A stretch of DNA of 64,000 nt. Source: Mobula hypostoma (lineage: Eukaryota). A program made the position numbers and the translations under genes. Positions within the stretch are counted from its first letter, which is position 1. Each line of letters begins with the position of its first letter. The stretch is from assembly GCF_963921235.1 (NCBI RefSeq), contig NC_086097.1, positions 97,156,001 to 97,220,000 on the forward strand, read 5' to 3'. Shown piece by piece: positions 1 to 64,000 of this stretch. A model generated the notes under the pieces. That model ran no database searches. It worked only from the letters and a program-made list of their open reading frames with translations, and had not been told where the DNA came from.

Positions 1-3000
1 TGTATCTTGGTCCGAGCCTCGAATAGTCCAGCATTTGGGTCCAAACCATTGTCGTGAAGAACTTTCATCCCATTACGATTGAGCCAGCATAAACTCATTG
101 ATCTTTTAGTGTCTCTCGTCCGCTGTGACCAGTCCCAGCGAGAAGATTTCCAGACAGAGCCGGGAGATACACGACCTCCGGGTAGCCGTTTGTCAAATTT
201 CGCAAGGGGGAAATCAGAGTCGCCTGGGAGAGCCAGTCGTTCGCTCTGCGGAACCAGTACATCTTCCAAGCCGGAGAGACCCGGGCTCTTGCCACGGCTT
301 CCTCATGCAGCGCTCATTACTGTTGGAAATCCAGCCGTCCTAGTTCCCTTCAGAACACGGAAAGCTGTCTTCATTATCTCTATTCCGACCGGAAAAACCT
401 TGGTCTGGGCTTCCTTCCGCGCATTGGGAATTCATTGATGCCATGAGGAAGGTGTTTCAATCGTCTGGTGAAGATTCGAAAGGGTGGTCGGTCCGCGGCC
501 GATTACGGCATCGAGTTTTGGATCTTAGCCCGAGAGAATGTCTGGAACGCGGAGGCCTTGGCTACTCTACACCGCCACGGACTCCGAGACGAACTGAAGG
601 AATCCCTCGCAATGGGAGAGCCAGCAGGTGACTACGAAGTTCTAATCGACCTCGTCTCGATGATCGTGTGGGACTAATTCGAGGTCGAAGGCGGCTAACC
701 GAGGCCAGCTTCAACTCCCCCCACAATCCGATCTCGGACCATGACCTGCCCGTCCGCCGTTCGGGACTTAGTCGAACCCAGACAGATTGGCTGCACTGGA
801 CTCTCCGCCATTGAAATCCCGGCGCCAGAACTCCTATTGATGTGGGGAGATGGGTCTCCTGCGGGCCGAAGACCCGAGGGTGCAGCCGTTGGGATAACAG
901 CAAAGACAGTCCAGTGTCGGGAGAATTGACCCCATAGCAGCCACTACTCCCGATTCCAGGGATTCTGGTTTCGTGCTGAAAGCGGAGATGACCTGGGGTA
1001 AGAAACGGCGGCAGTTGAAGGCTTTTGTGGGCTCTGGGGCTGCGGGGTAACGTTTTGGATTCGGGACCGCCTGTCGGCTCGAGAGGCAGCTGCGAGAGTT
1101 TAGCCAGTCCCTGCCGGCAACTGTCTTGGACCGCGGCCTGCTAGGTTCCGGCCAGGTGCAGCAATAGACTGCGCTATTGGATAGGGCATCATGTGGAGGA
1201 CATTATTTTCTACATCATTGACTCACCAGTCATATCCTGATCCTCGCGAACCCCTGCTGTCCCAACATAAACCATTCGTGATTGGAAGGAGAGGAGAATC
1301 ATAGCTTGGTCCAGTCATTGAAAGAGGGCATGTTTGCGGCATGGTGTTGCTACCCCACGACTCCCCGTAGATCAGCGATCAACAAGGGGCAGACTTCGGT
1401 GCAAGGCAACCTGAGGCCTTCTGGAGACCTAGTCCTGCCTTGAAGGACAGACAATCCGGTCCCGGCCAACAGGACCGTGCGTGTCAACCCCGTCTGGTCG
1501 GGACCGCACAGCAACTAGAGATGGGAATCTCTTGTTCAGGAGATGCCCGAGCAGTCTGGAACACTTGTAGCTAAGCCTAAGGAATCCAGCGGCCAGGTAT
1601 ACGCAGATCCTTAAAGCACATACGGGGCGGCGCGGGGGTGGCGTGGATTTGTAACGCCTTGCTTCCGTCGCCTGAGATTACAGACAAGGATACTGACTGA
1701 TTTGGCCAGTTTCTACAAATGAGTTGTGAACCTAGGAAGGGGAGTCTCTCACTTGAGAAGCCTTAAGGGTCGTCCTCTAAAGGAAGGTCCGGAAGAGACT
1801 GCACCACCAAGGGCTCGCGTCTCCATGGAGTTTGTCACGGGTCTTCCACCATCCAAGAGAAAGACTGTCATGTCGCTCGATTTTCGAAAGTTTGCAAATC
1901 CTTTGCCTTGGATGAGCTACCATCTGCAGCGAGGACGGCCGAAGTTGTCCAACACCAGGTCTTCAATATCCACGAATTCCAAGTAGACATGGTCTCGGAT
2001 CGTGGTCCACAATTCGCAGCACATTTCTGGAGGGCGCTCTGTAAGCTGATTGGGACAACAGCAGGTCTTTCTTCTGGATTTCACCCGGAGTTTAACGGCC
2101 AGAAGGAGTGGACCAACCATGATCTGGAACGAACTCTAACATGCCTGGCCTCAAAGACCTGAGGATTGGTGAGAGCATTTGATGTAGGAAGAGGTCGCCT
2201 ACAACACCTCGCAGTATTTGGCGGAGGGGATGTCACCGTTCGAGTGCCAGTTTGTTTATCTTGTACCACTCTTTCCGGAACAGGAGGTCGAGGTTGGGGT
2301 TCCTGCGTCTGAAGACCTGAAGCAGAAATGGACTGGGTTGAGAGATCTGGCTGGCCTCTCTCCGGTAGGCGGATACGAAGGCGAACCGAAGGAGAAGGCG
2401 GGGGACTCGCTTTGCTGCCTGGGCAACAGCTCTAGCTGTCCACTCATAATATGCCTTTCCGGGTGTAGTCTGGAAAGTTGGTACCCAAGTTCATTTAACC
2501 CTTCAAAGTCCTAAGAGACGTAGACACGGTGGCTGCACCTTCCAGTTCCCCAAGACCCTAAAGATTCATTCCACACCTCTAAATTAAAACCTGTCAGCAC
2601 CAGCTCTTTCTCCCCACTACCATCAGCCCCGCCACCACCCAGGTTGAGGGAAAGGTCTTCACGGTGAGAAGACTTTTGGACTCGTGAACTGCTCGAGGTG
2701 TTCGGTGATATCTCGCGGTCTGGGAAGGATTCGGACCCGAGCAAAGGTGCTGGGTGCCTGAAAGAGGCTCTCGGAACTGGTTCTCATTCACGATCACCAT
2801 CGCCGTCTCTCTGAGCATCCAGGCCGTCAGGAATCGGCGCGGGGCGGAAATTCTGTTACAAGAAGCCCTCAACCGCACCAGCTGCCGGCGATAAACGCTC
2901 TAACTCTGCAGAATACAGATAACTCGCGTGGCCCCTTTAAGAGTTCGGACCGGTCCAGCTAGTTGGCAATCATGTTCTGGTTGCCAAAAAGTGAGTATTT

Positions 3001-3160
3001 AAAGAGCACCGAAACAGAGTCTCCGTGTTCAATCCCAAATGTCGTCTAGCATTTTGTTTTGTGCTCAGTTGTCGATCTAGTTTTATTCCGTGTCCAGATT
3101 CTAGCCTTGGATATTTCAGCATTTGGGTCCAAACCAACCTCGTCAAGGACGCTCGTCACA
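1..3160 (+). mobile_element. Degenerate, internally deleted Ty3/Gypsy chromovirus (Sushi-like) LTR retrotransposon; 5' LTR cut by window edge
   Basis: Gag-like AADYGIEFWILARENVWNAEALATLHRHGLRDELKESLA (ORF 468-677); protease-like AFVGSGAAG near 1020-1047; integrase MVSDRGPQFAAHFWRALCKLIG...SSGFHPEFNGQ (1908-2162); chromodomain-like YLAVWEGFGPEQRCWVP near 2709-2760; purine tract, then 3' LTR TG(2854)..CA(3160); CAGCATTTGGGTCCAAACCA shared at 29-48 and 3117-3136. Confidence 0.85.
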
Positions 3161-5329
3161 GTACAGACCCAGAGCAACCAAACGCACCTCATTGTAAGCC
3201 TTTCAATCCCGGAATCATTTTCCTGAACCCTCTCCAATGTCAGCCCATCCTTTCTTAGATAAGGGGCCTAAAACTGCGCTCATGACTCCAAGTGAGTCGT
3301 TACAGTTCTTTATAAAGCCTCAGCATTACAACCTTGCTGTCATATTCTAGGTCCTCCTGTAGTTTTGTGGTTTTGTTGCTCCAGATTCCAGTACAGTAAT
3401 TTATATTGCATCAGTCAATGTAAGTTCCAGGTTGTACCTAATTGTCAGAGAGAAGGAGACGTGCGAATTGCTATTTATGCACTACCTCCTATTGACATAG
3501 GGAAGGATAATCAGGTAATTAGGAAAGGCACGTCTGATTTTGTAATCTGAATTGGATATTGCCTACTTCCAAGTTCTTCGTGAGCGATGCGCCCATTTTC
3601 CAGTTACAAGACTATTGCGGTCGGGCTACATTTTAATTGGCCACTATAATTTGCACCTAGTGTAAGTGAGTGGTACACTAATAGAGTACAGGGAAATTAA
3701 TTGTGGGATTGGTGGGATTTCTCAGTGAGATAGCAGAAACTCGCTGGACCGAATTATCCTCCACATGTAAGAATTTTTCAATCTAATGCTGGGAAAATCG
3801 GTTTTCCAGAAGAATAACATTTAGCTCTATTAATTATCGGCATAATTTCCCGAATCTTCTTTAAACTCGTGCATTTTATTGAGTAGACAAAAGACGCGGA
3901 CCTCGGGATTGGTACTAGAATGCTGAAATATTATCGTTGGAGGTATCAACCCTACATTCATTCAGGACCGAACACCAACTACCAGGAGTAAGCAGCCACG
4001 GTGCGCAATGGTTAGCCCTTAAGCCTTCAATGGAGTGGTGACATTGGGAGCAGTTCGAACAGTTCACTGTCGAATGGCCCGGCGAAACAATGTGTACAAA
4101 TGTTATTCTTTGACTAGGAGCACCGAGTTCTGTACTTCGTCGATCTAAATGCACACAGTGCTTATTAATTCGCTACAATTCGCGTTATCAATTTGTTTCT
4201 CTGTGACTTCCTCATCCAAAATACTCAAGGCAAGATGCCTTTTACCTCCGTGGCACATCCGACTAACTGACTAACTCCGCAGCCCGGCTATCTTATATGT
4301 GTCTTAACATCGTACAGCTTGCAGAGAAGGACATGACCATCTTGGAGTAACAGTCTATCGCGCTATAATTTGAAATCAGTGCAATAACAACGCAAGACCT
4401 CAGGTCAGGTCAATTCCCATTATTGTCAATTTGTCACTAAATCATAATAATTAACATACGATTTTGGGACGAGTCATCTTAGATGAGCCGCGGAAAAGCT
4501 GCAAGAGAGCGCACTACAAAAACACTCAAGACAAAGGCGGCCGCTGAGAGTGTGGTTTAGAAGCTGGAGTAAGGTTGGGCGGGATAGCGATGTTCGGGGC
4601 TTGTTTCATTATTGGAGTATTCCACATTCATGAACGTAAACACTGGATCTATATTCGAGATCTTATAGATTCTATAAGAACAGGTAGAGAACATCTGAAA
4701 AGGATACTAATATCAGCACATCAAATAAGAATAATTGCATTCTGTGGTTTCGAAGGAGTGGTAGAATATAACCAAATCAATGTGGTTATAAGATCAACCT
4801 AACCCTAACCTCCATTTTTCTGTCCTCCATTGCCTATCTAAGAATTCCTTAATGTATCTGCGTCTACCAACTAAGGTAGGCGGCAATGTTCCCATCCATA
4901 TTTTTAATTTTTCTGCGTGCACACAAACTGTCACCATTTGGCAGTCGATGAAGTCTGGAACCTACACTCCAATCCTCTCCACCCAGCTCCTCCTCCCCCC
5001 TCTCCGACCTCCGCCTCAGTTAATGCAAATTAAAAGCTGGCCGTGGGGACTTTTACCAATCTGGTACATAATAACGTATGATGCAGACTCAGGAGTAGAC
5101 CAGTCGGCCAGTCGCCTTTGTCATTCAACAAATCATTGCTTGATAGTTTCAGTTTCATACCCAACTCTGCCCACTCTGCTTGGTATTTTATATTTTAAAT
5201 GTCCACCCCGAGCTCGGACAATGACATAGTCAGCTCCCACCCATTACTCCCCATTAGATCCTGGATATTTAGATGGGATTGGAGGTTCTTCTCACTTCAA
5301 ATGGGCCTTGTTCAACTCCCTTCAATACT

Positions 5330-5720
5330 GGAATCAGCCCAGTGCACCTCAGTTATACCACCTCTCAGAAAATAAATAATTCTTTTGTGTGGAGATCTAA
5401 ACCGTGAGCAGCACTGCAGGTGGCTTTTTGCGTTCCCTATTAAATGTCATCAAATTACGCCTACTTTTCGGATCATTCGCCCTTGAAGTAAAGCTAAATG
5501 TTGCATAAGCCGTCATAATTATTGTCATGCCTATATGTTCTGCCGAATGTACTGGTACCCCAGATCCCTTTGCAGCAGAATATTTGGTAGCCTCGTTCCA
5601 TATAAACGATTTACTGCCTTCCTTAAAAATGATGATTTCACATTGTCCCTTCTGACAAATTCTCGCCCAGTCGCTTAAATTGAACATATCATCTTTTATG
5701 GAACTCGAAAGCACCATTTT
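5330..5720 (-). mobile_element. Old CR1 LINE 3' ORF2 fragment
   Basis: Degenerate CR1 C-terminal pattern (LSDWARI..KGQCEII; RDLGVPVH-like). Confidence 0.55.
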
Positions 5721-5899
5721 GAGATGCTTTCATGCTAGAACGACAGAAGTTATACAGCCTGTTGTTGTGAATCGTTATAAATGTGTATTAGTTAAAGTAA
5801 TAGCTAGCTCACGGTGGGGGTGTCGACCTGGACTCAGGAGAGGGTAGATCTGAGCTCCGCCACCAGATCAGAACAAATAAAGATAGGGTCACACAGTCA

Positions 5900-7630
5900 A
5901 AGAGTCAATGAACACTACAGCACAGAAACAGGCCCTTTGGCCCATCTAGTATGTGCCGAACTATTAATCTGCCTAGTCCCATCGACCTGTAGCCAGACTA
6001 TATTCCTCTATACGTCTCCCATCCATGTACCAACCAATTTTGCACTTAAATGTTGATATTAAACACGGATCCTCCACTTCCACTGACAACTTGTTCCACT
6101 CTCTGAAGTCCACTTCCCCCTTGTGTTCCCCTTAAACATTTCAACTTTCATCCTTAACCCATGGCCTCTAGTTGCATTCTTACCCCACTCAGTGTAAAAA
6201 AGCCTGCCTGCATTTACCCTATCTATACACCTCATAATTTTGTATACCTCTATCAAATCGCCCTTCACTCTCCTACCCCCTAAGGAATACAGTCTGAACC
6301 TGTTTATTTTCCCCTATAACTCAGGTCCTCAAGTTCCGGTAACAACTATGTAAATTTTCTCTTCACTCTTTCAAACCCATTGCTGTCTTTCCTTTTGGTA
6401 CTGTATGTGACCAGAACTGCACCCAACACTTCAGATTAGGCCTCAGCAACATCTTTCAGAACTGCAAAATAACATCCCAACTCCTGTACTCAATGTCTTA
6501 ATTTATGAAGCCCTGTGTGTCAAATGCTCGCTTTAAGATCCTATCTACGGGTGTCGCCACTATTAAGGAATTATGGATATGCATTTCCGGATCCCTCTGT
6601 TCTACCACCCTCCTCGCCGCCCTGTGGCTCACTATGTAAGTCCTACCCCGGTGCAACTCCCAAAGTGCGACATCTCACAATTGTCTGTTTTAAATTCTAT
6701 CTGCCATTTTTCAGACCTTTTTTCCATCTTGTCTAGATCTCGCTGCAAGCCATGACAGCCTTCCTCGCTGTCCACTGCACCCCCAGTCTTGCTGTCATCT
6801 GCAAATCTGCTGAGCCAGTTTAGCTCATTATCATCCAGAACGTTGTTGTAGTTGTAAAACAACAACGGACCCAGCACCCACCCGTCTGACACGCCACTAC
6901 TCACAGGCCGCCAGTCAGAGAGGCAACCACTTAGAACCACATCTCCCATGAAGCTAACATCTAATCCATTTTACTTCCTCATCCTGTGTGCCGACCGACT
7001 GAACCTACTTGACCAACCTCCCATACGGGACATTGCTAAGGCCCATGTAAGGCCCACTGCTTTTCATTGATCAACCTCCCTGGTAGCTTCTTTGAAAAAC
7101 TCTATAAGTTTGATTATGGAGGACCTACCACTCACAAAGCAGGTTGACTATCCCTAATCAATCCCTTTCTATCCAAACACTCATATATCCGGTCCCTTAG
7201 AATACTTCACAATAACTTTTCCACTACTTTTGTCAGGCTCACCGGCTTATAATTTCCTGAAAACATAAACAAAATGCTGGAGGAACTCAGCAGGCTAGGC
7301 AGCATCTAGGAAGGGCTCCGGCCCTAAAGGTCGACTGTACTCTTTTCCTAGATGCTGCCTGGCCTGCTGAGTTCCTTCAGCATTTCGTGTGTGTTTCTCA
7401 GATTTCCAGCTTCTGCAGATTTTCTCATCTATAATTACCTGGTTTATTTTTAAAGCCTTTCTTAAACAGGAGAAAAACATCAGCTATCTTCCAGTCATCT
7501 AGGACCTCACCGGTGGCTAAGGACGTTTTAAATATCTCTGCCAGGGTCCTGGAAACCTCTCCGCCAGCCTCTGACAAAGACTGAGAGAATGTCTTGTCAG
7601 GCCGTGGGGATTTATCCACCTTTATTTACC
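5900..7630 (-). mobile_element. CR1 LINE 3' part (RT and C-terminus), interrupted by a palindromic PLE-derived insert at 7260-7429
   Basis: SDWRPVSSGV...VLGPLLF...SRFADDSK...GLQRDLD (6632-6949); KGDLIEVYKIMR (6059-6268); KSPRPD..DDWKIADV..KNKPGNYR (7425-7619). Confidence 0.9.
7260..7429. mobile_element. Miniature palindromic Penelope-like (PLE) end derivative
   Basis: Inverted arms (AAATGCTG..GGAACTCAGCAGGC..GGCAGCATCTAGGAA / TTCCTAGATGCTGCC..GCCTGCTGAGTTCC..CAGCATTT); flanking 12-bp direct repeats TATAATTTCCTG (7248-7259) / TATAATTACCTG (7430-7441). Confidence 0.8.
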
Positions 7631-8017
7631 TTAAATTATGACATTGCAGTTTGTAATATTTTAACATGCTTAAAATATGACCACGATTCACTTGGATGTA
7701 AGACTAGAGCTACTTTTTGCAAAAACAAAATATTCTCAAACATAATATAACTTTCTTCCCTGGCCCCACGCCACTAAAGCATGATAACCTTGCAATATCT
7801 GTATTCCGCAAAGCTGTCAGCCCAATGTGCCTAAATTACTAGGTCGACTATGTATCATTGGCCGTGAAAAAACTTTCCGTTTGAGGCCGACTAGAAGGGC
7901 GCTATATAAACGTTAGTTCACCATTTTCAGCAAATCGCTTGTGTTAATTCCCTGTCGGGAGCGAATCCCACCGCGTCTCCTTGAAGACCATCGACTGAAA
8001 TTTGGGGGAGTGTAAAG

Positions 8018-8185
8018 ATGGCAGCAATCCGACGGTTGGAGGCCTCCAACGATGGCGCCTCGAAGGAGGGGGATAGAGATTCCACAATCATTTTTGAGAA
8101 CAAATACGAGTTCTGCAGATACAATTTAAAGATCTCTCGTTTCATCAATGCTATCCTGGGCTTTTCAGCCTATGTTTGGGAAGCT
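8018..8185 (+). CDS. EEF1AKMT3: EEF1AKMT3/METTL21B-like paralog A, first coding exon only (exons 2-3 not found; possibly a pseudogene or alternative first exon)
   Basis: MAAIRR...KYEFCRYNLKISRFINAILGFSAYVWEA followed by GTAAGT donor at 8186 (phase 0), the same position as in copies B, C and D; resembles METTL21B [25 protein letters not shown]. Confidence 0.75.
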
Positions 8186-8472
8186 GTAAGTCAACTGATG
8201 AACTACAGCAGGGAAAAGACCGTGTTACGCATGCGCAGCGTTGTATTTACTACCGGGAAAGTGGGGAGGGGCGGTGGTGGTGGTCAAAAAGAAAAAAAAA
8301 AGCAGATACTGTATCCGTCTTTTTAAAGTACTTATCACATCGTGATTTGTCAGTGCTCTAATATAATATCTTTCCTAAAAACTGTATGCAGTAATATCCC
8401 TGTTACCTCTTCCTTAGTCATTTTCATGCGTGTGGATACAATTAATCTAAAGCAGGCATGTTGTCCTTTAAG

Positions 8473-8583
8473 CAACACACATCAAAGTTGCTGGTGAACA
8501 CAGCAGGCCAGGCAGCATCTATAGGAAGAGGCGCAGTCGACGTTTCAGGCCGAGACCCTTCGTCAGGACTAACTGAAGGAAAA
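8473..8583 (-). mobile_element. 111-bp PLE terminal fragment containing a hammerhead motif
   Basis: Flanked by GTTGTCCTTTAAG at 8460-8472 and 8584-8596; minus strand reads AGTC-CTGACGA-AGGGTCTCGGCCT-GAAAC-GTC-GACT. Confidence 0.85.
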
Positions 8584-8869
8584 GTTGTCCTTTAAGTCTA
8601 ATTTCCTTATTTAATGCAAATCCATTTTGAATTTTTAATCTCCTCACTCAGTCCGCTATTGTATCCATCTATGTCCCTGGATAATACTTAAGAAAACAAG
8701 GGTTTATAATTCTGCCATCTTCTAATTGTTACCTCTGTCTTGTACTGTCTGTCCACGATGGGCCTCACAATGTTTTGGATTTTATTTCAAATAACATAGT
8801 GATGAAATGGTTCCCTCTTCTTTCCCAAGCACTATTCCCATACCTTTAGTTTAGTCTCAATAATATTAT

Positions 8870-9850
8870 ATTGTTAATATTTCCAGTTGTAGTACTTCCA
8901 TTCGGCTTTCAGTTCCAGAACATCTGGGGTGTCTTCTTTCTTCAAAGAACTGGGGTTCCGATCTTCAATTATCAATGCTGCTCTCAACCGCATCTTTTCC
9001 ATATCCCACATATCTGCCTTCACACATCTTCCCACCTCCATAACAGCAATAGGCTTACCCTTGTGTTCACCTACCATCTCACAGGCCTCCCTATCCAGTA
9101 CATCATTCTCCATAACTTCCACCATTTACAACAAGACCCACTTGTGCCTCCCTACTGACCTTCCTCCTGGCACTTATCCCAGCAAGCGGAACAGGTGCTA
9201 CACCTTCTCCTAGACCTACTCCCTCACCATCACTCAAGCCCCAAATTGTCCTTCTACGTGAGCCAACACTTCACCTGCGAGTCTGTCAGGATCATCCGGT
9301 GCTCCAGGTGCGAACTCCTCTGCATCCATGAGACCCCACATAGATTGTGGTCAATTTCCTCAACCACTTTCGCTTCCGCAACAAAAGGTGGAGGGGGGGG
9401 TGGGGGTTCCGGTGGCCACCGTCTTTCAATAGGACTTTCTATTCCCATTCGGACATGTCGATCCATTTTTATCCCTTCTGCCATGACCAGGCCCCACTCA
9501 AATTAGAAGAGCAACACCTGATATTCCGTTTGGGTAGTCTCCAACCTGATGGCATGAACATTGATTTCTCTAGCTTCCGGTAATTTCTACCCCTTCCTTT
9601 TCTCTCTTTTTTCATTCTCCTTTCTGGCTCCCCTTTTTCCCTCTCTTCTTCGTGCATGTTTATTACCACCCTCTGGTTCCTCTCCTCCTTCCCTTTCTCC
9701 CTGTACTCCCCTATCACCTTGCTCCTTCTTCAGCCCTTTGCCTCCTCCATCTATCGCCTCCTAACTTATTACTTCAAACCCCTCCTCACCCACGCTCCTT
9801 ACCCCTCACCTGGTTTGCTCTGGACTTACAGCATCTGCAGAATCTCTTGT
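8870..9850 (+). mobile_element. Degenerate Penelope-like element 3' part (GIY-YIG endonuclease)
   Basis: SSFFKELGFRSSIINAALNRI; QHFTCES..RCSRCELLCIHET; LEEQHLIFRLGSLQPDGMNIDFS; pyrimidine-rich tail ending CAGCATCTGCAG. Confidence 0.85.
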
Positions 9851-10649
9851 GTTATGATTCTGGTAGTTATGATGTTTTATCAGAGGCGGGGTTGAAGGAG
9901 AATTTGATTTTGAGTCCGAGACACGGAAAGGGTTGGACGGTGAACTCCGGAACCAATGAAGTGGATTCCTGAACTTTGAAGCATATGTTTGGAAGCCAGA
10001 GCATCATTGTATCTCCAGTTCTGCCAATCAAAGAGTTAATTTCAGAAATTGTGCAGAACACAACCTGCAACACCTTGTATGTGCATATTGAGACAAAACA
10101 AATTTTTAAAAAAACGGAAGTAATTCAAGCTTGCCCAGTAGCAACTTCTACAGAGCATTTTGGACGAGGAGAGGTGATAGCAGGGTATCGAATTGTTAGG
10201 ATCAGGGCTGCAATTCTATTGTTGTGCGGCGTATTCTCTGCACAGCTGGTTAGTGTCTGGGTTGAAGTTCCTCTCATGGTTGCCTGGTTGGGAAAAACTA
10301 TAAGTTCAGAGTGGATCGGGGCCATTAAGAAATTGGAGCTTGAGAAGGGATTTTGTAAAATAAATAGCCATAAAATGGATTAGCTGTCTCAAATGGTATA
10401 AATACAAGAAAATCTCCATGGGGCACTGTTGAAGAAGACAGGTCTACGTAATACTAGTTTTTTGTGCCTCTTATCTCCATTGCAGGAGCAACAACGCGTG
10501 GCACAAGATGCTTAATGATGCCATCCTGTGGCTTGAGATGTTCACATTTATTTAACATATGCAGACGTGGACATCAGTAAGATAAAAAAAACATAGTGTT
10601 GTCTGCAAGAGCTTGATATAGTGCAGTTTTTCGCAGGTGATTATTCCTA

Positions 10650-12552
10650 TGTAATGCCCTGGGAAAAGTTTCACTGCCAATGTAATGGTTGTTCTGTAGC
10701 AGCAGTGTTTGGGTCATGACTAGAGATAACAGGGGCTTTGGAATGTGCGCTGTCCAATGAAGGGAGTGTTTTTTTTCTTGTTGTGGGCCTGAGAGCAAGT
10801 TGTCGAGTTGTTCTAGGTCTTTTGTTCGGCAGAAGATGAAGAGAGGATGCCAGAATGGAGAGGTCATAGACTGCAGGACGGAGTGGACCTGGAATGTCGC
10901 CGGCAGTCATCGACGCCCGGGGGAAATCGAAGGAGGACTAATGGACGGGAAACCGTGATCTCCAACGTGTACATTAGACTGTTTCATTAAAATGGGCCTT
11001 TTTTCTGTTTTTCTTTACTAACCCTCTAGTTAAATTAAGAATTATAAAGCTAAATCATTTAATTGCATATTGTATACCGTCTGTTATTTCGTGGTACAGT
11101 ACTGACTTGTAACAGGGGAACTCATCACGCAGCATCCACACAAACAAGAGGTTTTGCACCTCAGATTTCACAGGTTTGGCGGCGCCAGAGACTGTCTTCC
11201 CTAGACTAACACCACCGGCCGAACCTGAAGGTTAAAATTGTGGGGGCTCGTCTGGGATTTATTCTGTTGGATGCTGTGTGATTGTCCTGAGGATTGAACC
11301 AGTGGGTTGTGGCTTAAGTCTGTGCTAGTATGGATACTGCCGGGGTGGAGCGGTGGTGTTCATCCACGGGGTTGCCAGTAACTAATGCGTGCGTGTTGAG
11401 TGGGGTAGATATTCGTAATCCTGATGATTTGTTAATTCGACTTTGAAGTATTGTTAAAGCTGTAGGCAAAGCTACGACTGTGGAGTGAAGATCTGATAAA
11501 ATGACGGGCACAGACATTGTTTTAGTTCGGACTAGCGCTGACGTAACGGCAGTAGGACTGCCTGATACTATTGGGACTGCAGGAGACGAGGGATGGGGGG
11601 CGTTATCTGTGTACCGCCGGGGGTTCAGCGGGACTGCGCAAGGGATGAAGCGGGGCTCGGCCAAGGGACAGGCGGGTCCGAGTTGCAGGAGGACAGGAGT
11701 GATAGACCGGGGGAGGCCTCACCAGGCGGACCAAAAGTATCCCCAGTAGTGTTGGAATATGAAGAGGTAGATGAGGTGGTATGGAGATCTCAGGGAATCA
11801 GGAGACCACCTGATAGGCTGGCCTATGCAGCACCGGGGGAACAGTGTGTGGCCCTTACCGCTTTGGGGGAGCTATGTCACTGCCTTTTACACCTGGGTTG
11901 GACTTTGTGCTTTGCGGGAAGGGTTGGCAAATTATCTCAATGTCATGAGCGCATGACTAAATTCTGGTGGGGTTGGGGGGGGAGGGTGTAACGCCCTGGG
12001 AAAAGTTTCACTGCCAATGTAATGGTTGTTCTGTAGCAGCAGTGTTTGGGTCATGACTAGAGATAACAGGGGCTTTGGAATGTGCGCTGTTCAATGAAGG
12101 GAGTGTTTTTTTTCTTGTTGTGGGCCTGAGAGCAAGTTGTCGAGTTGTTCTAGGTCTTTTCTTTGGCGGAAGATGGAGAGAGAAGATCTCAGAACGGAGA
12201 GGTCGTAGACTGCAGGACAGAGTGGACTTGGAATGTGGCCGGCAGTCGATGACGCCCGGGGGAAATCGAAGGAGGGCTAAAGGACGGGAAACCGACGTGC
12301 ACATTAGACCGTTTCATTAAAATGGGCCTTTTTTCTGCTTTTTTTTACTAACCCTCTAGTCAAATGAAGAATTATAAAGCTAAATCGTTTAATTGCATAT
12401 TGTATACCGTCTGTTATTTCGTGGTACAGTACTGACTTGTAACAGGGGAACTCATCACGCAGCATCCACACAAACAAGAGGTTTTGCACCTCAGACTTCA
12501 CAGGTTTGGCGGGGCCGGAGACTGTCTTCCCTAGACTAACCTGAGGGTTACA
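10650..12552 (+). mobile_element. Internally deleted Ty3/Gypsy LTR element with PNMA-like gag stub
   Basis: LTRs 10650-11236 and 11987-12552 (TGTAA..GTTAMA); PBS TGGGGGCTCGTCTGGGAT at 11241-11258; G-rich PPT before 11987; flanks CCTA/CTTA; internal MDTAGVERWC..LSGV..GDEGWG and RSQGIRRPPDRLAY. Confidence 0.9.
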
Positions 12553-13679
12553 CTTAGAAAACAACAATTAGTGAACATCTGCACCGCATGCATGGTGAAA
12601 GCAATTCCACCGTTAACCGCAAGAGTACTTTCAAACGCCCGAGCCTTCGCATTGTGCCGCAGAAGTACTGTATGCACCAGTGTCTGGGTGTGTTTGATCC
12701 TCCTCAGCCTGAATCTAGAGGCGTTGAGTAATTTACTGAGCTGCAGAGCGGTTCAGTAGCTTGATGACCTGATCTCCCATGTAACACCGCACTATTCACT
12801 TGATTCCGGTCCGATCTCTCGTTGTATTGGTGTTTTCTAATTGACTTAAAATCATTTACTTTATTTATAAGTTTTAACGCATATATTGATGTTCTAATTG
12901 GTAAGTGTTCTGTTAAAGTTAATGCATTTCCAACTTCTCATGTCTGCGCAGCGTTTGAAATTAATGAAATACCTTTTGATAATGGGACCGCACTTTTTAC
13001 TAGCGTCCCTCGCCCCAGTTCATAGAGCTCCCGGTCTCGTGAGAAACTGCTGCAGCGATATCGGCTGTGCATTGAGAGCCACGCAACTGCAAAATATGAA
13101 TGTGGCTGCTACCTGATCTCAGGGACTTCTATTACAACGACAGGGCAAGTGGGCTTTTATTTGTGAAATGTGACTTCCGGAATCCTGATTCTAACATTCA
13201 GATACAAGAAATCGACTCAAGATCATTACATAGAGCAAAAAGAATTGTGTACTCGGAACTACTCGCAATTTATTCAGGAATTAAGATAGTCGTCCACTCA
13301 GATCAAATAAAAAGATTACTAAACGATTGGTGCGTGCACTGTTCTGTAGTCTGAAACCAGTTGATGCTATCTCGGCTGAACCACACGGTATAAATCTTTC
13401 TTAATGCATTGGTTTGATCAATTCTTCATAGAACATAGGACATAGAAAACCTACAGCATAATACATTCATGATCGGCATCATCTCTACGCCCATTAAGGA
13501 CAAAACTTCTGAAACTCTAGACTATTATTACAGGTACTGTACAAAAGTGCCAATGTCCCTCAATTCTTCCACGTAAGAGTAGATTTTTATAAGAGCATCA
13601 AAATTTCCTTTTCCAATTGAAACACTGTATATAAAATCAACTCCCATTGATGCATCTTGCCAAAATGTTTTTAAAAACA

Positions 13680-13997
13680 TTTTCCAGAACGAGGGGTCAC
13701 AGTTTGAGGATAAAGGGGAAGCCTTTTAGGACCGAGATTAGGAAAAACTTCTTCACACAGAGAGTGGTGAATCTGTGGAATTCTCTGCCACAGGAAACAA
13801 TTGAGGCCAGTTCATTGGCTATATTTAAGAGGGAGTTAGGTATAGCCCTTGTGGCTAAAGGGATCGGGGGTATGGAGAGAAGGCAGGTACAGGGTTCTGA
13901 CTTGGATGATCAGCCATGATCATACTGAATGGCGGTGCAGGCTCGAAGGGCCAAATGGCCTACTCCTGCATCTATTTTCTATGTTTCTATGTTTCTA
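13680..13997 (+). mobile_element. CR1 LINE 3' end
   Basis: SRTRGHSLRIKGKPFRTEIRKNFFTQRVVNLWNSLP, 3'UTR and (TTTCTATG)n tail. Confidence 0.92.
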
Positions 13998-15265
13998 AAA
14001 AGGTACAGTGCTGCCCTGACCTACACGTTTAATTAAGTTAGCGATGAACAAAAAGAGGCTTCAGGAAACATCTTGTGCGACACATGTTCAGTCTTTCACC
14101 TGGATGAAAGGGCTATCGCAAATTGTCCCCTACTATTAGGGTGATTATAATTAAAATCAAAACAATAACCTAGTAATTTCTAACCAGTAACAGACTTCCT
14201 TAACCACTGTGACGTTCGGCCCGGCCATCTGCGGTAGAATAACGTCCGAAACGTCACCGAGGAGCAAAGATATCATATACGGAGTGGCCAGTTCCACCAA
14301 ACAATCAGCATTAAGAACAGACTAGAAGATTAAATGTTGGATTGTTACTCATTTTTGAAATATTTTCCAGCAAGAAAAATAAATGTTCGGATGTGCAACT
14401 TGGATTAGTGTGGAAGCAGAAAACTTGAGACAAACTTCAGTAAAGAGCAAAAACAATTGTGTCGATATCATAAACTGGAAAGACAGTTGCCAGGGCAGCG
14501 AAGGTGAGTTGGCAGAGATAATGAATACACAATTGCAAAACTCAGTTAGATCTTATCTAACAATTTTTAATGTTTTCCTGCTTTTTACTGCGAGAATACC
14601 ACCCATACAGAGAGACAGAGTAACACGAAGAGAACAGTAACACGCAGACTGAACGTTTACATGCAAAATGTACATTCAGCAATCAGAAGTGAAGACTGAA
14701 GATCAGGACATCGAACAAACATTGAGTGGAACAGAATGTTGACGAGAAACGGTAAAATTCAGGGGTAAGTGCTTGTTGATTACAACTCTGGAGAAATTTG
14801 CCTTTGATCGACAGCACTCAACAGGCCCCAGTATAGATACCTCTTTGAAATATAAGACACTAATAAGAGTAGAAAGGCCTTCAGTCAATGAACGGAGGTG
14901 TACAGCAAGAACACAAAACAGCAGACAATATACATTTGGCTCCCGCCTGCAAAGGTGATAATTTTCCACGTGGAAAATGTTACCTGTGTATCGTGGAACC
15001 AAATTATTATAAACAATAATACCCCTTTGTTGTTACAAAACCAGAATTTTACACTAATATGGGATTAAATATGAATGGAAGAGTGATCTCCACAAACAAG
15101 GAAAGACAATTGATTATCAATAACTGTGAAGGCGAGCAAAAGCACGGAGAGAAGCAAACTAGAAAACGCCATTCGCCTAACATTTCCAAGAATTTGTAAA
15201 TCTTGGGAATCGCCTAAATAACAATTATCTTAAAATATCATTCTCCCTCTGACTACAAGGAAACA

Positions 15266-15660
15266 TTAGTTCGCATCAATTGGGAGCTTTTTGGTTACTT
15301 TGTAAATGCAATTTCCATTGTTTGAGCAAATTATTTCGCTGTTGAACTTCTTTGGTAAGATATCCTCATGAAAATGCACAGCCCCAACCCTAAGTTTCAT
15401 GTTAGAAGACAGGTAAATTATCGTATTTTCGTTGCAAAAATGCTGCAGTGTTTTTATCAGATTGGGAAACTGTGTTGGACTATATACGATATCGGAGCCA
15501 AGAATGATATCGAAATCTGATGGGTAGTTGTCCTGATCACTACCCCAAACCAAGGTACCGATGTTGGCCCTGTGTCTGGAGTGTGACGGGACGTTAGCAG
15601 AGACGTTGTGCTTGATTTGCTTCAAAACATCTGGTCTGTCCGTCAAAGTGACATCACCGC
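15266..15660 (-). CDS. EEF1AKMT3: EEF1AKMT3-like paralog B, coding exon 3
   Basis: Acceptor TTTTCTTCAG (AG at 15662-15661); G|GC GDVTLTDRP..LVWG..FDIILGSDIVY..TIIYLSS..FHEDILP; stop at 15268-15266. Confidence 0.93.
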
Positions 15661-16861
15661 CTGAAGAAAAGGTCAAATAACTGTTATTGTCAATCTACCC
15701 AGTTCTTTTAGCAACATACATCAAGAGAATATAAATATTAAGATTCTGCAGGGAAAAATATCCATTGGCCTATTCCATCCGGCGTGCACTTGATTCATAA
15801 ACTCAGACATGAAGAGGGCCAGGGTATGGCGCAAACGTCCTGAAGGGGATTCTGTGAATGAGTTCACCTATACTGTACACGCTTGCCGATTATACTCTTG
15901 CGAGTTAGTGAGGGGAATGATATAACACCCCTTAAAAACAGGGCACTCTTCGCCCTTCTTTACATACATTGGAAGCGAGGAAAATTTCGCAGTAAGACCA
16001 AGTGAAATTAGATCTTTCCAAAAGTAAGGCTGCATTTACAACTAGGACATTTCCCCAAACTTTCATTAGTTGCTTTATTCACTTCCCCACAAAGACGTCG
16101 CATTGGTATCAGAATTCTCACGTGCTTGATTTACACCAGTGGCTCTGTGCGAAACTTGCAAGGGGTGTTACGATATTCGAGTTCTTTGCTGGATGGCTCA
16201 AAACTCACCTAACAGAAAGTGGCCCTTCGATTTCAACGACCTAGTTACTGGCTATAGGCTTCAATAATAAAAATCTCTAAGTGGCTTGCTGAACTGCAGA
16301 AGGTACGAGTTGTCCGTATGCCTCAATTGTACGTTTGTGGCTTCTCGATGATGTACAAAGCACAACCCCTCGCCCTTTTCTCTGGCACGCTGTAATTGAA
16401 ATAAACGCTTCAGTCCTCCTTAGGATGATCAATATCGGGTTATAGGGAAAAGTACCTCGAAAACAGCGGGAAAGCATTGAGATTCATAATCTCGTTTATC
16501 GGTAAGTCTCCTTCAAGATTTGGCGTCAGATTTTCTTTGTTAAACATGCAATGAGCGATCAGCTTGGGAGGGTTTTACAGAGTGCACCACATTGATCAAC
16601 AGATTATTCGTTCATGGTTTGTTTAGGAAAGAACAATTGACGCCTCCTTTAAAAAAAATGTAAGTTTTGTAAGTAAATATTGTTATATTCGCTAGTTACA
16701 GCAAATTACAGCATATAAAAGCACAGAACGTATATTTGCAAATTTTATGAATGAAGTATATTCTTGGAGAAATACAGTTCTGCCAACATGTTAATGACGG
16801 GGTCAAAATTATAAATAAACACTACAGTTGTGCTTTAGGCGCCGAGTCTAATAGCTGAATT

Positions 16862-17112
16862 TTGGGCGACAGCGTGGCGTAGTGGTTAGCACATGCTTTA
16901 CAGTATCGGGGAACAAAGTTCATTTTCCACCGCCGTTCTCCCCGTGACAGCGTTGGTTTCCTCCGGGTGCTCCGGTTTCCTCACACAGTCCAAAGACACA
17001 CCAGTTGGTAGGTTAATTGGTCTTTGTAAATTGTCCTGTGATTAGGCTCGAATTAAATCGGGGAATTACTGGCCGGAAGAGCGTATTCTGTGCTGTATCT
17101 CAATAAATAAAT
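16862..17112 (+). mobile_element. V-SINE/HE1-type tRNA-derived SINE
   Basis: A-box-like GTGGCGTAGTGG; V-core GGTTTCCTCCGGGTGCTCCGGTTTCCTCACACAGTCCAAAGAC; (AATA)n tail. Confidence 0.8.
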
Positions 17113-17511
17113 TAATGAGCAATAAATACTACCAGCACAATCAATAATTATAATGATTTACAATGTGTATAGTTATTGTAGATTTAAGTGCAATAAATAA
17201 TTAACCTATGCAACATTATGTTGTATATTAATTGTGGCAATAATGGCGAGAGGCAGTAATTATAGATTTCAGCGTTATTAATACTAAAGAAAGATCTAAC
17301 TGAATTGTAGCTTTTGAGATAACCACCGTGGATTATAATTACCGTTTTACGAGCTTTAAATGATAATGCAGCACTTAGATACTTTGAATAGATTTGAAGC
17401 TGGATGAAGCAATTGTGTGATGGGGCAGTACTGTACTAGAACGTTATCACAGACGTAGGAAATGTGCAGTTGGGATAAATATTTCAGTTTGAGTATGACC
17501 CTAAAAATTAA

Positions 17512-17706
17512 CTTGTTGTTGAGCGCCGTCGACTCATGGCGACCCTGTGGATAGTGTAATTATCCATACGGTTTTCGTGGGAAAATACGGCAGTCCCTCC
17601 TTCCGCGCAGATTTAGCTGCTGCCCAGGTTGGGACCGGGCCGGATTCGAACTCAGGACTATCAACCTGGAGTCCAATACTGATGCCACTACACCACCGGC
17701 TGGCCT
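17512..17706 (-). mobile_element. tRNA-head SINE with RTE-like 3' tail
   Basis: Minus strand GGTGGTGTAGTGG (A box) and GAGTTCGAATCC (B box); end GAGTCGACGGCGCTCAACAACAA. Confidence 0.65.
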
Positions 17707-17879
17707 GTATTAACTTAAAATGTGCATTAAGAATGTCCCCTATCGTGAGATTTGCTCTGATCTGCAATTATAGAGGCGGCTAAAATCAATATTAAATGTA
17801 AGAAACATTGGTCCTCCCGCAAATGTGCTTTAAAGTACTTAAAACCTGTAATATTACGTAGGAGGGTGAATTAACCTAC

Positions 17880-17991
17880 CAAGGAGTACTGCCAAAATCC
17901 CCACAATTCCCGTGCCGGATCCGAGTTCAAGTATCTTCTTCCCGACAAAATTCATCTCCGTGTTTTGAAAGTGTTGACAAAGTTCAATGCC
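17880..17991 (-). CDS. EEF1AKMT3: EEF1AKMT3-like paralog B, coding exon 2 (SAM-binding motif I)
   Basis: Acceptor CTCTTCCTAG; 112 nt encoding [37 protein letters not shown]+G; donor GTAGGT (phase 1). Confidence 0.93.
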
Positions 17992-18648
17992 CTAGGAAGA
18001 GGAACGGGGCTCTGTTAATGGCGGGCAATCCACAGATTACGCCCGTTCCTGTGACATTGTAGGCACAGCAGTGACAGCTAGTTGGTGGAGGTTTAAGTGA
18101 AAGGCGCCTGTGGTTAGATCTGAGTGCTTTTGTTCACGACCCAAAACTCTGCGATCTCAAGGGGAAATGACAGTCTTCGGAAAACCATGACATATTGTAT
18201 TGCCTTAACAGTGTGGATGTTTTTTGAGTAAATGAGTTTGTAATTTTTAAAAAATTGAAAAATCCGTTTTTTAAAAGCTTCATTGTCACACAGGATCTAA
18301 TGGCAGTAATATCAAACAGAGGCAAAATGTAGTGCAAGTGGGATACTTTTACTCTTACTCTTCTTCGGAAGGAAACCAAACAGAATGGTATCACTTTGCT
18401 GACTAAATATTGATCCTTCTTATCGATCGATTCCCCCCTACAGATTAAAATCGACGTTGTTAGTTTTATACTCTACGACAAAGGTGGCTTTTTTTTAACT
18501 CTCAGAATGTAGCCCGAAAAGTTTGGCATCTGTTCATAGAGGCTGTTTTGCATTAGGGTCTCAGTGTTTGTCTTCGCCGGGTTGTAAATCATCTTGCTGT
18601 AGATAGCGTCACATTAGTTCAGGCTGTGCAAAAGTGACAAATCCCGTT

Positions 18649-18823
18649 CACACACAAAATGCTGGTGGAACTCCACATGCCAGGCAGCATCAATGGAAAT
18701 GAACAAACAAATAGTCGACCTTTCGGGCCGAAACCCAAGGGATGCTGCCTGACCTGCTGAGTTCCTTCGGCATTTTGCGTGGGTTGTTCTGGTTTTCCAG
18801 CATTGGCAGAATCTCTTGTGTTT
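18649..18823. mobile_element. Older miniature palindromic PLE end derivative
   Basis: CACACAAAATGCTGGTGGAACTC..GGCAGCATC / GATGCTGCC..GAGTTCCTTCGGCATTTTGCGTG arms with a GTCGACCTTTCGGGCCGAAACCC remnant. Confidence 0.7.
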
Positions 18824-19636
18824 TTGAAAAGCCATTCCCTTTAATTTCGCAATTTTCTAAATGAAGAATTAATATACTTTGGCTATCTTGTTGTGCCCAT
18901 GATAAAACAATTGCTCTGGTTTTTGAAATATGTTTAGTGTACGGCTTCGGGTCTCTTTATCTGGAGCCTCGCACTACCGCTAAAATATTGAAACTCAGAC
19001 TGAACCTCAACTGTAGTCTCAGTACCTCAGCCACTGGCATATGTAGGAGCTATGAGGCATTCATGGGCGGTGTGACAAAGAGTGCTCCATAATAAAGAAG
19101 GAGGTGGGGAAGATGAAGATCTGGGAAGGCTGAGATGATGGAGTCGCAGTGAAAAGACCACAGAACGCAGGTAACTCAAAACACGTCCTCTAAGTGGGGA
19201 AGTGATCAAACAAAAATGGGGGCACCTGGCCAAAATGAACGACCGAAGAGAGCTTAGGGATATTGTGGCAAATAAAAGAGATAAGCAGGATGCTGGCACT
19301 ACGGGGATTGAAGGCAAAGCCAGACATAATCATTGTAAAGATAATTACGAACGAGATTTTCTTTGCATTAGTGAATTGATATAATTATGCCTGATAGCCC
19401 TCTTGAAAGATCGCTAGGAAACTATCCAGGCGGTATTTATAATGTTCATTACTAGAAGATAGCTCAGATGCGATTAAAGTTATAGATAATTGAAAATCTA
19501 GACCATTATAGCTATTATGCCCATGAGACCTATTTTGTCTAACTTAATGGCGTAACATCGCCTTGAAATGTGGTCTACTGCGCATTGAAATAAAAGCGGC
19601 CTTTCGCTCCTCTGAATGCGCACTACTGCAGTGACA

Positions 19637-20562
19637 CGAGGAATTCTGCAGATGCTGGAAATTCAAGCAACACACATCAAAGTTGCTGGTGAACGCAGCA
19701 GGCCAGGCAGCGTCTCTAGGAAGAGGTACAGTCAACGTTTCTGGCCGAGACCTTTCGTCAGGACTAACTGAAAGAAGTGCTAGTAAGAGATTTGAAAGAG
19801 GGAGGGAGAGGGGGAGATCCAAAATGATAGGAGAAGACAGGAGGGGGAGGGATGGAGCCAAGAGCTGGACAGGTGATTGGCAAAAGGGATTTTAGAGGAT
19901 CATGAGACAGGAAGCCCAGGGAGGGGGAACCCAGAGGATGGGCAAGGGGTATAGTCAGAGGGACAGAGGGAGAAAAGGGAAGGAGAGAAAAAGAATGTGT
20001 GTATATAAATAAATAAATAGACATATCAGAATGGGAATGGGACGTCTACCCACGGCCTTCTCTACTGTAAAGATGAAGCCACACTCATGTTGGAGGAACA
20101 ACACCTTATATTCCGTCTGGGTAGCCTCCAACCTGATGGCATGAACATTGACTTCTCAAACTTCCGCTAATGCCCCACCTCCCCCTCGTACCCCATCTGT
20201 TATTTATTTATATACACACATTCTTTTTCTCTCTCTCCTTTTTCTCCCTCTGTCCCTCTCACTATACCCCTTGCCCATCCTCTGGGTTTTCCCCCCCCCT
20301 TTCCTTCTCCCTAGGCCTCCTGTCCCATGATCCTCTCATATCCCTTTTGCCAATCACCTGTCCAGCTCTTGGCTCCATCCCTCCCCCTCCTGTCTTCTCC
20401 TATCATTTTGGATCTCCCCCTCCCCCTCCAGCTTTCAAATCCCTTACTCACTCTTCCTTCAGTTAGTCCTGACGAAGGGTCTCGGCCTGAAACATCGACT
20501 GTACCTCTTCCTAGAGATGCTGCCTGGCCTGCTGCGTTCACCAGCAACTTTGATGTGTGTTG
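19637..20562. mobile_element. 926-bp inverted (palindromic) Penelope-like insertion in intron 1 of paralog B
   Basis: Left arm minus, right arm plus (LEEQHLIFRLGSLQPDGMNIDF at ~20090-20160); junction ~20046; perfect TSD ACTGCAGTGACA at 19625-19636 and 20563-20574. Confidence 0.9.
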
Positions 20563-20652
20563 ACTGCAGTGACAAATTGCAAAGGCGTTTAATATATCGG
20601 CGGTATCGTTTAATCCTCGGCTGCTAAATTTGCAATGAGCTACTCCACTTAC

Positions 20653-20778
20653 TGGTTCCCAGACATAGGCAGAAACGCCCAAAAAAGAATTCTTAAACAT
20701 TGACATTTTTAAAGTGTATCCACAAAATTCATATATTTTTTCTTGCCGCCAGGGTTTTCTGTCATCGATGTCGCTCAT
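20653..20778 (-). CDS. EEF1AKMT3: EEF1AKMT3-like paralog B, coding exon 1 (spliced product 210 aa)
   Basis: MSDIDDRKPWRQEKIYEFCGYTLKMSMFKNSFLGVSAYVWEP, then GTAAGT donor at 20652; a possible upstream acceptor TTGGCAG at ~20800 leaves the N-terminus uncertain. Confidence 0.9.
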
Positions 20779-21447
20779 CCTCGCTGGTTTTGAACAGGCC
20801 TGCCAAACAAGTAGACTCTATCAGCCAGTCCCAAGCACGCTACTTCTCCGGGATTTGATCTGGGATAAACGAAGAACGTTAAAGGTTTCATCTAAAAGTC
20901 TAAATATCGCAGAAACACCATAGTGGGAGAGTAACCAGAGTTACCTTCAGAATATATACTGCAATCAATTGGAACACTTCGCTAAATTCAGCACAAATCC
21001 AGTATTGAATTCTAACGTGGCTTAACAGTTATGCTACTAGAGATACGAACTACTACGTATACAAACTATTATCTATAAAACGATTTTTATTAATAAACTT
21101 ATGTTAGCCGCAGAGCCCGATAGGAATCGCTCTACAGGAAAATGGTGTTGAGGTAAAACGTAAGCCATGATCTTATTCAACGGTTTAAGACACGAGAAAG
21201 TCAATAACATGATTTCGTGTTTCATCTATTACCTTCTTATGCAAGGTAAACACTCAAAAAAGTTCAAGTAACCACAGACTGCGGAGAACGTTCTCCGGCC
21301 TTGGCATCAGCATTACCTTTTGACCTATTAGCTGCGGGATTTTCTTTTTTGATTTTGTCTGTCTTCAGAAGCACAGGATTATTCTAATATGAAGCTCAGC
21401 ACTGGTGGCATTCCGCCGAGACTCAGGAGTTACACTGCATTTAGATG

Positions 21448-21775
21448 GTCGGGCGGTACAGTGGTGAGGCCTGTAAAGCTGCTGTATTCGCAGCTCCTGT
21501 GGCCTGGTTTCAACATTGCGCCTAGAGCCGTCGGCGTGGAGCTTGTTTTTCTTCCTACGAACACGTGAGTTTCCTCGTACGTCCCAAGGGATTCGGCTGG
21601 TAGGTGTATTGGCCTATGTAAATTGTCTCGAGTGTGTAGCGAAATGGCAGAATCTGGGGAGGTATTCATAGCACATGGGGTGAATGAAATGGTTTACGGT
21701 ATAATTAGTGCAAGAATGCGTTGCTGGGGACTCGATGGTCTGTTCCATGTCATGTCGTTATGACTCCGTAACTCT
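21448..21775 (+). mobile_element. Degenerate V-SINE/HE1-type SINE
   Basis: GGGCGGTACAGTGG head, degenerate V core, CR1-like tail. Confidence 0.55.
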
Positions 21776-24700
21776 AACCCTTTAATAATAACCATCAGAT
21801 CTTCCTCAACCTGATTCAGTTACCGCCCAAATTATACAACTCAAATGGGTTCCCAATCAAAAATCAGGTGTGCTTTGGAATTTCTCCCTATTTATCAGAA
21901 TGCATTATTATTAATAACTCCGTAATATTTTACTTTCTTATTTTATGGAGACTATGACGGATCAGAAATCCCAAAGTCTCTCTCTCTGAAGAAATTTGGC
22001 AACATTCAGACATATCAGCAAAAACAAATATATCGCAGCTAAAGCGAATTCAATACCGGCAAAAGTGTAAAACTCACATTAATCAGCGTCACTGTCTCTA
22101 CAACGATCTTCAATTGTCCTTGCTTCACTTTCAGTGAAGGAGCATACGGTGAAAGTGCTCAGGGCTTTAAGCCGCCAAAATCTCGCAAGAGTTAAAGTTG
22201 ACCGGCCTTGATCTTATCACTGTCAAGGAGAGAAGAGACACATGAAACAGAATCCATGAAACATCAGTTCTACGAGCCTTTTCTGTGAGATCAGGGCAGA
22301 CTTTAATGAAAAGTATCCCAATAAATAACCCAATTATTGACCCAGTGAGTTTGGATCTCTGCAAAAAAAAAAGACGCCTTTTAATTCTCGGTCTTCAGCT
22401 GCATTGTCCGCACGCACTGGACATCCGTTGCCTGTATTAAAAATTAAAAATGAAAATATATTGATTGTAAGACTTCCGTCAGCTTGCAGTCTTTCGCCTC
22501 CCTATCTTCAAATACTCCACACTTAAGTAACTTTAATATTTTAGGATGTGCTGACTGCCGTTTCTATTATATATGAGGGGAGTACATGCTGAGTAGTGTT
22601 ATTACAGTAGGATGTCACACTGAATTGAGGTTAATATTGAAGTAGAGTTTAGGAAAACGGAGAACGTAGTGACTTCTTTGGCACCATGTTTTCGTGGCAA
22701 AAGTACGCATTGTAGATGCAAACAGCAAGCAACATCTTTGCGTGAAACTTATAAACGAACGTGATGCCCAACGTAACCAATTAAGATAGAAAGTCAGAAA
22801 CTAGCAGGAGGTATTTCTTTAATCAGGAAGAATGATGAATTTTCTTGATACTGGTAGGTGAACTTGGACCACACCATCATCGACAGGTTCGCTTCATCGC
22901 AAGGGCTGCGCGAAGCTCCGAGGCGAAGATATCGTAAATCTACAAAACAAAAAGAAATTAATAGAATTCCACTGAATATTGTCCTCCTCGTCAACAAATG
23001 AAATGATAGCAACGTAATTTCAACGTCTGAAACTTTCTTGTCAAAAATCTAGAAGGTTGGACCTAGAAACTGGTAAATTTGTAAATTAGTTTATTATTGT
23101 CACGTGTACGGAGGTGCAGTGAAAATCTGTTTTGTATGCCATCCATCCAGACTATTTTATTACATCAGAACAGTGAGGTCGCCCAAGGGAAAATAACGAC
23201 AGAATGCAGAATGAATTGTTGTAGAATGAAAGTGCAGTGCAGGCAGAAATTGTGGTGCAAGGCCATGACGAGGTAGATTGTGAGGACAGGAGTCTTATCT
23301 TATTGTATGGGGGGGGGAGGGGTGCGCGTTCAATAGCCTTTTCAGTGCTGGATGGTAACCGCCTGGTGATACGTGCGTTCAGGCTTTGCGTTCCCCATAT
23401 CAGTCATTTAATTTTCAATCTGGGTTTCAAGGTAAGCAAGAAGATTAAATTTATGATCTGTTGTGTTGGTTGATGTTTACGAGAAATAACAATAGAAATC
23501 ACTGTCACGTTGATTGCATCCCTCCTTGCTTGTGCCGCCCATCATTTGTGGGGGAGACAAAGACATTCTTTCACGTTAAGATCACTAAGTACTGCTTTCT
23601 GCAACAAACATTTTCTGTTTCTAGGACAAGTTGTTCAGGATTTTACGTTTGGACACCGAGGTTATCTCCCACACCCTCATGTCGTGTATTTTCGTTCGAA
23701 TTACGCATGTGTAATGAACACTGTCTGTAAAGTTCTTGGCCCTGATACGAACTGTTCGAGCACTAAGATCTGATACTAGTGAAAGCACGAACGTATCAAG
23801 TGCGTTAAGCAACAGTCTCCTGCCCAAATAGAGTCAGTGTCTGGGTTCTGGATGCCGGCGAGAATCCCCGCCAGACTTCTACGCGGTCAACAAAAGGTGC
23901 TGCTCTTCTGCTTAAACGAAGTTCAAATGCTTGCAAGATTCAAAGATTCAAAAAACTTTATTGTTATTCTAACCGTACATCAGCTCTGCAGGGCAGAATG
24001 AGACAGCGTTTCCCAGGAGCAGTGCAGATCCTGCTATACATTAAGAACTGAAGATATTGCAGGTCTACACCATCAGCGAGCTGCTCACTAGCGGAGATAA
24101 TGAAGGAGCTGCGTAACGTGCTGCTGCCTGAGGCAATGGGGGGTCACAGTCAAATGGCGAACGCCCGTTATGATTACTTTTCTTGTGATCACAAGACCCC
24201 TTTGAACATTGTAAATCTGGTACGCCGCAAGTTCGATTCGCTGATTTATTGGATGAGATCAGGGGCAGATGGAGGGGGCGTAGTCCTCAGTCGTAGCGAG
24301 GACTAGGCCTGAAGCCTCGGTGCCGCCTGTTTGCAGCGCCCGGAGTGAGGGGACAAAACCGTTGCGCTTCACCGGAGGCGGTGTGGCGAGGTGTCGCTGC
24401 CATCCCGGGGTTTCGTACGGCAGAAGACAAGCGCTGTTGTGGCTGACTTTGTTTTGCCAGCACCCAATGGACTTGGGGTCTCAAGCTGTGAGATCGCGTG
24501 CTTTTCCGCCGCCGTTGGAAGAGAGGTGTCCGAGCCGGAGCGCTCTACCGGCGGCAGCGTAGCAACTGGAGATTTAAAATTGACTATATACATATATATT
24601 TATGTGTTTGTGATTTATTAATATTCCATATCTGCTTGTAAATGCGAGAACTGGGCCTCAAGGCCGCGGATTCGCCTAACGGGATTAGGGTGTCGGGTCG

Positions 24701-25229
24701 ACGACTGGGCCTCAAAGCAGCGGGGTCTCCTATTGGGTGTCGAGGGCCGGTCAACGGATGATATCAGTGGTTTGGGCGGGGGGGGGTGGAGTGTCGGAAA
24801 TATATATATACGCATATTCTGTGTCGTTGGATTTTTACTGATATTCCATATGGTTTTGTTGACTTGTATGTGCGAGGACCGGCGACAAGCCGTGGGATGG
24901 GGGTGGGGTGTGGGGCATGGGGCGTGGACGCCGGGTCCCGGGACTCCTATTACGTGATTGTGACCTTATGTTTGCTTACTGTGTGTGACTGCTGGTAATG
25001 TCTCTTTGCACCTTGACCCCATAGTAACGCTGTCTCGTTTGGCTGTATTCAAGTATAGTTCAATGACAATTAACTTTGAATTTATTTTAATTCCCTGCCA
25101 AAACAGACGAAGGGGAGACATCCAGCTCCTCATTTCCTTCATCCAGGCATCATCTGCTCAAAGTTGTCAGAAAAGTAACCGTCCAGAATTTCCTTCTCTT
25201 CGGAGAGAGATCAGGTCCCGCAGTCCCTC

Positions 25230-25535
25230 CTAGAATGACACGGTAGCTGGCGGCAGCGCCAGTGGTGGGGCGGGGAATGTGGTGTGACTATTCGAGCCTC
25301 TGTCTGTAAGAAGTTTTACATTCTCGCTGTGTGCACGTGTGTTTCCTCCGGATGCTCCGGTTTCCTCCCACACCCCAAAGAGGCACGGGTTAGCCAGCGT
25401 TTGTAAGCTGTGGTCATGTTATGTTGGTACCGGAAGCAGGACGACACGTGCGAGCTGCCTCGGCACTTCGTCGGACTATACTGGTCATATGTTTCAACGT
25501 GCGTGAGACAAATAAATCTAACCATTAATCTCTAA
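25230..25535 (+). mobile_element. V-SINE-core SINE
   Basis: GTTTCCTCCGGATGCTCCGGTTTCCTCCCACACCCCAAAG core; AATAAATCTAA tail. Confidence 0.65.
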
Positions 25536-27469
25536 CTGTGCCACAAAAGGAAGGCTCGGAGTTCGGTACTCACAGTGGGTACGGTTGCTTCCAAACCAAT
25601 CTTCTGCAGGGGTCAACACGTGCAAAGCCTGCCTGCGGTGAGCGGGCTCAATGGGATCTCTCTGCCCTTTCTATGAGTTAAAAATAAATCGGAGCATCCA
25701 GCAAATGCCACAACTGTGAGAATCATTGTACCTTTCAATACTAACCGCCCCAGTCCGCGTTCCCCGGGCCACTTAGTGCAGGGTGATATATCCGCCTTCC
25801 GATGTTTATATAGAGACCCGATTCTCTCTGTGTCATGGAAGAAACCAGTCGAGTGACCCGCTGTGCTCCAGTTTTCATCGTTAACACTTGTGAAACTGAA
25901 GATTCATCTGATGCAAGGATTAAAAATGACGGGGAAATCCAGCTCCTCTCCCTCCTCAGCCAAACCTTGACCCTCTAAACTTGTGGTGAGGTCAAATACT
26001 GGTTTTTCCCCAGAACTTAATCACAAGAAGATAGGCCCAGGGTGGGCCACTCGGCACTTCAAGCCTATCCTGCATTCAGTATCATTACTGATCTAGCCCA
26101 GGCCCCGTCTCCTTTCCGTGTCGGTTCCCCCAGAGCCTTTAATTGCCCGATCTTTCGAAAATGGACGACTTCGTCGTTCAACTACCTTTGATGATTTAAC
26201 TTCTACAGCATTGCTGGGTAGAGAATTCCAGTGATTTACCGCTTTTTCTAAGCATCTGGTTAATTCCTCCAAAACAAAATGAGTAAATCTTGGACAGGGA
26301 GTTCTATGCTGAACGTACCATTAATCAAAGGTGAAAGAAATAATAATTTTCCCATGTGCACTGTCGGGTAAATGAGATAACAAACGAGCAGTTTTCTCCA
26401 TCTTGTACCACAGCGATTGGAGAACGTAAAACATTTGCCGCATTCCATTTATTTTGTGTAATTGGAATCCCGCTGGCCCGATTACTCCTCAGATGACATT
26501 AAAACTTTTTTGCACTATCTGGGTGCACAGATTCACATCCAAACATGCAAATCACGATATTTTTAGTGACGGTAAGTAGAAAGGTTCATTGTGAGTAAGC
26601 AGAGATACAGAGTGGGGATGCAACATGATTTTTTTGATATCTGAGAATGGGATAAATTACAACATCCAGTCAGCAACCCGGATAAATTAACATCGGTATA
26701 AACTTAATAGCTAATTTATCAAGTAGTTCTTAACTTGTACCTGATCTGTGTATTGGTGACACACAAGAGAGATCCCCTAAATCAGTCACCGTCCTGCACA
26801 GCACTGCACACCAAATGTCTGCGGAATGATATTCAGTGTTATGGTAATTATGGCCTCAAGGTTTGGAGGAGGCTCCAGTTTTCAGTTGCCGTACCGTCCA
26901 TCAAACCACGGGAAGACGTGAGGACGACAGTGTCGAATTGTTTTAAATATATTGAAGCAAGCTTACATTACCTATTTCTTGAAAGGAAGCATTATTCGTA
27001 TGCACCGAGATAAAGGTGTGCCATTGATCCCTTTGGAGTAGATGGCTGGTTGCTGACTAATTTATGGAAACCCGTGTGTAGAAAAGTGAATTAGGTGTAG
27101 CTACACCACTAAAGCGGAACATCATCTGAGCGGACTGATTTGTTCCAAAAACAGTTTTAGAGATGATTTCCACCCATTCCGTGGAAAGGCAGAGAAGCGG
27201 CGCTGATGAGCCAGACGGGCATAGAAAACGCGATAGGATTCGAAGAATGGTCCGGGAAAGGAGTGTGCTGTGGATTGAGAGAAAGGGTGTGGATAGGTGA
27301 CCATCAGCACACCTACAGACACTCAACAACAGTGCACAATAACATTCTTTTCACAGTGTTTTGCTGGTAAATCGTGGGAAGCGAATCGAAGGATCATGCA
27401 TATGTGGTCATGTAGAAAACGACTGAAGAAAGTATCACTTCCTACGTGATTCCCTTGTCCACTCTTCCC

Positions 27470-28240
27470 TCCCCGCTTATCTTCTCTCCCTTGGTACTTA
27501 TACTTGCAACGGAACAAGAGCCACTGCGCCTCCTCCCTCACTACCATTCAGGGCCCCAAACAGTCACCTGCCAATCTATTGTGGGCATTTGCTGTATCCA
27601 GTGCTTCTCGTGTGGCCTCCTGAACAGTGAGAGCCGACGTAGATTGGGAGACTGCTTTGCCAAACACTTACGCTCCACCCGCCAGGAAAATCGGGATCCC
27701 GCTGTAGCCGCCCATCTCAATTCCACTTCCCATTCCCATTCCAACATGTCAGTCCATGCTCTCCTCTACTGCCATGACGTGGCCACACTCAGGCTGAAAG
27801 AGCAGCGCGGTCTGGGGAGCCTCCAATCTGATGGCATGACCAGCGATTTCTGAAACATCTGGTAATTGCCCCGCTCTCCTTCACCATTCCCCATTCCTGC
27901 TTCCCTCTCTCACTTTATCTCCTTACCTGCCATCACCTCCCTCTGGTTCCTTCCCTTTCTTCTATGGTCTACTCACTCCTATCAGACCCCCTTTTCTCCA
28001 GCCCTTTATCTCTTCCACTAATTATTTTCCCAGCTCTTTACTTGACTCCCTCCCCCTTCCCGGTTTCGCCCTATCACCTGCCACCTTGTACTTATTCCTC
28101 CCCTCCCCCCACCTTCTTACTCTGATTTCTCCCCTTCCTTTCCAGTGAAGAAGCGACTCGATCCCAAACGATCCCAATCTTTTCCATAGATGCTGCCTGG
28201 CCTGCTGCGTTCCTCCCGCATTTTGTGTGTGTTGCTTTTG
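27470..28240 (+). mobile_element. Degenerate Penelope-like element 3' part
   Basis: CCIQCFSCGLLNSESRRRLGDCFAKHLRS..AAHLNSTSHSH (GIY-YIG region) followed by the family tail. Confidence 0.85.
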
Positions 28241-29393
28241 ATGGAAGTGTTACCGCTTTGTGCTATCAGCTGCAATGCGGCTCACCAATAACCTCTCAAG
28301 GGACAGTTAGGGACGGACACTAAGTGCTGGACGTTTACAAGGAGAATAAAAGGTCGAAATTAAGCCTATAGTTTTGGAGGAGAGTGTTGATGTTATCGGA
28401 TGTTCATTTATCGTCAGGAAAATGAAATAGATTAACATAGTTTCCATCCTTCCACCGATGTAGTGGACAACACTGGATGGAAAGAACGTGAGAAACGCAA
28501 GAGATATATTGAGATCTCCGAGTCTGAACGTTTCTCGCAGAATAATACGACTGTTGGAGGGGAGAGGCGACGGGAAAGTGTTTTGCTGAACAGAAGATAT
28601 TCCTGTTGCACACAGGAATGATCGTCATTGCCATACTCAGATGTATCTAAAAATAGCCGAAACTTAGTAAACTTTCCAAAGCACAGTAAAATGAGGCATC
28701 ACGTTACCAGCAGTTAGTGCTAACAGCGCTCAGTTTAATGCGGGTCATGGAACATACAACTTCGATGCCCGATTTTTGAAATATTATTTCCACACCACGT
28801 GAGCCGCCCTCTTATAACGACCAGGTCACCGTCAAAAATTACAAACAAGGAAGCGTAGAAACATGGAAAAGAGGTATACATATGATCATGGATGGCCGTC
28901 TGCTGCTGAAATTTGTTCCTGCTTTCCCACTCTATATGTTTGCAGACAATATGAAGATACGTGGAGGGCCAGATTACGTTAAGGAAGTAGAGAGGCTACA
29001 GAAGCACTTAGACAGATTAGGAGAATGAGCAAAGAAGTGGCAGATGAAGTACAGTGCTCGGAATTCTGTGGTCATGCACTTTGGTCGAAGAAATAAATGA
29101 GTAGACTATTTTCTAAATGGAGAGAAAATACAAAATACTGAAGCGCAAAGGGACTTGGGAGTTCTTGTGCAGGATTCCCTAAAGGTTAATTTGCAGGTTG
29201 AGTCAGTTCGAGGAAGGCAAATGCGATGCATTCATTTTAAGAGGACTAGAATATAAAAGCAAGGATCTAAAGTTGACACATTATTAAACACTGGTGAGAC
29301 TTCACTGGAGTATTGTGAGCAAGTTGGGCCCTTTATTATAGAAAGGGCATTCTGAAACTGGAGAGGGTTCAAAAACGTTCTTGAAAATGATTC

Positions 29394-30146
29394 TTACCAC
29401 CATTCAGGGCCCCAGACAGTCCTTCCAGGTGAGGCGACACTTCACCTGTGAGTAGGCTGGGGTGATATACTGCGTCCGGTGCTCCTGATGTGGCCTTTTA
29501 TATATTGGCGAGACCCGATGCAGACTGGGAGACCGCTTTGCTGAACACCTACGCTCTGTCCGCCAGAGAAAGCAGGATCTCCCAGTAGCCACACATTTTA
29601 ATTCCACGTCCCATTCCCATTCTGACATGTCTATCCATGGCCTCCTCTACTGTAAAGATGAAGCCACACTCAGGTTGGAGGAACAATACCTTATATTCCG
29701 TCTGGGTAGCCTCCAACCTGATGGCATGAACATTGACTTCTCAAACTTCCGCTAATGCCCCACCTCCCCCTCGTACGGAAGCCGTAATTTATTTATATAC
29801 ACATATTCTTTCTCTCTGTCTCTCCCTTTTCTCACTATAGCCCTTGCCCATCCTCTGGGTCCCCCCCTCCCCCTTTTCTTTCTCCCTAGGCCTCCTGTCC
29901 CATGATCCTCTCATATCCCTTTTGCCAATCACCTGTCCAGCTCTTGGCTCCATCCCTCCCCCTCCTGTCTTCTATCTTCTCCTATCATTTCGGATCTCCC
30001 CCTCCCCCTCCCACTTTCAAATCTCTTACTTGCTCTTCTTTCAGTTAGTCCTGACGAAGGGTCTCGGCCCGAAACGTCGACTGTACCTCTTCCTAGAGAT
30101 GCTGCCTGGACTGCTGCGTTCACCAGCAACTTTGATGTGTGTTGCA
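29394..30146 (+). mobile_element. Penelope-like element 3' part with intact hammerhead motif
   Basis: GPRQSFQVRRHFTC..VIYCVRCS..GLLYIGET..RLGDRFAEHLRSV..RLEEQYLIFRLGSLQPDGMNIDFSNF; HHR motif at 30047-30082. Confidence 0.92.
30047..30082 (+). ncRNA. Minimal type I hammerhead ribozyme motif (PLE-associated)
   Basis: Stem I AGTC/GACT; core CTGACGA (30051-30057); stem II GGGT-CTCG-GCCC; GAAAC; palindromic ACGT in place of stem III; GTC triplet at 30076-30078. Confidence 0.75.
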
Positions 30147-31720
30147 GGATTGAGCGGCTTGTCATGTGAGGAGCGTTTGATAGCTCTGGGCCTGTATTCA
30201 CTCGAATTCAGAAGAATGGCACGTGATCTAATTGAAATTTGTCTAAATAGAGTGGATATTTCCTGTGATGGGAGAGTCTGAGGCCAGAAGACAAAGCTTC
30301 AGAATAGAGGGGCATTTTTTCAGAACGGAGATGAGAAAGAATTTATTTTAAACTGGCGTGTGGTGAATCCGTTGAATTCATTGCCTCGGCAGTTGTGGGT
30401 GACAAGTCTTTATGTATACTGAAGGCAGAGGCAGAGGCTGATTGATTATTGATTGGTTCAGGCATGAAGGGATACGGTAAGAAGTACCTTCTTGAATGTA
30501 CTTCACAACTCTTGATGGAGATTATCTCCTGTGGCTGGGTCTCGCCTACCACACGCATTCCTTTCCCATTGTTGGTGAACGTGGGCAATGTTGGATTTGA
30601 GTTTCATCGGTGGAAAGGAAAAGGGCGATATGCCAGTGCGAGCGAGCCTGACAAAGAGCACAAGGATCCGGTATCAGATGAAATGATTTTCGCAAGAACA
30701 GAGAAATCGTTTTTGCTCAATTCTCACGAAAGCCGTGTACACCAAAATTACTGTAACAAAATTAGCTTTAATCTGGTGTGTATAATTTACTTGAAATCCC
30801 TTTCGTTACGCCAGCAATTGCAGAAATAGGAAAGGATTAGTGACTATTCGTCATGTTTCTCTGTAACTCGACTGAATGTTCTTCTCTAAAGCCGAAGTAT
30901 CCGTGCTCGTTGAGTGATGTTGGTTATCTTCAGAATCTTTCTATTTGCAATATTGGACTTCCTGGTAATATTTTTAACTTTCGCATTAAAGCTTCAAGGA
31001 TATTTTACCCAATGTTTACAGCAGGAACGTTAAAGTGCGGGAACCATTGCCAAAAATTGGCACCAAGATAGAGATGCTCTAGCTGACAAATAGCCACATA
31101 GCTTGAGATGGCTGCTGCTTGGAAGACTACTGCATATACATAAGGACTTTGCTCCCACAGCCCTCTGGCAGAGTTCCAAAGGCTCACAGCCTTCTACAAT
31201 AAGGAACTCCTTCCCACTCAGTCTGAAATAAGTAGCCTCTTATTCTGAGACTATGCCCTCCGGCCTGGAACTCCCATGAGATCCACCCTCCCACCATTGA
31301 CCCTGTTTCACCTCCTAAGAATGTTATGCCTTTCAATAACTTCGCCTTTCATTCTTCCAAACTCCAATCAGCAGTTTCCTCTTTCTGCATGTCTATCCTA
31401 CTGCGTGTAAGGCACGAAGCACATAACATCGAATACAAAGATTTAGACCACAGAACTCAACTAAATGATAAATCCCGCGCGTCTTCTCCATTAATGGCAA
31501 GCACGGGCGTCTAACTTAATTAGGCTTTGCAAACAATAGATCAAACTTTCTAATAATTAGGTTCCATTTATGTCACAGAGGTACAGCAACTTGTTACAAC
31601 AACTGCCGTAAAATCTTTAACTACTGCATTATGTTTAAGATATTAGTGTAGATTGATGCGTTGGCTACATGTGAACTACCTGCTATGAGGTGAGTGACAA
31701 TGATATTCGAGTTACATCTT

Positions 31721-32124
31721 CTATTTTTTACTGTGCCTTGTATCAATTTTAGTCAATTTGTACACAATAATACTTTTAGATTCTAATCTGCTTACGACCT
31801 CACAGTTAAAATAGTCAGGCAGGATTACATCATGGAAAGGGATGGACCCGTTCCCATTTCGGAGTTCCGATGAAAGGTAAATCGTGGTTTCTTCGCTGGA
31901 GAGGTAACGCAGTGTTTCTAAAAGCGCGGGATAGCAAACTGAGCTGTAGACGATGTCCGAGCCCAGAATGAAATCATAGTTGGTAGGGAAATTTTTGTGA
32001 TCTTCTCCCCAAGTCAGCGGACGAACGTTTAAACGATGTCGGCATGCTAAAGGGACGTTGATTGAAATATTGCTGTTTATTTGCTTCAGGGTATCCGGTT
32101 TGTCTGTCATGGTAACATTGCCAC
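31721..32124 (-). CDS. EEF1AKMT3: EEF1AKMT3-like paralog C, coding exon 3
   Basis: Acceptor TTTTATTCTCAG; G|GT GNVTMTDKP..LTWGEDH..YDFILGSDIVY..TTIYLSSELR..FHDVILPDYF; TAG at 31723-31721. Confidence 0.94.
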
Positions 32125-33169
32125 CTGAGAATAAAAGAAGATGCCGATGTTTAATTCATGGTTGTCCTGGAAGACGTCTGTTCTTATACCATATTTATAG
32201 AGACATTATTACGGCCGCCGAAGACAGAGAGTGCGATCGCAGTCACCCTTTGGCTCTCTAAACCGCAGGTTTTACTGGTGAGAGCACCTCCTCAGGTGGG
32301 AGGAAAACATAGGAGCAAATGAAATGAGAAGTTGCAATCGTGGGGTCATAGAAACGTACAAGTTGGGTCCTCGACCTATCTCGTCAGTACGTTCCCTGAT
32401 TTTTACCTTCGTGGATCCCATTTGTATTAGACCGTCTCCTTCTACTCTTTCGTTGTCTGCGTACTCATTTAAATGGCTTTGTTGTCTATTTAATATTTCA
32501 GTAAAATTGTCAATCGTATTATTTGACTAAGCATTCGTGTTGTAAAAGTTCGTAATTGGCATAAGCTTTTACACCTCCACGTCATAAGTGCGCGTCTCAC
32601 TGAAGTGAAAACGAAGTAGGCACTTTTATCACCGGTACCATGTTTTTCTTTCGATTACCTTTTGTCGTAACAAACCATAACACATTTTACACGTTGTTAT
32701 AGTATCTGCCTCACTGCTCCTCCTGACGGCTCGTTGCAGATATTCAGGACAATCATTGACCTTCACATCTCCTTTATATTCTTCTGGTCTTACCTTAAAG
32801 CGGTGTCCTATAGTTCTACGTTATTCTGCCTTGGAAGAAAGATTCTAACCGCCTGTACTCGTAATTTTATAAACCTCTATAAGGTTGTGCCTCATCCAAC
32901 CTACATTCCAGTAAAGTAACCGCAGCTCCTCCACTCTACATATAAGTAAAACCCTGCAAGCCCAGGCAACGTCTTTACTGCTGTAGTATTCCCTGTGTGG
33001 TGTGGCGACCAGAAACCTACGGGTGCTCTAATCAATGCCTTATACGAATGCTACTTGATTCCCCGTCTCCTGTATGCAGCTTTTCAGCCTATGAAGGCAA
33101 GCGTACATACTACCTCCTGTCAGAGATCCACTTACAGATGGGGCCCGATACGTTATATTTGGAGAGTTT

Positions 33170-33560
33170 CTCTTGAAAAAAGCTCAAGGATTGTGGTATT
33201 TAAAGCTGAGCTGGGATCAACAATAACAAAAAGTGCTAGGGGAGTCGAGGTGGTGTAGAATGAAGTGAAGATCGATGATAACAGTATCGTCTGCAGATCT
33301 GTTGGCTCTGTAGGCGATCTGCAAAGGCTGGAGTTATGGATTTGAGAAATGACATGACCAGACTTTCCTATGTCTTCATTGTGACTGATGTAAGTGCAAC
33401 TGGTCTGTAGTCACTGAATCCAGTGATCTTTCTTTGGAGATTGGAAGAATAACAGATTTCTTAAAACATGCTGGAATAGTGCATAGTTTGAGAGACTGGT
33501 TGAAAATGTCGATGACGACTGTAGGCAGTTGATCAGTGCAGTGTTTAGGGGATGCAGGGG
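33170..33560 (-). mobile_element. Old Rex1/Babar LINE RT fragment
   Basis: KHCTDQLPTVVIDIFNQSLKLCTIPACFKKSVILPISK. Confidence 0.7.
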
Positions 33561-34227
33561 AGAGAAAGTTAGGACCAGCATTCCGGACACAGTATTTTGC
33601 TTCCTGAACGGCTTCCTCACCTCCTCTTCCGGACAATCTGCTGGAACAACTCAACGGGTCAAGTAGCATTTGTGACGGGAAAGAAAAATATCAACGTTTC
33701 AGTTTGCAACCCTGCCTCAGAACCTTTTCTCATCACACGGATTAGATTAGGTTAGATTATGAGGACACTCAGTCCTCGTTTATTGTCATTTAGAAATGCA
33801 TGCATTAAAAAATGATACAATGTTCCTCCCGTATGGTATCACAGAAACACAAGACAGACCAAAGACTAAAACTGACAAAAAACACATAATTATAACGTAT
33901 AGTTACAACAGTGCAAAGCAATACCGTAATTTGACAAGAGCAGACCATGGGTACGGTAAAAAAAAAGTCTCAAAGTCCCGATAGCCCAGCATCTCACACA
34001 GACGGTAGAAGGAAGAAAACTCTCCCTGCCATGAGCTTCCAGTGCCGCAAACTTGCCAATGCAGCATCCTGGAAGCACCCGACCATAGTCCGACTCTGAG
34101 TCCGTCCGAAAACTTCGAGCCTCTGACCAGCCCTCCAACACTGAGCACCGAGCTCCATCTCTGCCGAGCGCATCAACCCCGGCCCCGGCCGCCAAGCAAC
34201 AGGCAAAGCCGAGGATTCGGGGCCTTC

Positions 34228-36225
34228 TGTCATCGTCTGGACCGTGGAGTCCCTATTCCGGTTCACGGTCAGGTCCATAGTTCCTTATTCCAAGGTTTCT
34301 GGTTTTCCCCAGTTTCTGTTGTAGGCACATGATTCTCGTTTTGGGGCTCAGACATAAATACCTCTGCAAACCAGGGATTCCCTGCTGGACTGTTCTGTTC
34401 CCTCTCTGTCGTTTCCCCTCTCGCCTGACTCTGCCTGGATGCCTTGCCTGACTCTCTGCCTGCTCACCTAGCCTGGATACCCCACTTGTATTGCTGAAAT
34501 TTTACCGCCAGAGCAAGACCAGAGCCTTGTTAGGTCAAGATAAGGAACTGTCTTTCGTTGTGTGGAATTCACTCTCTGTGTCCACGCCTTTGCTAGGTAG
34601 GTCCAGCCGTTTGCCGCTACCTAGTGTTAGGAACTGTCTCTGCATCCTCGCCTTCGCTAGGTGGGTCCGGCTGTTTGCCGCCATCTTGTGTTGGGATCCG
34701 TCTCTTCATGTTCAGCGTTCTGTGGATGACTCCCGGCCCTACGTCCTGTTCCCAAGGAAGGATCCCGGCTCTGTGTTATGTGTAAGAGTCCCGGCCCTAC
34801 GTTGTGTTCCCAAGGAGGGGTCCCGGCTCTGTGTTCCGTGCTCCCATATCTTCTAATCCGAGGCTCCCTGTTCTTGTCTCTTCTAGTTCAAGGCTCCGTG
34901 TTCCTGAAGGCCCTCATCCAATCCGTGCAAAGTCCAGTCCTATCCGAGTCCTGTCCATGTGCCTTTACTTGTCCTTGTGTCTCGCCCTGCGCAGGACTTC
35001 CTCACACAAGCCATGCCCAATCCAGTAGCCTCGTCTTGTCCTCGCCTAGTTCTGAAGTCCGAGTCCGAGTCAAGTCCCACGTTCTGGGTCCTTGCCCAGT
35101 CTCTGGCTCGGAGTCCATACCCAAGCCTCGAATACCCTAGACCCAAGGCCCAAGACCCCAAACCTGTCTCCAAGCTCAAGCCTCAAGACACCAAGCCTGT
35201 CGCCAAGCTCAAGCTTCAAGACCCCAAGCCCGTCTCCAAGCTCAAGCCTCAAGACCCCAAGCCTGTCTCCAAGCTCAAGCTTCAACACGCCAAGCCTCTC
35301 TCAAAGCTCAAGCTTCAAGACCCCAAGCCTGCCTCCAAGCTCAAGCCTCAAGACCTCAGGCCTGTCTCCAAGCTCAAGCCTCAAGACCCCAAGCCTGTCT
35401 CCAAGCTCAAGCCTCAAGACCGCAAGCCTGTCTTCAAGCTTTAAGACCCCAAGCCTGTCCCCAAGCTCAAGCTTTAAGACCCCAAGCCTGTCTCCCAGCT
35501 CAAGCCTCAAGACCTCAAGTCGGTCTCCAAGCTCAAGCTTCAAGACCCCAAGCCTGTCTCCAAGCTCAAGCCTCAAAACCACAAGCCTGTCTCCAATCTC
35601 AAGCTTTAAGACCCCAAGCCTGTCCCCAAGCTCAAGCTTTAAGACCCCAATCCTGTCTCCCAGCTCAAGCCTCAAGACCTCAAGTCGGTCTCCAAGCTCA
35701 AGCTTCAAGACCCCAAGCCTGTCTCCAAGCTCAAGCCTCAAGACCCCAAGCCTGTATCCAATCTCAAGCCTTAAGACCCCAAGCCTGTCTCCAAGCTCAA
35801 GCCTCAAGACCCCAAGCCTGTCTCCAAGCTCAAGCCTCAACACCCCAAGCCTGTATCCAAGCTCAAGCCTCAAGACCCCTAGTCTATCTCCAAGTTTAAG
35901 CCTCAATACCCCAAGCCTGTCTCCAAGCTCGAGCCTCAAGACCCCAAGTCTGTCTCCAAGCTCAAGCCTCAAGACCCCAGCCTCCAGTCATGTCATGTCC
36001 TTGCCTGGTTCTGGGGCCCTAGCCCGAGGCAAGACCCAGGTTCTGAGTCCTTGTCCAGTCTCTGGCTCTGGGTTCAAGCCCAGGTTCCTAGTTCATAGTT
36101 CCTTGTCCAGTTTCCCTGTTTGTTGTCCTTGTCTTAGCCCAAGTCCTTCATCCTTGTCCTGTTCCTAGTACTTCAGTGTCTGTGTCTTGCATTTAGGTCC
36201 GCCATCAACGACCCCCATTGTGACA
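34228..36225 (+). mobile_element. Solo LTR (family I) with internal 33-bp minisatellite, inserted in an older repeat in intron 2 of paralog C
   Basis: TGTCA...TGACA termini; flanks CCTTC/CCTCC; homologous to 62453-63744; the host repeat reads through across the insertion. Confidence 0.85.
35151..35980 (+). repeat. 33-bp tandem repeat, about 25 copies
   Basis: Unit CAAGACCCCAAGCCTGTCTCCAAGCTCAAGCCT; 11-aa periodicity in three ORFs. Confidence 0.95.
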
Positions 36226-36669
36226 CCTCCCCTCGGAGATTTCGGATCACACAGTAGCAGCGGCAGCGAATGCTGATGCGGCCAAGTGCGGGTTAATAGG
36301 AAAAGGTGTCTACTGGTCGTCTAGGACGAGTTGGGGAGAATGGACGATTCTACAATACGGTGGCATGTTTTATAAAAGAAGGAAGTCCACATTTAAACGG
36401 TATCCTACCGAAAGAAAAGTCACCGTAAAACGAAGATCAAGATCGCCTGACAAAAAGAAAAAATTAAGAAACTTCGGGCTTCCTCTTCCCCTGGAGCAAT
36501 TACAGAATGTATTAAGTAGCATTGTGAGGATGAACTTGACATTGCCGCTATATTATGAAAGACGCTTCAGCGATGCATATTCTTTACTGTTACATATGAA
36601 ATCCTCCTACTGAGACACAGACAGCTCTCCCTATACAGCAATAGCATCGGGCTGCTCCTTCTGCTGTCA

Positions 36670-36810
<141 letters not shown>

Positions 36811-37897
36811 TTAGATTAATAGAATGTTGGGGTGAGTTCAGGCAACTCTTTGCAAGAGTTGAGAAATGAACTCGGAAAGGGCACTCCGTCTATTTCTGAA
36901 CTTTGTCGAAGAACTGTCCTTCTCACATGCTCTGTGTCAAATGAACCGTTCTCAGGACCCGGATACCTGAAAAGACCTTGCCAGATCGGAAAATTTAGAA
37001 TTTAGTAGTCAGTTTAGCTACAATGGGAGATGAATGACCAGGACAATACAAATATATCCAGCATATGGACACAATATGGCGGGGTAGTTTATATCTAACT
37101 CAGCGACTTAACTGAAGTGTGACCTCGGTTCAGCGTCTTATCTCTGTGACTAGGTCTGAGAGAGCGGAACTCCTCAGTAGTGGGAATGTCGGGGTCATTT
37201 CTAAGGTGGGAGTCTAAGGCAATGAGAATTGATTCGCTCACGCCCTGCTTCAGATGGAAGTGTGCTACAGAGTAAGATTGAAGCGACAAGAACATTTCAG
37301 GCAATTACGCAATGGAACCAACTAACCGGCTGCAGTACAAAGCCATTTTGTTCCCCTGAGCATTTAAATCTGCGTCACCCACTCAGTAATGCCGAGACGT
37401 AAAATGCCAGTACGGTGTGAATTGTCCAATCCCATTTCTTAAAATTAACTGTGTTTCGATTGTGGAGACTATATACTGTATATGTTCCCGTCTTGTTAAA
37501 CTGCGAGCGTCAGGGTTTAGACCACAGCTGGGCCCAGGTGTGTAATTACATATCTTAGATAACAACACATGAATAGGGGGTGCAAATGTATATTATGACG
37601 GTCCTTAAATATGAGGCTCCCCGACCTTCTGACTCTTATGCAAAAACGATGCTAAACAAAAGATACTTGGTATATTACAATGTTCTGTTTGTATTCGTAG
37701 AATGTACGCAAATTACAGTGGAAGATAGGGCGAACTAATTAATGCTGTGCCTTACCCCTGATATACTTTTCAAATATTTTCCCACTATGTAGAGTAATTC
37801 AGTTTAAATGAAAACAGGGAGTAATGGGTAACATTTATCTGCTAAACTGATGTGAGGGGTTAACTTTAGATTGTTGCAAACAATACAATAGACTTAC

Positions 37898-38068
37898 AGC
37901 GTCCCAGATATACGAGGAAATGCCCAGTCTTGCATCCATTATTCGAGCGATCTTCAAACTAAATCCGCAAAATTCGAAGTTATTCCAGCGGATTAAATTT
38001 GCCGACTCGTTGTCCTCATTCTCGCCGTCCCAGTAGATGGGACGTTGCTGATACTGCGTAGTTGCCAT
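37898..38068 (-). CDS. EEF1AKMT3: EEF1AKMT3-like paralog C, coding exon 1 (spliced product 228 aa)
   Basis: TCCATGG start; MATTQY...FEFCGFSLKIARIMDARLGISSYIWDA; GTAAGT donor at 37897. Confidence 0.9.
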
Positions 38069-38919
38069 GGATTTTTCCCCGTTCTTCCCTCTTGGTCGAC
38101 CTTGTGAAACAATTGTCACAGGCTAGGATCTGAATTTGAGAGAACAGTTAAGAGCTCCGCATATGTATCCAGTTCTAAATTCTCATGATGTATTAAAACG
38201 TTTCACAATCAATAGTGCGTAAGCACTTATCAGATCCGTCTACGAATACCAATACCCAATTTTATTCAGTCTGTGTGGAAAAACTGTTAAACGTACAGCC
38301 GAGCTTTCAGATTACAGCATGACTCAATAGAACGGAATGCTAAACATTGCAATTTCTTATTTCTCAAACACCTCATCATATCAATCGTTTATGGACTTGG
38401 ATTTTATTCTCATAAAGAATCATTCGTAGACAAAATAATTCTCAGTAGCCACGAAATAAGCAGCAAACTGCAAAAATCCAAAGCCTTATGTGGCCGCAAT
38501 GTAGATTATACTTCCCTTGAAATGTAAAGTCAAATTTCCAATAACCTTTTGTACCTATGGACCAGCTTTTAATTAATTATTTATGCGCTTGGCACTTCCA
38601 ATTGGTCCGCTCCTCAAGGGTTTCGAGCCTTTCACCGTGTCGAAAATATGTATATAGTTGATAATGACAAGTCTAACATTGACAGCTTTACAATACGTCG
38701 TCTTGAACGCTGCTGTTCACGGTGTTTCCCATATATTTTTTAATGGAGTCAATGTAACTTTCCATTGACGACTAAAGTTTGCGTGTTCCTTAGGGGATGC
38801 TAAAATATGAAGACCCTGGATAGATCAGTACCTAGGGTAATCTAAGGTATCGTCTTAGATATCGGCAATAAAAAAAAGTATGTCTATCATTACTAGTTAA
38901 AGAGACGGTAGAATAATAA

Positions 38920-39154
38920 GCAACACACATAAAAGTTGCTGGTGAACACAGCAGGCCAGGCAGCATCTCTAGGAAGAGGTACAGTCGACGTTTCGATACG
39001 AGACTCTTCGTCTTCGTAGGTCCTGGCGAAGGATCTCGGCCCGAAACGTCGACTGTACTTCTTCCTAGAGATGCTGCCTGGCCTGCTGCGTAGACCAGCA
39101 ACTTTTGAGTGTGTTGCTTGAAATTCCAGCATCTGCAGATTTCCTCGTGTTTGC
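38920..39154. mobile_element. 235-bp palindromic PLE end derivative with two opposed degenerate hammerhead motifs
   Basis: Inverted arms of about 80 bp; flanks GTAGAATAATAA (38908-38919) / GTAGAGTAATAA (39155-39166). Confidence 0.88.
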
Positions 39155-39634
39155 GTAGAGTAATAAATGAGACGAAACCGGGCCCCGATAACGATGACGT
39201 ATATCTCACGATCTGAGAAACAGAACAAGACAAACGACTATTTTGTTCCTGTGTTATGGAACGAAATAGATTTCGATACATTGAAACAATACTCAAATCA
39301 AAACATGTTTATCATTTCATTCAAGTAGATTTTGGTCTACTTTGTAATTATTTATGAAAACGAACTGGTAAACATTAGGCTACACAGTAGTATTCAATTA
39401 ACGTTAATTTTGGAAAGTTCAGTATCCTTGAACAAGCGAGTAAATGGTGATTGCGTTGTTTACCGGACCTCGTTGTTTTTAAAATGTCTTCAATATCTTC
39501 ACTTTGCTACATGATTCATGAAACAAGAAGGTCACATTGAACATTGTACATTGTACAGAGTTAACTTGAGCTTGGCCAGCTACACACCGCCTTTCTACAA
39601 ATGTCAGGCACGACATACCGGTAACTGAAGTCTG

Positions 39635-40920
39635 AGGTACAGTCGACGTTTCGGGCCGAGACCCTTCGTCAGGACTAACTGAAAGAAGAGATAGTAAGAG
39701 ATTTGAAAGTGGGAGGGGGAGGGGTAGATCCGAAATGATAGGAGAAGACAGGAGGGAGAGGGATGGAGCCAAGAGCTGGACAGTTGATTGGCAAAAGGGA
39801 TACGAGAGGATCATGGGACAGGAGGCCCAGGGAGAAGGAAAAGGGGGAGGGGGGAATCCAGAGGATGGGCAAGGGGTATAGTGAGAGGGACAGAGGCAGA
39901 AGAAGCAGAGAGAAAAAGAATGTGTGTATTTAAATAAATAAACAAACAAACAAATAAATAAATAACGGATGGGATACGAAGGGGAGGTGGGGCATTAGCG
40001 AAAGTTTGAGAAGTCAACGTTCATGCCATCAGGTTGGAGGCTACCCAGACGGAATATAAGGTGTTGTTCCTCCAACCTGAGTGTGGCTTCATGTTGACAG
40101 TAGAGGAGGCCGTGGATAGACATATCAGAATGGGAATGGGACGTGGAATTAAAATGTGCGGCCACTGGGAGATCCTGCTTTCTCTGGCAGACAGAGCGTA
40201 GGTGTTTAGCGAAACGGTCTCCCAGTCTGCGTCGGGTCTCGCCAATATATAGAAGGCCTCATCGGGAGCACCGGACGCAGTACATCACACCAGCCGATTC
40301 ACAGGTGAAGTGTCGCCTCACCTGGAAGGACTGTCTGGGGCCCTGAATGGTGGCGAGGGAGGAAGTGTAAGGGCATGTGGAGCACTTGTTCCGCTTACAA
40401 GGATAAGTTCCGGGAGGGAGTTCGGTGGGAAGGGATGGGGGGACGAAAGGACAAGGGAGTCGCGTAGGGAGCGATCCCTGCGGAAAGGAGATAGAGCGGG
40501 GGAGAGAAAGATGTGCTTAGTGGTGGGATCCCGTTGGAGGTGGCGGAAGTTACGGAGAATAATATGTTGGACCCGGAGGCTGGTGGGGTGGTAGGTGAGG
40601 ACCAGGGGAACCCTATTCCTAGTGGGGTGGCGGGAGGATGGAGTGAGGGCAGACGTGCGTGAAATTGCAGAGATGCGTTTGAGAGCAGAGTTGATGGTGG
40701 AGGAACGGAAGCCCCTTTCTTTAAAAAAGGACATCTCCTTCGTCCTGGAATGAAAAGCTTCATCCTGAGAGCAGGTGCGGCGGAGACGGAGGAATTGTGA
40801 GAACGGGATGGCATTTTTGCAAGAGACAGGGTGGGAAGAGGAATAGTCCAGGTAGCTGTGAGAGTCCGTAGGCTTATAGTAGACATCAGTAGATAAGCTG
40901 TCTCCAGAGATAGAGACAGA
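39635..40920 (-). mobile_element. Penelope-like element, 5'-truncated (RT C-terminus, GIY-YIG and tail)
   Basis: STDVYYKPTDSHSYLDYSSSHP..FLRLRR; RVPLVLTYHP; VMYCVRCSR..GLLYIGETRRRLGDRF; HHR motif at 39641-39676. Confidence 0.93.
39641..39676 (-). ncRNA. Minimal type I hammerhead ribozyme motif
   Basis: Reverse complement AGTCCTGACGAAGGGTCTCGGCCCGAAACGTCGACT, identical to 30047-30082. Confidence 0.75.
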
Positions 40921-41532
40921 AACTATTCCAAAAACGACATGAATGAAAGCAATTTTACACAGTCAGTGGCCCGAGTCCGGAATGCACTGCCGGGGGAAGC
41001 AGTGAATGCAGGTTAAACTGTGGTGTTCAAAGGGGGATTGGGAAAGTATATCTGAAAGCACGGTTATTAGGCGAATCCGAGGAAGTGGAGCTTTCTGGAT
41101 CAGCCTACATCTAGCAGACACGAACTCAACGAGCCAAATGACTCCTGTGCCCTTATCATACTGCGATTCTGATCTTAATCATTCGTCCCACCTTCCCTGC
41201 AGTACCTGCATTCACTGATCTTAAAGTTCCAAGTTCAAGTTTATTGTTACGGGTATACATACCCAGAGTATAAATGACGTGGAATTAGGTTTTCGCAGCA
41301 GCGTCACAGTACGTTGCAAACATCGCAAACATAAATTAACAGAAACTGAAAATGCATGCCTAACACGAAAGTAAATACAAACAAACATGAACGCATCAGT
41401 GTAAGTTAAGGGAGAAAGAAAATAAAGAAATACAGTCCGAGATAGTGTTAGGGTTTTTGCAGGTAGTTTCAGTAACCTGGTGGCAGTGGGAACTATTGTT
41501 TAACGCTGAAGTGTGGGTCTTTAGGCTCCTTT

Positions 41533-43323
41533 TGTCATGGTCCGGATCGGGATCCCTTTACATATACCTTGTTTATGTTACGATCCGGACCGTTGATTCC
41601 CTGTTTTCCCGTGTCCCTCGACTTTGGTGATTAGAGGCAATTAACGCTCGGCTGAACCGGTAGTTTACAGTCTCCGGCTTTCAGCCGTTCGGCGCGGGAG
41701 AGTCTGCAAAGTCACTAAGGGTACAGCGTGCCAATGTCAGCTGGCCGGACCAAGCCTAGTCTCTGCCGGAAGCGAGTGCCTGTAATTCTCCTTTCCTCAC
41801 GGGAGCAAGCCTGTCAAGTTACCTCGCCAAAGCGAGCCTGCTAAGTTTCCTCACCGAGGTGGGTCCGTCAGTTAACCCGCCGGAGGGAATCAAGAACTGC
41901 TGTCTACTGTTCCCGGGCCGAGTCGAGAGCTCGCCACTACCCGGAGGCTCCAAGTCAAGTCCTGGCCCTAGCGGCATTCAAGTACAAAGTCAAGTCCTAT
42001 CCTGGCGGCATTCTAGCACCAAATCAAGTCCTATCCATGGTGGCATTCTAGCACCAAGACAAGTCCTGTCCCTGGTGGCATTCTAGCACCAAGTCAAGTC
42101 CTGACCCTGGCGGCAATCTAGCACCAAGTCAAGTCCTGGTCCTGGTGGCATTCTAGCACCAAGTCAAGTCTTGTCCCTGGCGGCATTCTAGCACCAAATC
42201 AAGTCCTATCACTGGTGGCATTCTAGCACCAAGACAAGTCCTGGCCCTGGCGGCATTCTAGCACCAAGTCAAGTCCTGGTCCTGGTGGCATTCTAGCACC
42301 AAGTCAAGTCCTGTCCCTGGCGGCATTCTAGCACCAAATCAAGTCCTATCCCTGGTGGCATTCTAGCACCAAGTCAAGTCCTGGCCCTGGCGGCAATCTA
42401 GCACCAAGTCAAGTCCTGGTCCTGGCGGTATTCTAGCACCAAGTCAAGTCTTGTCCCTGGCGGCATTCTAGCACCAAGTCAAGTCCTGGCCCTGGTGGCT
42501 TCCCAGTTCTGAGTCAAGTCCTCGCCCTGGCGGTCTGTGATTCGTGTCCTACCCCCTTGTCTGAATCCCTTCTCTGCCTCTCTCGCCTCTAACCCTCGTC
42601 TGCAGCCCCCGCCTGCACTTTGGTCTAGTTCCATCGCTGGAGCTACATAGGTTCTGTCTGGTGTTCATTCGTGTTGGTCTTGTCTTGTCCTGTCCTCGCC
42701 TCCATGGGGTAAGACAGGCCGTCTTGCCGTTGCTCAGCGGGGGGTCATGTTTTGTCTTGTCTGATCCTCGCCTCCGTGGGGTAAGTCAGGCCATCTTGCC
42801 ATTGCGCCGCGGAGGGTCATGAGTCCCGGCCCTATGTCCTGTACCCAAGGAGGGGTCCCGGCTGTCTGTTCTGTGTGTGAGTCCTGGCCCTATGTCCTGT
42901 ACCCAAGGAGGGGTCCCGGCTCTCTATTCTGTGTATGTGTCCATGGTTCCATGCACCTGCTCTCCTGAGACCGAGGCTCTGTGTTCCCATGTTCCTCCTC
43001 TCCCTCGCCCATGCAATGTCCATGCCTGGTTCTGGGGTCCGAGCCGGAGGCAAGACCCAGGTACTGGGTCCTTGCCCAGTCTCTGGCTCGGAGTCCATAC
43101 CCTAGCATCTTCATGTCTCCTCTAGTTCTGGGAGCCGATTCCGAGTCCTAGCCCAGACCCTTGGTCCCAGCCTAGTCGTAATCCTCAGTCCTTGTCCAGT
43201 TCGCTATTCCTACTCCTGCCTTGCTCTCCTGGTTTCGAACAATAAACTAAATTTGAGTAACCTCACAAGATGTGTCTTGCATTTGGGTCCACCCTTGCTC
43301 CCAATGCCCCCGCCATTGTGACA
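41533..43323 (+). mobile_element. Solo LTR (family II) with expanded 35-bp array, inside a Rex1-like 3' fragment
   Basis: TGTCA..TGACA termini; flanks CCTTT/GCTTT; AATAAA near 43240; homologous to 44020-45390. Confidence 0.88.
41952..42500 (+). repeat. 35-bp tandem repeat, about 15-16 copies
   Basis: Unit CAAGTCAAGTCCTGGCCCTGGCGGCATTCTAGCAC; CTAGCACC recurs every 35 bp from 42013 to 42468. Confidence 0.95.
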
Positions 43324-43559
43324 GCTTTACTTTCTGCTTGATGGCAGTGACAAGAAGAGGGCATAACCTCGCTGATAGGGGTCCTTATTGTTGTCCAGAG
43401 GCTTAGTCCAGAATGCACTCAACTGAGTCCTGTGTAGCAGACTACTAAACAGCTGGAACACTTCAATTTGTTGAAAGAACCACATGACATCTTCCTGGCC
43501 AAGCTTTCTAAGAAAGGTATAAATTAACGTATCTGCATCCATTGCACCGTCTGACAAAT

Positions 43560-46500
43560 CCATTGTCTTCGTCTCTCTATTGACTCCTTTCTTTTTGGCC
43601 TTCCATTCACCAACCTGGGTTTCGTCTTTGCATCTACTTTTACAACCAGCTTTTTGTCCTCCACTCGAAGATCATGCAATAACCTTAACACACTCAGGGT
43701 AGATTCTGTTTTTTCATACTTTCAAAAGCCGACTTCCTGCAACTTTCCTGCTGTCTCAACTAGAGTTCATTTAAAAAAAAGAAACTGTTTTTTAAATTTT
43801 TTGTTAGTATATAGATTGTATCTTCTCTGTGTAACCTCATGGGCATGCAGTGTGTCTTGCATTGCTTTCCTTTTATGTCTAATTGTTTGTCTTTAGACTA
43901 ACTCTAGATTGTCAACACATACCTCCGTCACCTGACATAACTCATTCCCTAACAGGAGATCCAACACTGCCCCTTCTCTAGTTGGTACCTCTATGTATTG
44001 CTGCAGAAAACTATCCTGCTGTCACAATGGCGGGGCATTGGGAGCAAGGGTGGACCCAAATGCAAGACACATCTTGTGAGGTTACTGAGATTTAGTTTAT
44101 TGTTCGATACCAGGAGAGCAAGGCAGGAGCAGGAGTAGCCAATGGACAAGGACTCAGGACTACGACTAGGCTGGGACCAAGGGTCTGGGCTTGGTCTCGG
44201 AATCGGCTCCCAGAACTAGCGGAGACATGAAGAGGCTAGGGTATGGACTCCGAGCCCGAGACTGGACAAGGACCTGGGCTAGGGAGAGGAAATCATGGGA
44301 ACACATAGCCTCGATTTTGGGGAGCAGGTACATAGAAGCATGGACACATACACAGAACACAGAGTCGGGACCCCTCCTTGGGTACAGGACATAGGGCCGG
44401 GACTCACACACAGAACAGAGAGCCAGGACCCCTCCTTGGGTACAGGACATAGGGCCGGGACTCATGACCCTCCACAGGGCAACGGCAAGACGGCCTGACT
44501 TACCCCACGGAGGCGAAGACAAGACAGAACATGAACCCCCGCGGGGCAACGTCAATTCGGCCTGACCTACCCCACGGAGGCGAGGACAAGACATGACATG
44601 ACCCCCGTGGGGCAACGGAAAGACAGTCTGACTTACCCCACGGAGGCGAGGACAAGACAAGAAAAGACCAACACAAATGAACACCAGAGAGTACCTATCT
44701 AGCTCCAGTGATGGAACTAGACTGAAGTGCAGGCAGGGGCTGCAGACGAGGGTTAGAGGCGAGAGAGGCAGAGAAGGGATTCAAACAGGGGGTTAGGACA
44801 GGAATCACAGACCACCAGGGCCAAGACTTGACTCAGAAATGACAAGCCGCCAGGGCCAGGACTTGACTTGGTGCTGGAATGCCGGCAGGGCCAGGACTTA
44901 ATTTGGTGCTGGAATGCCGCCAGGTACAGGAGTAGACTTGGTGCTTGAATGCAGCCAGGGCCAGGACTTGACTTGGAACCTCCGGGTAGTGGCGAGTTCT
45001 CGACTCGGCCCGGGAACATTAGACAGCGGTTCATGATTCCCTCCGGCGGGTTAACTGACGGACCCACCTCGGTGAGGAAACTTCGCAGGCTCACTTTGGC
45101 GAGGTAACTGGACAGGGTTGCTCCGGTGAGGAGAGGCGAATTACCGGCACTCGCTTCGGCAGAGACTAGGCTTACTCTGGCCAGATGACATCGGCACACC
45201 GTATCTGGGATTACTTTGCAGACGCTCCCACGCCGAACGGCTGAAAGCCGGAGACTATAAACTACCGGTTCAGCCGAGTGTTAATTGCCTCTAATCACCA
45301 AAGTCCAGGGACACGGGAAAACAGGGAATCAGCGGTCCGGATCGTAATAAACAAGGTATATTTAAAGGGACCCCGATCCGAACCGTGACACCTGCACACA
45401 TTTTACAAACTCCAAACCATCCAGCCCTTTTACAGTATGGGCTTCCCAGTCTATGTGTGGAAAATTTAAATCTCCCACAATCACAACCTTGTGCTTACTA
45501 CAAATATCTGCTATCTCCTTACAAATTTGCTCCTCCAATTCTCGCTCCCCATTAGGTGGTCTATAATACACCCCTATAAGTGTTACTACACCTTTCCCAT
45601 TCCTCAATTCCACCCAAATAGCCTCCCTAGACGTGCCCTCTGATCTATCCTGCCAGAGCACCGCTGTAATATTTTCAAAGCAACACCTCCCCCTCTTGTC
45701 CTTCCGATTCTATCACACCTGAAGCAACGAAATCCAGGAATATTTAGTTGCCAATCACACCCCTCCTGCAACCGTGTTTCACTAATAGCTACAACATCAT
45801 ACTTCCAGATATCAATCCATGCTCTGAGCTCATCCACATTTCTTACAATGCTCCTAGCATTAAAATAAATGCAATTAAGAAATTTTCCACCTCTTACTCT
45901 CTGTTTATCACCAACAACTTTACTATCTCCTTTTTCTTCCTTCTCCCGTACATCTATTCCTACACTCTGGTTCCCCTCCCCCCTTGTATCTAGTTTAAAT
46001 CCACTGGAGCCTCTCCAGTAAACCTACCTGCGAGAGTATTTGTCCCCCTCCAGTTCAGATGTAAACCGTCCCGCCGGAACAGGTCCCACCTTCCCTGGAA
46101 AACTGCCCAATTATTTATAAATCTGAAGCCCTCCCTCCTGCACCATGTCTTCAGTCACGTGTTGATCTGCGCTATCTTACCATTTCTAAACCCGCCTGCA
46201 CATGGCACTGGTAGCAATCCTGAGATTGCTATCCTGGAGGTCCTGTCCTTTAACTTGGCGCCTAAATCCCTGAACTCACCTTTCAGGACCTCCTCACTCT
46301 CCCTACCCACGTCATTGGTCCCTACATAGACCACGACATCTGGCTGCTCACCCTCCCTCTTGAGAATACCGAGAACTCGATCCGAGATATCACGGACCTT
46401 GGCACCAGGGAGGCAACAGACCATCCGGGATTCTCGATCTTATCTGTCCCCCTAACTATCGAATCGCCTATCACTGCTGCTCTTCTCTTTTTATCACTAC
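43560..46500 (-). mobile_element. CR1 LINE 5' part (ORF1 SGNH-esterase-like and ORF2 endonuclease), split by a solo LTR
   Basis: VIGDSIVRGTD..CLPGAKVRDI..VGTNDVG; DVVAISET..IGVYYRPPN..VGDLNFPHIDW..FVKCVQ | DSFLQQYIEVPTREGAVLDLLLGN. Confidence 0.92.
44020..45390 (-). mobile_element. Solo LTR (family II)
   Basis: TGTCA..TGACA termini; perfect TSD CCTGC (44015-44019 / 45391-45395); only about 3-4 units of the 35-mer. Confidence 0.92.
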
Positions 46501-46509
46501 TGCTCTCCA

Positions 46510-48450
46510 TGCAGTCAATATATTTTTGTTTGCTCCACGTGCTCTTTGTATGTGACCTGCTTAGTTGCATTTTCTGCAAGTTTGGCATTTAAATTCTGCA
46601 TGTATTTGGTGTATGTGAGCCCATTCCATAACGACATCACAATTTGTTTCAGTTTAGATACTGCAGTTTTATTCACGCTCTCTTTCATTTGTGTCTGCAA
46701 CTTAATTGCATCTCTGTGGTTTTCATTAAAACAACGATTTCAACTGCTCTAAGTTGTGCTTCAGTTAGGAGCAGTTTTTGAATGCTTTCTTTTAAGATTC
46801 TACAAACTAAATGAACTGTCGGTGCATCATTAGGACCATTACTGATTGGCATTATTCAGGAAATCTTTTCAATTTAGTACGTACATTGAAATCGACTTAC
46901 CTTCGTTTTGATTACATTTATGAAACCAAAATTGTTCTACAAGCAACAATGGGTTGGTTTTAAATATCCCTGCATCACTTTGACAATATCAGCAAAGCTA
47001 ATTTCTGCTGGTTTGGCTGAAGTAGTCAAACTTCTAAGCAAACTGTATGCCTTCGAACCCAATAAACTCAGAGAAATAAGTACTCTTTTTTCATTAGCTA
47101 TCTCACTTGCTTCAACGTCAAGATGGCGCTGAACAGTGATTCCTTTGCTTGCATCTTCGGAAACCTCCATTTCTATCTTTAATGTCCCTTTTTTCTCTCT
47201 TTTCAATATTCTTTTGAAGCCCTGAACTAGAGCTACGCTCTGACTTCGGTTCTTTGCGTGAATGGGACCCGCTGTCAGGGCCTCACAACCAGCTGCTTTT
47301 TGATATCCCAAGGACGCGGCCTACAAGACTAGGACACCTTCAGGCTGCCGGATTCCCGTGGCTCTGGAGACGTGCTGAATCAAGGCCGGTTCCCTGACTG
47401 AGGCATCGCAGGAGAACACGGAACATCAGGAGCAGCGGGTTAGCTGCCAGCTGTGTGTCCAGAGACCCGAGCTTTGCCGGGGTCAATTATCTGGGGGTAG
47501 AGCTCAGAAAAATTGATGTAATAGGCTTATAACATAATAAATCAGCAAGTTGTTTATAATGTCGTTCCTCACGCTGTGAAATGGGGACATCTCTTTTTCC
47601 CTTATTAGGGAGAGAGAGAGCGCCTGCGGTATGTCGAATACCGGGTGAATGAGTAGTCTTTGGGGTACTGCAAGTCTGCGTCTTCAGTGATGCTTTCCTG
47701 CATGATTGTGTGCCTGTGGAGTGCACCGATGCTTTTTTGAAGATGGGGGAGGGGAGGTCATTGCCTTGCTTCTACTTGTGCGTGGGAAGGGGTACTAGGG
47801 GGACCTCGGGGTTCTGACATTTAACTGTCAGCCATTCTTTGGGGCACCTCTCAGTTTTCATGGATGCTTCAAAAAAAAAGATTTTCAGGATCTATATTGT
47901 TTACATTTCTCTGACATTAACTGTACCTATTGAACCTATATTGTTGAATTAGCTCAACATACATAAGCTAGTTACCCATTGTGTAATCAAACATGTCTAT
48001 CTTTCCAATGTAGCTATCCATTTCTGCTCATTTTTTTATGATTATAATCAGCCAGTACTCGCTCCTTATGAACTCGTAAATTCTTCCATTTCCTGGCTTT
48101 TCTTGATGTACTAAATCTTAAATAAGTGCGGCGCTGCTTTTATTTTCTTGACTGTCTCTTCACGTGCTGAGCTGTTATTTTTTAAATTCGACCTTACCTT
48201 GCTGCGTTTTTTTTTCAGTTCGAACTTCTCGCTGCGCTTCAACAGGTCAATAGCCATCTCAGGTTCGTTTTAGAAAATACCTCCTCGCCAGTATTATGTT
48301 TTGTAACTTCGACATTAAACTAATTCACAGGAAGACAATGGAGTCCGGGAAGTCGGGTCTAACTTCGTATTTACTTTAAGCAAGGCTTGCATGTGTCACG
48401 TGGTAGCGTGATGACATGTGCAATTCATGTATTTACAGGTATAACCCGTC
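46510..48450 (-). mobile_element. Gypsy (Mag-like) 5' remnant: LTR, PBS and degenerate gag
   Basis: TGGCGAGGAG PBS-like motif at 48290-48281; YIGKIDMFD..; EIANEKRVLISLSLLGSKAYSLLRSL..KPAEISFADIVKVM. Confidence 0.7.
47117..47940 (+). mobile_element. Non-coding, non-autonomous LINE-derived element (~820 bp)
   Basis: Starts CAAGATGGCG and ends CTGACATTAACTGTACCTATTGA; homologous copies at 53417-53655 (+) and 56120-58458 (-). Confidence 0.7.
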
Positions 48451-48454
48451 ATAG

Positions 48455-51446
48455 AATTGAATTGAATTGACATCATTACTTACATCCTTCATATACATGA
48501 GGCATAAAAATCTTTACATTACATCTCTGTTCAAATGTGCAATCTGCAATTATAGTAATTTATAATAAATATTATGTACAACAGGACAGTCAACATAACA
48601 TAGAAATACAATCGTATCAGCTTGAATTAATCAGTCTGATGGCGTGGTTGTAGAAGCGGTCCCGGAGCCTGTTGGTCCTGGCTTTCATGTTGCGCTACTG
48701 TTTCTCGGATGGTAGCTGCTGGAACAGATTGTGGTTGGGGTGACTTGGGTCTCCAATGATCCTTCGGGCCCTTTTTACACACCTGTCTTTGCAAATGTCC
48801 TGAATAGTGGGAAGTTCACATCTACAGATGTGTTGGACTGTCCGCACCACTCTCTGCAGAGTACTGCAATTGAGGGAAGTACACTTCCCGTACCAGGCGG
48901 TGATTCAGCCAGTCAGGATGCTGTCACTTGTGCCCGTGTAGAAAGTTCTTAGAATTTGGTGGGTCATACCAAACTTCTTCAACTGTCTGAGGTCAAAGAG
49001 GTGCTATTGTGCCTTTTTCACCACACAGTCAATATGTACGGACCATGTGGGAGCCTCAGTGATGTTTATGCTGAGGAATTTAAAGCTGTTCATCCTCTCA
49101 ACCCCATATCCATTGATGTCAACAGAGATGAGCCTGTCTCCATTCTTCCTGTAGCCCACAACGAGCTCCTTTGTTTTTTGCGACGTTGAGGGAGAGGTTG
49201 CTTTCTTGACACCAGGGTGATGACTTCCTCTCTGTAGGCTGCCTCGTTATTATTTGAGATTAGGCCGATCAGTGTAGTGTCGTGAGCAAATTTAATTAAT
49301 AGATTGGAGCCGTGGATGGCAACACAGTTATGGGTATACAGAGAGCAAATGAGGGGGCTTAGGACACAGCCCTGAGGGGCTCCTGTGTTGCAGGTTAAAA
49401 GGGCAGAGGTGAGGGAGCTGACTCTTACCATCTGCTGGCGATCTGACAGCAAGTCCAAGATCCAGCTACACAAGACAGGGTCAAGGCTGAGGTCTCTGAG
49501 CTTCTTGTCGAGCCTGGAGGGAATTATGGTGTTGAATACTGAACTGTAGTCCAAGAACAGTATTCTCACATAAGCATTCCTCTTCTCCAGATGTGTAAGG
49601 ACAGTGTGTAGAGCTGTGGCTATTGCGTCATCTGTCGATCAGTTGTGTCGGTAGGTGAATTGTAGGGGGTCCAGTGTGGGTGGTAGCATGCTGCAGATGT
49701 AGTCCTTGGCCAGCGTCTCAAAGCATTTGCTTATTACTGAGGTGAATGCGACAGGACGCCAGTCGTTCAGACATATTACCCTGGTCTGTTTAGGCACTGG
49801 GACAATGATGGATGTTTTCAAGCAGGAGAGCACTCTACACTGGAAGAGGGAGAGATTTAAAATGTCTGTAAACACACCTGCCAGTTGTGTCGCGCACATC
49901 CTGACTACTCGCCTTGCGATGCTGTCCGGTCCCGCAGCCTTGTAACTGTCCACCCATTGGAAACACCTGCGTACTTCGGCTTCCGAGATGACCAAGCTGC
50001 CCGTCGCATCATCTGCAGGTCTCCTCAGGGGGCTCAGTATTGGCGACATCGAACCAGGCAAAAAAAGATTTAGCTCGTCTGCGATGGTGTGCAGACATTG
50101 CCATAAACTGCGTGTGTCGTTGGTGGAGAGTTGTGTCTGAATCTTGTATCTGTATTGTTGTTTCGCTGCCTTGATGACTTTGCGCAGATCGTAGCTGCAT
50201 TTCTTGAGTTACCGGCAGTGGAAGCTCTATCTCGTACAGTAAATGCTGCTCGCACAGAACTGCTGATCCGGGGTTTCTGATTTGGAAAGACTCTAACCGA
50301 TTTCTGGAAGCCAACATCCTCGACGAAACTCATGACCCCATCCGTGATCTCGGAGACATCCGCATCACGAAAGACATTCCAGTCGATGTCATCAAAGCAG
50401 TCCTGCAGCATAGTGGCCGATTGGCCGGACCAACAGTGGTCAGTTTTAACTATGGCCGCCTCTTGTTTCAGCTTCTGCCTGTACTTTGGCACCAATAAAT
50501 GGAGGAGTGAACTGATTTCCGAAATGGAGGGTGAAAGAACGCTTCGTAAGCGTTGCGGAAGGTACAGCAATAGTGATTGAGTAAGCTATCTCCCCGTCTA
50601 ATCACCTGGATGTGTTGGCAAAACTTCAGAGAGACTTCAGTCAGCGACGCACTAATAAACTCACCGGCGGCGATGAAGGCAGCCTCTGGGTGTGCAGTCT
50701 CCAGGGTGTTGATGGTCTCGTACAGTTCCTTGACAGCCAGGTCAGTATCAGCCTGCTGTGCCATATACACAGCTGTGATAATAACAGCCAAGAGCTCCCT
50801 AGGCAGCCAGAAAGGTCTACACAGCAACAGCAGATCCGGGGAACAAAAGGATTTGAGGACATGCACGTTCTGGGGGTCACACCAGGCATTATTGACCATG
50901 AAACATACCCCACCTCCTTTACTATTCTCTGCGAGGTTTTTACACCTGACTGCCCAGAACAGAGAGAACCCAGAGGACTCGGTGGCATGATACGGTATCT
51001 CCTCCATCAGCCAGATCTCCATGAAGCACAAAGTGTTGCATTCCTTTGTTTCCCGCTGGTAGGAGATTCTGGCTCTCAGTTCGCACAGCTTATTGTCCAG
51101 GGATGAATGTTAGCTAGGAGTATGCTAGGGAGCAGCGGCAGATTAGCACGCCGTCTCAACCGCACCAGCACGCTGGCCCTTCTCCCTCGCCTCCGGCGCT
51201 GCTTCCGAGGTAGCGGTGGTGTAGTAGGCGAGTCTCCATTGATTGCGCAAGCAGGGAATCCCAGTGTAGAAAAGGTGGCACGTAGTGGATAAATGCCGTC
51301 TTCCCGATGTTCAGGAGAGCCAGTCTGTCATACCTGTGACTATCAGCGGCTTGAACGAGAAATGCGAAGGAAATCGCAGAAATCAAAAGTCTACTGTAAA
51401 GTTGGAACAGCTCGCAACACGGCCGCCATGCACGGCGCCATCTTAT
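48455..51446 (-). mobile_element. Near full-length degenerate Rex1/Babar LINE
   Basis: 5' AAGATGGCG; endonuclease (CFMEIWL..GGGVCFMVN..CRPFWLPRE); RT (KAAGPDSI..NDWRPVA..DPLQF; FLDYSSVFNTI..GAPQGCVLSP..KFAHDT); (CAATT)n tail. Confidence 0.93.
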
Positions 51447-52869
51447 ATCTGGACTATTTAAACGAGCAAAAATGCTTAATCAACGAATATTAGAATCAAA
51501 ATCTGGTTTGATGTCACCTACATACGTCATGAAATTTGGCAGCAGTACAATGCAAAACATGATAATATAGAGGGAAAAGTAAATCAATTACAGTCAGTAT
51601 ATATATGGGTATTAAATAGTTAAATTAAAAATAGCGCAGAAACATAATTAATAAAAGTGAGGTTGTGTTCATAGGTTCAATGTCCATTTAGGTATTGGAT
51701 GGCAGAAGGGAAGAAACTGATCCTGAATCACTGAGTGTGTGCCTTCAGGCTTCTGTACATCATTCTTAATGGTGACAATGAGAAGAGGGTTTGTCCTGGG
51801 TGAAAGGGGCCCTTAATGATGGACGCTGCCTTTCTGAGACACCGCTCCTTGACGATATCTTGGATATTACTCCCGCTATATTCAAGAACAGGGACAGATT
51901 AACCTATCAGCCCGCACGCCTTTAGATGTGAGAGGATGTGTAGCGAGGAGAATATAATGAACAATGTAGATTTTTGTTAGCAGAGCAGAAGCTACAGGAA
52001 GTAGCCATTTGGTGCGGGTCTATTGTGCGGTAAAGTTCGTAGCGTTATTGTGATGAAGGGTCATTTGCCTGAAATGCTAAGTCACAAATGCCCTCCACTT
52101 TCTTAATATTTTCAGCATTTCCTATTTTTATGTAAAATCTCCAGCATTTGTGGTTATTACTTCCAATATAGATGGCCTGTTTGGAAGTTCTACGACCTAA
52201 CCCCTGAATGAAATTAGGACCCTTCTTTCCCATTTGTCACCGGTAGCTGGAGAATTTCAAAATGCGCAAGATCAATGGGTCCCACCATCGTGGGAAGGAA
52301 GACCGGACATGAACCGGAGTTTGTCGAAGTCAAATCACAGAACCTGCGTAAGGAAGCGTTGCAACAAATATATGTTTTATCGAAGGTCCTGTAGTCATGT
52401 GCATGAAGTTGTCTTTGCGTGAAATTCCAAGCAATAAAGAATCTAACCATTACATCCCATTGCATTACCTTTGCTGAATCCTTCATCATTAATATTTAGG
52501 TGGTGATTAACGTCCAAACATTTTACCGGACCAGCCATATTAATACCATGACCACAACGACTGATTCACTGCATGGCATCACTCGGTCCGTTTCGTTCTA
52601 TAAGGCAGAATGTCCTCTGTTTGCTTGGACAACTGTGGTGCGAACAATGCTCAGCACTCCAGGAGAAAAGGGATTCCCTCCATCTCAACCAGGCTAAGCA
52701 GGCGTTCCTTTCACTGGTCATTGTACCTGCCGAGTGTACCCTCGACAACCCTCACCGTCCGGGCTACTCGGACAGCGTCTCACAAACCCGTGACCTCTAG
52801 CAACAAGAAATAAAGGGCAGCAGGCAGATAACCACTCTCTAATTTATTTCCATAAAACCATGAGTCCAT

Positions 52870-53890
52870 ACAACATAGGAATAGAATTATGCCTTTTGGC
52901 CCATTGAATCTGCTCCACCATTTAATTATGGCTTATTTATTATCCCTCTCAACACCAAACCACTGCCTTCTGCCCATAACCTTTGACACACCTACTAATA
53001 AAATCCTGTCGATCTCTACTTTGAATATATCTAGTGACTTGGCCTCCACGGCCGTCTTTGATAATGAGTTCCACAGATTTGCCATTCTCTGGCAAAAAAA
53101 TTCCTCCTGATCTCTGCTCTAAAGGGACTTACTTCTATTCCAAGGCTGTGCTACCTGGTCCTTGACCCCCACCCCCATTATACAAAACATCCTCTCCACA
53201 TCCAATCTATCTGGACCCTTCCAATATTCGACAGGTTTCAATAATATTTCCCCCTCATTCTACAGTGACTATAGGCCTAGAGCCATCAAATGCTCTGGAT
53301 ACCTTAACCCATTCTTTTCTGGAATCATTCTTGTGAACCTCCTCTGGACCCCTTCCAAAGCCATCACATCTCTTCCTAGATAAGAGGCCCAAAACTGCTC
53401 ACAATACTTCAAGTGCTCAGTGGGGGCGCCAATGCTTGTTTTCTGGTGGGAAGTGGGGGGGGGGGCGCGGGTGAGAGTCGTTGCCTTGCTGCTGCTTACG
53501 CGTGGGAGGGGGAGCTTGGGGTGGGCTTTGGGTTCTAACATTTAATTGTCATTCATTCTTTGGGGCACTCCTCTACTTTCGTGGTTGTTTGCAAAGAAAA
53601 AGAATATCAGGATGTATATTGTATACATTACTCTGACATTAAATGTACCTATTGAAGTGCGGTCTGACCAATGCCTTATAAAGCCCCAACATTACATACT
53701 TGCTTTTATATTTTAGTCGTCTGGAAATAAATGCTAGCGTTGCATTTGTCGTCCTAACCACCAACTCAACCAGCAATTAAATCTTTTAAACTTGCTGGTT
53801 GAGTTGGTGGTAAGGACGGCAAACACAAAGCTAGCATTTATTTCCAGAGGACTAAGATCCCTTTGCCCCTCTGATTTCTGAACTTGCTCC
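52870..53890 (-). mobile_element. CR1 3' fragment with a nested insertion and a fold-back
   Basis: LKYCEQFWASYL..LEGVQRRFTRMIP; insert at 53417-53655 flanked by AAGTGC/AAGTGC. Confidence 0.8.
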
Positions 53891-56377
53891 TCCTTTATGA
53901 AATTTCCCTCCAGAATGTGGTCCATCCTTATTCAAATGCAGTGTTGCCAGCCAAAAGAATTGCAGTGGTTCAAGATGGCATGCCCTGAATCCGATATAAC
54001 ATATCCCATGAGAGGGAATCGAAACAAGCATCATATGCAATGTCTCTAATCTTCAGTCTGATGTGGCAAGAAGTGCACACGATGGGTTTCTGTGATGAAA
54101 TTGGAAATTTATTCTTACAACAATGAACAGAATGCTGTCTGACGTCGGAAATAGCACTTCGAGAGATATCTCGTGCTGTGATACCAACAGCACTGAGGCT
54201 GGAGCTGATTTTTATCTTTCCCCTCGTGCCTTAAGAAAAGGTGTGTATTAGGAATGGGTGCAAAGAGCCGCCTTAGTCGGTAATAAAAGTGTGAGGAGGA
54301 TGAAAAGGTTTGAGTTTGAGTTAGTGTAAGGCGAGCAAAGAGCACCGTGAACAGGTGTTGCCTTGTGCCATGGGACATACATCTGAAAGAAAGAGATATT
54401 AAGAAAAAAGGAAGCAGATTCCAGAGATGAAATGACATCACAACAGCATTTGGCCAGGCTTGGCATCAAGTCATCCTGATAAAACTGAAATCAATGGGCA
54501 AAGGGACAATATTCCAGTGGTTATAGTAATACTTCATAAAAGGGCAGGTTATCGTAGCTAAGCATGGCTCAACTGTAGCACAGAACCTGAGGATCTCCAA
54601 TATAAATTCGAAATGTACAAAGCATCCACAGTAAATCCCAACATGCCACATTGCTCAATGGAGTACTGACAACAAACTCCTGACTTTTACTGATAGTTGG
54701 GCAAGTTGTAAAAAAAATCTGTTGGTACTGAATAGTTCGGTATGAATTTTATGCTGGATTAACAAGGACCACTGTGATAAAGAAAGAGTGCTATGTTTAG
54801 TGTCTAAATTTTGATCAAAGAATTATTTGCTGGGTCTGAGAACCAATGACAGAGAGTATTAACCTCAATCAGCATTAATCCCCACTGACATGTTTCTTGT
54901 CCTTAAATGCACAGTCACTGGTAAACTATGGGTATGCACAAAGCATTCATCTAATTCACTCGTCCCCTACACTAGTTTCCCAGTTATTTTTGGCCTACCA
55001 TTTCTAATAGCATCGTAATCATCCACCATAATTTTGCAGTCGCTCAATTCCCCTTTCTCCCTAGGTCTATTGATAGCATTTGTATGCTTTACATAGACTC
55101 TTGTTCACTTTATTTGAGGTGTTGGATTTTAGAAGGTCAAATGCAAAACGTAAATATACGGTAAATGGCAGGTTCTATTTTGTGGCCCTCCGTTTGTTGG
55201 GATGCTGCATCCTAGCTATTCACGTCGAAGTCAAGACGCAAGCCAGTACACAATCTAGGGCAGTACAATATGGAGAGCAAGCTGTTGTCGATGCAGCAGG
55301 CTACCGCTCTTCACGCAGCAGATACATCCAAAGGAATGACAGAGATCGATATAGTTTGGCACCAGCCGGGTCGCAGGTGCTGCCATCTAGGCTTGAATTC
55401 AGCGTTGGACTGCCTTAGGAATTCCAGCTCCGGATTTTTCCTCGGGGCTTCTTCCAAAGCCTTCCCCGTGAAAGGGTACAGACTCAAGGCAGCAGAAGTT
55501 TGAGATCAGATTTTTTTCCTTCTCCTAGATGTGCTGTTAACCACGGCTGATGAGCACCATTAGCTGGGAGGACCCTTTAGAGCACTGATTTACTGAGGGA
55601 TTGGGTACATGTCCTTGGCTTCCTGATGATGGCAACGCACACAGAGGGTGGTAAATAAGGTGTATGATTTGCATCTCCATTGGTGGGGGGGTCACTAAAC
55701 TTACAAGTCAAGAAGCCATGCTGTAGATATGATTTTGATTGGACTAAATTGAGAGAATTGCGTGCAGTTCTGGTAGCGTCATTGCGGGAAGGATATGGAG
55801 ACACTGGAAAGGGTACTGAAGAGGTTCACCAGAAAATGCTAAAAAGGAAGTCGTGGAGCAGGTTATGCATGTCAGGTATAATCTGTGGAAGCAAAGGGAA
55901 GATGGATGCTTTGGATGATAACCTGCATCATCACAGAGAGGGGAGGGTGGAGATAGCCGGCATAATGTGAAAGAGGAAGTGGCTGGCAGACAATAGATGA
56001 AGGAGCGGTGATGCACAGATAGATCTAGATTGGGGACTGGGAAGAGTGGGTTGACAGGAATGACTGGTGGGTGATAGAAAGTGATAGATAAGGAGAGAGG
56101 AGAAAATGAGCAGATGAAGCCAGGTTTCAAATGCACATATAATGTCAGAGAAATGTATGCAATATGCATCCTGAAATTCTTTTTCTTTGCAACCATCCAC
56201 GAAAATTGAGAAGTGCCCCAAAGAATGAATGACAGTTAAATGTTAGAACCGCAGAGCCCCCACCCAGCTCCCCCCTCCCACACGTAGGCAGCAGCAAAGC
56301 AACGATCCCCCTTCCTCAACCAGCAAAAAAAAATTCGGCGCCCTCCACCGAGCACTCAAGCGTGTAGCAAAGCATCA

Positions 56378-57859
56378 ATGCTCAAAGCCTGTGCCCCTCA
56401 GCTATGTGGAGTACTTCGCCATGTCTTCAACCTGAGCCTGAGGCTCCGGAGGGTTTCTGTACTGTGGAAGACGTCCTGCCTCGTCCCTGTGGCGAAGACG
56501 CCGCGCCCCAGCGGCCTCAATGACTACAGACCGGTGGCATTGACCTCCCACATCATGAAGACCCTGTAGAGACTTGCTCTGGAGCTGCTCCGGCCTGTGG
56601 TCAGGCCACACTTAGATCCCCTCCAGTTCGCCTACTAGCCCCGACTAGGAGTTGAGGATGCCATCGTCTACCTGCTGAACCGTGTCTACGCCCACCTGGA
56701 CAAGCCAGCGAGCACTGTGAGGGTCATGTTTTTTGACTTCTCCAGTGCGTTCAACACTATCCGCCCAGCTCTGCTGGGGGAGAAGCTGACAGCGATGCAG
56801 GTGGATGCTTTCCTGGTATCATGGATCCTTGATTACCTGACTGGCAGACCACAGTACGTGTGCTTGCAACACTGTGTGTCCGACAGAGTGATCAGCAGCA
56901 CTGGGGCTCCACAGGGGACTGTCTTGTATCCCTTTTTCTTCACCATTTGCACCTCGAACTTCAACTACTGCACAGAGTCTTGTCATCTTCAGAAGTTTTC
57001 TGATGACTCTGCCATAGTTGGATGCATCAGCAGGGAAGATGAGGCTGAGTACAGGGCTACGGTAGGAAACTTTGTCACATGGTGTGAGCAGAATTATCTG
57101 CAGCTTAATGTGAAAAAGACTAAGGAGCTAGTGGTAGACTTGAGGAGAGCTAAGGTACCGGTGACGCCTGTTTCCATCCAAGGGATCAGTGTGGACATGG
57201 TGGAGGATTACAAATACCTAGGGATACGAATTGACAATAAACTGGACTTGTCGAAGAACACTGAGGCCGTCTACAAGAAGGGTCAGAGCCGTCTCTATTT
57301 CCTGAGGAGACTGAGGTCCTTTAACATCTGCCGGATGATGCTGAGGGTGTTCTTCGAGTCTGTGGTGGTCAGTGCGATCATGTTTGCTGTTGTGTGCTGG
57401 GACAGCAAGCTGAGGGTAGCAGACACCAACAGAATCAACAAACTCATTCGTAAGGCCAGTGATGTTGTGGGGATGGAACTGGACTCTCTGACGGTGGTGT
57501 CTGAAAAGAGGATGCTGTCCAAGTTGCATGCCATCTTGGACAATGTTTCTCATCCACTACATAATGTACTGGTTGGGCACAGGAGTACATTCAGCCAGAG
57601 ACTCATTCCGCCGAGATGCAACACCGAGAGCGTCATAGGAAGTCATTCCTGTCTGTGGCTATCAAACTTTACAACTTCTCCCTTGGAGGGTCAGACACCC
57701 TGAGCCAATAGGCTGGACTTGGACTTATTTCCTGGCATAATTTACATATTACTATTTAACTATTTATGGTTTTGTAACTATTTAATTATTTATGGTACAA
57801 CTGTAACGAAAACCAATTTCCCCTGGGATCAATAAAGTATGACTATGACTATGACTATG
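56378..57859 (+). mobile_element. 5'-truncated Rex1/Babar LINE (RT), relatively young
   Basis: NDYRPVALTSHIMK; FFDFSSAFNTI..GAPQGTVL..KFSDDSA..YKYLG; two in-frame stops upstream of the 328-aa ORF; (GACTAT)n tail. Confidence 0.95.
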
Positions 57860-57917
57860 AAGTCAGACTTGCAGTACCCAAACACTACTTGTTCACCCAG
57901 TAACTTGACACACCACA

Positions 57918-57919
<2 letters not shown>

Positions 57920-58003
<84 letters not shown>
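57920..58003. repeat. (CT)n microsatellite
   Basis: About 42 CT units. Confidence 0.98.
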
Positions 58004-58007
<4 letters not shown>

Positions 58008-58913
58008 AATAAGGGAGAAGGAGATGTCCGCATTTCACAGCGAAAGGGGAGACATAACAAACAACTCACTGATTTACGATGTTAAAAGTCCGTTGCGTCG
58101 CTTTTTCCGAGCTCTGTGCCCAAAGAACTCGGGTCTCTGGGCACACAGTCAGAGATCTTCCGTCTCCCACGACATACCGAGTTCCTGCAGAGGCTGCTAC
58201 CTCCAGTCCGCCCACCTCCGGAGCCACGAAATCCCGAAACTCCGAAGGCGTGCTAATCTTCCTTGGTATATCGAATAACAGCCAGTGGTGAGACACTGAG
58301 AACGGGTCCCATTCCCGCAAAGAACCGAAGTCTGCGTGTTACTCCAGGTCAGGGTCTTCAACAGAATCCCGAAAGGGAAAAATAGAGATATTAAAGTGAG
58401 AAATAGAGCTGTTTCCGAAGATGCAAGCAAAGGTGTCGCCGTTAGGCGCCATTGTCTCCCAAGCTCGACCCCCGAGGTTGTGGAAGGGCAGAGACAGAGC
58501 GGCAGATCACCGGAGAGTTAGCGGAGATGTTAACTGAAAGAACACCCCGCCAAAACAAGAAGCTCATTGGACTGCAAACTCGGCGTTTCCTGTTATTATT
58601 GGGCAACATTTTATGATGAAAATTATGACAGACGGAAGGATGAGCCTGAAGTTCACTGTGCAGTCTTGCGCCGCTGTTGCACCAGTGGGCGAAGCACTGG
58701 GTAGGAGCACAGTGAGTTCAAGCTGTCTGCAGAAACAAGGGAGTATCTGCGGTGTGTTTATCTCATTCTTGTTTAAGTTTGCATGTTAGTCTTCCGCGCG
58801 ACGTCAACCTACACTCTTCAATGTCGGCAATAGTAAATAAAAGCACATCTATTATAATGCACAGGAGTTTCCATAGCACAGCTATTCAATTAGTTCTATT
58901 TAATATTCTGTAA

Positions 58914-58965
58914 CTGCTACGACTACTTCTACTACTAATAATAATAATAATAATAATACAATAAT
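58914..58965. repeat. (CTA)n/(ATA)n microsatellite
   Basis: CTACTACTAATAATAATAATAATAATAATA. Confidence 0.85.
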
Positions 58966-61841
58966 GGCGATTTAAAAGTTATTTTATGGTTAGCGTTGTT
59001 GGCTCTATAAGACTTCTAAAGTTCAACCTTATGGCTCGTGTTATCAGAATATGCAGTATTAACAGATTCGATTTAAGCTTTTAGCTCCATTGTTAATGAG
59101 GAATATCTGTTTGCATTTGCAGAGCACCTTTTCACAGTTTACCACCAGAGGTATGTCACTACTGTCATGTTGGAAGTAGAAATGTTGAGCACACCAATCT
59201 CTCGAAAATTTATCAGATGAAGTGTTTCTCATCCCCCTCCCCCCAAAAGGGGTAACAACATGTCGACGGAAGCGCTGTGTAACGGCAGCACGACGGGCGG
59301 CTCCGGCCGTTTAATATCAAGGCTGATCCTGTCCCTACATTCTATTTCTTGCTACGTCTCCTTATCTCTAAATCAGTGTCCAAAGATCCATCATTCTTAT
59401 ATTTCATAGAAGGATGGTATTCAGACCGTCTCTGAGTAATCCCATCAGAGATATTCTCCCACTTACTTCCTCATATCCGACACTCTCGAACACCCATGAA
59501 GAACTAATCCCACCCGCCCTGATTCTCCTGGTAGCCACCTACACTAGGGGAGGTTTATAGGAGCTAGTTAACCTCTCCGTCCTGAATGTACTTAGCAGCA
59601 TGATATCCATGGCCGAATCTTGCTGAAAATTTCATAACAAAAAAGACTACAGTCTTCTGGGCTTAATATTCATGTGTCCGCTGTAGATAACCTCCCACAT
59701 TCCGTCTGTCTGCATTAGAACTGGCAGTTGCTGCCAGTCATAATAGCAACTCCATTTATTCCCCTTTGTGCACCATCTTTCTGGCTGAATATGTCCACAA
59801 ACCCATTGGAAACTCATTTGACAAACGAAAAATGACCATCTTGACCTTAATTGCTACGAAGTGCCAGGTTAAGTCATTTGGTCTCACTCCAATCAGAGGT
59901 ATTGCTATTATCTATCCGATCCCTAACCCACAAATCCCAACCTTTTCTATTAAGTAATACTAACTTGTTTTTTTTCTCTTCCCAGTTCCGATGTGGGATC
60001 CTAGACCGGAGTCGTCGTCTGTTGTTCTTTCTATAAACGCGATCTGTTCTTCTGAGTATTTTCTATCTGGGCTACTTCAGATTTCTAGAATTCTTTGTTA
60101 AAGTTTGCATGTTAGTTACAGAGTGCTTCTACTGAAATGCTGCTACCCTTATATATATTCTCTCATTTCTGTCCTAACGTGTGACCTCTTTTCCGGAAAA
60201 GATGCCCCGCCCAGACTTGTAGAATCTCACTTCTACGGAAACGCTAACGTTACATCCCCCCTCGCCCTGTGGACCCTTCTCTCAGAACATTCACCACGTT
60301 CGTGTAACAAGTCACAATTTTCTGATGTTCGGTCCATTAAGTGTAAATATTGGTGATGGCAAATGTTCCGTTCATCTCTGAATGAATACACAGAACAGGA
60401 CAAGAGTCAACGTGATTCCTGCCATTCAATCCGATCCTGGCCGACTTGCCCAGACGTGAACTCTTTTCTCTGTATCGGATCCCCATAGTCCTCAAGCTCT
60501 CGATGTTTCAAAGATGTTTCCGCGCCGGCCTTAAATACTTGCAATGATCCAGCTTCCACCCCCTGCGGGGTAGACAATTCCAGAAATTCACCACCCTCTG
60601 TGAGAATAAATTTCTCAAGACGGTTTACGACCTAAGCGAGCAGAGTGGGGCTCGATAGAATAGCTCTTCCAAAGTCAACGCATTCTGATGTTTTGCGCCC
60701 ATTTCTCAGGAGGAGACGATTGAAAAGTGAACAAAACCAATCGGCTGCAGATGCTGAGCGGGTCGAGCAGCATCTGTGGGGACGGAACGGAATTGTCCAC
60801 GTTTAGTGCTAGAGAGGAAACTGAGAGAGAGAGTGCACTTCAGAGACAGAGGCAAGTGGGTGATAGCAGGCAAATTGAACTTATGTTTTTCAAACCAGAT
60901 ACGACTAAATTATCAATTGAGCCACGCTACACTATTTTGAGCATTAATTAAATTAACAGCTGCAGAATCCACATTAATTCTAATATTTTGTTTAGAATAT
61001 TATCATTAGATGTTACAATTTTAATGTTATTATACAGAATAGTTTTATTGGAATTGACATCACCGTTGCTATCGTTGACATAATTTTCAATAAATGTTTC
61101 TTTACTTTAGGCGACAACCTTACAAGCAGGTAAACAACCGTTTATAACGAAGATTTTGCCTTTCAGGAAACATCTGTGCACTTAGAAGGCATGTGAGCAC
61201 ATTTTAAGAAAGACACCATGATAAAGTCTAATACTTAATTACTTTTGAACGAGATCGGGAGAATAGAACAATTAGGAAAAAACATCAATATTGGAAATAA
61301 TAATTTGAATTTGATGTGTTGTTTGTAAAGATTACCTTCCGGAAGAAACAATATGCAGTTATGATGGAACAAGTGTTCTTAAAATGTCACACATTAGACC
61401 ATGTTATTACAATTCCTGATACACTCAGCAAAAGATCACGTCACAGGTTGTAACTGACGGAGTTCGACGGGGACTTTGCTAGTGAAAGTAATGTTCATAT
61501 CACTAAAAGACAAGATGACAATATGTTCTAATTTCTTAGATCGGTAAGTGCGCTGAATTGTGTACAGGATATTATTTCACTTGGCAGTTGTATCAATGTA
61601 ACATAACAAATACCACGTGTCCTTCAGCGTTATTCCGTGGTATAAAACAAATAATCTGCCATCATCCTGCTTCAGAACACTCCCGTCCCTCTGTATCAGG
61701 GATTAATACTTGGTGACTTCACAGAAGACTTGCACTGGTATATATCTATATCAGGAACCGGAGACAATCTGCTCTGAACAGGGAGCCCACTGATCATTAG
61801 AGAGAGTGAGCAACGCCGACGACACTAGCTTCCCGTCTGAG

Positions 61842-61937
61842 ATGGAAGAGAAGCAATATGAATTCAGTGGACATCTTTTAAAGATAACGACGTTTAAGGG
61901 AGCCTATCTCGGCGTGTCTGCTTTTGTATGGGAACCT
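61842..61937 (+). CDS. EEF1AKMT3: EEF1AKMT3-like paralog D, first coding exon (remainder presumably beyond the window)
   Basis: MEEKQYEFSGHLLKITTFKGAYLGVSAFVWEP, then GTAAGT at 61938; closest to paralog B exon 1; too short for the ORF track. Confidence 0.85.
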
Positions 61938-62452
61938 GTAAGTCCAGCTACTTGTAACAAATGTATTGTATGAGTTTACACCTAATTTCCAACTCACTGG
62001 CATGAATGTAGGATTTATTTACCAAAACTCTGCCCAACACACCGATACTGTACACAACCGACCTCCCCAACACCTACCCCCGCGCCATCAACTCCTTCCC
62101 AGTTACAGTGGTATTCACAGCCTTACTGGATCCAGGCCAGGGCTGAAAGTTGCCTCATATTTTAAAAATCCCAAGGATCTATAGTAGGTATCGAGAGCCC
62201 AGTAGAGCAGCATAGCTCCTTCTTCAATCTACAGCTTCTGCTGCGTTTCGTCACATGAATGTTAAGCTTCTAAGTTATTCTCTCACCCGGCGTTCACTTC
62301 CCCACCATGACAATGTTTTGTGTCAGGTGACATATGGTTCACGGTGTAGTTTCGCGCGATCCACCCTTCCTCCTTTTCGTCCGCGTCAGAGCCACAACGG
62401 CCAAGGGTATTTATGCTCCTTTTACGGTCTTCTCCCACCCATGTAATCTTTC

Positions 62453-63744
62453 TGTCATAAAGGAAGGGGCGCTGGCAGCGGACCTGAATGCAAGGACACA
62501 GACACTGAAGTATTAGGAACAGGCTCGGAGTGAGAGCGGGGACAAGAACAGAGACTTGGGCAAGGACATTGGCTAGGCAAGCGGGACCAGGACAAGGAAC
62601 TGGGAACTAGGAGCCTGGGCTTGGACTCCGAGCCGGAGACTGGACAAGGACCCAGAACCTGGGTCTTGACTCGGGATCGGACCCCGGAACTAGGCGAGGA
62701 CATGACGTGGCTACAGGACTGGGCATGGCTTGGGTTCTTCGAGGCGAGGACATAACGAGGCTTGGGTTCGGGCTCCGAGCCAGAGACAGGACAAGGACCC
62801 AGAACCTGGGTCTTGATTCGGGCTCAGACTCCAGAACTAAGCGAAAACATGACGTGGTTTTGGCAGACAGGACTAGGCGAGGCTACAGGACATAACGAGA
62901 GACTCCTGGGCAAGACGAGGGATCTCTAGTACAGGACGAAGCACATGGACAGAACGAGAACATGAAGCCTTGACTTGGTACTCAGGAACAGCTGAGTCTT
63001 GGACTTGGGACTACAAGAGCCTCGGCAGCCTGGACTTGGGACGACAGGAACGCAGAACACAGAGCCCTGGTCTTGGGGAGGACGGGAACACAGAGCCTTG
63101 GTCTCGAGCATGGTAACATGGAGCCTTGGACTTGAGAGAAAGGAACACAAGGACATGGAACACAGAGCTGGGATCCCTCCTTGGGAACAGGACTTAGGGC
63201 CGGGACTCGTACACAGAAAACAGAGCCAGGACCCCTCTTTGGGAGCAGGACGTAGGGCCGGGACTCATACACAGAACACCGGGAGACAGGTCTCCGCTCA
63301 AGGTAACGGCAAACGGCCGGACCTACCTAGCAAAGGTGTGGACACAGAGACGTTTCCCAACATTAGGTAGCGGCAAACGGCCCGACCTACCTAGTGAAGG
63401 CGTGGACACAGAGACAGTTCAAAACAACAATAGACAGTTCCTTATCTTAGTCCAGCGGTTGAACTTGACAGCGGTTCAGGCGAAGGTTGCAGGCGCGGGT
63501 TACAGGCGAGGCAAGGCTTCAGGAGGAAGAGGCCAAGAAGGGATTCAGACAGGGGGGGTTTTGACAGGAACAATTCAGCAGCCAAGCCCTGGTCTCCGGA
63601 AGTATTTATGTGTCTTTCCAAACGAGAATCATGTGTCTCAATTAGAGCACCCAACAGAACAAAGGAAAACCAGAAAACCTGGTATAAGGATCGATTGACC
63701 GGTCCGTGAACCGGAATGCGGACTTCAAAGATCGGACCATGACA
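62453..63744 (-). mobile_element. Solo LTR (family I) in intron 1 of paralog D
   Basis: TGTCA..TGACA termini; perfect TSD CTTTC (62448-62452 / 63745-63749); homologous to 34228-36225 but without the 33-bp array. Confidence 0.9.
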
Positions 63745-64000
63745 CTTTCTGGACCCACAAATGAAACTACAAAGCACATTCTTCGGCACGAGGTTACTGC
63801 AGGGCTGCGAATGGTTGACATGAAGTGATTATAGCGCCTAGAAAACGCCCGTTGCAATTCTGAAACATTTGGGGAAGAACTATGGCTCGTTCTCATGTGA
63901 ATTCTACCCAGTACTCTGCTTGGGTTGAAAAATGAGCTCTGTCAGTCCACCTCAAAACGAAACGTGAAGTGACAATATGTGCATATCTTAGACACGGATC

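What the first reader, a model, noticed from the sequence alone, without database searches (positions are those of the whole stretch)
30047..30082. Hammerhead ribozyme motif in the terminal repeat of a very abundant Penelope-like family
AGTC-CTGACGA-A-GGGT(CTCG)GCCC-GAAAC-GTC-GACT has stem I, the catalytic core, stem II and a GUC site. Stem III is replaced by palindromic ACGT. Known: PLEs carry minimal hammerheads thought to cleave as dimers. An identical copy is at 39641-39676 (-). Variants occur at ~8535-8570 (-), ~19730-19765 (-), ~20465-20500 (+) and ~38982-39054 (both strands). At least 7 copies in 64 kb implies a very large genome-wide count (inference).
Basis: partly seen in the sequence, partly recalled or inferred. 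Interest (0 to 1): 0.7.

Follow-up and report, generated by a model that had tools for sequence, protein, structure and literature searches.

The report
Minimal hammerhead in ray Penelope retroelement
This is a small self-cutting RNA motif of a type already described at the ends of Penelope-like jumping genes, here sitting in one of many broken, dead copies in what looks like a ray genome; it is real but ordinary.

Summary
Window 30047-30082 is a minimal type-I hammerhead: stem I, CUGACGA, an extra A, a 4-bp stem II, GAA, palindromic ACGU without a loop, and a predicted cut after C30078. All 7 listed copies exist, plus 5 older remnants.

It lies 291 nt after the GIY-YIG stop codon of a 5'-truncated, broken Penelope-like element with a Neptune-type cysteine linker. 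The best protein hits are from rays. Across 11 distinct motifs from related elements, stem I covaries strongly, and helix III is palindromic in 19 of 19 hits outside the window. The geometry matches a published Acropora Neptune hammerhead.

Against an active role here: only 2 of 7 young copies are perfect, excess conservation among copies is not significant, the monomer is predicted to misfold, no tandem partner is near, and none of 13 insertion arms starts at the cut site. Cleavage and transcription were not tested. Rfam does not detect the motif.

Class, dimer model, head-to-head units and tail are all published, and this scan noted the same module twice on other DNA. Verdict: new member of a known kind, low interest.

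The parts
30047..30082 (+). Minimal type-I hammerhead: stem I 30047-50/30079-82, core 30051-57, extra A 30058, stem II 30059-62/30067-70 with 4-nt loop, GAA 30071-73, palindromic ACGU 30074-77, C17 30078
29393..29755 (+). 5'-truncated C-terminal GIY-YIG endonuclease remnant of the same insertion, two in-frame stops, ORF stop at 29753-55
   Evidence: translation; tblastn of shark, ray and full-length relatives
29756..30046 (+). 3' UTR / pseudo-LTR body, ending in a pyrimidine tract with CTTAC and AG (splice-acceptor-like, untested)
30083..30145 (+). Sequence after the hammerhead up to the short 3' end (+67 from the cut site)
   Evidence: loose ends behind 30145 show the long tail in other copies
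39634..40932 (-). Longest copy: RT thumb, CX4CX2C linker, GIY-YIG (frameshift and stop), 3' UTR, identical hammerhead at 39641-39676, ends 11 nt after the cut site
19634..20562 (.). Head-to-head unit: minus arm 19634-20014 (long tail, hammerhead 19730-65) and plus arm 20044-20562 (short end, hammerhead 20465-500); exact 12-bp flanking direct repeat at 19625 and 20563
38917..39155 (.). Head-to-head unit of two short arms: minus arm with short end and partial hammerhead, plus arm with long tail and hammerhead 39019-54; 12-bp flanking repeat with 1 mismatch
8472..8584 (-). Solo 113-bp insertion starting 46 nt before the cut site, hammerhead 8535-70, flanking direct repeat (15 bp, 1 mismatch)
7262..7427 (.). 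Older head-to-head unit, partial decayed hammerhead from 7310, one short and one long end, 12-bp flanking repeat with 1 mismatch
18649..18818 (.). Older head-to-head unit, partial hammerhead on minus arm, one short and one long end; no clear flanking repeat
27427..28237 (+). Older-subfamily copy: linker/GIY-YIG remnant, different 3' UTR, decayed hammerhead about 28145-75
8902..9853 (+). Older copy: RT-thumb/EN remnant, hammerhead region missing, long tail present
33634..33724 (-). Heavily decayed hammerhead-and-tail remnant
   Evidence: (E 2e-7)
59970..60059 (+). Very decayed remnant, again preceded by a pyrimidine tract and CAG
   Evidence: (E 6.5e-4)

Best explanation
The motif is the minimal type-I hammerhead that endonuclease-bearing Penelope-like elements carry in their pseudo-LTR, here in a Neptune-like family of a cartilaginous fish, probably a ray. 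SHOWN: motif, position, orientation, domain remnants, truncated and inverted copies, covariation between families. INFERRED from other PLEs: a single motif cannot close helix III, because ACGU has no loop. Two motifs can swap strands, ACGU pairing with ACGU, to build two active cores that cut after C17. The reaction is probably weak and needs a tandem transcript or the element's protein. In active source elements this would trim or regulate the transcript. The copy at 30047 is a dead, 5'-truncated retrocopy with no host role. It and its neighbours were made by reverse transcription starting at one of two tail positions (about +65 or +100 after the cut site) on RNA mostly uncut at the hammerhead, and have since decayed, often at CpG.
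For: The motif fits the Cervera consensus point by point (vs 51). It lies on the sense strand 291 nt after the EN stop. Relatives carry RT + GIY-YIG (Pfam annotations), and 98 of 107 with the EN motif carry the CX2-5CXXC linker described for Neptune/Nematis. In 20 loci encoding PLE relatives, a scan that required neither stem I pairing nor a palindrome gave 19 hits: all 19 palindromic, all with G10.1, 18 with stem I of 3 bp or more. The stricter descriptor gave 13 hits vs mean 0.1 in 30 shuffles. Stem I over 11 distinct motifs: 93% paired, 18 double-sided changes, 0/500 shuffles, well above all slid controls. The nearest protein relatives carry GGGC(UAAC)GCUC/ACGU, the same stems as the published Acropora Neptune motif. 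The swapped dimer is planar with valid pairs. Head-to-head units with the tail at one end in 4 of 4, and flanking repeats of 12 bp or more at 4 of 9 insertions (12 of 1000 by chance), match published PLE structure.
Against: No cleavage or transcription data. Rfam has no match. Among the 7 young copies, conservation of core and stem I is not significantly higher than in the flanks (p=0.20), and stem II plus loop has the highest non-CpG change rate (6/63). The active dimer (-16.7 kcal/mol) is less stable than two misfolded monomers (-25.8) or the best dimer (-34.1), and in longer context stems I and II form with probability only 0.11-0.28. Clade placement rests on a motif and on similarity, not on a tree. 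Five of 9 insertions show no clear target-site duplication. The covariation set pools several PLE families, one member (L026) pairs only 2 bp, and some hits (e.g. L009:4739, L011, L013:2187) lie beside rather than in the matched element.
Confidence: 0.85

Rival explanations
1. [quoted passage not shown]
For: Two of 13 arms start just downstream of the cut site (+11 and about +14 to +19), both at inverted junctions where trimming is possible.
Against: None of 13 arms starts at +1. Five start 20-46 nt upstream and keep the scissile bond, and six start far upstream. In the Anolis element uncut RNA was the main substrate and no RNA-seq reads began or ended at the site.
Confidence: 0.12
2. The motif is kept mainly as an RNA-RNA pairing or protein-binding structure; cleavage is incidental.
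For: The palindrome is kept in 19 of 19 outside hits. Published activity is low, and catalytic mutants did not affect insertion in vitro. The monomer folds into an inactive hairpin in which GACG pairs with CGUC.
Against: The catalytic nucleotides C3, G5, A6, G8 and A9 are invariant in the 11-motif alignment, though the scan selected for them. PLEs of plants and fungi have canonical, active hammerheads. Naiads form the same inverted units without a canonical hammerhead.
Confidence: 0.15
3. The short units are a separate non-autonomous family (retrozyme or SINE-like) that amplifies on its own.
For: Several insertions are only 110-240 bp and consist of hammerhead plus tail. Retrozymes are reported in one cartilaginous fish and proposed to derive from pLTRs.
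Against: No same-strand tandem array of units in the window. The 5' ends and inverted junctions all differ, and the same sequence runs continuously into the EN and RT remnants.
Confidence: 0.05
4. The hammerhead likeness is chance.
For: Rfam negative; folding energy no better than shuffles (z -0.96).
Against: Descriptor shuffles, covariation, same position in related elements.
Confidence: 0.01

Closest known systems
Minimal hammerheads (min-HHR) of metazoan Penelope-like elements (Cervera and De la Pena 2014, PMC4209133), especially the Acropora digitifera Neptune motif in Fig. S3
   Same: CUGANGA-H, G10.1-C11.1, GAAA, palindromic 15.2-16.2 without loop, short stem I, U-rich upstream, position in the pLTR; Acropora has the same 4-bp stem II, tetraloop, CUGACGAA and ACGU-C.
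   Different: Stem sequences differ by compensatory or wobble changes (AGUC/GACU vs GCU/AGC; GGGU/GCCC vs GGGC/GCUC). No cartilaginous fish appears in the Fig. S3 list as read. Local density here (about 110 young copies per Mb in this window) would far exceed the 4,000-9,000 per genome reported for coelacanth and Xenopus, if typical.
Neptune clade of endonuclease-positive PLEs (as summarised in Craig et al. 2021, PMC8557442)
   Same: RT thumb, Zn-finger-like linker, C-terminal GIY-YIG, 5' truncation, adjacent inverted copy, 30-40-bp tail at one end.
   Different: No full-length or intact copy in the window; Nematis shares the linker and was not excluded by a tree.
Poseidon element of Anolis carolinensis (Frangieh et al. 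2024, PMC11167929)
   Same: Two 3' end classes downstream of the hammerhead; inserted copies keep the uncut motif.
   Different: Different clade. There the ORF starts inside stem II; the ORF start of this family is not in the window. Protein-assisted cleavage was shown there, not here.
Non-LTR retrozymes (bioRxiv 10.64898/2026.07.22.740005)
   Same: Short non-coding repeats with a type-I hammerhead, linked to PLE pseudo-LTRs.
   Different: Retrozymes are tandem arrays; these copies are dispersed or head-to-head and continuous with coding remnants.

Membership tests
PLE minimal hammerhead (type I) | Core CUGANGA ... GAAA ... UH | tested here: met
   CUGACGA, GAAA, UC
PLE minimal hammerhead (type I) | Extra nucleotide between 9 and 10.1; G10.1-C11.1 pair | tested here: met
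   A30058; G30059-C30070
PLE minimal hammerhead (type I) | Helix III reduced to a palindrome without loop | tested here: met
   ACGU 30074-77; palindromic in 3 of 4 window hits and 19 of 19 hits in relative loci
PLE minimal hammerhead (type I) | Compensatory changes in helices across families | tested here: met
   Stem I: 18 double-sided changes, 0/500 shuffles, slid controls 24-43% paired vs 93%. Stem II was required by the scan, so it is not a test.
PLE minimal hammerhead (type I) | Excess conservation among genomic copies of this family | tested here: inconclusive
   2/113 vs 25/538 non-CpG changes, p=0.20, 7 copies
PLE minimal hammerhead (type I) | Located in the pLTR on the sense strand, 3' of the ORF | tested here: met
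   291 nt after the EN stop; in both repeats of L015
PLE minimal hammerhead (type I) | Self-cleavage as dimer or with protein help | not testable with these tools
   Only geometry and energies computed
Canonical hammerhead (Rfam families) | Match to an Rfam hammerhead model; closed helix III | tested here: not met
   No match at E<=10
EN+ PLE, Neptune clade | RT followed by C-terminal GIY-YIG | tested here: met
   Full-length RT+GIY-YIG relatives align over 40938-40019 at 44-50%; profile match of the thumb region E 2.8e-51. No Pfam score was obtained for the window's own EN stretch; the thumb ORF alone had no Pfam hit.
EN+ PLE, Neptune clade | CX2-5CXXC linker between RT and EN | tested here: met
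   CKRNKCSTC in the 39634-40932 copy; 98 of 107 relatives with the EN motif
EN+ PLE, Neptune clade | RT phylogeny grouping with Neptune rather than Nematis | not tested
   No named reference set or tree; only indirect support from the Acropora Neptune-type hammerhead in the nearest relatives
EN+ PLE, Neptune clade | 5' truncation, inverted copy, tail at one end, target-site duplication | tested here: met
   4 of 4 inverted units have one short and one long end; flanking repeats of 12 bp or more at 4 of 9 insertions
Non-LTR retrozyme | Tandem array of at least two units with complete hammerheads | tested here: not met
   No same-strand tandem in the window; genome not available

The most novel reading that the evidence does not exclude
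The ACGU palindrome is a template-pairing device. Two element RNAs joined through the dimeric hammerhead are loaded on a dimeric RT-endonuclease, each cut DNA strand primes on one RNA (one at the short site, one at the long site), and this yields head-to-head units with one tail. Splicing to the AG that forms the first two bases of stem I would switch the ribozyme. Not excluded: 4 of 4 inverted units have one short and one long end, 7 of 13 arm starts lie within 46 nt of the cut site, and two subfamilies keep a pyrimidine tract and AG at stem I. Against: Naiads make the same units without a canonical hammerhead, U-rich upstream sequence is general for these motifs, and no GT-AG joint appears among the 15 of 988 joints shown.
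Probability: 0.08. Interest if true: 0.65.

Novelty: new member of a known kind. Interest (0 to 1): 0.2.

Why it matters
As a class it is known since 2014, so it changes little. Its use is as material. If the local density is typical (7 young copies and about 8.5% PLE-derived sequence in 64 kb), a ray genome holds on the order of 1e5 copies per gigabase (extrapolation from one window). That is enough to map 5' junctions, tail use and subfamily covariation at single-base resolution, and so to test whether the PLE hammerhead cuts the transposition template in vivo, which remains open. I found no paper on this motif in sharks or rays, but a 2026 preprint reports hammerhead retrozymes in one cartilaginous fish.

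Tried and rejected
Rfam scans gave no hammerhead match; they are uninformative for a motif without helix III. No whole genome was held, so there is no direct count. A degenerate DNA pattern found 8 loci in metagenomes, none similar to the window by blastn, treated as chance, and 0 in viral contigs. The protein alignment found no relative in viral contigs. A search with a read-through peptide over the 3' UTR found nothing; only 1 of 240 stored proteins reads through the motif.

Read laying returned contigs only, so RNA ends, strand and expression could not be read. The two RNA-labelled runs are guesses, and one is probably DNA. Their higher depth downstream of the motif was not used, because contig depth cannot rank parts of a gene. 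Only 40 of 369 variant rows, 15 of 988 joints and 24 of 4344 loose ends were shown, so no covariation or splicing test was possible. Loose ends at 30047 (826 contigs in X1, agreement 0.38; consensus resembling the older subfamily's upstream tract) are only a hint that subfamilies diverge at the start of stem I.

The Lunse et al. paper on dimer cleavage was not held; I saw only its title and a review's statement. Rejected: chance motif, canonical monomeric hammerhead, retrozyme array, and host-exapted ribozyme at this locus (nothing distinguishes it from its sibling copies).

Full report
OBSERVATION. The 36 nt at 30047-30082 read as stated and parse as a type-I hammerhead without helix III: stem I AGUC/GACU (plus U-G), CUGACGA, an extra A, GGGU(CUCG)GCCC, GAA, ACGU, C17 at 30078. 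A model built from 12 arms finds 14 matches, adding older remnants. A structural descriptor finds 4 motifs against 0.08 in 60 shuffles. Rfam has no hammerhead match, as expected for a motif lacking helix III (inference).

CONTEXT. The motif lies on the coding strand, 291 nt after the stop codon of a GIY-YIG remnant (29393-29755, two internal stops). The longest copy (39634-40932, minus) adds the RT thumb and a CX4CX2C linker. Full-length RT plus GIY-YIG proteins align over it at 44-50%, and ray and shark proteins at 60-85%. The best named hits are Hypanus sabinus and Mobula hypostoma, so the host is probably a batoid (inference). The linker is described for Neptune and Nematis (PMC8557442, passages). 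No tree was built, and no Pfam score was obtained for the window's own endonuclease stretch; Pfam GIY-YIG was confirmed on 3 of 5 homologs scanned, one below cut-off. Nine insertions cover 5,432 bp, 8.5% of the window. None has an intact ORF.

INSERTION ANATOMY. Four insertions are head-to-head pairs. The 3' ends fall in two classes, about +63 to +67 and +96 to +106 from the cut site (one arm mapped at +75 by alignment run-on into flank, one copy ends at +11), and each of the 4 pairs has one of each. Flanking direct repeats of 12-15 bp occur at 4 of 9 insertions, against 12 of 1000 random position pairs. Inverted copies, a 30-40-bp tail at one end and short duplications are published PLE features (PMC8557442 and PMC3846280, passages), and the two ends match the two RT start sites found for the Anolis element (PMC11167929, parts 1-2 of 4). 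Of 13 arms, none starts at the cut site: five start 20-46 nt upstream, two 11-19 nt downstream, six far upstream. Most copies therefore came from RNA uncut here (inference).

IS THE FOLD SELECTED? Within the window, the 7 young copies show 13 changes in the motif, 5 at CpG. Only 30047 and 39641 are perfect. Core plus stem I has 2/113 non-CpG changes against 25/538 in flanks, p=0.20, and stem II plus loop has 6/63: inconclusive, and compatible with neutral decay. Between families the signal is strong. A protein alignment retrieved 20 loci encoding PLE relatives from genome bins (animal DNA in prokaryotic bins, by inference). A scan requiring only the core and a 3-bp stem II gave 19 hits there, all palindromic in helix III (ACGT, ATAT, AGCT, ACATGT, ACGCGT) and 18 with stem I of at least 3 bp. 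Reduced to 11 distinct motifs including the window's, stem I is 93% paired with 18 double-sided changes, 0 of 500 shuffles and slid controls at 24-43% (40 of 44 Watson-Crick cells against 17.9). Some hits lie beside, not inside, the matched element. The nearest relatives (about 50% protein identity to a shark member) carry the motif about 105 nt after the ORF with the same stems as the Acropora Neptune motif in Cervera and De la Pena's Fig. S3, but with C at position 4. The window motif meets their consensus (PMC4209133: main text parts 1-2 of 4, supplement file 2 parts 1-2 of 3; file 1 could not be searched).

MECHANISM. ACGU cannot close on itself. A strand-swapped dimer with a 4-bp ACGU/ACGU helix and two intermolecular stems I is planar and fully paired. 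It scores -16.7 kcal/mol against -25.8 for two monomers, which fold into an inactive hairpin pairing GACG of the core with CGUC at the cut site. Weak, assisted cleavage is therefore expected. This agrees with low activity of dimers and none of monomers, and with protein-assisted cleavage that was dispensable for insertion in vitro. The nearest same-strand copies are about 9 kb away and damaged (palindrome broken at 20465, core changed at 39019), so a cis dimer at this locus is unlikely. Best reading: a real ribozyme motif maintained in active source elements, carried passively in this dead copy. Cleavage and transcription are untested.

ABUNDANCE. Twenty of 24 listed runs, from 11 studies, 8 coded organisms and one metagenome, hold part of the stretch, two of them with a small share and 4 runs laid. 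Summed contig depth over the motif exceeds the unique flank by six orders of magnitude in one DNA run, but the tool states this is no copy number. Extrapolating the window gives about 1e5 young copies per gigabase (inference from one window).

SIDE FEATURE. In two subfamilies a CTTAC, a pyrimidine tract and an AG abut stem I, recalling the Drosophila virilis intron that ends at helix I (PMC2377424, passages). No splice joint was seen among the 15 of 988 joints shown, and U-rich upstream sequence is general, so this is a lead only.

NOVELTY. The class, the dimer model and the insertion structures are published. Searches showed no paper on this motif in sharks or rays by title or abstract start, and the Fig. 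S3 list as read has no cartilaginous fish. A 2026 preprint (part 1 of 5 and passages; supplements closed) reports hammerhead retrozymes in one chondrichthyan. The Lunse et al. dimer paper could not be read (title and a review passage only, PMC6765202) and may include such examples. This scan noted the same module twice on other DNA. Verdict: new member of a known kind; interest 0.2.

Noticed in passing
window 30022-30048 (+); 28116-28147 (+); 59970-59986 (+): CTTAC, pyrimidine tract and AG directly before or inside the 5' strand of stem I in different subfamilies; looks like a 3' splice site, as at the D. virilis Penelope hammerhead.
   Followed up: partly
window 7262-7427, 18649-18818, 19634-20562, 38917-39155: All four head-to-head units combine one short and one long 3' end; several junctions lie inside the hammerhead with short microhomologies.
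   Followed up: yes
L009:2609-2648, L010, L012, L013:4113-4152, L028:142-181: The nearest Neptune-type relatives have C instead of U at core position 4 (CCGA) and a possible extension of stem I beyond an internal loop.
   Followed up: no
L009-L028: Twenty loci in assemblies labelled as bacterial genomes encode animal-type Penelope-like elements, some with hammerheads in both repeats (L015, L020): likely host DNA in those bins.
   Followed up: partly
window 30047-30082: Five CpG in 36 nt (observed/expected 1.49, against 0.23-0.47 in flanking element parts), so the motif is a mutation hotspot after insertion.
   Followed up: yes
P0126, residues 503-522: An annotated zebra shark protein ends in a peptide that reads through this family's hammerhead; several ray and shark gene models, two with host gene names (P0122, P0124), contain this element's coding remnant.
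   Followed up: no
window 49090-51109 (-), 56639-57703 (+), 28980-29370, 30147-30330: Non-LTR retrotransposon remnants (RT domain hits at 49093 and 56639); the stretches flanking the 29393-30145 copy look LINE-derived and the left one is high-copy.
   Followed up: no
window 34200-36230, 41530-45390, 62450-63750: Another GC-rich repeat family with internal tandem arrays (about 35-bp units at 41947-42534; about 33-bp units at 35000-36000), present in several copies; not identified.
   Followed up: no
window 53710-53858: A 150-bp imperfect palindrome unrelated to the hammerhead units, inside a LINE-like stretch.
   Followed up: no
window 10650-11210 and 11987-12540: A 560-bp direct duplication at 93% identity.
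   Followed up: no
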